A DNA stretch of 64,000 bases from the NCBI GenBank assembly GCA_040954595.2, contig CM082587.2, positions 10,917,403 through 10,981,402 of the forward strand, read 5' to 3'. This DNA is from Balanoglossus misakiensis. Its lineage: Eukaryota > Animalia > Hemichordata. Under the pieces are notes generated by a model that did not search any database, was not told the origin of the DNA, and saw only the letters and a list, made by a program, of their open reading frames with translations. Made by a program: the position numbers and the translations under genes. Of the stretch, positions 1 through 64,000 are shown piece by piece (positions within the stretch are counted from its first letter, which is position 1; each line of letters opens with the position of its first letter).

Positions 1-3000
1 CCCACCAAACACTCCAAATTGATGGGCACGACACTGGCCACTAGCTCTGCATGGCCTGGTTAATCAATGTTGACGCAAAGGCTGACCCCACCAAACACTC
101 CAAATTGATGGGCACGACACTGGCCACTAGCTCTGCATGGCCTGGTTAATCAATGTTGACGCAAAGGCTGACCCCACCAAACACTCCAAATTGATGGGCA
201 CGACACTGGCCACTAGCTCTGCATGGCCTGGTTAATCAATGTTGACGCAAAGGCTGACCCCACCAAACACTCAAAATTGATGGGCACGACACTGGCCACT
301 AGCTCTGCATGGCCTGGTTAATCAATGTTGACGCAAAGGCTGACCCCACCAAACACTCAAAATTGATGGGCACAACACTGGCCACTAGCTCTGCATGGCC
401 TGGTTAATCAATGTTGACGCAAAGGCTGACCCCACCAAACACTCAAAATTGATGGGCACGACACTGGCCACTAGCTCTGCATGGCCTGGTTAATCAATGT
501 TGACGCAAAGGCTGACCCCACCAAACACTCAAAATTGATGGGCACGACACTGGCCACTAGCTCTGCATGGCCTGGTTAATCAATGTTGACGCAAAGGCTG
601 ACCCCACCAAACACTCCAAATTGATGGGCACGACACTGGCCACTAGCTCTGCATGGCCTGGTTAATCAATGTTGACGCAAAGGCTGACCCCACCAAACAC
701 TCCAAATTGATGGGCACGACACTGGCCACTAGCTCTGCATGGCCTGGTTAATCAATGTTGACGCAAAGGCTGACCCCACCAAACACTCCAAATTGATGGG
801 CACGACACTGGCCACTAGCTCTGCATGGCCTGGTTAATCAATGTTGACGCAAAGGCTGACCCCACCAAACACTCAAAATTGATGGGCACGACACTGGCCA
901 CTAGCTCTGCATGGCCTGGTTAATCAATGTTGACGCAAAGGCTGACCCCACCAAACACTCAAAATTGATGGGCACAACACTGGCCACTAGCTCTGCATGG
1001 CCTGGTTAATCAATGTTGACGCAAAGGCTGACCCCACCAAACACTCAAAATTGATGGGCACGACACTGGCCACTAGCTCTGCATGGCCTGGTTAATCAAT
1101 GTTGACGCAAAGGCTGACCCCACCAAACACTCAAAATTGATGGGCACGACACTGGCCACTAGCTCTGCATGGCCTGGTTAATCAATGTTGACGCAAAGGC
1201 TGACCCCACCAAACACTCAAAATTGATGGGCACGACACTGGCCACTAGCTCTGCATGGCCTGGTTAATCAATGTTGACGCAAAGGCTGACCCCACCAAAC
1301 ACTCAAAATTGATGGGCACGACACTGGCCACTAGCTCTGCATGCCTGGTTAATCAATGTTGACGCAAAGGCTGACCCCACCAAACACTCAAAATTGATGG
1401 GCACGACACTGGCCACTAGCTCTGCATGGCCTGGTTAATCAATGTTGACGCAAAGGCTGACCCCACCAAACACTCAAAATTGATGGGCACGACACTGGCC
1501 ACTAGCTCTGCATGGCCTGGTTAATCAATGTTGACGCAAAGGCTGACCCCACCAAACACTCAAAATTGATGGGCACGACACTGGCCACTAGCTCTGCATG
1601 GCCTGGTTAATCAATGTTGACGCAAAGGCTGACCCCACCAAACACTCAAAATTGATGGGCACGACACTGGCCACTAGCTCTGCATGGCCTGGTTAATCAA
1701 TGTTGACGCAAAGGCTGACCCCACCAAACACTCAAAATTGATGGGCACGACACTGGCCACTAGCTCTGCATGGCCTGGTTAATCAATGTTGACGCAAAGG
1801 CTGACCCCACCAAACACTCAAAATTGATGGGCACGACACTGGCCACTAGCTCTGCATGGCCTGGTTAATCAATGTTGACGCAAAGGCTGACCCCACCAAA
1901 CACTCAAAATTGATGGGCACGACACTGGCCACTAGCTCTGCATGGCCTGGTTAATCAATGTTGACGCAAAGGCTGACCCCACCAAACACTCAAAATTGAT
2001 GGGCACGACACTGGCCACTAGCTCTGCATGGCCTGGTTAATCAATGTTGACGCAAAGGCTGACCCCACCAAACACTCAAAATTGATGGGCACGACACTGG
2101 CCACTAGCTCTGCATGGCCTGGTTAATCAATGTTGACGCAAAGGCTGACCCCACCAAACACTCAAAATTGATGGGCACGACACTGGCCACTAGCTCTGCA
2201 TGGCCTGGTTAATCAATGTTGACGCAAAGGCTGACCCCACCAAACACTCAAAATTGATGGGCACGACACTGGCCACTAGCTCTGCATGGCCTGGTTAATC
2301 AATGTTGACGCAAAGGCTGACCCCACCAAACACTCAAAATTGATGGGCACGACACTGGCCACTAGCTCTGCATGGCCTGGTTAATCAATGTTGACGCAAA
2401 GGCTGACCCCACCAAACACTCAAAATTGATGGGCACGACACTGGCCACTAGCTCTGCATGGCCTGGTTAATCAATGTTGACGCAAAGGCTGACCCCACCA
2501 AACACTCAAAATTGATGGGCACGACACTGGCCACTAGCTCTGCATGGCCTGGTTAATCAATGTTGACGCAAAGGCTGACCCCACCAAACACTCAAAATTG
2601 ATGGGCACGACACTGGCCACTAGCTCTGCATGGCCTGGTTAATCAATGTTGACGCAAAGGCTGACCCCACCAAACACTCAAAATTGATGGGCACGACACT
2701 GGCCACTAGCTCTGCATGGCCTGGTTAATCAATGTTGACGCAAAGGCTGACCCCACCAAACACTCAAAATTGATGGGCACGACACTGGCCACTAGCTCTG
2801 CATGGCCTGGTTAATCAATGTTGACGCAAAGGCTGACCCCACCAAACACTCAAAATTGATGGGCACGACACTGGCCACTAGCTCTGCATGGCCTGGTTAA
2901 TCAATGTTGACGCAAAGGCTGACCCCACCAAACACTCAAAATTGATGGGCACGACACTGGCCACTAGCTCTGCATGGCCTGGTTAATCAATGTTGACGCA

Positions 3001-6000
3001 AAGGCTGACCCCACCAAACACTCAAAATTGATGGGCACGACACTGGCCACTAGCTCTGCATGGCCTGGTTAATCAATGTTGACGCAAAGGCTGACCCCAC
3101 CAAACACTCAAAATTGATGGGCACGACACTGGCCACTAGCTCTGCATGGCCTGGTTAATCAATGTTGACGCAAAGGCTGACCCCACCAAACACTCAAAAT
3201 TGATGGGCACGACACTGGCCACTAGCTCTGCATGGCCTGGTTAATCAATGTTGACGCAAAGGCTGACCCCACCAAACACTCAAAATTGATGGGCACGACA
3301 CTGGCCACTAGCTCTGCATGGCCTGGTTAATCAATGTTGACGCAAAGGCTGACCCCACCAAACACTCAAAATTGATGGGCACGACACTGGCCACTAGCTC
3401 TGCATGGCCTGGTTAATCAATGTTGACGCAAAGGCTGACCCCACCAAACACTCAAAATTGATGGGCACGACACTGGCCACTAGCTCTGCATGGCCTGGTT
3501 AATCAATGTTGACGCAAAGGCTGACCCCACCAAACACTCAAAATTGATGGGCACGACACTGGCCACTAGCTCTGCATGGCCTGGTTAATCAATGTTGACG
3601 CAAAGGCTGACCCCACCAAACACTCAAAATTGATGGGCACGACACTGGCCACTAGCTCTGCATGGCCTGGTTAATCAATGTTGACGCAAAGGCTGACCCC
3701 ACCAAACACTCAAAATTGATGGGCACGACACTGGCCACTAGCTCTGCATGGCCTGGTTAATCAATGTTGACGCAAAGGCTGACCCCACCAAACACTCAAA
3801 ATTGATGGGCACGACACTGGCCACTAGCTCTGCATGGCCTGGTTAATCAATGTTGACGCAAAGGCTGACCCCACCAAACACTCAAAATTGATGGGCACGA
3901 CACTGGCCACTAGCTCTGCATGGCCTGGTTAATCAATGTTGACGCAAAGGCTGACCCCACCAAACACTCAAAATTGATGGGCACGACACTGGCCACTAGC
4001 TCTGCATGGCCTGGTTAATCAATGTTGACGCAAAGGCTGACCCCACCAAACACTCAAAATTGATGGGCACGACACTGGCCACTAGCTCTGCATGGCCTGG
4101 TTAATCAATGTTGACGCAAAGGCTGACCCCACCAAACACTCAAAATTGATGGGCACGACACTGGCCACTAGCTCTGCATGGCCTGGTTAATCAATGTTGA
4201 CGCAAAGGCTGACCCCACCAAACACTCAAAATTGATGGGCACGACACTGGCCACTAGCTCTGCATGGCCTGGTTAATCAATGTTGACGCAAAGGCTGACC
4301 CCACCAAACACTCAAAATTGATGGGCACGACACTGGCCACTAGCTCTGCATGGCCTGGTTAATCAATGTTGACGCAAAGGCTGACCCCACCAAACACTCA
4401 AAATTGATGGGCACGACACTGGCCACTAGCTCTGCATGGCCTGGTTAATCAATGTTGACGCAAAGGCTGACCCCACCAAACACTCAAAATTGATGGGCAC
4501 GACACTGGCCACTAGCTCTGCATGGCCTGGTTAATCAATGTTGACGCAAAGGCTGACCCCACCAAACACTCAAAATTGATGGGCACGACACTGGCCACTA
4601 GCTCTGCATGGCCTGGTTAATCAATGTTGACGCAAAGGCTGACCCCACCAAACACTCAAAATTGATGGGCACGACACTGGCCACTAGCTCTGCATGGCCT
4701 GGTTAATCAATGTTGACGCAAAGGCTGACCCCACCAAACACTCAAAATTGATGGGCACGACACTGGCCACTAGCTCTGCATGGCCTGGTTAATCAATGTT
4801 GACGCAAAGGCTGACCCCACCAAACACTCAAAATTGATGGGCACGACACTGGCCACTAGCTCTGCATGGCCTGGTTAATCAATGTTGACGCAAAGGCTGA
4901 CCCCACCAAACACTCAAAATTGATGGGCACGACACTGGCCACTAGCTCTGCATGGCCTGGTTAATCAATGTTGACGCAAAGGCTGACCCCACCAAACACT
5001 CAAAATTGATGGGCACGACACTGGCCACTAGCTCTGCATGGCCTGGTTAATCAATGTTGACGCAAAGGCTGACCCCACCAAACACTCAAAATTGATGGGC
5101 ACGACACTGGCCACTAGCTCTGCATGGCCTGGTTAATCAATGTTGACGCAAAGGCTGACCCCACCAAACACTCAAAATTGATGGGCACGACACTGGCCAC
5201 TAGCTCTGCATGGCCTGGTTAATCAATGTTGACGCAAAGGCTGACCCCACCAAACACTCAAAATTGATGGGCACGACACTGGCCACTAGCTCTGCATGGC
5301 CTGGTTAATCAATGTTGACGCAAAGGCTGACCCCACCAAACACTCAAAATTGATGGGCACGACACTGGCCACTAGCTCTGCATGGCCTGGTTAATCAATG
5401 TTGACGCAAAGGCTGACCCCACCAAACACTCAAAATTGATGGGCACGACACTGGCCACTAGCTCTGCATGGCCTGGTTAATCAATGTTGACGCAAAGGCT
5501 GACCCCACCAAACACTCAAAATTGATGGGCACGACACTGGCCACTAGCTCTGCATGGCCTGGTTAATCAATGTTGACGCAAAGGTTGACCCCACCAAACA
5601 CTCAAAATTGATGGGCACGACACTGGCCACTAGCTCTGCATGGCCTGGTTAATCAATGTTGACGCAAAGGTTGACCCCACCAAACACTCAAAATTGATGG
5701 GCACGACACTGGCCACTAGCTCTGCATGGCCTGGTTAATCAATGTTGACGCAAAGGTTGACCCCACCAAACACTCAAAATTGATGGGCACGACACTGGCC
5801 ACTAGCTCTGCATGGCCTGGTTAATCAATGTTGACGCAAAGGCTGACCCCACCAAACACTCAAAATTGATGGGCACGACACTGGCCACTAGCTCTGCATG
5901 GCCTGGTTAATCAATGTTGACGCAAAGGCTGACCCCACCAAACACTCAAAATTGATGGGCACGACACTGGCCACTAGCTCTGCATGGCCTGGTTAATCAA

Positions 6001-7091
6001 TGTTGACGCAAAGGCTGACCCCACCAAACACTCAAAATTGATGGGCACGACACTGGCCACTAGCTCTGCATGGCCTGGTTAATCAATGTTGACGCAAAGG
6101 CTGACCCCACCAAACACTCAAAATTGATGGGCACGACACTGGCCACTAGCTCTGCATGGCCTGGTTAATCAATGTTGACGCAAAGGCTGACCCCACCAAA
6201 CACTCAAAATTGATGGGCACGACACTGGCCACTAGCTCTGCATGGCCTGGTTAATCAATGTTGACGCAAAGGCTGACCCCACCAAACACTCAAAATTGAT
6301 GGGCACGACACTGGCCACTAGCTCTGCATGGCCTGGTTAATCAATGTTGACGCAAAGGCTGACCCCACCAAACACTCAAAATTGATGGGCACGACACTGG
6401 CCACTAGCTCTGCATGGCCTGGTTAATCAATGTTGACGCAAAGGCTGACCCCACCAAACACTCAAAATTGATGGGCACGACACTGGCCACTAGCTCTGCA
6501 TGGCCTGGTTAATCAATGTTGACGCAAAGGCTGACCCCACCAAACACTCAAAATTGATGGGCACGACACTGGCCACTAGCTCTGCATGGCCTGGTTAATC
6601 AATGTTGACGCAAAGGTTGACCCCACCAAACACTCAAAATTGATGGGCACGACACTGGCCACTAGCTCTGCATGGCCTGGTTAATCAATGTTGACGCAAA
6701 GGTTGACCCCACAAAAACTCAAAATTGATGGGCACGACACTGGCCACTAGCTCTGCATGGCCTGGTTAATCAATGTTGACGCAAAGGTTGACCCCACCAA
6801 ACACTCAAAATTGATGGGCACGACACTGGCCACTAGCTCTGCATGGCCTGGTTAATCAATGTTGACGCAAAGGTTGACCCCACCAAACACTCAAAATTGA
6901 TGGGCACGACACTGGCCACTAGCTCTGCATGGCCTGGTTAATCAATGTTGACGCAAAGGTTGACCCCACCAAACACTCAAAATTGATGGGCACGACACTG
7001 GCCACTAGCTCTGCATGGCCTGGTTAATCAATGTTGACGCAAAGGTTGACCCCACCAAACACTCAAAATTGATGGGCACGACGCTGGCCAC
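1..7091. repeat. 86-bp tandem satellite array (~82 units, open at window start)
   Basis: Unit CCCACCAAACACTCAAAATTGATGGGCACGACACTGGCCACTAGCTCTGCATGGCCTGGTTAATCAATGTTGACGCAAAGGCTGAC recurs at 1, 87, 431, 861...; very few variant positions; ends abruptly ~7091. Confidence 0.98.
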
Positions 7092-7239
7092 GACACTGTA
7101 CTATAATAATTCCGGACAATAAATGAACGTAAATCAGATCCGTGTCTCCGTGGATCACGGTTCCCGTCAGAGCCCGTTACCTCATCGCTACAGATTCCCC
7201 GATGCATGAACAATCATGAGAAACCAGCGGTAATACAAG

Positions 7240-7779
7240 TGTCACGATTGAGTTTTAACGATCATAGATCTTGTTTATGATTACGTAAAAAGTCATTCAC
7301 TTATATGGTTTTAGTCCAGTATTGACATAGGTACTTGACCCAGAGTAAACAAGATTGTGTAATTGATACATGTCAGAACGAGATAGAGATATCACGCGCT
7401 AAGTTCATGTTTAAGAAATATTAAGATGACGTGTTCCTTTTATGACTTAATACTTGACTAACGTATTAATAAGGTGTGGTGAAATTTGAGATCACACGTT
7501 TATCACCGGAGATCCGTGATGGGAGTCAACGAGCATGGATCGAGTCGTGTAATTCTTATGTGTGACCAGTAATAAACCAGAACTTTGTGTTACTCGGAAA
7601 ACTTGTTGTAAGTCTCTGTCTACGAAAGGTTTACGATCTGCCGGGTACCTCTCTCGGACTCTGTGAATATGTTGGGTGGAGAAGGAGATGGAGAGAATGT
7701 ACGCCGACAGCCTTCGGACGTGGCTGATTCCCCACAGAAGCTGATGAGGTAAACGTCCGGAGGACGACCGGCCGTAACA
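7240..7779 (+). repeat. 5' LTR (540 bp)
   Basis: TG...CA ends, internal AATAAA ~7571, followed by PBS-like sequence. Confidence 0.85.
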
Positions 7780-8210
7780 AGATGGTGTTAGAATCCGGGT
7801 AGGCAGAGATGTTGCCACTGATTCCTGAACCGAGAAAGAAGTAAGAAGAAAAAAAGCTGGCGAAACGGACGATCCAATGGTCTGCTTCAGAAGGAAACGA
7901 GAACAGAAAAAAGGTTGGTGCTGACTGTTGACTGCGTGGAATGCGTGGATGGGTTTTCAACGATGGATCTGTTGTTTGATCAGAGGGGCGTCGAATCCAG
8001 AAGCATGTAGTTGAAGCAGTTCTGGCGACGAAGAAAAGAGGTCTCGTGGAATGAAGAAGGGAAGACTCTTGAATCGTCTGCTATCGCAAAAGAACTGTGA
8101 TAGAATGACATTGAACTGAATAATCAGCCTTTTTAATCTATAGTTTGAGAGATTTGATCATTGAAATATTGCGTGATCGTATTTTCTTTGTCTACTCTGA
8201 TGACGTGAGT

Positions 8211-11180
8211 TCAATTAAATTCAATTTCAATTCAATTTATTACCCTTGTTGAAAAGTTGAAAAGTATTTACATAACTCATGAGTGAGACAGGTTGAATGA
8301 AAAGGTAATTGGGAACAGAAAATAGCAGGTGCTCGTCAAGTCTGTTCCCATTCCTCTGTACATTGCGGTATAAAAAATAGTTACATTTCTTTTTGAGGGC
8401 AGTGTATTTCCTAGAGAGAAGCAATATTAGGCATGTACACTGTAAAGGCAATTATGTACATAGACAGTAGCTAAAATTGAATGAAATAAATACATTGAAT
8501 TAATAAATAAACTACTATATATAAAGATGTATATATTTATAGTTAATTTTCTAAATACATCTGTTTGAGCGAGTACCGGAAAGTTTTTTGGGATTTTTTG
8601 TTTTTTATTTGTTCTGGTAATGAATTCCATAAGAGAGGGCCATTATAAGATATTGCAAATTTGCCCATTGTTGTATTTACACTTGGAATATGGAGATTAC
8701 CTTGGTTTTTGTGGCGTGTACTGTAATCATGGAGAGGTAATTGACAGTAGGTTGTCAGCCTTTGTGGAAGATTATTGTTTACAAGATCATACATGAAGGA
8801 GCATACCTGGAGCTTATGTAATTTGAAAATATCAGGGATTTTCAATTTATGGAATAAAGGAGTTGAATGAGCTGTGAAAACACTGAAGGTTATTGCTCTT
8901 ACTGCCATTTTTTGTAATAACTTAATACGGTTGAGATATGAAGGATATGTTGACCCCCATACTTCGAGGCCGTATGTTATATGTGGTTGGATAAGTGATT
9001 TGTAGAGTAAGGTAAGTATAGGGGTAGGTACAAAATGTCTGAGTTTAAAGAGAATGCCAACTTTCTTTCTGATGATTGTGTTTAGCATCTGGATATGTTT
9101 TGACAAGGTAAGATGCCTGTCAATGAGAATGCCAACAAATGATGCAGCTTCTACCTCATTTATGACCATATTATTTATGTGGAGAAAACCAACATCTATC
9201 TTTTAAATAATCTGTAAACCATTGTAGAGGACGTCCACGTATACCATAGTGAGAGAGTTTAGATAGTAATATTGTATGATCAATGGTATCAAAGGCTTTT
9301 GAAAAGTCAAGGAAAATGCCAAGTGTAATTCTGCCAGCATAAAGTTGCTTAATGAGATAATTGACAAGATTGATCAGAGAGAGTTTGGTACTATATTTTT
9401 GTCGAAAGGCATACGGATGTTCATATAGAATATTAAATTGTTCTACAAAGTTGGTAAGATGGGAGTTGACTATTTTTTCTAAGACTTTGCTTATAAGAGG
9501 TAAAATTGATATTGGTCTGTAATTTCCTGGATCATCAGTGGTTCCTTTCTTGAAACTTGGTATAACTTTTGCTGATTTTAGGGCTTTCAGAAATATTCCT
9601 TATTGAAAGGAGAGGTTGAATATGTATTCTAATGGTTTAGATATTACAGCATCTCCATCTATAAGAAGTCCAGCAGGAATTTGATCTTGGCCACAAGCTT
9701 TATAAGGATCTAGGCTACAAATAATTTTTTGTATTTCAAACTGAGTTGTTGGGGCAAGAAAGATTGAGTTTGAGATGGGTGCCTTGAGGTAATTATTGAA
9801 GTTGCAATTGTTAGACTTTATTTTACTAGCAAGGTCTGGACCAATACCAACAAAGTAGTTATTTAGCTCATTGACAATGTCAGTTTTCTTATTTACGGTT
9901 CGTACCTTACCATTAGACTTAACACACAGATTATCTGGCAGAGATTGACTGGCATTACCTTGGCTTCCAAGTATCTGTCTAATTGTTTTCCATATTGCAG
10001 TAGTGTTATTTTCATTTTGTATAAAAATATTGCTATAGTACATCTGTTTGGCTTTCCTGAGTAAAGCCGATAAAATATTTCGATATTTTTTATAATTATC
10101 AACAGCAACAGCATTATTAAATTTTGATTTATATAATTTGTTATATAGCCTATGTTTGGTGTTAATAGATTTTCTAAGTGATTTGGTGATCCAAGGTTTT
10201 TTTATTTTTTTGGTACTATAGGATTTTGTAGAAATAGGTGCATGTTTATCACAAATTTCATTAAAGACTGAATAAAAATTGTTGTAAGCCTCATTAGCAT
10301 CAGAGGAATGGTACACAGAATCCCATGTTGTGTTTTCAAGATCGTCGTAAAATTGGGAGGGACTATAGTTTTTGAAATTTCTGAAAATAATTTTCTCTTT
10401 TTGTGGCAATTTTAGAGGAATATTTTCTAAAAGAGTATACACAGGGAAATGGTCTGAAATATCTGTGATTATAGTGCCAGCATGAATAGGACGTTGATTA
10501 TTTTTTGTGTAGATGTGGTCAATTAAAGTTTCAGATGAACTAGTCACTCTGGTTGGGATAGATATCAGCTGTCTTAAGCCTATACATTCCAAGGAGGATA
10601 GATATGAATCTATATTGGGGTTGGTCAGTCTTATGTTAGTATCAATATTAAAATCGCCCATTAAAATACAATTATTTTTGTCACATCTGAACTCATTTAA
10701 AACTTGCACGAGACTAATTTGAAATTCTGTTATATCAGTATTAGGTTTTCTGTAGATTATTCCCATAATTATCTTCGTATTTTTAACCTGTACCTCCATC
10801 CAGAGTGATTCTGAGTGACTGACACTTGCTCGAAGCAGCTTGTAGATTACTGATGAATGTATGTAAGCCCCAACCCCACCACCCCTTCCTACTTCACGAG
10901 ACTTCACTTCTAATGTGTAATCTTGCATATTACAAATACTTAAGTTATTTGGGTCCCATACTTCAGAAATTCCAATGATAGCGAATTTGGACTTGATAAT
11001 ATCTTCATATAGTAATTTTAAGGCATCAACGTTTCTGTTTAATGATCTGACATTTAGATGGGAAACACAAAATGAATTATAAAGCTGGGGGGAAAAGTGT
11101 TCATCAAAATCACAGGGTGGAAGGGTATGATGACTAACATTGAAGAGAGGCCCTTTGAGTTTTATTGTAGTCTTACGCAT
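8211..11180 (-). mobile_element. CR1-group (L2/Crack-like) LINE, APE endonuclease + RT, degenerate copy 1
   Basis: ORF 9600-11180 has APE motifs (HLNVRSL, IGISEVW, GGGVGAYI, MGDFNID, LIDHIY, SDHFPV); ORF 8543-9169 is the RT C-terminal region; (ATTGA)n-type tail ~8211-8240; RT core deleted at ~9190. 5' boundary uncertain. Confidence 0.9.
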
Positions 11181-11606
11181 CCTTTCACATAAGAAGAGTT
11201 AGTAGACGTGAGTTGACTGACCGTTATTAACCGCTTTTGATTTGATATTGTTTTCCACCAAGTTTTTGCGTTGTTTTCGACATTGTAAATGTGTATTCTT
11301 TTGTTGAAGTGATGCCGTGAAGTGTAGTGACGTTTAATAGGTTTTTGAGGAGTTGTTGAAGTTTTTGTGATGACTGCAAGAGAGACGGTCTGGTGATGAA
11401 GTCGTGATGTTTTAATGACCGCAAGGGAGACGGTCTGGCGTATGAAAATGGCCCTTTGAGTTGGCATGTGAGTTCATACGAGGGACAAGAGAGAAGTTCC
11501 AGAGTGTAGTTGAAGTTGAGCGTGATTTTATTGTAGTCTTACGCATTCTTTCACATAAGAATTCGTTTCGTGGTTATTTTTGAACCTGACAGTATGATGA
11601 AGTGTA

Positions 11607-12002
11607 TCTGTATCTGTATCTGTATAATACTGCAGAGTAACTCAGAAATTGAGCAGTAATCCTGCAGGTGCGCAAGGTGAATTTAGTCGTGATGACTAGT
11701 TATTCCTGAAAGACCAGCTTTAAATTGCTCTAGGTTTGTGCTAGTTACAATGTTATCAGGTAAGTGGTTCCAGTCAATAATGGTTCGCGGAATGAAGGAG
11801 TGTTTGTAAGTATCTGTTTTGCACATTTGTATGAACAGGGGTCTTGAGTGTGAATTCCTGGATGTACGTGGGTTGAATTTAATATGACTTTCGGCTGGAG
11901 TTGCGATTTGGTTATTTACGATTTTGTACATAAGATGAAGCCGCTGTTCTCTCCTGCGATCAGATAGTGGTATTAAATTAAGATCTTTTAACATTCATTA
12001 AA
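11607..12002 (-). mobile_element. 5'-truncated second LINE (CR1/L2-group C-terminal fragment)
   Basis: ORF 11683-11994 (RRREQRLHLMYKI...SFIPRTIIDWNHLP) plus (CAGATA)n tail; absent at the matching site in copy 2 (~23700). Confidence 0.85.
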
Positions 12003-12453
12003 TTCATTTTTACTGTTTATTACGAGCTTGTATTGCATTATGATCCACTCTGAAATGCTCCGTACTTGGCGGTATTATCCGGAACCGTTATTGTGTTCGA
12101 GAGCATCTTTGGAATGTGCCTGCTCCGTTAGTACAGCAGTGAAGAGACTGTTTGTACGAAAGAACTATCAGACTTGATTTTTTTACGCGGTTATTGACTG
12201 TTGAATTTTTCACTGGAAAAGAGACACTCTTTGACGAGAAGTCAGAACAGTGAAGTCGTTTTGAATTTTGACATTGAAAACGTTTTATGCGATTTTCTTT
12301 AATTTGTTTGAACAGGCTGTGATATTATTTAAAGGTGATTATTGAGTTTGATTTTGACGTAGTGTATTTAAAACCGATAGCGCAGACCTGGTTTTCGTTT
12401 TCATTCTTTCTTTGATCGAACGTGGAAGTTCGATTATTGGAAAAGTGGGAAAG

Positions 12454-12993
12454 TGTCACGACTGAGTTTTAACGCTCATAGATCTTTTCTATGATTACGT
12501 AAGAAGTCATTCACTTGTATGGTTTTAGTCCAGTATTGACATAGGTACTTGACCCAGAGTAAACAAGATTGTGTAATTGATACATGTCAGAACGAGATAG
12601 AGATATCACGTGCTAAGTTCATGTTTAAGATATATTAAGATGACGTGTTCCTTTTATGACTTAATACTTGACTAACGTATTAATAAGGTGTGGTGAAATT
12701 TGAGATCACACGTTTATCACCGGAGATCCGTGATGGGAGTCAACGAGCATGGATCGAGTCGTGCAATTCTTACGTGTGACCAGTAATAAACCAGAACTTT
12801 GTGTTACTCGGAAAACTTGTTGCAAGTCTCTGTCTACGAAAGGTTTACGATCTGCCGGGTACCTCTCTCGGACTTTATGAATATGTTGGGTGGAGAAGGA
12901 GATGGAGAGAATGTACGCCGTCAGCCTTCGGACGTGGCTGATTCCCCACAGAAGCCGATGAGGTAAACGTCCGGAGGACGACCGGCCGTAACA
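12454..12993 (+). repeat. 3' LTR (540 bp)
   Basis: Homologous to 7240-7779; preceded by polypurine tract. Confidence 0.85.
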
Positions 12994-12996
12994 ACA

Positions 12997-13330
12997 AACT
13001 GCATGAATTAAAGTTCAACAATCCTTAGAAGACAGGAACGTCAGAGGTTGAATCTTGATGGGAAAAGGCGAGGTATCGCTGGTTATCATCGGCGTACTGA
13101 TGAAATTGTAGGATGTGGGGACGAATCAGTTTACTATAAAGTGGGGCTATATAAATGGTGAACAAGAGAGGGCCAGTGGCACCCCGTATACGAGAGGTGA
13201 CTGTGAACTTGCAGTGTTTTCGATGATTACAGTTTGATATCTATATTGAAGGTAAGATGTAAACCATGTTAGTACTGTGTCTGAGATGCCAAGGTTCGAT
13301 AGTCTACAAAGAAGTATCCCGTGATGCAAA
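12997..13330 (-). pseudogene. L2-type reverse transcriptase fragment
   Basis: HGILLCRLSNLGISDTVLTWFTSYL...YGVP, with a YADD motif on the minus strand near 13090; frameshifted. Confidence 0.75.
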
Positions 13331-16287
13331 TGTACAACTGAAGAAAAAAGAAATCACAAATCTTAAAACTAAGATGCCGTTAAGAATTAAATTTCGCGAA
13401 AAGGAAGTGACGAAATACGTACATTTTCAGGTGCTCTACAACAAGTAGTCTCCCCATCATCCCTATTGGAACATGCAGCTAAAATTTACCATGACGTCAT
13501 TGATTCTACGCGAACGTTTTTCTAAAGGCGACAAACATCTTTTGTATAAATTGTGCTCAAACGCCCGTGAATCTCACTCGCAAAAATTCACAAGTGGCGC
13601 ATACAACACTAGGAAGAAAATTGTTTAGCAGTCTATAAAGTTTGTGACCTGAGATTTGGAAGTAAAAGTTAAACTTAAAAGTTGAGACAGAAGTGATTGA
13701 AGAGTAAAGAAACTTTTGAAGTGTTAAGAAAGTTATCGCATTCCTGATGAAAAGAAAAGAAAATACAATACATTCATTATTTTAAGGAACACAAGGAAGA
13801 CAAGTACTATGCAATCTGAGTATGCATGGATCTTTCATCTAAAAATATATCTCCGCGTCTTTTGACGGGTAAAAATAAAATGCTGGAACGGTCTTTTGGA
13901 TGGCGGACTATTTGTGTCCTTCTTGTCCTCAGAACGCAAGTGGTCGAGTAGGTTTATTTCATTAAATTCTTATATTCTCAGTTGCTACCATAAATACCCA
14001 GTGTTCGTGTCGATGTATCTGGACGTCAGCACGATTCCATATAGGTACCTCTCAGTATTAGCCAAGCGAGTTATCCCCATCGATAGAGTTTAATTCCCCG
14101 TTACATTAACACCAATCCTCCCGCGTGACATTGAGGTTCAAGGTATACAAGCCTTAGGAATCATGCAACCATCCAGAAAGTGTAATAAATTTTGAAGCTA
14201 TGATGTGAGTTTTCAGTTCGTTTCTTCTTTTGATTTGTTGATGTAACATTGTGCGTTTTAAATAAAAGAAAAAAAAATGTACAGAAATGACGTCACAAAA
14301 TTCACTGGTATTGATAAAGCTATATTATATCATATATGATATGTGTTAAATACTACCGTATCTCATTATTGCAGTATTTCGTGCTTTAACATAAAATACG
14401 CGAATAGGGTTTAATACAAAACTAAATGGCACAATTTATGTTTCTTTGCCAAAATTCTTAATCACAAGATCAACCCATCCTTACGCCTCTACTCTATTGC
14501 TAAGAGAAACCAGCGTCTGTAACATGCATTGTGATACCCTGCATGTCAACACTTCATTTTTTCTCGAGCATTGTCAGTTTGGTACCCTGACAACTCACGG
14601 GGCATCATGGGACAATATTAAAGCTGATTCAGTGTTTATGTGCATAAAACACACGGCGGTAAAAACATTCGTTAATTATTGTGGACGCGCGCACGCCCTT
14701 GTCTGTGTACAGGTACTTGCTGCTTGTCTACAGTCACGTGAAACGCTGTTGGTAGTACCCTAGAAGATAGATGTCTTTAATCAGAACTTTGGTAAGGAAG
14801 GTTTGAGAAGTCCATTCTATGTAAAAAAAGTTTAAGAAGTGTGTTATCAAAGGGTGTTGGGGTGGCTGGGGGTCATCAATATATCACTCTGCATCACGTA
14901 CACAGAAAAGGTCGCGACACGCCCACAAATTCACTCACGACTTGCGTCACCGGTTACAGGAGTTCGTACAAAAGTGTGGTTTATGCACATTTAACTGAAT
15001 CAGTTTTTTTTGGCCCATGATGCCCATGGGCCAATACAGGCCACGATGCCTCCAGAATGATGATGGCAATGATGGTGATGATGATGATTGTGGTGGTGGT
15101 GGTGGTGGTTGAGCTTTAATTTCCCTTTCTTCCTGTCTAACCACTTCCTCTCTCACCTTCACTTATTCGGTCTCTCCCCTCCCCTTCTGTCAAAGTCCTC
15201 CCCTCATTCCCTTTCCATCCTGACATTCTCATTTCCGCCCTCTTGCTTTTCTTCTCTCCTTTCTCACATTCCTTCTCTCACCTCTCTCCCCCTCCGTAAC
15301 ATGTTATGTAATATATAAAGTAAAAAAGTCCAAAGCATGATGTTATCACATATGACATTTGGAATGTATTATTGTACTATCTGGTTTAATTTCAAACATA
15401 GTGGAGTTATTTATTGGCCAGTATTTAAGCATGTTTAAAGAAGTCAAACAGCATAATAGGCACATTTCATATCAAACACAATTGATCAAATAAGCTCAAA
15501 GGAGAATTTGAGTAATTTGTCCCTTTAAGTAATGTTAAATATTGGATTTACACTTGTGAACCTCACGTTCATATAATAACAGGTGACCTGACAATCATTC
15601 CAAATACCAAACTTCGGCAGCTGTCCAATTTGCCCGAAATATTGTCTCGAGCAACCAACTTTAGAACCACTATAGATGCTACTGAAACTTATGTAAACAA
15701 AGTGGGCTGCTTGTGAAGAGGAAGACGTGGAGTGTCTCTCAGACTCGCTGCGCTCAGTCAGAGATAAAGTCAAAATATGGATTTGACTTGCAACAGTAAT
15801 TTGTTAGTTAAGTCAAATTCAACTTAAATCTGTCTCTTTGGGTCAGTCTTGACGGGTGCAGCATGCTGGAAGGGTGTGCTTACCCATTTCCGACACCTAG
15901 TACCACAGGGGGCTGCAAACATGAAAGTTATAAATGGCGAAGTACGTTCCATTCTGCGTTTTCCCAACCTGTCTTATCATTTGCTAATCCAGAATAAAAG
16001 CTATCCATTTCCCATTAATCACCTGCTAACGACTTAATCTGTGTGCCCCATCCACGGATTAAGTTAACAAAGTAAACATCGGTCAGCGACTACTGGGTAT
16101 TCTCTTACCAAGTGAGAACTGACCGATGTTTACTTAATCCACTAAATCCGTGGATGGGGCACACAGATTAAGTCGTTAGCAGGTGCTTAATGGGAAATGC
16201 AATAGCTTGTATTCTGGATTAGCAACTGCTAAGACAGGTGGAGGTAACACAGAAAAATAAACAAGCACAAAGACTGTTCATCAATTA

Positions 16288-18611
16288 GAGGTTATAAACG
16301 GCTAGCGAGGGTATTTGGTTGCGGATATAAGACCTCTCAGGTGAAAATTAGCATATTTGGCGGGAAATAATCACCGAGCGCATATAATATAATATGATTT
16401 CGTTTGATATAAGTCGATAAAATGAAAATCTCGCCCGGTTCCGAAGTTGGACAGCCATCATGTACGGGGATTGTCATGCCGGTTCAGGGGCCTCATCACA
16501 CCTTCAACGCATGTCATTCCGATCTCGCGCACACTAGCACTCGTCTCAAACAATGAAGTACACTGACCCATTTCTATATTTCATAAACTTTGAAAACATT
16601 TATTTTAAAAACGCTCAATGGGAATTAAAAAACACCTAAATAATGTTACTCTTAGTCTTAAATACATTAATAAAGTGGAACTATTAAAAAAATGCGCAAG
16701 AATATGTTTACATCATGTCTGCGAAGTAGTCAGCAGAAACACCACGGGAGTATTACGTTTCCGATCAATCAACATTAGAAATGTACATCTTTAATTATGC
16801 TTGGAGGAATTATATGTACTTGTATAAACATATACATTGCCCTGGAAGTTGCAGTTATTGAACATATTGGATGGTGTTATGGAATTTGAGGGGAGAGTTT
16901 GGCATGTGGGTATATTTCTCTCACACCGTTGTGGTGAGCAAGCAACCGCCAAAGACGTAGCAGACGGAGCTGGGGTCCCATCAGCTGTTATGTTACCGGT
17001 ATGTTTATCGTGAATCGATGACATTAAAATGTCACTACACTGTCGTTTCTGTTCATTCGAACTGTCACGACAATAACTACGAATGCTTCCTTCGTTGCGA
17101 TGACCGCTGAGATTCATGATTATTCTCGTTGGGACCCCAGCGTCGTTCAGCGACTTAATGGTTGTTGCTCGCACACAGTGGTTTGTGTATATTACACTCA
17201 ACTCTGCCGCTTTTGATATTTTCTTCATCATTTCCCCTAGTGAATTGTGCCCAAGGGGGCTGTTTACATACCACGTGTTTTCACTGCCGGAGAAATTGGG
17301 AATGGGACGCTGGAAAAACGCATTACAGTTGGGATGGAGTTTACCGATATATTTCAAAATGGCCGTAACTGGGCAGAGGGGAGAATCCGTTTTATACATC
17401 CGCTTCTCACTTTCAAAATTATCTTTCAAATCCCCGGGGTGGTTTTTAGTGGCTTCCAAGTAGGCCAATGTAATGTATTCCCTCCCTTGGTCGTCAACCT
17501 TAAGAATGAAACTCCCCTTATGTAAATCTCGCAGACCCTCCCGCCCCCTTCGACAAAAGAAAAATTCTACATAAAACCATACCATACGTAATAATGACAG
17601 TGGATCAGAGTCGGATAGCGTACCGCTAGCAAACATCTTCTGGATATCGCCCTCGCTTATTGGTGTTTTGTGATTGATGGTGTCCTTTCCATCTCGCTTT
17701 AGGCTCTTTATTTTCCCGACAAATACATTGTTGGCCACCAGAAATTCCCGATCCCTCAAGACATTGATAGCTCGGGTGAATGGGACGTTGGTGATATGTC
17801 AGTGTATCGCAGCTCTGATCCCAGAATAGCTCCGGATGCTATACTCGTTTCCTTCTCTTGTTCTCACCTCGGCATAAAACTGCCTCAGTAAGTTTGCCAG
17901 GTCTTCTACTGGCAGCATTTCAAAATCTGGGGAAATCGATCGCTCCATACACCAGGCTGCAACGGTTAAAATAGAGACGGTAAATACAACAACAACTGCG
18001 TGATTTTAAGGTCAACAGGTGAAACGACTAACGCGATTGTTTACAAACAATGAAAATGGCGGCGCCCATTTCGGCGTGAACGATAAAATATACGACCACT
18101 ATTTTTTTTTATTGAATACTTACTTTTCAGTAACTTAACTCCCCACTTGGTCGATGCATTTGTATTTGCCTCATTTTTTTTCGCCGCTGACTGTTCCACC
18201 TTTTCGTGTGACAACTCGGGGAATCTCGGCGTCTGCGGGTAGGCATGATTTACTGCTGGAGGAATGCACGGTCCCGGTAGATTCTCGAGTATCGTCGCCG
18301 CTTGTAGGAGTTCTTCGTCAGATATTTCGTCAAGTTGTTCGAGGTTAAAATTCAAATCAAAGTCAGAATCTAGCCTTTCAGACATGGCGGCTGGCTGCAT
18401 TTTGAGCTCTTCTTGATATTTCCAAAATTTGCACGAGCTGATTGCAGCAGACGACATTTCCACCATCCCACAGCCAATCAAATGCAGTCCACCATCCCAC
18501 AGCCAATCAAATGCAAAGTTTATTAGCTATTCTCCGTTCAGGGCCAAGTTGGGCCAGGTCATCTTGTTGAGAATATAAACCCTGGCTCCAGCACCAAGCA
18601 TATTATAATTA
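16288..18611 (-). mobile_element. Crypton (tyrosine recombinase DNA transposon), 2324 bp
   Basis: Present in copy 1 only; empty site CATCAATTAATGTTTATTG at ~28002-28020; AATTA at both junctions; no TIRs; encodes a YR. Confidence 0.9.
16791..18400 (-). pseudogene. Crypton tyrosine recombinase (DUF3504/KCTD1-ZMYM-QRICH1-related), 2 exons (~18400-18124, 17956-16791), one in-frame TGA at 17799-17801
   Basis: Catalytic R-K-HxxR-H-Y set: CRRGRE, ATKNH, NHCVRAT, SGHRN, IRSY; GT-AG intron 18123-17957 joins KWGVKLLK-TWCMERS in frame; FYAEVR..G..YS motif. Start codon uncertain. Confidence 0.88.
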
Positions 18612-19976
18612 ATGTTTATTGGGGGAAAATGCAGGAACTCCGCCATTTATAACTTTCATGTTTGCAGCCCCCTGTGCGAGTACTACCACTTAGCAGTGGT
18701 TCAAGAAGATCCTGTTGAAATTGTAAGTTTTTCACTTATTTCTTTTCTGAACCTGGACCTGGTAATTAGCTTAGCTTGAGTAATATTGATTATTGGACCT
18801 GGTTTGATGTCTTATTATAACAACTACAGAAGAATCTCTGGACACAGTGAAATACACTCCAGGGTTATGGTAATGACTGACAAATTGTCAGTTTAAAAAA
18901 GTAGACAAAGAACTCAATTAAATATTATAATAAAAATATGCTTTTAATATAAGGAAAAGGTACAATTGATATACTTGTAATTAAAACATAAATATAATGA
19001 TGAAATTCTTCAACTGTTCTGTAGTTGCACCAGTATTTGTGTAAGCTAAAAATGTTGACTTCTGGCAGGACAACAAAATCAGATATTAAACTTATTTATA
19101 GTACTTCCACTTCATGACTTTGTTCAAAAATTTCCCAAACTTATTTCATTGTTGATGAGTTGTCACCTCCGAACAACACAAAAAGGAACAGTTTGTATAA
19201 AAAAGTAATTTTGCATGAATCTTAAACATACATGCACAAGTTGAGTAAATAACACAATATAATCATATTCTACAATGAATTACAATATCAAGATTAAGGG
19301 TTTCACATATGACATTACATTGCTACATTTTATATACATGAATTTAATTTGAAAAATTTCCATTGATCTATAACACCATGAATAATATAAAAATATGCGA
19401 ATAAATACTTTGAATTATTATATATACATGTCAGGTCTCAAAGTGAGTAACAATATTTTCATTCACCTATGAACTGGTAATTAACCAAATGAAATGATAG
19501 GATCTTTTATTTTGAGGATCTTATAATTGTGATCATACACATCCATATTCCAAAATTCGCATGCCAAACAAATATCAGATTTATACGACCAGTTGTAAAG
19601 ACAGTACAAGGGGCAAAAAAAAATAATAGTAGTTCATCATCATCTCCCTTCTTTTACAGTCTTGGAGAATGGTGACGGTTGAAGTCAAATTAAAGAAAAA
19701 TATCAAGATTTGAAGCACTATTTCAGGATGGATCTGTTGTTTGATCAGAGGGGCGTCGTATCCAGAAGCATGTAGTTGAAGCAGTTCTGGCGACGAAGAA
19801 AAGAGGTCTCGTGGAATGAAGAAGGGAAGACTCTTGAATCGTCTGCTATCGCAAAAGAACTGAGATAGAATGACATTCAACTGAATAATCAGCCTTTTTA
19901 ATCTATAGTTTGGGAGATTTGATCATTGAAATATTGCGTGATCGTATTGTCTTTGTCTACTCTGATGACGTGAGTT

Positions 19977-22900
19977 CAATGCAATTCAATTTCAATTCAA
20001 TTTATTACCCTTGTTGAAAAGTTGAAAAGTATTTACATAACTCACGAGTGAGACAGGTTGAATGAAAGGGTAATTGGGAACAGAAAATAGCAGGTGCTAG
20101 TCAAGTCTGTTCCCATTCCTCTGTACATTGCGGTATAAAAATTAGTTACATTTCATTTTGAGGGCAGTGTATTTCTTAGAGAGAAGCAATATTAGGCATG
20201 TACACTGTAAAGGCAATTATGTACATAGACAGTAGCTAAACTTGAATGAAATAAATACATTGAATGTATAAATTGAACTACTATATATAAATATATATAT
20301 ATTTATAGTTAATTTTCTAAATACATCTGTTTGAGCGAGTACCGGAAAGTTTGTTGGGATTTTTTGTTTTTTATTTGTTCTGGTAATGAATTCCATAAGA
20401 GAGGGCCATTATAAGATATTGCAAATTTGCCCATTGTTGTATTTACACTTGGAATATGGAGATTACCTTGGTTTTTGTGGCGTGTACTGTAATCATGGAG
20501 AGGTAATTGACAGTAGGTTGTCAGCCTTTGTGGAAGATTATTGTTTACAAGATCATACCTGAAGAAGCATACCTGGAGCTTATGTAATTTGAAAATATCA
20601 AGGATTTTCAATTTATGGAATAAAGGAGTTGAATGAGCTGTGAAATCACTGAAGGTTATTGCTCTTACTGCCATTTTTTGTAATAACTTAATACGGTTGA
20701 GATATGAAGGATATGTTGACCCCCATACTTCGAGGCCGTATGTTATATGTGGTTGGATAAGTGATTTGTAGAGTAAGGTAAGTATTATGGGTAGGTACAA
20801 AATGTCTGAGTTTAAAGAGAATGCCAACTTTCTTTCTGATGATTGTGTTTAGCATCTGGATATGTTTTGACCAGGTAAGATGCCTGTCAATGAGAATGCC
20901 AACAAATGATGCAGCTTCTACCTCATTTATGACCATATTATTTATGTGGAGAGAACCAACATGGGAAAACTTTCGTCTTTGGTTTCTGAAAATACTGTAA
21001 TTTGTTTTTAGGTGATTTATAGTGAGTTTGTTGGCATTGCACCAATCTAGCACCAGCTGTAACTGGCTGTCAACATGGTTCAGATTGATATCACTTTTGT
21101 TTGCAGGGAAGGTATGGAACAGATTTGTATCATCAGCAAACAGCCGAAAGTTGAAGAAGGATGTTGAAAGGGCTATATCATTAATAAATAATAAAAATAG
21201 AGTAGGTCCAAGGACAGATCCCTGTGGAACTCCACATGTAATATTATGGCTAGATGAGATATGGCCATCTGATCAGCACAAACATGTTGACATCTATCTT
21301 TTAAATAATCTGTAAACCATTGTAGAGGACGTCCACGTATACCATAGTGAGAGAGTTTAGATAGTAATATTGTATGATCAATGGTATCAAAGGCTTTTGA
21401 AAAGTCAAGGAAAATGCCAAGTGTAATTCTGCCAGCATTAAGTTGCTTAATGAGATAATTGACAAGATTGATCAGAGAGAGTTTGGTACTATATTTTTGT
21501 CGAAAGGCATACTGATGTTCATATAGAATATCAAATTGTTCTACAAAGTTGGTAAGACGGGAGTTGACTATTTTTTCTAAGACTTTGCTTATAAGAGGTA
21601 AAATTGATATTGGTCTGTAATTTTCTGGATCATCAGTGGTTCCTTTCTTGAAACTTGGTATAACTTTTGCTGATTTTAGGGCTTTCGGAAATATTCCTGA
21701 ATGAAAGGAGAGGTTGAATATGTATTCTAATGGTTTAGATATTACAGCAGCTCCATCTATAAGAAGTCTAGCAGGAATTTGATCTTGGCCACAAGCTTTA
21801 TAAGGATCTAGGCTACAAATAATTTTTCAAACTGAGTTGTTGGGGCAAGAAAGATTGAGTTTGAGATGGGTGCCTTGAGATAATTATTAAAGTTGCAATT
21901 GTTAGACTTTATTTTACTAGCAAGGTCTGGACCAATACCAACAAAGTAGTTATTTAGCTCATTGACAATGTCAGTTTTCTTATTTACGGTTCGTACCTTA
22001 CCATTAGACTTAACACACAGATTATCTGGCAGAGATTGACTGGCATTACCTTGGCTTCCAAGTATCTCTCTAATTATTTTCCATATTGCAGTAGTGTTAT
22101 TTTCATTTTGTATAAAAATATTGCTATAGTACATCGGTTTGGCTTTCCTGAGTAAAGCCGATAAAATATTTCGATATTTTTTTTATAATTATCAACAGCA
22201 ACAGCATTATTAAATTTTGATTTATATAATTTGTTATATAGCCTATGTTTGGTGTTAATAGATTTTCTAAGTGATTTGGTGATCCAAGGTTTTTTTATTT
22301 TTTTGGTACTATAGGATTTGGTAGAAATAGGTGCATGTTTATCACAAATTTCATTAAAGACTGAATAAAAATTGTTGTAAGCCTCATTAGCATCAGAGCA
22401 ATGGTACACAGAATCCCAGGTTGTGTTTTCAAGATCTTCGTAAAATTGGGAGGGACTATAGTTTTTGAAATTTCTGAAAATAATTTTCTCTTTTTGTGGC
22501 AATTTTAGAGGAATATTTTCTAAAAGAGTATACACAGGGAAATGGTCTGAGATATCAGTGATTATAGTGCCAGCATGAATAGGACGTTGATTAATATTTG
22601 TGTAGATGTGGTCAATTAAATTTCAGATGAACTAGTCACTCTGGTTGGGGTAGATATCAGCTGTCTTAAGCCTATACATTCCAAGGAGGATAGATATGAA
22701 TCTATATTGGGGTTGGTCAGTCTTATGTTAGTATCAATATTAAAATCGCCCATTAAAATACAATTATTTTTGTCACATCTGAGCTCGTTTAAAACTTGCA
22801 TGAGACTAATTTGAAATTCTGTTATATCAGTATTAGGTTTTCTGTAGATTATTCCCATAAATTATCTTCGTATTTTTAACCTGTACCTCCATCCAGAGTG

Positions 22901-23276
22901 ATTCTGAGTGACTGACACTTGCTCGAAGCAGCTTGTAGATTACTGATGAATGTATGTAAGCCCCAACCCCACCGCCCCTTCCTACTTCACGAGACTTCAC
23001 TTCCAATGTGTAATCTTGCATATTATAAATACTTAAGTTATTTGGGTCCCATACTTCAGAGATTCCAATGATAGCGAATTTGGACTTTATAATATCTTCA
23101 TATAGTAATTTTAAGGCATCAACGTTTCTGTGTAATGATCTGACATTTAGATGGGAAACACAAAATGAATTATAAAGCTGGGGGGGGGGGAAGTGTTCAT
23201 CAAAATCACAGGGTGGAAGGGTATGATGACTTACATTGAAGAGTGGTTCTTTGAGTTTTATTGTAGTCTTACGCAT
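19977..23276 (-). mobile_element. CR1-group (L2/Crack-like) LINE, degenerate copy 2
   Basis: Same element as 8211-11180, broken into several ORFs by frameshifts but retaining the GVPQGSVLGP and FADD RT core (~21120-21240). Confidence 0.9.
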
Positions 23277-24149
23277 CCTTTCACATAAGAAGAGTTAGTA
23301 GACGTGAGTTGACTGACCGTTATTAACCGCTTTTGATTTGATATTGTTTTCCACCAAGTTTTTGCATTGTTTTCGACATTGTAAATGTGTATTCTTTTGT
23401 TGAAGTGATGCCGTGAAGTGTAGTGAAGTTTAATAGGTTTTTGAGGAGTTGTTGAAGTTTTTGTGATGACCGCAAGAGAGACGGTCTGGTGATGAAGTCG
23501 TGATGTTTTAATGACCGCAAGGGAGACGGTCTGGCGTATGAAAATGGCCCTTTGAGTTGACATGTGAGTTCATACGAGGGACAAGAGAGAAGTCCCAGAG
23601 TGTAGTTGAAGTTAAGCGTGATTTTATTGTAGTCTTACGCATCCTTTCACATAAGAATTCGTTTCGTGGTTATTTTTGAACGTGACAGTGTGATGAAGTG
23701 TATTCATTTTTACTGTTTATTACGAGCTTGTATTGCATTATGATCCACTCTGAAATGCTCCGTACTTGGCGGTATTATCCGGAACCGTTATTGTGTTCGA
23801 GAGCATCTTTGGAATGTGCCTGCTCCGTTAGTACAGCAGTGAAGAGAATGTTTGTACGAAAGAACTATAGACTTATTTTTTTTACGCGGTTATTGACTGT
23901 TGAATTTTGCACTGGAAAAGAGACACTCTTTGACGAGAAGTCAGAACAGTGAAGTCGTTTTGAATTTTGACATTGAAAACGTTTTATGAGATTTTCTTTA
24001 ATTTGTTTGAACAGGCTGTGATATTTTAAAGGGGATTATTGAGTTTGATTTTGACGTAGTGTTTTTAAAACCGATAGCGCAGACCTGGTTTTCGTTTTCA
24101 TTCTTTCTTTGATCGAACGTGGAAGTTCGATTATTGGAAAAGTGGGAAG

Positions 24150-24689
24150 TGTCACGATTGAGTTTTAACGATCATAGATCTTGTTTATGATTACGTAAAA
24201 AGTCATTCACTTATATGGTTTTAGTCCAGTATTGACATTGGTACTTGACCCAGAGTAAACAAGATTGTGTAATTGATACATGTCAGAACGAGATAGAGAT
24301 ATCACGCGCTAAGTTCATGTTTAAGAAATATCAAGATGACGTGTTCCTTTTATGACTTAATACTTGACTAACGTATTAATAACGTGTGGTGAAATTTGAG
24401 ATCACACGTTTATCACCGGAGATCCGTGATGGGAGTCAACGAGCATGGATCGAGTCGTGTAATTCTTACGTGTGACCAGTAATAAACCAGAACGTTGTGT
24501 TACTCGGAAAACTTCTTGCAAGTCTCTGTCTACGAAAGGTTTATGATCTGCCGGGTACCTCTCTCGGACTTTATGAATATGTTGGGTGGAGAAGGAGATG
24601 GAGAGAATGTACGCCGTCAGCTTTCGGACGTGGCTGATTCCCCGCAGAAGCCGATGAGGTAAACGTCCGGAGGACGACCGGCCGTAACA
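24150..24689 (+). repeat. Duplicated 3' LTR (540 bp)
   Basis: Same termini, upstream PPT and downstream flank as 12454-12993. Confidence 0.85.
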
Positions 24690-24692
24690 ACA

Positions 24693-25030
24693 AACTGCAT
24701 GAATTAAAGTTCAACAATTCTTAGAAGACAGGAACGTCAGAGGTTGAATCTTGATGGGAAAAGGCGAGGTATCGCTGGTTATCATCGGCGTACTGATGAA
24801 ATTGTAGGATGTGGGGACGAATCAGTTTACTATAAAGTGGGGCTATATAAATGGTGAACAACAGAGGGGCAGTGGCACCCCGTATACGAGAGGTGACTGT
24901 GAACTTGCAGTGTTTTCGATGATTACAGTTTGATATCTATATTGAAGGTAAGATGTAAACCATGTTAGTACTGTGTCTGAGATGCCAAGGTTCGATAGTC
25001 TACAAAGAAGTATCCCGTGATGCAAATGTA
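24693..25030 (-). pseudogene. L2-type RT fragment (duplicate of 12997-13330)
   Basis: ORF 24843-25025 nearly identical to 13147-13329. Confidence 0.75.
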
Positions 25031-27626
25031 CAACTGAAGAAAAACGGAATCACAAATCTTAAAACTAAGATGCCGTTAAGAATTAAATTTCGCGAAAAGG
25101 AAGTGACGAAATACGTACATTTTCAGGTGCTCTACAACAAGTAGTCTCCCTATCATCCCTATTGGAGCATGCAGCTAAAATTTACCATGACGTCATTGAT
25201 TCTACGCGAACGTTTTTCTAATGGCGATAAACATCTTTTGTATAAATTGTGCTCAAACGCCCGTGAATCTCACTCGCAAAAATTCACAAGTGGCGCATAC
25301 AACACTAGGAAGAAAATTGTTTAGCAGTCTATAGAGTCTGTGACCTGAGATTTGGAAGTAAAAGTTAAACTTAAAAGTTGAGACAGAAGTGATTGAAGAG
25401 TAAAGAAACTTTTGAAGTGTTAAGAAAGTTATCGCATTCCTGATGAAAAGAAAAGAAAATACAATACATTTATTGTTTTAAGGAACACAAGGAAGACAAG
25501 TACTATGCAATCAGAGTATGCATGGATCATTCATCTAAAAATATATCTCCGCGTCTTTTGGCAGGTAAAAATAAAATGCTGGAACGGTCTTTTGGATGGC
25601 GGACTATTTGTGTCCTTCTTGTCCTCAGAACGCAAGTGGTCGAGTAGGTTTATTTCATTAAATTCTTATATCCTCAGTTGCTACCATAAATACCCAGTGT
25701 TCGTGTCGATGTATCTGGACGTCAGCACGATTCCATATAGGTACCTCTCAGTATTAGCCAAGCGAGTTATCCCCATCGATAGAGTTTAATTCCCCGTTAC
25801 ATTCCCAACACCAATCCTCCCGCGTGACATTGAGGTTGAAGGTATACAAGCCTTAGGAATCATGCAACCATCCAGAAAGTGTAATAAATTTTGAAGCTAT
25901 GATGTGAGTTTTCAGTTCGTTTCTTCTTTTGATTTGTTGATGTAACATTGTGCGTTTTAAATAAAAGATAAAAAAATGTACAGCAATGACGTCACAAAAT
26001 TCACTGGTATTGATAAAGCTATATTATATCATATATGATATGTGTTAAATACTACCGTATCTCATTATTGCAGTATTTAGTGCTTTAACACAAAATACGC
26101 GAATAGGGTTTAATACAAAACTAAATGACACAATTTCTGTTTCTTTGCCAAAATTCTTAATCACAAGATCAACCCATCCTTACGCCTCTACTCTATTCCT
26201 AAGAGAAACCAGCGTCCGTAACATGCATTGTGAAACCCCTCAACAACATGCATGTCAACACTTCATTTTTTCTCCAGCATTGTCAGTTTGGTACCCTGAC
26301 AACTCACGGGGCATCATGGGACAATATTAAAGCTGATTCAGTGTTTATGTGCATAAAACACACGGCGGTGGAAACATTCGTTTTAAATTATTGTGGACGC
26401 GCGCACGCCCTTGTCTGTGTACAGGTACTTGATGCTTGTCTACAGTCACGTGAAACGCTGTTGGTAGTACCCTAGAAGATAGATGTCTTTAATCAGAACT
26501 TTGGTAAGGAAGGTTTGAGAAGTCCATTCTATGTAAAGAAAGTTTAAGAAGTGTGTTACCAAAGGGTGTGGGGTGGCTGGGGGTCATCAATATATCACTC
26601 TGCATCACGTTCACAGAAAAGGTCGCGACACGCCCACAAATTCACTCACGACTTGCGTCACCGGTTACAGGAGTTCGTACAAAAGTGTGGTTTATGCACA
26701 TTTTTTGGCCCATGATGCCCATGGGCCAATACAGGCCACGATGCCTCCAGAATGATGATGGCAATGATGGTGATGATGATGATTGTGGTGGTAGTGGTGG
26801 TGGTGATTGAGCTTTAATTTTCCTTTCTTCCTGTCTAACCACTTCCTCTCTCACCTTCACTTATTCGGTCTCTTCCCTCCCCTTCTGTCAAAGTCCTCCC
26901 CTCATTCCCTTTCCATCCTGACATTCTCATTTCCGCCCTCTTGCTTTTCTTCTCCTTTCTCACATTCCTTTTCTCACCTATCTCCCCCCTTCGTAACATG
27001 TTATGTAATATATAAAGTAAAAACGTCCAAAGCATGATGTTATCACAGATGACATTTGGAATGTATTATTGTACTATCTGGTTTAATTTCAAACATAGTG
27101 GAGTTATTTATTGGCCAGTATTTAAGCATGTTTAAAGAAGTCAAACAGCATAATAGGCACATTTCATATCAAACAAAATTGACCAAATAAGCTCAAAAGA
27201 GGATTTGAACAATTTGTCCCTTTAAGTAATGTTCAATATTGGATTTACACTTGTGATTGTATGTCATCTCCCTTTTGTTAGAAACCTGACAGTCATATAA
27301 TAAACAGGTGACCTGACAATCATTTGAAATACCAAACTTCGGCAGCTATTCCAGTTTGGTCCAAAAACCTAATTTTAACTGGCACCTCAACTTTAGGACT
27401 ATTATGGATGTTGCTGAAACTTGAAGTGGGCTGCTTGTGAAGAGGAAGACGTGGAGTGTCCCCAGACTCGCTGCGCTCAGTCAGAGATAAAGTCAAAATA
27501 TGGATTTGACTTGCAACAGTAATTTGTTAGTTAAGTCAAATTCAACTTAAATCTGTCTCTTTGGGTCAGTCTTAACGGGTGTAGCATGCTGGAAGGGTGT
27601 GCTTACCCATTTCCGACACCTAGTAC

Positions 27627-28075
27627 CACAGGGGGCTGCAAACATGAAAGTTATAAATGGCGAAGTACGTTCCATTCTGCGTTTTCCCAACCTGTCTTAT
27701 CATTTGCTAATCCAGAATAAAAGCTATCCATTTCCCATTAATCACCTGCTAACGACTTAATCTGTGTGCCCCATCCACGGATTAAGTTAATAAAGTAAAC
27801 ATCGGTCAGCGAGTACTGGGTATTCTCTTACCAAGTGAGAACTGACCGATGTTTACTTAATCCACTAAATCCGTGGATGGGGCACACAGATTAAGTCGTT
27901 AGCAGGTGCTTAATGGGAAATGCAATAGCTTGTATTCTGGATTAGCAACTGCTAAGACAGGTGGAGGTAACACAGAAAAATAAACAAGCACAAAGACTGT
28001 TCATCAATTAATGTTTATTGGGGGAAAATGCAGGAACTCCGCCATTTATAACTTTCATGTTTGCAGCCCCCTGTG
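27627..28075. mobile_element. Intact palindromic MITE (449 bp), possibly P-element-like
   Basis: CACAGGGGGC...GCCCCCTGTG termini, near end-to-end self-complementarity, CTAGTAC/CGAGTAC flanks. Confidence 0.85.
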
Positions 28076-28136
28076 CGAGTACTACCACTTAGCAGTGGTT
28101 CAAGATGATCCTGTTGAAATTGTAAGTTTTTCTCTT

Positions 28137-28764
28137 ATTTCTTTTTTGAACCTGGACCTGGTAATTAGCTTAGCTTGAGTAATATTGATTATTGGACCTG
28201 GTTTGATGTCTTATTATAACAACTACAGAAGAATCTCTGGACACAGTGAAATACACACCAGGGTTATGGTAATGACTGACAAATTGTCAGTTTAAAAAAG
28301 TAGACAAAGAACTCAGTTAAATATTATAATAAAAATATGCTTTTAATATAAGGAAAAGGTACAATTGATATACTTGTAATTAAAACATAAATATAATGAT
28401 GAAATTCTTCAACTGTTCTGTAGTTGCACCAGTATTTGTATAAGCTAAAAATTTCTTTTTTGAACCTGGACCTGGTAATTAGCTTAGCTTGAGTAATATT
28501 GATTATTGGACCTGGTTTGATGTCTTATTATAACAACTACAGAAGAATCTCTGGACACAGTGAAATACACACCAGGGTTATGGTAATGACTGACAAATTG
28601 TCAGTTTAAAAAAGTAGACAAAGAACTCAGTTAAATATTATAATAAAAATATGCTTTTAATATAAGGAAAAGGTACAATTGATATACTTGTAATTAAAAC
28701 ATAAATATAATGATGAAATTCTTCAACTGTTCTGTAGTTGCACCAGTATTTGTGTAAGCTAAAA
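28137..28764 (+). repeat. 314-bp local tandem duplication
   Basis: ATTTCTTTTTTGAACCTGGACC at 28137 and 28451; single copy in duplication copy 1 (~18738). Confidence 0.9.
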
Positions 28765-30028
28765 ATGTTGACTTCTGGCAGGACAACAAAATCAGATATT
28801 AAACTTATTTATAGTACTTCCACTTCATGACTTTGTTCAAAAATTTCCCAAACTTATTTCATTGTTGATGAGTTGTCACCTCCGAACAACACAAAAAGGA
28901 ACAGTTTGTATAAAAAAGTAATTTTGCATGAATCTTAAACATACATGCACAAGTTGAGTAAATAACACAATATAATCATATTCTACAATGAATTACAATA
29001 TCAAGATTAAGGGTTTCACATATGACATTACATTGCTACATTTTATATACATGAATTTAATTTGAAAAATTTCCATTGATCTATAACACCATGAATAATA
29101 TAAAAATATGCGAATAAATACTTTGAATTATTATATATACATGTCAGGTCTCAAAGTGAGTAACTATATTTTCATTCACCTATGAACTGGTTATTAACCA
29201 AATGAAATGATAGGATCTTTTATTTTGAGGATCTTATAATTGTGATCATACACATCCATATTCCAAAATTCGCATGCCAAACAAATATCAGATTTATACG
29301 GCCAGTTGTAAAGACAGTACAAGGGGCAAAAAAATTGATAATAGTTAATCATCATCTCCCTTCTTTTACAGTCTTGGAGAATGGTGACAGTTGAAGTCAA
29401 ATTAAAGAAAAATATCAAGAAAAATATCAAAATTTGAAGCACTAATTCAGGAGGATATATATCATCGGGAGGTAGTCACTGAATATATTGAGAGAAATAA
29501 TTCATAATCTATGCATTTGGATGAAAAGACCTTCTATCTGATCAAGTTAAGGATAAATGCTGCCTTGTATGAATACAGAAGCAAGTCAGCATGCAAAGGG
29601 AGAGCTGAATTGGTACACTGTTAAATTTGTCCTCCAAATTCAACACAAATATGTTGTTGTTTAGGAATTCACGTATTATCATATCTTTCTCATTACACAA
29701 TACCTTATAATAAGTCATAACAAATTTTTAAGGAAAATTCTTTAAAATATGTAAAATATATAGCCTTATAACCAACATACTTTAAAGATGATTATTTATG
29801 ATCATTTCATTCAGATGTTGCTAAGAGTGTAATAATAAAGATCTGTTTCACTCCAACCAATTTAATGTGCGCTTATCACAGTACTGTCGTCTGACAAAGC
29901 ATAACTATTATTGTTATCATTTATGGGATTATACCAAGCTTATCACAGTACTGTGTCAACTCACAAAATGAAAACCATTCTAGTTATCATTTGAATTATA
30001 CCATACATGTACACACAGAGATGGCACA

Positions 30029-33000
30029 TTAGAAGTATCTGTCTCCGTGACTCTCATGAAATAGTTCATTTCTACTCTTAAGAGGCCTTGGTCTCCATTC
30101 CTCACTTCCACTGGCACTACCACTGTCGCCACTATACATGGGATTGTAGTGATAGATTTCTCTGAAGGCTTCCTCATCTTCCACACTTTCCCCTGCCTTG
30201 CTATCAACATCATCTGTATCATCAAACCAATGGATATCCATAGTTGCCTCTTGTTCTTCCCAGCCTGGATGTTTCTTTCCTCCAAGAGCACACCTGAATG
30301 TCAAATAGTTGAACATCATCAATGTGGGATTTGTTGTGATGTGGTTACTACTGTAGAATAACGCAGGTGGTTGTTGGACACTTTGCGGTCTGGTCGCGTG
30401 ACTTTGCCTTGTTAGCCGCCATGCATGTTGAACGCAAATTATACCATGATGCACTGCAGTTACCCTATACGCGAATAGGTCTATGCATGAACTCTTTGAA
30501 TAAATTTGCTTCCACGATACAGATGTGATTATTTTTCACGTTGCCTCATGCATGTATGGAAAGATACAGGTAAATTCCCAGTTTTCTGATGGGCAACATT
30601 TCTACAGCTGTCTCGATTCTACTCTGGTAGTACTAAATAACTTACCGTTGGTACATGAGTAACATTATTACACCAAGCACTAACACAGCCGCTAAACCTC
30701 CCGCAACACCACCAATGATGACAGCTGTGTCAACGGAGGAATCTGTAAGAGTTTAAATATTTCTATTTGTCACGGGGGCGATATGCTATGATAAAAGCAA
30801 GAAAACCATTCATTATGATGCTTAACTATTGTAAAATGGTTAGTTGACCAAAAATCTAGTTATACTGCAGATGTTGCAGTTTCACCATTTTCACAAATAT
30901 TTTCAAGACAACGTAAACTGTAATCATGTAGATCAAACAAATGTGTAAACTTTAGTGAATATTGTATTTTATTCTTGAGTTATTTAAAGACAAAGAAATG
31001 TATACACACCTTTAACTTGCATTGGTATTCTCTGGCGGCAAGTTTCACCTTGATATTCATCAGTACATTTACAAACAGGATTGCCATCACTGTCCTTGAT
31101 GCAAACAGCATTGTTTGAGCAGAACCCTTCACATTTGTCTAGACACAAGAATAAAATCACATCACATTATTCTACCTGACGAACCATTTGTATTAGACAA
31201 GAACTAAACCCACTTGTAGATTGATTTCTTACAAACGGAATGGAAGTTGTGTGCTGTCGAACGTTGATTCACTATATATCCACATGTACCGGGTGAATAA
31301 CAAAACAGTGTCTTGTATCAAACATAATTAATGGAAAAAGGGCAGCAAGAGAGATACTTTGTCCCTTTAATAGCATAAAATCAACAGTAGTGTCTACGTT
31401 TTAGCTGTACATATTTCTGTTGACATTTCAGTTGTAGATAGTTACATACCTGTACAAGTTATTCCATCACCAGTGAAACCAGTTTTGCAAGTGCATTCAT
31501 ATCCTGGTACAAGATTCCTGCAAGTGGCATTTGGGTGACAGTCATCCAGACCAAGACGACATTCATGTGCATCTAGAAAACAAAAATTCTTGCAATGTCT
31601 TTAACTGACCACCAAATAAAACTATGGGATCTTCATACATATCACCAGTTAAAGGTATACGGTCACCTATGGAAAATTAGCTATAGTTACCATGGCAAAA
31701 GGAGATCTAGCCAATCACAGATTTTCAGTGGGTGGCACATGCAAAAAGGAGCGCCACCATATGTTCTTTAGAACTCTCATATACTCCATTTCAGCCATAT
31801 ATGGGCATTTGTAAATTGGAGGTGACTGTATACCTTTAAGTTAGATGACTACCCAGATGCAGTGCATGGTTATCACATTCCATAGCCTAACATGTAGAAT
31901 TCTGAGAAAACAGTATTACAATATTGTTATTTCCGTGAAATTTTCAGAAAAGGTGTTAAAAGAGGAGCATTATTAAATTATATAAAAATATTGGATCACA
32001 CAACATATCAAATGATACTCTAAATAAAGAAGAAAAGTTCTTATAATGAAGTGTTTGTGTCAGATTGAACAGTTAAGGTTGATCTCCACAAGCACTTAAT
32101 GCATGTTATCAGTTCTATGATTATGAAAAATTATTCCTACCATCACATTCTGTTTCATATAGGGCACCCTCTCTGCCTGTAGTGTAGCCAGTTGGGCATG
32201 GTTGACAAGCATCCTGGTTGAATTCAAAGTTATATGTTCCATCAGGGCATTTCTCACATCTATAGGACTCCTGATTCAAGTACCAACCAACATTGCAGTA
32301 AGCTGTTGATGGAATGGAAAAAGAGCATAGAATAAAATTGGAGGACTATCATTATTCTGAACAACTGAGGCACAATAATACAACCTTCAGTTCAGTACAG
32401 TTGAGATACAACATGAAAAGTTGTATACATAATACTTACGAACATTACAATCTTCACTTAAGGTTGAACCGACTGTTCTTGTGGTGAAGCCAAATGGGCA
32501 CGGCATACAAGATGGCTGAAGTTCAGCATTTGATCGATAGGTTCCCATGGGACACGACTCACAAGACCCATTGACACTAAGTTGGACTCCCACTGATTTA
32601 CATACCTCTGGAATTGAGAAGATTAATTTTTTGATATTCACGATTATCTGCTTTTCACTCACGTGAATTTGTTAAACTGTTGAATATGTTACATATCTGG
32701 CGGTTCTAAAGTAAAAACCTACTCGGAAAAAAGTTTACTGGATGCCGAAATATTGCTTGCCTGTCACTAACAAATGATAACGCCATGGGTACGTCACATG
32801 GCCAGATCATGTGATTGATAGTCAAGAATAGCAAATAACACAAGTACCTACCCTGACATTGTGACTCATCAGTAGCTCCTTCAACTAATGTAAGCATTCC
32901 CTTTGGGCAAGTATTACACACAAACTTTCCTTCTTCTGATTGCCAGAATCCAATGGGGCAGCTTTGGCACTGAGAAGTCCCGTTGTCAAAGTAGTGACCA

Positions 33001-36000
33001 ACATCGCACCTCTCTGCAATAGACATCATTGTTGAAAAATTATTTTTTCAACCAAAGAGATGAACATTCCAATTGTCATTCTGTCCATATTGGATCACAC
33101 CACAATAATTTGATATATACGTCACAATTCCCGGCAAGGGGTATGGGGTTTTATCGGGCCAGTGGCATGAGTGAGGCTAGATGCTAGTTTTGGAAGCAAA
33201 GCGGACAAAATACGGCTAGATACTAGGCTATGGCTGTGGACGAGGAGGAGATATTGCCTTCTGTTATACATACCAAAACACTGCAAGATGGATAATGATC
33301 TCTTTCCCCTGGTGACTCCATTATTAGGGGACCAAGCGCCCTCAGGCGCTTGGTCCCCTTCTGTTATTGCTGGAGTTTTTCTTCTTTCTTCTTGAGTCGT
33401 TTTTTTGCTCCCGTTTTTCTCTGAAATTCCGGCACCTGCGCCTATGAAGTTTGGCACGATGATTGGGGCCCATGAGTACTAGTGCACCTGCCCTTTGAAT
33501 TTGTAATTAGTCACGTGACTTGGTGGCTATAATCGAGCGAAATTTTCAAATTGACCTAATTTGCACGTTAATGGGGGAATGTACATTCTTTTCGCGATTT
33601 TTGTAGACCATGTGGCCAAAATCCCTTGTGCCAAATTTCAAGGTCCTAGGCTACGTCGATTTTGAGAAGAAGATTTTTGTAATATTTTTCGCATTTTTGG
33701 TGGGCTGAGGACGGACACTGGGGCATCGGACTTTGACCGTCATTACGTAATGTTGTGGAGATCTCATTAGCAGGCTACTCACTTCTGGCGGGTTGCCGTA
33801 GTCCTTGGAAAATCGGCTGAAATACGTAAACAGACCAGTGATTATTTTCCACGGAATGAATTTTGGGATAACACATTATCCGAGTTCAGGCTGTGTTAGG
33901 GCGTTTTATTGAATTACGCTGAGTTTGTTAGCTGTTGCCGTTCAAATGTTTCTATCTAGACCTGGCTACACTGGTGAGGTATTTAAGGGTGTCGAAAAGA
34001 CAAGAGTGAGGGGCCAAAGTGCGGGACACGCACAGTGCAATAAATGGCACTCTGCGGGAATTCACGCACAATGCAATATATTCGACTCTGCGGGACTCTT
34101 GGCGCCCTCAACGATATGAAATGAAACGTTTAAATAGCGTTACGTCATGCATATAGTTTGGCAGTACTTCGTTATTATAGATTACATTTCAATAGAGAAT
34201 GGATCGCAAACAACGTCGTCGATTTTTTGAATCCCATCCATCGAATGTGCGAAGAAAGAAGCGGCCACACCAGGAGATCGCTAAAAGCGTAAAGCGCCAA
34301 CGTTTTGAGTAAGTATATATTAGAGTTGCACTGTTTGTAACACATAGCGTGCAGTATCATGTGATCGTGAAGGAGACAAAGGCCGGTATTAATTTGCCCT
34401 TTTCAGGTACGAAAGTCGCTCATTAAATGTCGGACAACAGGCGTTGATAGGTGTCATTAATTTAATTCTTTTAATAGTTTGATTGATTTATCCCGGCGGG
34501 GTGATCGTGTCCTCCCTTCTCTCTCAGGGCAAAACTGTATTAACCGCCATCTTGAAAACCGCATTGCATTGTGGGACGACTGGGGGGAAGTACCTGAAGA
34601 CCTGTGTTTTCAGCAACTACTATTTTATTTCAAACCAAAAAAATCCTGCCAATGAATACTCTGTAAGGGTAATCAGTCATAGCAGGGGAATTGATCTCTG
34701 GCACTCGATCACCAAGACTGGAGACCATAGACTGGAGTTAGGCCTTCTAACTAGGGTTTTAGTTTTATTTTTAACAAAGAAAAGCACAAAAAAATGTGAT
34801 ATCAGGATTTAATAGAAGTTGTACACAAACATTTATGTGTTATAAAAATTGAGTCCCAAATTTCAAATCAATCAGAGAAAAAAATGATTTAAGACCAAAA
34901 ACGGCCAAAATTGCCCCAAGAACACAAATATGGAAATTTCACTGATTTTTACAACAGCTTACTTTGGTTATGTATCCCTACTTTAAATTTGGCATGTTAT
35001 CAGCAAACACCTGATAGGAAGCCAGGTTTATGGGGGACTTATCTGCCTTGTGTGTACATTACTTGAGATAAAAATGGGGGGGGGGGGAGGTTAGCTGCTG
35101 GTAATGTAATGGTTTGTATATCATTTTAGTCAAATATCAATTTCTCTAGCACTGCCTCTCTAAAATTGCCATCACACATGACACTTTATTGGCCTATTGT
35201 TAATTTCTTTTTACATTTCTGTGTTTAAATATGGTTAGGTCAGATCTGCTTTTTTAATTAGTATCATATGTGTTGAGTACAATGAAAATTTATTTAGTTA
35301 TTGATATGCTCTTTCAAAACAATAGATACTTTTTTAGAGGAATCAGTGAACATAAATGTTTATATGTGACCAAGTTTTGTTTGTTTCTCTTCAGAATATC
35401 TTCAGTAGTTGGTACAATTGGCAATAACGCAAGGGAAGAATACCTGCATCAGTTACAAGCCCAGAACAGAAAGTGGGAGCTATCATCTGGCAATACATAT
35501 GTATTGTCAGATTGTGAAATTGAGACTGGGCAGTTGATATCACAGCACGTTATTGTCAAACGTAACCTGCGATTTTACGGTGTGCAGAGTACGTCTCAGG
35601 AGTTCCTGTATACATGTTCATGTCAGGATGGGTTAATCCAAGCAGCCAGATTATCCTCATCTCAGCGTGGGATACCAGAAAACTTTGATGAGTTCATCAC
35701 AACTGAAAAAAATAAATACTGTCTTCATGCCTGGGCAGCAAGTGAACTTTTTCCTGATGTACCTGTTGAAGTGGACCCCAACTCTGCAGACACATCAGTC
35801 ATTGTTGATTGCCTGTCATTGAATCCGTTCCTGACTAGTGTTACCATAGGTGAAGACACACATATAATATCTCTGAGGAACAAACATGTTGGTAAAAAAC
35901 TTAGCTGTGAGACCTGCGCATATGGTAGAACCACATGTGACCATGTTGAAGAATACCGAATATGGTGTGGACAAAATGAGGTTGAGATTCAAGAAACTGA

Positions 36001-39000
36001 ACGCACTTTGAAAGAAAGTACTTTCCCAAGCGTGTCATTTAAGCCAATCTCATACCCTCTTGATGACTCTCTGAAGGTCAAGTTTCAACAACAACAAAGT
36101 GGAGAACAGCCTGTACAGCATAATCTAATTCCCGAGATACCAAGTGCTGGCCCCCATTCTACCTGTCAACATGGACATGCATGGGATGTTGATGACCCTG
36201 TACAACAACATTGGCTTGTTGGAGATGCCATTGTGTATTATGAGACACATTCACTTCAGCATGTTTATGTAGAAGGAGAGGAACAAACTATCAAGGGTAA
36301 GTTAACCTTATTTACTGTACCATTGGTTTAAGGTTGCATTGGATCACTGCCATTTTTCCATTAAAATGTTTGATTGATACAAGACACCGTGAATATTATT
36401 CTACATATGGCTATATAGTGAATCACCGTTCGACCACACGCAACTTCCATCCCACTTATCTAATGATCTCCTACATGTATTGGTAATTATATTAACATAG
36501 TCATTATTTTCCTTGCAGTGTACTATCGTCCAAGTGTTGGTCCATGTATGTGCAGGTTGCATTATGATGGGCATGGAGATTTGATGTTTAATCTGAACAA
36601 CAAGGACATTATTCACTACAGTTTATTACTCTCCTACCTTCATTTGATGGTAGAGTCCAGAAATCCGTTGGCATCTTTCCATAGGTAAGTACATATACTT
36701 TGTATTTCTAAAAATATAATCATTGACTAGGGAACTTATGTATTTGGTAGCTCAGCAAGGAAAGATCAATACTGAAATTACCCATTAATACTTGAACGAA
36801 GGGGTGGTAAGCAAAATTTTTGTCTAAATATTCTCTAGGGAAGGCTGTTACCCATATAGTCAGTCATCAAATTTCAAAAGTTCATTGTTGCTTTTACCAG
36901 TCCGATAATTGTTTAGACCTGTCACATGCTCAAGAGCGCCATTTTTCCCATGATATAATTTACAGGGTGATTAGGAAGCCCACCAAAAACACATTTCTTG
37001 ATGTACCAGGTTGTATTCTTTTCACCCCCACCCCCCATTAATTTGGGGGCTCTTATCAGAGAAGGTACAGTATAAAAATGTTACAACAGATAAACATTAT
37101 AAACTTTCTTTCACTCCTGGCAATCACCTGACATTAATCTTTCTTTCTGTTCTTAAATAGGGCCTACTCTGAAAAACATGCTATGTTATCAGAGTCTGTT
37201 TCTTTGAAATACCACAAACTTAGGAATGCCTGGAATGCATTTGCAAGGCTATTGGACATAAATTATGGCACTGTATACCAATGCCCTATATGTGAGCTGC
37301 AGCCTTCTGTTCTGATATGTGATGGTACGAGTGTAGGACTGAACAAACGCCTCTTGCAAGAACTTCCAGACCCAGAGAGGGCATCACGTGACCAAGGCCA
37401 GCCTTTGGATATTGGTACACGTCACTGTGACCGAGTGTATATACCAAATGCCAAGGTCAGGAAACTGTTATTACAGTTTTGTAGTACCAACAAGCCAGCT
37501 GAGAAACCACTTACACCCCTTGAGTACACAGTGATGATTAATTTGATGAGAAAGTAGTCACCTCCATTCGCTTATGGAATTTCTCCAACTCGTCAGTGGA
37601 CACGGAAGAAATCTGCTAGCCCCAAAGGAGTTCTGCCAATTTCTTCAAGATTTGTCAAAAAACTCGCCTGCAAGTGCTCTTCTGCAATTGACCCCAGATT
37701 CACAGGCTAAACATGTCATCAAGAAAATAATACACGGACTCGATATATTTGACAGCAGACATCAAGGGGAACTTGAAATTGTACAGCAAGATGCTCCTCT
37801 TATTTTCAAATTGCTGTCACATTTCGGGCACAATCCTCATGGTATCCCAAGAGAAGTGCGTCGCCTTCTTAGAGATGTGTTGTTACGAGTGAGGAGCTCA
37901 TACAAAGTATGTAACCAGGGACCTGATAGTACTGTGCAATATCCAGATCCAATAGAAGACCCTGTAGCTTGCTTCCCTTGCCTACCAAAGCTTCATGGGT
38001 AAGGATATCTCACTGTAACTTGAAAGTTAATTGAAGTCTGTCTTAAGCCTCTAGAGCTGCCACTTTTTGCATTATTTTCATTACTTTTGTGAATTTTCAT
38101 TTCCCACTTAGACATACCTTTCTGTATACATGTTTATATGTATTCAAAATGGAAGTTTATGTACCCATGTGCTATGCATGCCATTGCCATTCTCTTAGTT
38201 ATCATGCTTTCACTTTTCATTTAATAGGAAACCTCTCTACCGGCAAGACAAAGACAGACTTGCACATGGTGATGACACTTGCCAAAAGATCTCCAACAAA
38301 CACCCTACGTTATCACCTGGCATTTTCACTGTGTTCTGTCAACATGGGTTCTGCTATGGCTTCCAGGCTATGAGGCAAGTGGAGTCACCCGAAGTGCCAT
38401 TCAACATTATGACAACAAGACTAAGACAACCTCCAGCCATTGTCATATATGACAATGCATGTCGGCTGCATCAGTACTGTTTAAATCGGTAAGTCTTATT
38501 TCAACCTTGATATACTGTTTTGTATGTTAATGTGATTACCACACTTCTGTTAAACTTAAGAGAAGGGTGGCTAAGCTTTATTTTATGCTCAATTATGCTT
38601 GCCCACCCTTGCCTTTAACTCAATTTTTTTTGCGATATGATCCAAGATGGTGGTCTGGCAGCCACTTTGTTACAATTTTTTCATATTGAGATGTCAGCTT
38701 GTCATATGGTTAATTTTGTGTTTTACCCCCCCCCCCCCCCAAAAAAAAAAAATCAAGAATTTGATGAATTGACGTTGCTTACTCCTTTCAGCAAGAATAT
38801 AAAGATTAGAACTAATGAAGTGATTTTTTGTCTTTCTTCAGAGAACCAAACTATTTCATGAAGACAGTTTTCTTAGTGGATCGTCTCCATTGGAAAAACC
38901 ACATTGGGTGAGTATCAGATTAAAAAGCTCAAAAGAATATTTTTCAAATCATCTATGTTTGGCAATTGCAGAGCTTAGTTGACTGGAACAGCTAAGAAGT

Positions 39001-42000
39001 ATACGACCAGTTAACCACATCATATTTGGAGTCAGTTAGGAGGTAGGAGACAGGGAAAGGATTTTGCTCTGATAAAATCAAATTTCACAATGGCAATCAC
39101 CGATTGGTCAATTCTATTATTCCACTCAGAGACATAACCCGGACTGGTGACATAAACAGGTTTGCTCAAATTACAACTTCTGACTGGCTCATAAGCTCTG
39201 TTAATCAGGTATCTGAAATGTATTCAGGGCATGTGTGTCAATTTTCTAAGGAACGATATCAATTTGTCTGAAAAAAATTGTTTATGTTTTATACTGTTAA
39301 AATTTTCACAGAAGAATCTTCTTTTATATTTTACTGATCAGTTGTTCATCAGGTTATAGCCTGCAACAGTACAAGGACAACAGAAGTTTGGCCAACATAA
39401 ATACCCAGATCTGTGAGCAGAGCAATGCAGCATTACAGAAAATTAAGGCACAAGTATCTTATATGACCCCAGATAATTTCATCTTCCATGTCAGACTGTT
39501 CCTTGCAATCTGGAATCAAAAGAAGAAAAGTCACCTGAACTACTTGTAGTTCAAGGTTTTAAAATAGATAAGTTTGTTTTTCCGATTTTTCTATTTAATT
39601 GAACAGAAAGCAATGACTGATATAAAGTATAAGGTCTTTTGTTTGTTCTGAAAACCGCACTTTAACTGTCTAGCTCGGACATTTTTTCAAATGAGTTATA
39701 GCTGAAACCATCTGGATTTATATTGATTTAGGACCATTCTTGCTTTCATTGTGGTCAACTTACATTACACAGAATACTATTAATTAATTCTCTGACTGTT
39801 TCAGTTGATTGTGTGACTGCAGCATTAGACACTTCAAGAAAACAAAAACTATATTTTTCCAGATTTATGAACGGTAGACCATCATCACAGTCACTCCCCA
39901 TGACTGCCGTCATATAAAGTCTGTCTGTTATTTTGTTTCAGTTTTTGAGAAGTACTGACAAACTGTCCATAATGAAGAGGGCAAATCCATGGATGATGTG
40001 TTACACGAGGTAACAAGATGACCCATATTCCCAAAGACATGAGATGCTTGGAATCATGCGATTTTATAACTGTGCTGATGAAAACGGTAAAAGATAACTT
40101 TAACATGATGCTTTATCATCTGTATCAGTAAAATTCTTGCTGCATGGTTTTACATTGCTGCTGTGCTGACAAAACAAAACAAGATGCATAAGAGAAAGTG
40201 GTGTTTTACAGTTTATTGTATTTGTTACTGACGTGTCGAATTTCCATTTTGTTATCAGAATGAGAATGTAGACCAGCCATATACATCTATGGGGAGATGG
40301 AATGTATAGGAGGTGTGTTCGCAGGGTACTAAAGAAGAAATTCAGTCATCAGAGGACAACTATGGAGGTGTTTTCATGGAAGTTTTTTAGCGTCTCAGAG
40401 ACGTATGCTCTGCATACACATACCAAACGGCCCTTCTCAGGGCCACCACATCCTTAAAAAAGAGAACTACCGTACACCGATAAACTTGTTAATAAAGAAG
40501 AAATGCACAAATCATTACACAGGCACACATGTATATAAAATTGAATAAAGAAGTACACCACACACCCGAGGTGGACTTTAGTGTTATTTTAATATACCGT
40601 TCATATTTGTCAAAAACAATCACTACTCAAAGATAACTGTCAAAAACAGCGTCAAGGACACTGGTCCCATTTAGGGATTAATCAAGAAAAAGTCTACACT
40701 GAAGTACATAGACAGACAGACACACACACACATAGAGAGAGATCAATGGGCAAACACTGACCCATAAGCTGCTAATGGCACGTGTACTGTACATACACCA
40801 AATAGAACAGCCAAATTCCGAAATACCTACGATTTGATTCCATTACAATTTTAAAGAACCCCATCCCATTAACTCACAACTTAAATTCTAAAGTACATTT
40901 GTAATCAGCCCAACACTTTGAGAAATATAGTTTTTTCAAATCAAAATTGGAAAGTATGCACCATAAATACAAGATATTGCCCCCACAAAATATTGACACT
41001 TTCATCATAGATTTTGTAAATCATTATGAGAACACACCTGGTAACCTGCAAATCAAATTTAAAAGCAATGGGGGTAGAGGGTTCTGAGAGTTTGGACCAA
41101 AAATGGCAAAAATCACCCCAAAATATACTATTGAATTCTTACCATGATTCAAAAAAAAAAAAAAATGAAAAACCTCTACACACCCTCAAATGATTTTTGT
41201 TATGAATTTGAAAAGTTTTTTTGTAAAAGAAGATTTTGGGAAAAAGATAAAAAATTCACCAAAATTAGTCATTTTATGATATCACCACAAAAAAATCTAT
41301 ATGATGTCTCAATAAAGTACACACCACTTTGCAAAGCAATCTGACCAATAATTAAGTTGCCGAGTTTTGACCAAATTCCCATTTTCCCAGCTAAAAAGAC
41401 AAAATCCCGCAGAATACAACAGATTGATAACTGCGTTTTGAAATGTACATTAATTAACACAGAAAGACAAGAATGGGAAAAAGAGTTAAAAGACAATGAA
41501 AATATCAACTCATAAGTTGAGTTTTTGACAAATTAAGCCCAAAACTTGTTCTGCATGATCGATTTGCAGGTTCTTGAACTGTTTTATGTGCTGGTGCATG
41601 AACTGGAGAACCACATTCACACTAACTTCTGATGCTTCAAATGCAGTTAATAATCTGTTGTACTCAGTGGGATTTTGTCTTTTTAGGGCCACTAGATGGA
41701 ATGGGTTTGTCCGACGCTTTTTTTTTGGAATTGGGCAACTGAGCACCAGGTCAAGAAGGTCCCCTGATTTCTTCATTTGGTGGAGTTTCTTCAGGGTTGC
41801 CAGCTCTTGTTGCAGTTCTTCATCATCTTGAACTTTTCTGGTCTTCCTTCCTGACCGTTGACTGCGGCGTGGTGGTAGTGATGCTGGTTGTTGGGTTTGT
41901 GCTGCTGGTGGTGATTCTGGCTGTTGGATTTGTGCTGCTGGTGGTGATTCTGGCTGTTGGATTTGTGCTGCTGGTGGTGATTCTGGCTGTTGGATTTGTG

Positions 42001-45000
42001 CTGCTGGTGGTGATTCTGGCTGTTGGATTTGTGCTGCTGGTGGTGATTCTGGCTGTTGGATTTGTGCTGCTGGTGGTGATTCTGGCTGTTGGATTTGTGC
42101 TGCTGGCTGTTGCTGTGGTAGTGTGTAAGACACTGGTGATAATTCTGCACTTGTGTTGATGGAACTGTTGGCTGATGGAGTTGCTGGCTGGGGTGATGGG
42201 TGAATGGGATGTGAACCTGAAAAGAAAATGAAATATAGAAGTGTATTGGTTGACATTATTCAATAGTTTTACTTAAGTCATCAGAACACAGGTAAAACAT
42301 AAAAATTAAAAACCTATTGACTACATAATGGCTTTTACCCCTTTTTACAGACACATAGCAAAATTTGGTATTTTTTAACACTGAGGTATCCCTCTCTCCA
42401 TACAAGAAGTACATGAAACAACCACTGAACAAAGGTTAAACTATAATAATTGTCCTAGTCACATTTAAATGACTATGTGTATTCAAATACAAAATCATTA
42501 ACACCATTATTATTAAATAATTATTATATTATACCGTATATTGATGGTGTAAATCACGCTATTTGATTGGTCGAGACACGACACGTGACCGTGATATATT
42601 AGCCATATACCACAGTCATATATCATAGTCAAAGAAAATGCCCTTTTAAAATGTTATATGCAAAGTTTCAATATACTGGCATAATATAATAGCAATAAAA
42701 CACCCCAGCCATGGTATACCACTCGATTTTGACCAGTTCAACTCCATATACGCACTCGCTATCGCTCGTGCGTATATGTCGTGAACTGGTCAAAAATCTC
42801 GTGGTATACCATGGCTGGGGGTGTTTTATTGCTTAAGTAATTGCAAAATTCATAATGACAATGATAGCAATCAAACTGACCAGAGTGGAACAAACTGCTT
42901 GTAACAGGAGAGATAAATACTGAATGGACAGATAAAGAGTGATTGTTTTGATTAAAGGATTGTAAGCAAGAAATTCAGTCTGTATCTCTCCAGTTACAAC
43001 CCGTTTTCCCCTGTTGGTTGGCTTGTTGTTTAAGTATATTTAAGTATATTTAAGTTTGCTAAGACATATTAAATCACGATCACTCCACCACATGGTCGAG
43101 GTTAAACATAGAACTTGGAGAGGTTTCACTGTGATAAAGAAAGTAATACATTGTAATAGGGATATTTCTTACCAAGATCCTCAAAATTTATTGTACTCAG
43201 ATCTTGTGTGAGGTAGTGAGGATCTGATTCATGCTGTATGAATGATAGCACTGCTCCAACTTCTGTGTTTGTGCCTTTATAGAGAAAAGATGAAAATGAC
43301 CTTTGTAAATATTGTAGAACTAAATTGGGTAAATGTACACATACACATGACTGAAAATGCCAAACGTTAAAAACACAAAATCCACACTGACGGCTCAAGA
43401 GGTCAGTACACCACGTATCGTCTAGTATTGAAAGTTGTTGTTTAAGTACAGTCTACTTTAACGTTTTAGACGATACTAGACTCTAGTATCGATAGTATCG
43501 ATACTATCGGATATTTTTGAGGTCCGACATAGTCGGGAAGCAGGCAAAGTTGTTGTTAAAGTGCAGTCTACTTTAACGTTTTAGACGATACTAGACTCTA
43601 GTATCGATAGTATCGATACTATCGGATATTTTTGAGGTCCGACATAGTCGGGAAGCAGGCAAAGTTGTTGTTAAAGTACAGTCTAGTTTAATGTTTTAGA
43701 CGATACTAGACGATAAATATCCGATATCGTATAAATGTGCAATGTCGCGCTGTCCTCTATTTTTGCGCTGTTACTTTTCTCGGAGCACACTCAATATAAA
43801 ATTGTCACGTATCGTATGGTGCATTCAAATGTATTAGATCCTGAAAATTGCCAGCGGAATCATATAAACCTACAAAATGATGTCAGTTGGCTTATACACA
43901 GTTCCTCCACAAACATAACTAACATATCGGGAAAATCATAGATAGTAGGGCGACTGCCGCTTGCTTCCAAGGGGAAAAAACGCAACTCTAAGGTGGTCAC
44001 GTGACCATAATGCGCATCCTACAGCTAATCCCCTCATTCGCACGTCCGAACAATGGGCGATTCCCGACCGTCTTTCTTGAGGGACTGTGGCTTATAAATT
44101 TGACATAGGTGAATTCGACACGACAAACCCAAGTCCAAACTCCCGACAGTGTCTCACATGACACGTACGATGCATCGCAAACAGCAAAAAAAAAAAAAAA
44201 CAAAAAAAAACAAGAAAAGCGCAACAAGTGATGATATCGAGGAATTTACTTCGAATTTGAATCTGCACGAATAATTTTACTGCATGATGCGAATAGAACA
44301 AAAATGTATGTACTGGACCCTGGTGTATGATTTTTACATTTTCTTTTTTACAGTCAAGGCTAAAAACATTTACCTTGTAGACTATGACTCTTCACGATCT
44401 ACATTATAGTTGCAATAAAAGACACGCTTACCTATAATAGAATGCCCAGCAATATCGTTTTCAGGTTGTGGATATTGGGTTGCACCCTCACCAGTCGGAC
44501 AATCAGTTGGCCTACTGACTTCATTATTGCCTGAGAAAAATTGGGCAATATCGCTTTCAAGTTGTGGGTCTCGGGTAACCGCTGCACCCTCACCAGTCGG
44601 ACAATCAGTAGGCCTACTGTCTTCATCATCGCCTGTGAAAAAGTGAGAACAAGTTTAGTAAGCCAAAATATTCTCACTGTTTTGCAGAGAAGTACTTACC
44701 AAGAGACCAGCTGAACAAAATTAAAAACCACTTTTAACAAAAAAACGTCATTTTCGGTACTGTGGTTAATTAAACTTTGTCAGTCGATGTTCGTTTTCAA
44801 GGCCTTCATCTCAAAAGAATGTATAGCTCGTGTAAAACGGATGATTTTGTTTATTGCTGAATCTATACATTCTCAGGAGTAATGTCTAGCAAACTTTCAC
44901 CATTCTAATTAAATAACCGTTTAAATGGTACGTACCTGTCAACTCGACCTGTCCATAATACTGGTAACATGACTTAGCAACGTCTTTCATGCGCGTGACC

Positions 45001-48000
45001 CACGAAGACGTTGAAGCAACCACTTTACCGGGCCGACTGGGGTTGCAGTACGGTGTTTCGGCTGGCCACCATACTGGCTTCATGTCTGGTCTGTCCCACA
45101 AAGGTTGGGCACGATTTGTGGTGCATTTTACCAATGCTGGTAAAAGTTCTCTTACATCATAGTAAGTGAACGAAGAGAGCTTCTTCTTATGGTGGTTTCT
45201 TAGATCTGGCAGTACGCTTTCTGGGGGTTGTTGATCATTATCATCACTAGGATGCGCTGGTACAGTCAGAAATGTTGAAACGTTTGCTTCAAGGGTTCTG
45301 GCAAGTGGCTGGGTGCCATGGATGACAAAAATCCGTTTCTTGGTGACGGGATCGAAAAACGTTGCAACAACTGCAGCTTCAATCTGTGTTTTCGTGTGAA
45401 ATTTGTCAAAGTGTGCAGTCAGTGACTGCCACTGTTGCCTTTGGTACTTCTTTGGGAACTGCATCATGACATAGAGAAGATCGGACAGCCCGGACAAGTG
45501 AAAAATAAAAGTCTTTTGTCCGACGGGCAAGTGACCTTTACCCTGTACTAAACGTGCGAGAACAGGTGTGTTTAACACTAATTGTATGCAAATTGCCGCG
45601 TAGAATGGTGTTTTATACCAAAACGCGCTCCCCACTAAAATATCTCACAGAAAAGTTCTAGGTCGACGCTTCGTGTCTGTTGATGAGCTACAGACGGTCC
45701 TCAACGAAATCGAGGCTACCCTAAACGATCGTCCCTCACCCATCTTTCGTCAGATTCCGAGGATCTTCCACCTTTGACCCCTTATTACATCGCCGTCCTA
45801 TCACCACATTACCATACTACACCGTTGATGATAGCGAGCTAAATGACCCAACTTTCGGCAATAAGAACGCGAACTGGCAAGACTAACATACCAGACCTAT
45901 TATAAAACTATATCATTTGAGTGCTGCACTGAACGAACGTACGATATTTCGGTACATTGGCCTATAATTATGAATATGTGTGAGTTGTTGTAACCACGAA
46001 CTTAATCAATTTCTGATAACTTTAAGTCTCGCCCGACATCACGGCCTTGAATGGCGTTACGGTGTACAAGTCTGTGTGCTGGTCACCGGGTGACGACCTT
46101 ATCGGTAGGAAGTTGTTCGAGAAAAAACTGCAAAATGAATATCATATATGGAGTAGGCCTACAACTTGGGAAAGCAAAAGGTTGTCAACTAAGATGTCAG
46201 TCAACAAGGTTTTAAAATTTGTTTCTGTTGAGCGCTATAACAGAGTTCACAAATGTAGGCAATAATGATCTCCACAAGTTCTTCAGTCAACACGCTACTC
46301 TCATGGAATAAAACCACAGAAAAATACTAGTAGTCAAATTGTCTGTGATAAAACGAACAAGGCAATAACTGAAAACAGGTGTAAATGTTGTTCGTTTTTC
46401 TCACTCCGATTATCGAGCTATTAGTGCTTTTAACCATTCTACTCGGGAGGAAATACCACCGTGAGATATAACTTCCACAGTATTTGTCCACAGTGATTAT
46501 TTATGTTTTAACTCGGTCGAATGTGACGATGAAGTCTTAGTTGAACTTAAATTTCTGTGCCAGTAGGTATACTTTTAGCATAAGTATTGCATCCGATGGG
46601 TCATCATTCTAAATGAGACTGCTTATAAAATGAAACGGTCTTATAAGTTTATTTTCCCTTCTACCGACTCATCCTACATGTCAACCCGATCATAGAGAAA
46701 TATTAGTTGAGTGGCGCAGATTGCCTTGCGCAAAATGAGCGTACCGATGAACCCCGCCCAGACCGATTCACATAGAGCATCTTAGCATCACGTAGACATG
46801 AAGGAAAACCCTTATCAGTAAAACAAAATGAACCCAAAGAATACAACACATAATAAAAATCTCACAAAAAGGGTCAAATAATCGCGGTTTTATCACGTGA
46901 GCCCAAAAACATTTCAAGATTAGGCACAAATGCAAACGTATACACGAAGAAAACGGCATTTCAAACGAGATTAAAAGCAGAAGCGAACGTAATACAGTAC
47001 GAAGTATGTACATGTGTAGGCATCGGGGGCACCCCAAATAAGATAATAAATAAACGACAAACACTATTGGATATGTTAGGTTTTTATTGGTACAACCTTG
47101 AAAAAAATAATTGTCGCAATATGATTGACAGGATCACAGTCACTCCAGGATGAACGACAAAATGATGCAACACCATTAACATTTTTATCAGCAAACATTT
47201 TATTTTAGTCCCGGTGTTGTGCCGAATTCGGCACCATGCCGAATACGTCCCCGCGCATGCCTTGACAAACAAACCATGGCTTCTAAGGGATAAGATCGGC
47301 AGGTAAAGCTGCCGATTTCAGCCCCGTTGCCGATTAAGACCCCAACTAAAGTCATGTTAACTATTGAAAGCTAAAAGTGATGGTTTCGGCCTAAATGGGT
47401 GAATATCTGCCCATGGCCCTGATTTGTTGGTGGAATGAAATTAAATCCTTGCGGTAATGCAATGTCCAAGTTTACAGTGCAGTACAATGTACATTCATGC
47501 ACAGCCTTACATGCACGTTGGATGGCAAAACTTTCACACAAGAAAATGCAATATTTCAGACACATGTTACTGATGACCCGAGCTTTTACTCTTACATAAG
47601 TTTGCGTGCATGAACCATGTTTTGGTTTGCAGTGGAAATTCTAGTCGAAACTACTGCCAACTTAGGGGAGGCATCGGCCGCGCGGTAAGGGCCTGGTCAG
47701 AATTAACAAGGGGGGAGGGCCGGTGCGATTGGGGGGAGGGTCACCATTTCTCATGCAACGGTTTGGGGGAGGGCCGCTACGTTTTGGGCACTTGTCAAGG
47801 GGAGGGTCATTAATTTTTGTGCAAGGATGACACCGATAATGTCAAAAATTTGAAGTGTTACAGAGAAATCCTGAAAAGAGACTTGCGCTCATATAGGCAC
47901 TCCTGTATGGATGTATTGACATCCCTTGTACTACAAAATACATCACACAACTCACAAAACATACACATGTACCAGTATGTGATCTTAAACCCCCTAACCC

Positions 48001-51000
48001 TAACCCTAACCCTAATTAGGGTCCAACGGGCATTAGGGGACCTGAGATTTCGGGCTCTAACCCTACTGCCTTGCCAATGTTTTTTTTACCCCTCCTTTTG
48101 ACACAATGTAGGTAAACATGTAAACAACAACAACAAAAAATATCAACAAAAACAAGTCAACCCTTCCATGTTTTTTAAGGTCGAGTCCCCCAATGCCCAA
48201 CTTATGTCTTGTTTGGCCAAAAAAAGAGGGTTAGAAAAAATTGTTTGGATTTATTTTGTTATCTTTTAGGTTGTTGTTATTGATTTTGGTCCCCTGTCTA
48301 ACCCCAGCCTTTAAAAAAAAACATTTTTAGAAAGGCCAAAAAAATGCCTTGGTGGGTATATGCAAGTTGCTCCAGACGGCAAGTCCAAATTGTGCATGGA
48401 CGGATTTCTTGGTAGGTACTTTTAAATTTTACATAAACCATAACAAACTATATATTTTCAGAAAGGTCTCGGCGAGTTTTATAACATACTAAAATTTGAC
48501 TAACTTTGAACTTGACCTTGAAAAGTTATTGCGGAAAAACCTATTGAAAAAAACATACTTTTTAGGGTACGCGGTGTCACCCCCTTAATATAGTTGGAAA
48601 CCACTGAAAATTACAGGATAGATTGATAATAAGTTGTTTTAATGTGGTGTGGTGAAAAAATTTTGAAATTCGAAGGTCAAGGTCAACTTCGCCATTGCTT
48701 ATAGTTGTTGGTTTACCTATGTCGGATTTCATTATCCTTTGACCTTTGACCTCGAAATTTGGTACACAAGTAGAGTGTCTATCTATAAACTCTTGACAAA
48801 AGTTACATTTAAATATTTTAACATAAAAGCACTTTTTTGACCAAAAAGCAAACTTCTGTAAATTAGCTGTAAATTAGCTTTTTTTTAATATACACTTTGC
48901 TTTTTTAAGATTATTTTTTTATTTTAAGCATTTCAAAGATGAAACTTTCCAGAAACCATCATGAGATGTTCTAGAATATAAAAAAGTTTACACTTTTGAG
49001 ATTGGACGCCATTAAGTATTCCAAATGTTGTTGCAAAATAGACTGAAATAATGCCCATAGACTTAACATGTATAAAAACAAAAGAATAATTTTTTTGGAC
49101 ACTTGGAAATTTTTTTTTAATGTATTTGTTTTGTCTTTTATATATGATATAGAGTAGTAATTGCTCTATTCAAAACACTATTTGGTTTAAAGATCTGATT
49201 TCATTTAGTCTTTTATTTTAATTTATTCTATTGTAATTATGCATGTTCAAGTATAGGGAAAATATTCAGTTTTGCAGGCAGGGCAAAGGGGGGGTAATTA
49301 AACAGCAGGGGATTATGCAATGCAAACACTTGAACTGGCCAGTAACGTTTGAATTCCTCATTTGCATACAGTTTTTCAACTTTTTTCAGAACGAAAGTTC
49401 AGTAACTTGCAACCCATTTCTGACAATTATTTCACCCCAGGCACATTACTGGTACTATGAATGTACTACATGTGATTTTTCATGAAGTTTTATCGAGAAG
49501 AATTTCTTTACTTCCACTGACAAAATTGTGATCACGAAATTCAAAGTGACATTGAAGTTAAAAAATCAAAAAAAAAATATCTGCCATACCCACACAAAAA
49601 TTAACCCCCTCAGGTTTTAGAAACATTATTAAACTCCTCTATTCATAATTTTGTCATGAATATATCCATGCCGTGGGTCAAGGACCACAATTTACAGTGC
49701 CATAGGTCAGTCCTGAGAAGTCAGTCAGCGTGAATAGTGTATAGACTCCGTATGTAATATGCTAATGAGAGTTAACGACGCGTTGAAAAGGAAGCCATTA
49801 CGTCATGGGTTAACATGCGTTGACCTACTTCAATGCATACACATATGGCAAACACGGCTGTACTCGTCGATGGCGAAGGCAATTTTTACACCGTCATTAC
49901 TCCACAACGGAGCGGCTCACACTATTATAATTTCACGGTAACTTAGTTCAATATCTTCCTAACCTACCCAATTTTTTTCAAGACAAGAAATCTTTTCCGT
50001 GAGTCAGGGACCACAATTTCAATCAACATACCGAAACTGTCTTTCTCGGGAACGCGTCGTTAAAACTTCACGAAAAATCATCCTATCATTGACTGTGGTG
50101 TTTCATACACGTCTTAGAAAAATGGATGCACTACGATCACTTGAAGTACCGAAAATCTCCGTTTGAAAATTTTTCCAACCGGCCGTAACTGCCACTCAGT
50201 GACGTTCACATTCAAATAGATCTCTTTGATGTCACCGCCGTAATTACCCCCCCTTTGCCTTGCCTATTTGAGGTTAAGTTTGCATTACTTTTAACACACT
50301 TAAAATCGACGGTCCCAGACCTCGGACCACAGGTGCTCGTGGACTTGTGCTGTCACAGGGGAGATATTCAGAATACTAGCAACAAATGCCAAACTAGCAA
50401 CACCGGCTTTCTTTGAGGGGGCAACCGGCTTTCTTTGAGGGGGCCTACACGTTATCTCTAAAATTGAACGTATATGTACAAGAGAGGTTTAATAGCGATG
50501 CCAAGAAGAAGAAAAATACCAAGACAAGAGCATGACAACAGAAGTTTCAATAGTTTATTTGGCACATAAAAGGCGAAAATTGCGTGCACACTGTACAGAC
50601 ATCGCATATAAAATAACAACACATTTTGATGAGTTTTACCGTGTGTTTTCGGAACGCGAATGCATATAGCAAGGAGAAGACACGGAACGTGCACACGTAC
50701 ATACGCATGGCCTTTGTTTCTAGCTCGTGTTCATGAAGCTGCAGCCTGTCATATGGGTGATGGCACATACATGCTCTGCAGGGTCCGTGAAGTTTGTTAC
50801 TTATTCCTTATTCCTTATTCCTTATTCGAATGTGAAGTTTGTTACTTATTCCTTATTCCTTATTCCTTATTCGAATGCGAAGTTTGTTACTTATTCCTTA
50901 TTCCTTATTCGGATTATGAAGTCTGTGACTTATTCCTTATTCGGATTCTGAAGTCTGTGACTTTTTTCCTTATTCAAAGCTTATTCCTTATTCGAAATCT

Positions 51001-54000
51001 GAAGTCTGTGACTTATTCCTTATTCGAAATCTGAAGTCTGTGACTTATTCCTTATTCGAAATCTGAAGTCTGTGACTTTTTCCTTATTAAAAGCTTATTC
51101 CTTATTCGAATCTGAAGTCTGTGACTTATTCCTTAATCGGATTCTGAAGTCTGTGACTTTTTCCTTATTCAAAGCTTATTCCTTATTCGAAATCTGAAGT
51201 CTGTGACTTTTTCCTTATTCAAAGCTTATTCCTTATTCGAAATCTGAAGTCTGTGACTTATTCCTTATTCGAAATCTGAAGTCTGTGACTTATTCCTTAT
51301 TCGAAATCTGAAGTCTGTGACTTATTCCTTATTCCTTATTCTTTATTCGAATGCGAAGTTTGTTACTTATTCCTTATTCCTTATTCGGATTATGAAGTCT
51401 GTGACTTATTCCTTATTCGGATTCTGAAGTCTGTGACTTTTTTCCTTATTCAAAGCTTATTCCTTATTCGAAATCTGAAGTCTGTGACTTTTTCCTTATT
51501 CGGATTCTGAAGTCTGTGACTTTTTCCTTATTCAAAGCTTATTCCTTATTCGAAATCTGAAGTCTGTGACTTTTTCCTTATTCAAAGCTTATTCCTTATT
51601 CGAAATCTGAAGTCTGTGACTTATTCCTTATTCGAAATCTGAAGTCTGTGACTTTTTCCTTATTAAAAGCTTATTCCTTATTCGGATTCTGAAGTCTGTG
51701 ACTTATTCCTTATTCGAAATCTGAAGTCTGTGACTTTTTCCTTATTCAAAGCTTATTCCTTATTCGAAATCTGAAGTCTGTGACTTTTTCCTTATTCAAA
51801 GCTTATTCCTTATTCGAAATCTGAAGTCTGTGACTTATTCCTTATTCGGATTCTGAAGTCTGTGACTTTTTCCTTATTCAAAGCTTATTCCTTATTCGAA
51901 ATCTGAAGTCTGTGACTTTTTCCTTATTCAAAGCTTATTCCTTATTCGAAATCTGAAGTCTGTGACTTATTCCTTATTCGAAATCTGAAGTCTGTGACTT
52001 ATTCCTTATTCGAAATCTGAAGTCTGTGACTTATTCCTTATTCCTTATTCTTTATTCGAATGCGAAGTTTGTTACTTATTCCTTATTCCTTATTCGGATT
52101 ATGAAGTCTGTGACTTATTCCTTATTCGGATTCTGAAGTCTGTGACTTTTTTCCTTATTCAAAGCTTATTCCTTATTCGAAATCTGAAGTCTGTGACTTT
52201 TTCCTTATTCGGATTCTGAAGTCTGTGACTTTTTCCTTATTCAAAGCTTATTCCTTATTCGAAATCTGAAGTCTGTGACTTTTTCCTTATTCAAAGCTTA
52301 TTCCTTATTCGAAATCTGAAGTCTGTGACTTATTCCTTATTCGAAATCTGAAGTCTGTGACTTTTTCCTTATTCAAAGCTTATTCCTTATTCGAAATCTG
52401 AAGTCTGTGACTTTTTCCTTATTCAAAGCTTATTCCTTATTCGAAATCTGAAGTCTGTGACTTTTTCCTTATTCAAAGCTTATTCCTTATTCGAAATCTG
52501 AAGTCTGTGACTTATTCCTTATTCGGATTCTGAAGTCTGTGACTTTTTCCTTATTCAAAGCTTATTCCTTATTCGAAATCTGAAGTCTGTGACTTTTTCC
52601 TTATTCAAAGCTTATTCCTTATTCGAAATCTGAAGTCTGTGACTTATTCCTTATTCGAAATCTGAAGTCTGTGACTTATTCCTTATTCGAAATCTGAAGT
52701 CTGTGACTTATTCCTTATTCCTTATTCTTTATTCGAATGCGAAGTTTGTTACTTATTCCTTATTCCTTATTCGGATTATGAAGTCTGTGACTTTTTTCCT
52801 TATTCAAAGCTTATTCCTTATTCGAAATCTGAAGTCTGTGACTTTTTCCTTATTCGGATTCTGAAGTCTGTGACTTTTTCCTTATTCAAAGCTTATTCCT
52901 TATTCGAAATCTGAAGTCTGTGACTTTTTCCTTATTCAAAGCTTATTCCTTATTCGAAATCTGAAGTCTGTGACTTATTCCTTATTCGAAATCTGAAGTC
53001 TGTGACTTTTTCCTTATTAAAAGCTTATTCCTTATTCGGATTCTGAAGTCTGTGACTTATTCCTTATTCGAAATCTGAAGTCTGTGACTTTTTCCTTATT
53101 CAAAGCTTATTCCTTATTCGAAATCTGAAGTCTGTGACTTTTTCCTTATTCAAAGCTTATTCCTTATTCGAAATCTGAAGTCTGTGACTTATTCCTTATT
53201 CGGATTCTGAAGTCTGTGACTTTTTCCTTATTCAAAGCTTATTCCTTATTCGAAATCTGAAGTCTGTGACTTTTCTCTTATTCGAAATCTGAAGTCTGTT
53301 GTCACGACTGAGTTTGAACGCTCATAGATCCTTTCTATGATTACGTAAGATGTCATTCACTTGTATTGACATAGGTACTTGACCCAGAGTAAACAAGCTT
53401 GTGTAATTGATACATGTCAGAACTCTATCACTTGCTAAGTTCATGTTTAAGAAATATTAAGATGACGTGTTCCTTTTATGACTTAAGGGACCGTTCAGTT
53501 TTTACGGCCGGGGGGGGGGGACGAAAAACCAATCGAATGTTTATAAGTTCATGTATGTTAGCATCGTTCTGTGAGGAAAGTACTATCAAAGGTCACCGTA
53601 GTTCACCCCAAAATTGGGCAAAACAATTGGACCCCATACTAGTCTAGATCCAACAAAAACCAGACCCCTCTTGTGTAAGACTCCATTATGTGCTCCATCG
53701 GCCCCCCAAAAGCCAGGACTCTAACTGCTGTGGATGCTGAGATATGGGAAAGAAGATCAAAGGTCATCCAAGGTCACCCAAAATTTGGGGAAAAATTTTG
53801 ACCCCATACTGGTCCATGTCCAACAAGAATGAAACCTCTAGCCCTATTGGTTAGCCTGGAATAAGTTATGCACATAATTAATGAGATAAGCAGGTGTCAC
53901 AGGTAACCCCCAATTTTGGCTTTTCAATTTTAGTCCCAACCCTCCAAACGCCAAGTCTGTACCTGCTCTGGGTGCCGAGATATAGGAAAGTAGGTCAAAA

Positions 54001-57000
54001 GTCATCTGAGGTCACCCAAAATTTGGGCAAAATTGTTTTCAGATTTTCGTCAGATTTCGAATAAGGAATAAGTCACAGACTTGAGCTTTGAATAAGGAAT
54101 AAGTCACAGACTTCAGAATCCGAATAAGGAATAAGCTTTGAATAAGGAAAAAGTCACAGACTTCAGAATCCGAATAAGGAATAAGTCACAGACTTCAGAT
54201 TTCGAATAAGGAATAAGTCACAGACTTCAGATTTCGAATAAGGAATAAGCTTTGAATAAGGAAAAAGTCACAGACTTCAGATTTCGAATAAGGAATAAGC
54301 TTTGAATAAGGAAAAAGTCACAGACTTCAGAATCCGAATAAGGAATAAGTCACAGACTTCAGATTTCGAATAAGGAATAAGTCACAGACTTCAGATTTCG
54401 AATAAGGAATAAGCTTTGAATAAGGAAAAAGTCACAGACTTCAGATTTCGAATAAGGAATAAGCTTTGAATAAGGAATAAGTCACAGACTTCAGAATCCG
54501 AATAAGGAATAAGTCACAGACTTCAGCTTTGAATAAGGAATAAGGAATAAGTAACAAACTTCACATTCGAATAAGGAATAAGGAATAAGGAATAAGTAAC
54601 AAACTTCACATTCGAATAAGGAATAAGGAATAAGGAATAAGTAACAAACTTCCATCACCTTGCTCTGCAGACATCACGTTTTTTGCAGTGCATTCATCCT
54701 GTGAACATGTCATAGTCCTGCCCGGAAAATCGTTTGCGTGGATTTTGATTTGCAAACGCGTCGCACGTCAACAGTGCGATCTTGTATCAATGAATGACCT
54801 TGACGTCATAACACGGGTTTTCCGGAACAAGCATAGACGGGATAACTCACTTCCCGCTCGAATTAGAACGCAAAGATGTGCATATGGCGTGAGTGCAGCG
54901 ACAGTCTCCAGCGAAATTGTTGCGCGATGGGATGTGATCCGACACGCAGGGAACGGACCTTGCTCTGTTGGTCATTGGGTTTACCACTTACGAATGCAAC
55001 ATCAGGACAGTAGAAAATGTCGATTGTGGGTGGTTGATCGCCCGATCATTTATTATTTTCAACGCCCGAATGTCGTCGGACATCGTCAAAAACACGATCG
55101 ACCTCCTCGAAATGCAACATGAAAGTAGAAAATGTCGATCGTGGGTGGTTGATCGCCCGATCATTCGCCCGAATGTCGTCGGACGTTGTCAAAAACACGA
55201 TGGAACTCCTCGAAATTCAAATGTAATCAAAGCCAAGGGTCCTCCCACATCTTGTGCAGTGTGCGTATTCCCGCAGATTCGAATATATTGCATTGTGCGT
55301 GAATTCCCGCAGAGTGCCATTTATTGCACTGTGCGTGTCCCGCACTTTGGCCCCTCACTCTTGTCTTTTCGACACCCTTAAATACCTGCACTGGTTAACA
55401 TTCAATGTATTGCGGCAGCAGACCAATGATTTTCTTGCACGAAGGGAGTATGGTACCAGCAATAATCAGAGATCAGGCTTCTTTGCCGTTCAACAGTTCC
55501 TACTTCAGTCGTGACGTTGCAACTGAACGTTCAGTATGGGGGTTGGCCCGCAGGTGGCCGTGGGGGTTATCAGATCGCCCGTAATGGCACGCAGCTTCAT
55601 GCAGCTGTATGGGACCAAAATAATACGCCCGATTCGGGGGTCACCTGTGACACCTGCGTAACTCAATTATGTGCATGCGTAATTGTGGGGTCAATGAAAG
55701 GGATGCTAGTGTGGTATTTGTTGCAAATGGATCAATATGAAGTCCGATTTTCCTGTCAAGTTAGGCTGCATTCACAAACACCTCAGGAGGGGGGGGGGGG
55801 GCAGGAGAATTGAGGCGGGGATTTGAAATAATTTTGGGACTGAAAGGGCGGGGACTTGAAAACTTTGACGACTAAATATTTATTTTGAGTCCACAAAAAT
55901 GCAGTTTCGCGCCCTTTATTTTACAAAATTTTCTAATTAAATGCAGCTTTGAGCTCTGTATTTTATAAAATTTTCTTACGTGCACCCCCTCCCAAACCCA
56001 CCCCCTTCAATTCTCGGTTTACAATGTCTCCCAACACAGGATACAAATACTTAAAAAATGGGAGCGCTGTTTTTCTTTTTTTACAAGATAGATACTAGGT
56101 GATGTGTTTTGCTCTGTGAAAGAAAATGGGGAGGGGGGATTTCAAAATTTTGGCAGTTCGGAAGGGGGGGATTTGAAATTTTTCGGGTTGTGTACGGGTG
56201 GCATGTGAAAATTAGCGGTAAAACAAATTGAATTCTCCCCCCCCCCCTCAAGAGGTGTTTGTGAATGCAGCCTTATGGGCGATCTTATGTGACATTTCAC
56301 CTACTTTTGCTTAGTGAGCATCCACAGCAGATGCATGCAGCTTTGGCGTGGGGGGGGGGGGCATATACGGATGGGACCATAAAGATATACCAAAGGCGGG
56401 GTCACCTGTTGCACCTGCCTAAGTCATTGATTTTGTACATTTAATTGGACACTAAGGCTGCATTCACAAACACCTCTGGAGGGGGGGGGGGGGCAGGAGA
56501 ATTCAATTTTTTTTACCGTTAATTTTCACATGCCCCCCTCAACAACCCGAAATATTTTCAAATCCCCCCCTTCCGAACTGCTAAAATTTTGAAATCCCCC
56601 CCCAATTTTCTTTCACACAGCAAAACACATCACCTATCTATCTTGTAAAAAAGAAAAACAGCGCTCTCATGAAAAGAATTTGAAACTGATGTTTCCCCTT
56701 ATCAGTGGGTATTAAAACTGAACATAATTGTTTCTATTTTTTTTAACTTAGTATTCTGTGTTGGGAGACATTGTAAATCGAGAAGTGAAGGGGGTGGGTT
56801 TGGGAGGGGGTGTCCCCCTCCCACGTACGAAAATTTTATAAAATACAGAGTTCACAACTGCATTTTAATGAACCCGGCAAAAGCAAATTAACTCAACTAC
56901 CGGTATGTTGGGGAGGACAAATTTAACCGTCGCTGCTCAAAGTTATCATGGGGTGGGGGCAAGTCCCCTGACCTGGGACACTAGATAAAACAGTCAATGA

Positions 57001-60000
57001 TTTAAAGGTGCTGATGAATGACGGGGGTGGGTGTGGGAGGGGGTGTTCCCCTCCCACATTAGAAAATGTTGTATTATGAAGGGTTCAAAACTGCATTTTT
57101 GTGGACTCAAAATAAATATTTAGTCCTCAAAGTTTTCAAGCCCCCCCCCCTTTACAGTCCCAAAATTATTTCAAATCCCCCCCTTACATACCCTAAATTT
57201 TTTCAAATCCCCCCCCTCAATTCTCCTGCCCCCCCCCCCTCCAGAGGTGTTTGTGAATGCAGCCTAACCAACAGGGCAATAGGTGTGGTTTTTGTTCCAC
57301 AGGGACGAATGTAAGTGTCAGTTTGTTTTTGCCCAAATGTATAAGTTGATTTGGATGACCTCTGTCGTACAGTGCCATATCTCAGCCCGTTGTACAAGTG
57401 CAGCTTTGGTATTCCGAGCGAAACTATCATGAAATGCCAAATACAGGCGGATACCTGCGACACCTGCTTGATTCATGTATTACGTGCATACCTAATGGTA
57501 GGCTAAGTGAAAGGGCTGCAAATGTAGGATTTCTTGCACATGACATAAACAGGAATGAACATTTTTGTCAAATTTTTGGGTGACATCAGGTGTCCATTGA
57601 CCTGCTTTCCATATGTTAGCATGCACATCATGTATAGCCAGGTGTTTGGAGGGGTAGGGTAGGACCCTCTGCGTCATGAAATGCTAAATTTTAGGGGCTA
57701 CCTGTAACTTACTTGCGTAACTCATTATTATGGCCATATCTAATTTGACAAACCCAAACAGCGAGGATTTTCCGTTGTCTTGAATATGAACCAAATAAGA
57801 ATCCTAATTTTTGGCCCAATTTTTGGATACCCTCAGCTGACCTTTGAAGTAACTGAAGTACTTACAACGTAGAAGTTCACCTTTGGTTGTTGTGTTTGTA
57901 CTTGTAAGACATCCATTTCGGGTGGTTGCCTACTTCCCCATATCTCCACATCCAGAGCAAATACAGCCTACGCATTTGAATGGTACAACCCTGAATGGAG
58001 TCTAATGGTTATTAACTCTATGCTTGGGCCCCTTCAACGCTGCTTGCAGCTTTAATTTGGACAGGCATTGCATGCTGTTTGTCCTTCAAGGGGTTGATAA
58101 TATCCAATTGCACAAGGATGGCACTGACTCAGCTCAGTGTCATGGTACGACCCTTCAGGACACAATACTGTGGAAATACAAAATGTTGAAGGCAGATGTA
58201 TACATTGTTCATGTACTGATCATTATGCATTAATGGTTTAAAACACAACTACAATTGTAACACACAGCATTCATTTTGGCCAGTTTTTCACTCTTGTGTC
58301 TACAAGTGGGATGGCAGTTGTGTGTGGTTGAATGTTGATTCACTATATATCCACATGTAGAATAACATTAACTGTGTCTTCTATCAAACATAATTAATGG
58401 AAAAAGGGCAGCGAGAAAGAGACTTTGTCCCTCCTTGGTATGAGCATATCAAATCAATTATTTCCTTATATCACCTCTTGGTTGGGTTTTATTTACCACT
58501 CACACTTGTCTTTGATTTGTACACTGCGACTCACAACCACACTCGCAGCAATACGGCCCACCTAACAGGTCATATCAGGCGATATAAACATATTAACATC
58601 TACACCTTTTTATAATATTAATTTTGGACACAGTTTTAATCCTTTCACCACCATGGTTCAGTCCAAACCAATTGTTTTCTATGGTAAGGTTTGACCTCTA
58701 TAGAGGAAACTGGGAGTGAAAGGGTTAAAGTACATAACAACTGAGGAGTATAGGCACTCACCACATTCTTCTCCAACAAGAACACTACCATTGGAACAGA
58801 ATATTGTACTTTCAACTTGTAATGTCTCAGCGTCGACCGAATATTCAGCTGTATCAAAAGTACCATTCTTGACTGCATCTTCAATAACTACAGCTGCAGC
58901 ATCAGCAGAGCTAATGGATAAAACAACAGGCAAAAAATTCTTACATATGCCACATTACAATACCAACCAGAAGTGTGTACTGTAAACTGGGTTGTTTTCA
59001 CGACAGGAAATTTTCGCGATATTAAAAGAGGCGACTGTTACGTGAGGACGAATTTTCGAGTTCTCGTATTTCACTAACTGCATCATTATCTCCAAAAACA
59101 TTTTACACAACTTTTTATTTTAACGTTTTTTTGACCAGCGCATGTTTTGCAGAAATTTACTGCTCGCGAAAATAACACGTTTTGCAGTATATTTCGAATG
59201 CACGAATCTTTAGAATACAGGATGCCGCAACATGAAGGAAGGTGGGCAGAAATGATGGGGTTGCCAAAAACTGAAAATGTTTGAGTGTTAAGACACAAAA
59301 TAATTTGTTTTCACTTGCATGAATGGAATATTTTGCAATAATGCAAACACCAGCTGTATAGGGAATACAGAGCTGGTCCTCACACAGCCTGGGATCAGTA
59401 CCCTAGACATGTCACCAAAGTCATTTCAATAGAACAGAAGGGGAATAAAATACTCGAAAAATTACAATTACTACTCACGCATTGGTTGTGAAACTGAACT
59501 GAACCACAAGCTGAGTATCAGCCTGTCTCTTTCTTCGGTTTGAGGCATTGCAGGTTATTTCAAGGTCATCAAAGTTGCATTCACCGCCACAAATACCAAA
59601 CAAATCATTCAGATAGTTGATAGTGTTCATAAAACTGATCCTCAATTGCTGGATGACACCATTGTTACATGTACCAGCCTGTGAATTGTATGACACGCCA
59701 CAATTCACTCCACGTTGAGTCTTCCCAGGAGCTGCAGTAGAACAATACAAACAAACAAATTTTGTTAAAGATGCAATTTTCAATCTAGCGAACGATGTAT
59801 TGACTTAGACTGCGAAACCGATTAGCCAATCAGGAAAGTTACAGCTGCTTACCCAGAACAAAATATTAAGAAAATAGCTCAAATGTACTGGAGCTTTATA
59901 TTGGGGTAAGCAGATATGATGTTAACAAATTATCTACCTGTAATCACAACCTTGACATACTGTAAAGCAAGAATTTGCATTACTCATATTTCTCTTTTCA

Positions 60001-61425
60001 TTTATAACTAAAAGAAAATTGTCTCAATGCTGGAATACCCCCTCTCACAACTCTCTCTCTTTGGAGCATTTTCTGAATGTGCATGTGCAACCTGATTATA
60101 TTTCTTTACTGATACCAAATCATTTTTTTCTCACCTGAACATCCAGGGAAGGTGAATTCCTCGTCTGGATTCTCAGGATTAAAATATCCTTCACTATGGC
60201 AGAGATAGTAAGGTGCTGGCAGGCTTGCAAACTTGTATCCTGGTAAACAATCCACCTGACAGAACACACCCGACTCAAACTCATTACAGATGGAAATACC
60301 TTTAACTGGTGGTGCTGGCTTTTCACAATCAAATGCTGTAAAAGAAAGGAGAACACAGTTTATTTGTCTATATATTTTTAATTTTATTTCATCTATCATC
60401 CAACAGGCAAATACTACCCAAATGTCTGTGTCTCATATATCATCCAACAGGCAAATACTACCCAAATGCCCAGGTCTAGGTAACGAACCCACAACCCTAG
60501 CCACTAGGGCACAATGCCTCTTTTACCAGGTTCACACAGGGTAAAATTTGAGACACTATTTGCCAGTGCTAACCACAGAGCATTAATCCTTTGAGTCATG
60601 TTGTGTCCACACACACAAAGTTTATGTATGGGCGCTGAGGCTCGGCCCCATAGACAATGGGTTGCGGAGAGGTGTTAATCCTTACACCGGCTCAGGTCTG
60701 GCTGGCAGAGCCGTCTCAAATCTGAGACGTTTCAGGACCACTTACACCGTCCACACATGTTTTTTAAGACAGTATCAATTCTGAGATGCTTCAGAACTGT
60801 CTTAATGGTGTATGTGTGACAACCATATTTATTACACAGTCAAATCTTTTAAACAGAACACCAACACATTAACATGTTTCTATGTAAAAGGGACTAGGAA
60901 AAACTGTTGGTTGAAGAGAGGTTTCCCGATTAGACAGGGTTTGTTTTAGACGGGTTTGAGTGTCCTTGTATGTTCTGAATGATGTTGTTATAATTTTTGA
61001 TAGTTACATAGGGACAAAAGTGATAATGATGCAATCATATTACTGTAAAACGGCAAATTTTCCCAAACTTCGGCAAAAAAGAAGAAGAAAATAAAGTCGC
61101 ATAAAATGTTTTTCAGAGATAACAGAGTAGTTAGTAAAATACTAGAATGCGGAAATTTAATTCTCGTGTCACAGTTGCCTCTTTTGATATATTGCAAAAT
61201 ATTTTCTGTCACGAAAATGTCCCGTTTTACAGTATGTGACAAGACATAACAAGGGGTAGAGATAACAATTTGTCAAGATATTAATTAATTTGTAAAGTTT
61301 ATGTATGAATGATAAAAAAATTCACTCACGCAGTACATAGAGTAAAAAGTTGCACTGTGCATTGTTGCCAGCTGTATCTGAAGCAACATAGCTGATCTGG
61401 TAGGTTCCCCAGGAAAAGGTGTCAC
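30029..61425 (-). CDS. 3' part of a large type-I membrane protein gene (HYR, sushi/CCP, 4x GCC2_GCC3/ephrin-receptor-like, EGF-Ca, EGF, TM, NPxY tail); SVEP1/uninflatable-like; this allele disrupted
   Basis: Phase-consistent GT-AG exons: 61425-61330 (HYR, ASDTAGNNAQCNF), 60335-60135 (sushi), 59731-59479 (RRKRQ), 58910-58762, split exon 58167-58058 + 33325-33274, 33013-32852, 32607-32440, 32302-32141, 31572-31450 (EGF-Ca), 31138-31010 (EGF), 30742-30646 (TM), 30293-30029 (YNPMY, stop). 5' exons lie outside the window. Confidence 0.88.
31653..31835. mobile_element. Kolobok-like MITE
   Basis: TTAA|AGGTATACGGTCACCT ... AGGTGACTGTATACCT|TTAA. Confidence 0.75.
34199..39549 (+). pseudogene. KDZ/HMGXB3-like transposase, 7 exons, ~849 aa, single +1 frameshift near 37552
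   Basis: Exons 34199-34308, 35395-36296, 36519-36684, 37161-37998, 38228-38488, 38842-38907, 39342-39549 (all GT-AG, phases match); basic NLS-like N-terminus, Cys/His clusters, motifs LICDGT, PGIFTVFCQHGFCYGF, ESP, IYDNACRLHQYCLNREP, VDRLHWKNHIGCS, INTQICEQSN, SYM. Confidence 0.88.
41510..45467 (-). CDS. NRF1/EWG/P3A2-like DNA-binding-domain protein, 4 exons, 513 aa predicted (transposon cargo)
   Basis: Exons 45467-44936, 44632-44432, 43274-43173, 42216-41510 (all phase-1 GT-AG introns, open frame); LVKCTTNRAQPLWDRPDMKPVWWPAETPY...SWVTRMKDVAKSCYQYYG resembles NRF1 MLKYSTGRGKPGWGKESCKPIWWPEDIPW...SWTQALRTIVKNCYKQHG; C-terminal (QIQQPESPPAA)n and KKKRR. Confidence 0.8.
42528..42840. mobile_element. 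Short hairpin-ended element (non-autonomous Crypton-like)
   Basis: ~143-bp near-perfect palindrome 42691-42833 with loop TCGCTATCGCTC; upstream GATTGG..CACGTG motif; AT-rich ends without TIRs. Confidence 0.55.
43431..43712. repeat. 115-bp minisatellite, ~2.4 copies
   Basis: AAAGTTGTTG at 43431, 43546, 43661; contains palindrome GATAGTATCGATACTATC. Confidence 0.85.
45640..45925 (+). pseudogene. BEL/Pao retrotransposon integrase C-terminal remnant
   Basis: Manual translation RKVLGRRFVSVDELQTVLNEIEATLNDRP...PLTP...RPITTLPY...RPIIKLY with frameshifts/deletions. Confidence 0.75.
49275..50266. mobile_element. Non-autonomous TIR element, Academ-like
   Basis: CAGGCAGGGCAAAGGGGGGGTAATTA ... TAATTACCCCCCCTTTGCCTTGCCTA; TTTG on both flanks (4-bp TSD). 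Confidence 0.65.
50781..54660. mobile_element. Foldback (Mutator-like) element with satellite-built inverted arms
   Basis: Left arm ~50789-53299 of (TTATTCC)n / GAAATCTGAAGTCTGTGAC modules; right arm ~54049-54652 is the reverse complement; TGCTCTGCA(G) duplicated at 50772 and 54661 (9-10-bp TSD). Confidence 0.82.
53300..53486 (+). repeat. 5' fragment of the same LTR family
   Basis: TGTCACGACTGAG...CCTTTTATGACTTAA, with internal deletions; truncated by a TAA|GGGACCGTTCA MITE-like end. Confidence 0.85.
55764..56272. mobile_element. PIF/Harbinger-type MITE
   Basis: TTA|GGCTGCATTCACAAACACCT ... AGGTGTTTGTGAATGCAGCC|TTA. Confidence 0.85.
56456..57264. mobile_element. PIF/Harbinger-type MITE, same family, opposite orientation
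   Basis: TAA|GGCTGCATTCACAAACACCTCT ... AGAGGTGTTTGTGAATGCAGCC|TAA; interior is the reverse complement of 55764-56272 plus extra segments. Confidence 0.85.
58978..59189. mobile_element. Short TA-flanked MITE
   Basis: TACTGTAAA ... TTTGCAGTA termini. Confidence 0.55.
61041..61234. mobile_element. Short TA-flanked MITE
   Basis: TACTGTAAAACGG ... CCGTTTTACAGTA termini. Confidence 0.65.
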
Positions 61426-61867
61426 CTGTAAGAACAAAATTATGCACATCATTACAGGCATGGGTGCTAAAGCCAAAATAGCTTCCGTTTCTTGAATGTT
61501 TTTCATGATTTTCTTTTCAAACTTAGAATGGTCCATTTAAGTGAGCTATCTGGTGGGTATACACAGGCATATTATCAACTCCTGATTGTGACTGTACATA
61601 TAAACATGAACAAGATATGTATACTAAACAGATATGGTGCCGCACACGTTTATTCAACTGCCCATTGTAAGAGAACACAACATTTGTGGTATGGGTATCC
61701 CCAGTAGTAGTGGAGAATATTAAGTACTTTACTGATTAAAGGCCTTGCTCAACAGTTGGTCAAATCTTTTGTTTCCAATAAACAATTACGTGCAAACACA
61801 AATGCTTTCGAGTTTTAACTTCATTGTACTGCCCTGGGATCGAGGAAAGGGCCTATAAACATATGGT

Positions 61868-64000
61868 AATAATAATAATAATTTTTTATTCCACTTGCAC
61901 TACAGGCCTCTAGCCCAATGTACTGGAATATTTTAAATACATTTCAGGAAAAAAAAATTAAATGTTACAGAACACAGTGACCTTGAGAGTGTTAAGATTT
62001 GCAGGGGGTTTCTTTTACAGTGAAAACAAGAACCAGCACTTTCCCGGAAGTCAGTTCGCCAACTCCTTCCTTTTGTTAAAGGCATAAAATAAGTAAAGGC
62101 TTAACTTTCTTATGATATTCGGATTTTGTGTTGACATAATTTGCATAAATTTATCAATAGATGGGTTGGTAAGAAATTGAGCAGGTAAGTATTTTACCCT
62201 GATGGTATCGTATAACTTACATTGTAATAAAAAGTGGTATTCATTTTCTATGTACCCATCGTTACAAATACACAACCTGTCTTCACGTGGGGTGTTATTT
62301 CGTCTACCTTGTTCAATATGAAGTGGATGGTTAGATAACCGAAAAGAAGTTAAGGTAGCTCTAAAAATAGGCTTCAGGGTGGTGAGGAGGTATGGTTCTA
62401 TCAATAGAGTAGATTTAAAAAGTCTATATGATTGCAGCCTGTTGTAAGTACCAATTTCCACGTTCCAGTCTTGCAGTTCTATGTCTGTACAACGCTGTCT
62501 AAATTCCGAAAGGAATTTTGTCTCGTTACCCACTCCCTGATTGTACCATGCCTCCGCAAACCCATATGAAAACAGGATAGATCTCACAGCTTTTGCCCAA
62601 CATTCACAATTTCTTTCAGCCAGTTTACATTGCTCTTGGTACGCATGAAAAATATATCTCTTAGTATCAGCGTTTGTTAAACGTAACCAGAACTTTATCA
62701 TTTTTGGAAGTCTTAGCGTTCTCATGCTAAATCTTCCCAACTCCCCTCTTACTGCAATATTGACAACTGGACCATGTTGGTGTAAGAGAAACTTACAAAA
62801 CTTTAAATGAATTCTTTCAATATCAGGCGCTTGTATGTACCCCCACGCCTCTGAGCAGTAATTCAAAATGGGTGCTATTTTTATATCAAAAATCTTTAAA
62901 CATGTTTTGATTGGAACATCTCCCAAAGCTTTGAGTCGGGAGGTAACAGAATATAAAGCTTTAGCAGCTTGATCCGCTAACACTTTTTGTGCCTTAGACC
63001 ATATACCACTGCATGAAAAAACAATACCCAAATACTTGAAATAAGTAACCACTTTGACAGGCTGGCCCCGGAAAAACCATTTTTCATTGTTACGTAAGCG
63101 TCCACCCCTTCTAAAAACAACAATATTTGTTTTTTCAAGATTCACAGTGAGCTTATATTTTACACAATAACAGTCTAGCTCGTTAAGTAATCTCTGCAAT
63201 TTGATTTTTGTTTCAGCAATCAAAACCATGTCATCTGCAAATAAGAGATAGAAAATTTGAACCAAGCCCACAGAACAACCACTCACCCAAGTATTCTCAG
63301 TAAATTCTTTATGTAAATCGTTTAGAAAAAAGGAGAAAAGAAATGGGGAGAGTATGCAACCCTGTCTGACCCCGTGTGGACAATTGAAAAACTCTGTAAG
63401 CCCCTCCATACCGAGAACACAAGTTTTCACGTCAGAGTAAATGGCATGCAACATTTTAAACATTTTGCCCTTAAGTCCCGCTTCCCGTAACTTTAGGAAA
63501 AGAGCTGTTCTGTGCACCCGGTCAAATGCCTTCTCGAAGTCTACAAAGGCGCAATACAATCTACCTTGTCTCCGACTTAAATATTTTTGGACAAGTGTTC
63601 GTAAAATGAAAATATTGTCTGCAGTAGTATATCCTTTACGGAAACCTGCTTGTTCTTCTCTGAACTCTACACAATTGTCTTGCCAAAGTTGCAACCTGTT
63701 GTACAAAATTCTTGTAAAAATTTTACTTATCACAGGTAAGAGTGTAATCCCTCTGTAATTGTTTGGGCTCTGTTTGTCACCCTTCTTGAAAATTGGTACG
63801 ATGATACCTTCAGCCCAAATCAAGGGAAAATTACTCGAATTGAAAACAGCATTAAAAAGCTCACGTAACATGGGAATTAGTACAGACCTACATGACTTGA
63901 AAAACAATGGTGGGATTCCGTCTATTCCAGGTGATTTGTCATTTTTTAAGCAATTGATACTACCAACAATTTCGTCGTCAGTGATCGGCTGGTCTAAAAT
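61868..64000 (-). mobile_element. RTEX-like non-LTR retrotransposon (3' part); RT frame open from window end to 62051
   Basis: PNNYRGITLL, QAGFR, FVDFEKAFD, GVRQGCILSP, LFADD, C-terminal RLSNHPLHIEQGR and CxC..ENEYHFLLQC zinc knuckle; (ATT)n tail ~61868-61883; intronic in the host gene. Confidence 0.9.

Follow-up and report, generated by a model that had tools for sequence, protein, structure and literature searches.

A KDZ-type DNA transposon of an acorn worm encodes a transposase and an NRF1-family protein, a possible end-binding helper

Introduction

An NRF1-like gene lies beside a KDZ-type transposase gene, between long terminal inverted repeats (TIRs), in the genome of the acorn worm Balanoglossus misakiensis. 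Is this gene a part of the transposon, and if so, what would it do there? Little is known of end recognition by KDZ transposases or of the roles of their extra genes. The extra ORFs of described KDZ elements are TET/JBP genes or are left unnamed. The locus was analyzed within a stretch of 64,000 nucleotides (contig CM082587.2, positions 10,917,403 to 10,981,402), referred to here as the window. A sequence-only reading had described it as a giant two-gene KDZ transposon, and its claims were followed up by computational analysis.

Results

Element boundaries

33969 to 33975, no strand: left target-site duplication (TSD), CACTGGT, 7 bp, with an exact match at the right flank
33976 to 34095, plus strand: left terminus and TIR, with about two copies of a ~36-bp unit carrying TGCG...CGCA motifs
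55269 to 55388, minus strand: right terminus with its TIR; TGCG-N6-CGCA occurs a third time just inside, starting at 55262
55389 to 55395, no strand: right TSD, CACTGGT

The ends are inverted and near-perfect as had been proposed, but they are paired over 119 bp (33977-34095 and 55269-55387; identity 118/119) and not over 120 bp, the outermost bases at 33976 and 55388 being unpaired. The duplication of CACTGGT on both flanks was borne out. It is the sole exact 7-mer duplication at symmetric boundaries, and the chance of two 7-mers matching is 1.4e-4; an alternative reading of this one copy is an 8-bp TSD with 1 mismatch and asymmetric ends. Published TSD lengths for KDZ elements are 7-8 bp, and defined termini with a TSD in this range are present both here (7 bp) and in a second element, L001, described below (8 bp). 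The Zisupton clade is characterized by an 8-bp TSD; the 7 bp at symmetric boundaries was read from one insertion, and L001 has 8 bp.

The transposase gene

34199 to 39549, plus strand: KDZ transposase, 7 exons, ~850 aa, from GT-AG sites, homologues and motifs
34199-34308, 35395-36296, 36519-36684, 37161-37998, 38228-38488, 38842-38907 and 39342-39549, plus strand: transposase exons

The exon models of both genes rest on GT-AG sites and homologues. The 7-exon plus-strand transposase gene of the sequence-only reading was upheld by a model in which 6/6 introns are GT-AG and which aligned end to end with annotated homologues (46% over 853 columns with Glandiceps XP_077987997). A frameshift that this reading had not mentioned was found in addition: the spliced CDS is 2551 nt, two bases short, with the shift near 37549 in the window copy. 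Read contigs from both covering runs have 2 additional letters within an interval spanning this region, and the common form of the element family likely has an open transposase frame.

CDGT (exon 4), YDNAC (exon 5) and CEQ (exon 7), which we take to be the catalytic motifs of KDZ transposase, are all present. They had been read as marking the KDZ family, and the analysis supports a cut-and-paste DNA transposon of KDZ type. The Pfam KDZ profile (PF18758) matched exon 5 alone with E 5e-4 (20.2 bits against a cut-off of 26.6) and full-length homologues with E 1e-5, slightly below the cut-off; taken with the D-D-E motifs, these matches were counted as those of a KDZ transposon. A CxC cysteine cluster is found on exon 3, where CxC4 matched below cut-off (E 0.0024), and CxC4 attains the Pfam cut-off in homologue P0159. 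The CxC...CxH pattern in exon 2 may be a SWIM-type motif, and Pfam gave no SWIM match in the transposase. Fish Zisupton carries SAP and SUMO-protease domains; Pfam detected neither in the window element or the homologues scanned. CxC4 followed by SWIM and KDZ is the published Zisupton architecture. A Dileera identity was considered and dropped, since the literature ties CxC4 to Zisupton.

The predicted structure of a transposase homologue (P0165) had pLDDT <50 across most of the core. A complex prediction with P. flava transposase P0168 and partner domain P0003 scored 0.00.

The NRF1-like partner gene

41510 to 45467, minus strand: NRF1-like partner, 4 exons, 513 aa, from Pfam, fold match and open frame
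45467-44936, 44632-44432, 43274-43173 and 42216-41510, minus strand: partner exons

The 4-exon minus-strand gene pointing towards the transposase, as earlier described, has a frame of 513 aa with 0 internal stops, and the two genes are convergent. Its assignment to the NRF1 family held: Pfam Nrf1_DNA-bind (PF10491) scored 54.7 bits, the cut-off being 23.5, and 8K4L, a dimer of human NRF1, was matched in fold (E 1.8e-8 with Foldseek) and by profile (E 1.3e-22). The protein consists of the NRF1 dimerisation and DNA-binding domains, a P/Q repeat linker, a basic RRS-R-RKT motif and a tail of ~100 aa; for this C-terminal part there was no match in Pfam or Atlas.

The partner is distinct from a host NRF1 orthologue. 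Its family forms a branch separate from host-type NRF1 (tree of 11 rows, support 92/90), has several loci per acorn-worm genome, is characterized by private motifs and lacks the extended N-terminus seen in host NRF1. At an identity of only 35-50% between partners, the W/P/C core and these motifs are retained; no stretch of the partner alignment was conserved enough for a locus scan. A word search gave no longer homologues of the partner domain (0/427 candidates). No fusion of an NRF1 domain with a transposase was seen in 21 divergent matches scanned among long NRF1-domain proteins; two of the proteins in this set carry zf-CXXC.

Element size and nested inserts

41391 to 41686, no strand: 48 bp of the last coding exon of the partner, copied in inverted orientation just past the stop codon
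42691 to 42833, no strand: palindromic high-copy repeat in partner intron 3, likely a nested non-autonomous element, with very high bin depth
49276 to 50265, no strand: probable nested MITE, its inverted ends 25 bp long; an exact TSD was not seen
50782 to 54660, no strand: nested foldback/minisatellite insert of 3.9 kb with its own 10-bp TSD, TGCTCTGCAG

The distance of 21.4 kb from TIR to TIR stands. The word 'giant' needs qualifying, because the transposase and the partner together span only 11.3 kb and at least 3.9 kb is a nested insert with a TSD of its own.

Recurrence of the gene pair

Whether the two genes co-occur elsewhere had been named as a check, and the pair does recur, in Ptychodera flava and in L001. 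At two P. flava loci the RefSeq accessions are consecutive: NRF1-like XP_070537888 comes directly after KDZ XP_070537884-887, and NRF1-like XP_070532876-877 after KDZ XP_070532873-875. The members of each pair are on contigs of equal size. The paired loci are 2/6 for the transposase and 2/5 for the NRF1-like gene (chance ~6e-6), and from the consecutive accessions we infer adjacency in Ptychodera. Among the proteins looked up, no partner adjoined the transposase at 4/6 P. flava and 4/4 Glandiceps loci; among the NRF1-like loci, no consecutive transposase was found for 3/5 in P. flava and 2/2 in Glandiceps. The accession look-up covered 22/150 matches, these being cluster representatives.

L001 and L002 are one insertion, duplicated together with its flanks, in intron-bearing DNA of a MAG (G001). 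L001 is 5,442 bp long, with ~600-bp TIRs (560/628 identical) and an 8-bp TSD, and the only genes detected in it, one NRF1-like and one for a KDZ transposase, are arranged head-to-head. Its termini, C-AGGTAT / G-AGCTAT, are like those of the window element, G-AGGTAT / C-AGGTAT. Since the TSD of L001 is 8 bp and its two genes lie head-to-head, neither the 7-bp TSD nor the convergent orientation defines the lineage. The L001 partner was weak by Pfam (E 0.06; E 1e-6 with our own HMM) and unplaced in the partner tree, where it did not group with the acorn-worm partners, and it may have been captured independently. In G001, a PF10491 scan gave no match, the known L001 partner being missed too; a partner was found within ~10 kb of 0/5 short KDZ remnants, and four weak TIR look-alikes had neither gene on the side examined. 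The search of viral contigs gave 0/42 stretches, and that of metagenome contigs 1/17, a 2.9-kb contig too short for judging.

Read contigs of the window element bear on its copy number. Near-identical contigs kept one depth across the two genes: X1 contigs had 199-242 in 8/8 listed pieces. X2 contigs had 1015-1237 over both genes in 6/8 listed pieces, the other two being 718 and, for a diverged piece, 180. A diverged NRF1-like paralogue had depths of 46 and 156. These values are those of a single sample, which may be the one used for the assembly; coverage extends up to 47,600, and there is no single-copy baseline. Read within that sample, they suggest that several near-identical copies carry both genes; the element family is apparently multi-copy and recent.

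Terminal motifs and base-reading residues

Within the window of 64 kb, each of the 5 TGCG-N(2-10)-CGCA pairs falls in the element ends, for a motif chosen post hoc by trimming NRF1's TGCGC to TGCG; canonical NRF1 half-sites in the ends number 0. The pairs derive from one repeated unit, for which the shuffle P was 0.015. The partner keeps equivalents of the NRF1 base-reading residues R206 and N242, and R244 is replaced. The TIR repeats of L001 differ (0 TGCG/CGCA, 33 TCCA/TGGA), and so do the base-reading residues of its partner.

Discussion

A probable helper carried by the transposon

Both genes recur together in other DNA, so the partner is likely a dedicated helper. Very probably the NRF1-like gene belongs to the element and is inherited with it. 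The reading we favor, at a probability of about 0.5, is that this KDZ transposon encodes two proteins, and that an NRF1-fold helper travels along and would bind the repeats at the element's own ends. By what is known of the family, the D-D-E residues would cut the ends and insert the element at a 7-8-bp staggered target. The partner is predicted to dimerise and bind DNA through its NRF1 fold. The dimer may recognize the terminal repeats and, once bound, would recruit or assist the transposase, as the Myb-like protein of Harbinger does. That end-binding is the main role of the partner is an even bet.

In the main rival, the partner is likewise carried along by the element but acts in transcription or against silencing: it would bind promoters or ends of the element and keep the transposase gene active, with no role in cutting. 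We hold this to be a serious but less probable explanation. Host NRF1 is a promoter-binding activator, the long P/Q-rich region of the partner resembles an activation domain, and the transposase ATG is ~100 bp downstream of the left TIR; anti-silencing cargo is found on other transposons, e.g. TET/JBP and the Vandal proteins. The motifs are, however, at both ends, one of them ~10 kb from the partner start codon.

That the NRF1-like gene is carried passively and without benefit, as a fragment of a host gene captured once or repeatedly, is improbable. This reading would fit the L001 partner falling outside the acorn-worm group, the several transposase loci without a partner among those looked up, and the amount of nested DNA tolerated by the element. 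Against this, the 4-exon frame is open, the core and private motifs are kept at 35-50% identity, and the compact L001 contains nothing else detectable. That a host gene in its own right, or some other mobile element, lies between the TIRs by chance is very unlikely, for although the NRF1-like loci found without a consecutive transposase (3/5 and 2/2) would accord with it, the search around the partner gave neither inverted repeats nor a TSD belonging to it, the two genes are paired in three further cases and contigs cover both at equal depth.

If the helper model is true, a split of catalytic and DNA-binding functions in the style of Harbinger was invented a second time, independently; a conserved animal transcription-factor fold is linked to transposons; and the expansions of 'NRF1-like' and 'Ewg-like' genes in invertebrate annotations are explained. 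Binding and excision tests are direct, since the structure of a human relative is solved and its base-reading residues are known, and since there is an apparently recent multi-copy family whose common form likely has an open transposase frame. A wider view is speculative: an old, widespread animal KDZ lineage might be an obligate two-protein transposon with an NRF1-fold dimer as its end-recognition subunit, the base-reading residues changing with the TIR repeats. Such a lineage could be the source of scattered orphan invertebrate NRF1-domain genes, and host NRF1/EWG may have exchanged the domain with it or descended from it.

Comparison with known systems

Long TIRs, the 7-bp TSD and size did not stand as novelties. 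Cryptococcus KDZ1 has 236-bp TIRs and a size of 10.9 kb, the Zisupton-1_PGr consensus has ~17,000 characters, and the TSD of fungal Kyakuja is 7 bp. A KDZ element with an NRF1-type partner was not found in the full-text literature searched, though Repbase or Dfam may have an entry for this family. The partner is what appears new; long TIRs, large size, a 7-bp TSD and extra ORFs are already known from fungal KDZ elements.

The Zisupton-type elements (Cryptococcus deneoformans KDZx1 and fish Zisupton) have in common with the window element a CxC4 cluster ahead of the KDZ core, a transposase gene of several exons and a 7-8-bp TSD. KDZx1 also has a second ORF, but this is of unknown type and KDZx1 has no TIRs. 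The TSD of fish Zisupton is 8 bp against 7 bp here. C. neoformans KDZ1-3 and the fungal TET-bearing Dileera and Kyakuja elements are likewise large (9-17 kb) with extra ORFs, and KDZ1 with long TIRs. They differ in that their cargo is TET/JBP or unknown and in that KDZ1-3 have CxC1 instead of CxC4. Dileera has an 8-bp TSD; Kyakuja has 7 bp as in the window element but no TIRs.

Host NRF1/EWG/P3A2 (PF10491; PDB 8K4L) shares with the partner the MADS-like dimerisation and DNA-binding subdomains and the R206 and N242 equivalents. The partner is only 23-26% identical to it, is without the long N-terminal region and has R244 replaced; unlike host NRF1 it has several loci per genome, lies on a separate branch and is encoded within a transposon.

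PIF/Harbinger differs in its unrelated transposase family, the other DNA-binding fold of its partner (Myb/SANT/MADF) and its 3-bp TSD. The window element has none of these features, and the analogy is functional only. Both proteins have been shown to be required in Harbinger, whereas here this is only proposed. The DNA-binding protein of Harbinger3_DR is reported to bind both the transposase and a subterminal motif of 9 bp (PMC9710019). It is this division into two genes, one of them for a DNA-binding protein, that would serve as the working model for the KDZ transposase and its NRF1-like partner.

Structure of the element

The stretch at ~33976-55388 is a KDZ element. Its TIRs (33977-34095 and 55269-55387) are inverted copies identical at 118 of 119 bases; the near-perfect repeats of the sequence-only reading are real, at 119 rather than 120 bp. 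The outermost base of each end is unpaired with its counterpart. CACTGGT abuts both ends externally with symmetric boundaries, as had been noticed, and the 7-bp duplication is exact (computed match probability for two random 7-mers of the window, 1.4e-4); an 8-bp TSD would require a mismatch at one position and ends that are uneven. The span of 21.4 kb from TIR to TIR stands, but "giant" needs qualification: the two genes together cover 11.3 kb, and the size is partly secondary because a 3.9-kb foldback insert with its own TSD is nested inside, along with further repeats that lie within the element or recur outside it.

Features of the window
1-7091: 86-bp satellite, 82 copies, 99% matches
~7500-19500 and ~19700-29300: tandem duplication (~11.7-12.1 kb, 96-99%) holding LINE endonuclease/RT pieces
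16794-17798: DUF3504 and tyrosine-recombinase (Crypton-like) ORF within the tandem-duplicated region
32709-33047, minus strand: Ephrin_rec_like exon (E 8e-14)
34199-39549, plus strand: transposase
41510-45467, minus strand: NRF1-like gene (partner)
45604-45883, plus strand: BEL/Pao-integrase-like scrap just upstream of the partner ATG, no Pfam match
50782-54660: foldback element, inverted arms of 32/50-bp minisatellite units, 10-bp TSD; a repeat in its middle portion recurs at 7240, 12454 and 24150
60109-60432, minus strand: Sushi exon, weak match
62054-64000, minus strand: LINE-type reverse transcriptase ORF (RVT_1, E 8e-36)

The Ephrin_rec_like and Sushi exons flank the element, so it has probably inserted into an intron of a SVEP1-like host gene. 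The scrap at 45604-45883 resembles the integrase of a BEL/Pao retrotransposon in its motif.

Transposase and partner

The transposase has the seven exons claimed for it, with GT-AG introns, ~850 aa and the motifs CDGT, YDNAC and CEQ, but the window copy is frameshifted near 37549. Read contigs across exon 4 (two runs of one sample) carry no substitutions and two extra letters, placed only to an interval that includes the frameshift, and the residue count of a homologue is that expected from two added bases. The frame is therefore likely open in the common form of the element and shut in the window copy or its assembly. In the proposed HMM search the partner exceeded its Pfam cut-off; single transposase exons fell below theirs (CxC4, E 0.0024; KDZ, E 5e-4); full-length homologues score near or at these cut-offs. 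The transposase is most similar to proteins of two acorn worms, Ptychodera flava (64% over 404 aa) and Glandiceps talaboti (46% over 853 columns), and next to those of lancelets (36-41%), which makes an acorn worm the likely source of the DNA. The transposase start (34199-34260) reads RRRFFESHPS. In host NRF1 (proteins P0015 and P0018) the dimerisation helix is preceded by a similar stretch, R/K-x-x-(F/Y)E(S/T)NP; the partner is without it, and the likeness may be due to chance.

The four-exon NRF1-like gene was borne out as an open frame of 513 aa, whose first exon scores 54.7 bits against Pfam Nrf1_DNA-bind (cut-off 23.5). Its predicted structure (mean pLDDT 85) is matched by the dimer of human NRF1 (8K4L) and, less strongly, by MEF2/MADS, in keeping with the MADS-like dimerisation domain of NRF1 described in PMC10810270. 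NRF1 reads bases with three residues, of which the partner retains R206 and N242 but lacks R244. Among 22 relatives examined out of 150 matches listed, the closest are acorn-worm proteins from several loci, which begin directly with the NRF1 domain and have motifs of exons 3 and 4 in common. In a tree of 34 rows these acorn-worm proteins form a group separate from host-type NRF1, with support 92/90. Bivalves, Owenia and Amphiura have other divergent NRF1-domain proteins (P0103, P0143, P0108, P0088, P0118, P0119), and in two of these proteins the domain is fused to zf-CXXC. Immediately beyond the partner's stop codon, part of its coding sequence is repeated in inverted orientation (41391-41438/41639-41686) and could form a transcript hairpin.

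Association of the two genes

In P. flava, two transposases have accessions that run on directly into those of a partner on a same-size contig, from which we infer adjacency: XP_070537884-887 with partner XP_070537888, and XP_070532873-875 with partner XP_070532876-877. These pairs involve 2/6 transposase and 2/5 partner loci found (computed chance, ~6e-6). For a third partner, a transposase lies on the same 4.8-Mb scaffold, but at a distance of 144 accessions.

From the left subterminal region through both genes to 47.2 kb, near-identical read contigs share one depth. With a diverged NRF1-like paralogue as the sole reference, this depth is ~4-7x as high, in one sample (perhaps the source of the assembly) and over the left two thirds or so of the element; it suggests several recent copies carrying both genes.

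A scan of genome contigs reduced 14 candidate stretches to two loci, L001 and L002, which are one insertion duplicated along with its flanks. Their contig (CBDBCZ010000017.1, 2.56 Mb) is filed under a Nitrospirales MAG. It is rich in transposons, among them Tc1-like and KDZ elements, and has introns of spliceosomal type; a GTDB representative thus likely contains eukaryotic contamination, and the DNA is likely misbinned from an animal. The L001 element (5,442 bp, ~600-bp TIRs, 8-bp TSD) has as its only detected genes a decayed KDZ transposase and an NRF1-like gene, head-to-head; the latter is weak by Pfam (E 0.06) and unplaced in the partner tree. The termini of L001 resemble those of the window element, down to a single C/G outer base that does not pair, and this likeness lends support to the element boundaries given above. 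Co-occurrence, the check proposed earlier, is suggested by the two P. flava pairs and seen at L001, but consecutive accessions were absent among the Glandiceps proteins examined, and 0/5 short KDZ remnants in the L001 genome had a partner nearby. The NRF1-family gene very likely belongs to the element.

Possible function of the partner

KDZ-type transposases cut at TIR tips and insert at a staggered 7-8-bp target. The transposase would act so here, and the partner would serve as a dimeric end-binding helper, a function to which we give about even odds (roughly 0.5). The window has five TGCG-N(2-10)-CGCA pairs, every one of them within the element ends, with a motif trimmed post hoc from NRF1's site and a signal from a single repeated unit (shuffle test, P 0.015); the ends hold no canonical NRF1 half-sites. 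At L001 the partner has other base-reading residues and the terminal repeats also differ. Motif location and this change give only a hint that the partner might read the ends. A role in transcription or anti-silencing is a possible but less favoured explanation, and passive cargo is unlikely. Coincidental presence inside the element is very improbable.

Comparison with published KDZ elements

Long TIRs and a 7-bp TSD had been put forward, together with the NRF1-family partner, as possibly new. KDZ1 of Huang et al. (PMC11343200) has TIRs of 236 bp as well as extra ORFs, and the same authors assign the CxC4+SWIM combination to Zisupton; Kojima 2025 (PMC12730594) gives an 8-bp TSD for Zisupton and Dileera, a 7-bp TSD without TIRs for Kyakuja, and one consensus cell of ~17,000 characters; and PMC9297572 reports multi-exon Zisuptons in animals. 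Thus, TIR length, size, TSD and cargo each have a precedent. Neither full-text nor title search found a paper linking NRF1 and KDZ; Repbase, Dfam and some primary KDZ papers, outside its scope, may bear on novelty. A division of labour between two proteins is described for Harbinger in PMC9710019. By its sequence features the window element is closest to Zisupton, a likeness of architecture only and not a sub-clade placement.

Follow-up and report, generated by a model that had tools for sequence, protein, structure and literature searches.

The window, a 64,000-nucleotide stretch of the Balanoglossus misakiensis genome, contains a 21,413-bp element whose ends are 120-bp inverted repeats and which is flanked by a 7-bp target duplication. 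Two genes lie on it in convergent orientation, a transposase gene of the KDZ type (Kyakuja, Dileera, Zisupton) on the plus strand and an NRF1-like gene with four predicted exons on the minus strand. Host-gene exons flank the element on both sides, and none was found within it.

33969–33975: left target-site duplication, CACTGGT (7 bp), identical to 55389–55395
33976–55388: element, 21,413 bp
33976–34095, plus: left terminal inverted repeat, 120 bp, starting GAGGTAT, with internal 36-bp repeats
34199–39549, plus: KDZ (CxC4-type) transposase gene, 7 predicted exons, ~850 codons, one frameshift near 37550
34199–34308, 35395–36296, 36519–36684, 37161–37998, plus: predicted transposase exons 1–4 (exon 1 from sequence alone)
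38228–38488, 38842–38907, 39342–39549, plus: predicted transposase exons 5–7
41391–41686: hairpin (MITE-like) repeat, 48-nt arms, 88%, fold z −8.7
42216–41510, minus: NRF1-like predicted exon 4, 707 nt, Q/P repeats, RRSQR basic motif, tail and stop
41873–42106, minus: 33-bp tandem repeat encoding (AAQIQQPESPP)n, 7.1 copies, 98%
43274–43173, minus: NRF1-like predicted exon 3, 102 nt, LSTIN motif
44632–44432, minus: NRF1-like predicted exon 2, 201 nt, duplicated acidic linker, without homologue support
45467–44936, minus: NRF1-like predicted exon 1, 532 nt, MADS-like dimerisation and helical DNA-binding domains
45650–45900, plus: nested, frameshifted integrase-end-like fragment seen in translation, presumably of a BEL/Pao retrotransposon
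49276–50265: nested 990-bp element, 25-bp inverted ends
50787–54652: nested foldback-like block, 32/50/82-bp repeats in inverted arrangement
55269–55388, minus: right terminal inverted repeat, starting CAGGTAT on the minus strand
55389–55395: right target-site duplication, CACTGGT

The two inverted repeats are identical at 118 of 120 positions and the insertion is thus young. For one fixed pair of flanks, the 7-bp duplication would be expected by chance with a probability of ~8e-5. An 8-bp duplication needs a mismatch in the window, and this variant was dropped after an element in another genome (L057) turned out to have the same C/G asymmetry between its ends. The initial annotation had called the NRF1-like gene transposon-borne, and this is borne out by the ends and duplication that enclose both genes and by the recurrence of the pair elsewhere.

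The exon model of the transposase is based on collinear tblastn matches and a frame check. Single exons match the Pfam KDZ family (PF18758; 20.8 bits, E 3.5e-4) and CxC4 (18.6 bits, E 1.8e-3) below the cut-offs of 26.6 and 26.9 bits, respectively. We identified 31 homologues, many of which bear PF18758 or PF18717, and one related transposase (P0174) attains the CxC4 cut-off. The motifs ICDGT, YDNAC, DRLHW, and CEQxN are present and conserved across 25 relatives; CDGT, YDNAC, D-H, and EQxN are presumably catalytic. SAP and HMG domains were not detected in five related transposases, the solved structures searched with the transposase profile gave no match, and a scan of viral contigs with the KDZ alignment gave no relative. 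Since the transposase is frameshifted, the window copy is probably no longer autonomous.

The four predicted exons of the NRF1-like gene join in frame to 1542 nt (513 aa and a stop), with no internal stops and three phase-1 GT-AG introns (6/6 splice sites canonical), as the initial annotation had proposed. An open frame is weak evidence here, because the lengths of exons 2 and 3 are divisible by three; open AG..GT windows made up 1/15 at 201 nt and 2/9 at 102 nt. Exon 1 starts at the same position as in the relatives P0001–P0003. LSTIN (exon 3) and RRSxR (exon 4) each occur as motifs in five of the nine compared relatives; no counterpart of exon 2 was found among them. The duplicated acidic linker and the 33-bp Q/P repeats described previously were both recovered, and these Q/P-rich and acid-rich regions resemble activation domains. 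No match to the NRF1 activation-domain Pfam family was found in exon 4. The hairpin repeat covers the final ~58 codons of the frame, for which a homologue search and an Atlas search gave no match, and this tail is probably read-through into the repeat. The gene had been described as intact-looking; this fits the frame, which is open throughout, but probably not the C-terminal tail.

The NRF1-type domain of exon 1

NRF1 contains a MADS-like dimerisation domain and a helical DNA-binding domain, as described for its structures (PMC10810270; PDB 8K4L, 8K3D). Exon 1 matches the NRF1 profile PF10491 with 54.7 bits (E 1.5e-14; residues 7–176 on profile positions 32–208), which passes the gathering cut-off of 23.5 bits, and the NRF1 chain 8K4L_A with E 4.9e-14. 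The predicted model has the same two-domain fold (pLDDT 84; 33 when folded without an alignment). Comparison of this model with the NRF1 structure had been suggested earlier, and 8K4L and 8K3D were indeed the best structural matches (Foldseek E 1e-7; Z 13.2 and 12.7), the latter superposing at 2.7 Å across 97 residues. The next-best match, SRF, reached a Z of only 6.0. Profile, chain, and predicted fold thus agree on the NRF1/EWG/P3A2-type domain that had been read from the sequence, and the PxWWP and W...CY motifs are present. In the Atlas, exon 1 fell nearest an unnamed cluster (0.90) and two PF10491 clusters (0.88 and 0.86), with a low recognition score.

An exhaustive search with exon 1 returned 150 relatives. 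A word-indexed search among longer proteins matched none of 818 candidates, and pattern scans of viral and metagenome contigs found no relative. A PF10491 search of genome G001 gave no signal, but the controls were likewise silent, so that this result carries no information.

The NRF1-like protein shares 26% identity with NRF1. It begins near NRF1 residue 99 and lacks the N-terminal region that precedes the dimerisation helix. The equivalents of R206 and N242 are retained (R106 and N142), while R244 is replaced by Ser and K221 by Gln. The set that reads TGCGC (R206/N242/R244) is therefore incomplete. The NRF1-like genes also differ from NRF1 in being multi-copy, long-branched, and transposon-borne. 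In the tree the NRF1-like proteins form their own long-branched clade, and grouping them with vertebrate-like NRF1 was rejected (AU p 0.005; the canonical rows were picked by motif, not by annotation). Judged by the low identity, the replaced R244, the absent NRF1 termini, and the long separate branches, they are not NRF1 orthologues.

Recurrence of the gene pair

The element L057 is 5,442 bp long and has 245-bp inverted ends, 60-bp subterminal arrays, and an exact 8-bp duplication. Its gene content was found to be a KDZ gene and a two-exon NRF1-like gene of 274 aa, and nothing else, arranged head-to-head with a shared promoter region. The NRF1-like protein was matched with E 2e-10 by a profile built without L057 and with E 1.6e-5 to A1. 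L057 and the window element share the terminal signature 5'-CAGGTAT...ATA(C/G)CTC-3', and both have repeated motifs at both ends, of the TGCG type in the window element and of the TTCCA..TGGAA type in L057. Locus L058 shares a 13-kb flank with L057 at 99%, and the two were accordingly counted as one insertion. They differ at four codons, two of them silent, a difference uninformative on selection.

Consecutive RefSeq accessions suggest that the two genes probably lie side by side also in the acorn worm Ptychodera flava (KDZ XP_070537884–887, NRF1-like XP_070537888) and the brittle star Amphiura filiformis (NRF1-like XP_072021476, KDZ XP_072021477). In both species, the contigs assigned to the two genes have the same length. 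With L057, these are the KDZ neighbours that the initial annotation had proposed to look for. The NRF1-like genes of P. flava are multi-copy and spread across five contigs. Neighbours are known for one of these five genes and for neither of the two in Glandiceps, and a KDZ profile search for partners of the remaining hemichordate genes gave no additional models from hemichordates. P0156, the closest transposase, and P0001, the closest NRF1-like protein, are on separate contigs. In G001, an NRF1-like neighbour was absent at all ten places compared (seven fragments of KDZ genes and three stretches resembling ends; 0/10), all of them small remnants.

The KDZ survey comprised 35 locus families (59 loci), 15 of which include a locus of at least 6 kb. 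Among these 15, one has a clear NRF1-like gene, one a weak match (L038, E 2e-5 to 4e-4), and the other 13 lack it; most KDZ elements thus manage without it. The NRF1-linked transposases do not form their own clade (4 changes; 29 of 500 shuffles equally low).

The window element resembles KDZ transposons in its inverted ends and in a transposase of several exons, with similarity to CxC4 and KDZ (PF18758, PF18717) that stays below the cut-offs. Zisupton sensu stricto has a CxC7 cluster together with SAP and SUMO-protease domains, none of which was present in the five related transposases or the scanned window exons. In this and in its 7-bp duplication, compared with 8 bp for Zisupton and Dileera (and L057), the window element does not fit Zisupton sensu stricto. 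Both lengths are within the 7–8 bp given for KDZ transposons in PMC12730594. In that paper, fungal Kyakuja has CA..TG ends without inverted repeats, so the CAG..CTC termini and 120-bp inverted repeats of the window element exclude membership in this group. The KDZ group carries accessory genes such as TET/JBP and F-box, with TET/JBP cargo in fungal elements (PMC12730594, PMC9297572); the accessory gene is instead NRF1-like in the window element. Outside Repbase, the founding KDZ reports with their supplements (Iyer 2014, Bohne 2012), and the supplementary files of the brittle-star preprint, the literature search gave no paper on a pairing of NRF1-like genes with KDZ or Zisupton elements.

The pair marks out a KDZ lineage with two genes, whose element ends are clear in two genomes or more and which probably has members in two phyla of deuterostomes. 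Gene models named "uncharacterized" or "Ewg-like", which would otherwise pass for expansions of NRF1 paralogues, thereby gain a testable role. The compact L057, with two proteins and known ends in 5.4 kb, opens the KDZ mechanism, which is poorly understood, to testing.

Possible role and origin of the NRF1-like protein

On balance we favour the reading that the KDZ-type element has the NRF1-like gene as its second gene, and that the product of this gene likely dimerises and likely binds the end repeats, acting as the transposase's DNA-binding partner. From the NRF1 structure, the protein would dimerise through its MADS-like domain and its helical domain would bind the DNA major groove. Its target may be the repeated motifs at the element ends, and with R206 and N242 kept and R244 replaced its specificity is presumably changed. 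The RRSxR tail could mediate nuclear import. The left end contains five TGCG words (0.33 expected), which sit within the internal 36-bp repeats and are not independent; they could instead be the transposase's own sites.

By analogy with PIF/Harbinger elements, the protein might recruit the KDZ transposase to the ends. Those elements combine a conserved transposase with a separate, fast-evolving, small helical Myb/SANT-like protein that binds ends and transposase and allows nuclear import (PMC9179366). A similar asymmetry is seen in the paired elements, whose transposases are 55–71% alike over the core and the NRF1-like partners 29–39%. The transposase family and DNA-binding fold are unrelated in the two systems, and the partner role is demonstrated for Harbinger and inferred here.

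The orientation of the genes, convergent in the window and head-to-head in L057, and the lack of an NRF1-like gene in most long KDZ loci speak against a partner role. The small number of hemichordate genes with known neighbours, the separate contigs of P0156 and P0001, the scatter of the linked transposases in the tree, and the 0/10 in G001 count against it as well.

It is possible, but rather unlikely, that the gene is long-kept regulatory cargo, a transcription factor outside the transposition complex that drives or limits element expression or shields the element from silencing, comparable to the TET/JBP cargo of fungal KDZ elements. The activation-domain-like regions would suit such a factor, as would the shared promoter in L057, the accessory genes of other KDZ elements (PMC12730594), and the absence of the gene from most long loci. 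Only ~100 bp separate the left end from the start predicted for the transposase, so end-binding could amount to promoter control; however, the motif arrays are at both ends, not solely beside the promoter, and in L057, the smallest element, this is the sole second gene found.

We find it improbable that the family is transposon-borne and the window copy a dead or dying pseudogene with a partly accidental 513-aa frame. The frameshifted transposase, the nested insertions directly upstream, the tail in the hairpin repeat, and an exon 2 without homologue point that way, but four open exons, canonical splice sites, retained conserved core residues, and nearly identical ends of a young insertion argue against it. 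An independent, divergent host NRF1 paralogue, enclosed accidentally or through one local capture event, is very improbable and largely refuted: divergent NRF1-domain proteins without a known transposon link do exist, some bearing CXXC fingers, and neighbours are known for few relatives, yet the genes are paired at three further loci in three genomes, P. flava has copies on five contigs, and the element encloses no host exon.

NRF1 is essential in animals as a regulator of mitochondrial and housekeeping genes, and the pair raises the question whether it derives from a transposon protein or is ancestral to one. The initial annotation had suggested capture from the host or a mobile-element reservoir. 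The rejected grouping speaks against a recent capture from an NRF1 lineage of the vertebrate type; the tree is unrooted and hence does not tell ancient capture from a reservoir. THAP, BED, and MADF domains were domesticated from other transposons. As an unlikely and speculative scenario, the NRF1 two-domain fold may have been an old KDZ end-binding partner since early animals, with NRF1, Erect wing, and P3A2 domesticated from this reservoir. Natural variants in which the base-reading residues have changed, each taken together with the repeat motifs of its own element, could serve to map which DNA the fold reads.

The transposon and its NRF1-like gene

Three sets of features in the window define the setting of the NRF1-like gene:

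33976-34095 and 55269-55388: terminal inverted repeats of 120 bp, 118/120 identical
45467-44936, 44632-44432, 43274-43173 and 42216-41510 (minus strand): exons of the NRF1-like gene, joined into a stop-free frame of 513 aa
32136-33047 and 58055-60432 (minus strand): exons of a host Sushi/ephrin-receptor-like cysteine repeat gene (SVEP1-like)

Both inverted repeats are flanked by the 7-mer CACTGGT, and the 21,413 bp that they enclose contain the NRF1-like gene together with a transposase gene on the plus strand and nested repeats. The NRF1-like gene is very probably transposon-borne, as the initial annotation had assumed, since the inverted ends and the CACTGGT duplication enclose both it and the KDZ transposase. 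Because host exons flank the element and none lies within it, the element sits in one host-gene intron. About 850 codons long, the transposase gene has a single frameshift near 37550, and its motifs are intact; it matches CxC4 and KDZ in Pfam, both weakly, and has 31 homologues. A foldback-like block (50787-54652), with inverted 32/50/82-bp repeat arrays around a 0.7-kb core, is nested in the element.

Exon 1 matches PF10491 (54.7 bits) and the NRF1 chain 8K4L (E 4.9e-14). Its structure, predicted from an alignment of 10 sequences (pLDDT 84), picks NRF1 first in both Foldseek (E 1e-7) and VIA-align (Z 13.2; DNA-binding domain 2.7 Å over 97 residues). The suggested resemblance to the NRF1 DNA-binding/dimerisation region thus holds in sequence and in the proposed structure comparison, and by analogy with NRF1 the protein may dimerise. 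For the first domain MADS-box proteins come next after NRF1 (SRF, Z 6.0), while the second has weak matches to EIN3 (Z 4.2) and GTF2I (Z 4.4). Three NRF1 residues, R206, N242 and R244, are described as base readers in PMC10810270; the window protein retains R206 and N242 and has Ser at R244.

An exhaustive protein search with exon 1 gave 150 proteins, the nearest being models in RefSeq from two acorn worms: Ptychodera flava, where five NRF1-like genes are spread across five contigs (best 48%), and Glandiceps talaboti, which has two. Judged by these relatives, the window probably comes from an enteropneust or something close to one. Six proteins of 771–1319 aa (P0103, P0143, P0088, P0107, P0117 and P0142) have a single NRF1-type DNA-binding domain, with CXXC zinc fingers in two, and judged by sequence are a separate uncharacterised family. 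The 145-aa NRF1-domain protein P0115 represents a cluster of 15 near-identical members over many contigs, which suggests another multi-copy, possibly mobile, family.

A possible partner of the transposase

In PIF/Harbinger elements, a fast-evolving Myb-like protein binds the element ends and the transposase (described in PMC9179366). The KDZ pair is similar in having more alike transposases (55–71% core similarity), less alike NRF1-like partners (29–39%) and repeated end words, which occur at both ends of the window element and of a 5.4-kb KDZ element in another genome (L057). The end of the window element has five TGCG words, which are not independent, vs 0.33 expected. No SAP or HMG domain was found in five related transposases. 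By this analogy the NRF1-like protein would be the DNA-binding partner of the transposase, and we lean slightly towards a putative Harbinger-style protein that binds both the element ends and the transposase. KDZ elements with accessory genes have already been described (PMC12730594), and regulatory cargo is a possible but rather unlikely role for this gene.

The exon model

The three introns, all phase-1 and GT-AG, and the uninterrupted four-exon frame were found in the sequence exactly as annotated. The open frame by itself is a weak test because the lengths of exons 2 and 3 are both divisible by three; 1/15 of the possible 201-nt windows and 2/9 of the 102-nt windows are open. Exons 3 and 4 are supported by motifs that recur in relatives, as the exon-3 motif and the RRSxR motif of exon 4 are each common to five of the nine compared. 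Exon 2 has no counterpart. The start of the frame is that of the three closest relatives. Relatives end ≈25 residues past RRSxR, while the window's frame continues for >100 further residues; its final 58 codons sit within a hairpin repeat, and a homologue search with the C-terminal tail found none. A dead copy, as a reading of this gene, is improbable.

Recurrence and origin of the gene pair

The proposed look for KDZ neighbours in other genomes recovered L057 by transposase scan and two further pairs by accession numbering. In P. flava, KDZ XP_070537884-887 precede NRF1-like XP_070537888 (pairing for one of the seven hemichordate genes), and in Amphiura filiformis NRF1-like XP_072021476 precedes KDZ XP_072021477; the two members of each pair are on contigs of equal length, and adjacency is inferred from the consecutive accessions. 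The L057 element (5,442 bp) is bounded by inverted ends of 245 bp, next to which lie subterminal 60-bp arrays, and is flanked by a duplication of exactly 8 bp; the only genes found in it are KDZ and a head-to-head NRF1-like gene of two exons. It shares the terminal signature 5'-CAGGTAT...ATA(C/G)CTC-3' with the window element. That the NRF1-like gene lies inside the latter by chance is highly improbable.

The L057 record is host-animal DNA, possibly from a sponge, because it contains spliceosomal introns despite its bacterial MAG title; L058 is its segmental duplicate. This Nitrospirales-titled MAG (16 Mb; L057-L058, contig 17 of the scanned genome G001, and others) includes contigs of megabase length in which spliceosomal introns occur along with transposons of eukaryotes, and so contains host DNA in a bacterial bin. 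Stretches of ∼236 bp at two other loci (L089 7748-7983 and L090 7965-8200) are 65–70% similar to both L057 element ends and are probably non-autonomous derivatives.

A KDZ survey covered 59 loci in 35 families, 15 of them with at least 6 kb; among these 15 the NRF1-like gene was clear in one, a weak match in one (L038) and absent in 13. Eight placeable long negatives fall outside a 57-row subtree that contains every transposase paired with an NRF1-like gene (support 86, unstarred, 87 columns), and within the tree the paired transposases form no clade of their own (as low in 29/500 shuffles). Ten remnant regions searched in G001 gave no NRF1-like match.

In an unrooted tree of 37 of 152 domains, the four domains linked to KDZ and 18 motif-defined NRF1 rows fell on opposite sides of one branch in 200/200 bootstrap trees, a branch with low support (75/73) among long branches. 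Grouping of the deuterostome family with vertebrate-like NRF1 was rejected (AU p 0.005). As the NRF1 rows stand apart and this grouping is rejected, the association with KDZ elements is likely old; the tree, having no root, fits capture and reservoir alike.

'Nrf' is absent from one searched supplement of PMC12730594, NRF1 is not mentioned in the accessible text of PMC9297572 or PMC12062965, and the brittle-star preprint, in its searchable text, has it only as a motif and in one reference. No paper on the pairing was found in the literature searched.

Elsewhere in the window, an 86-bp satellite (82.5 copies, 99% identity) fills 1-7091. A 335-aa open frame at 16791-17798 (minus strand; DUF3504 E 1.7e-11, phage-integrase E 1.9e-6) is presumably a Crypton-like tyrosine recombinase. 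Two broken, near-identical LINE copies with endonuclease and reverse transcriptase lie at 8543-11198 and 20309-23294 (minus strand), and another reverse-transcriptase frame (62054-64000, minus strand) reaches the window end.
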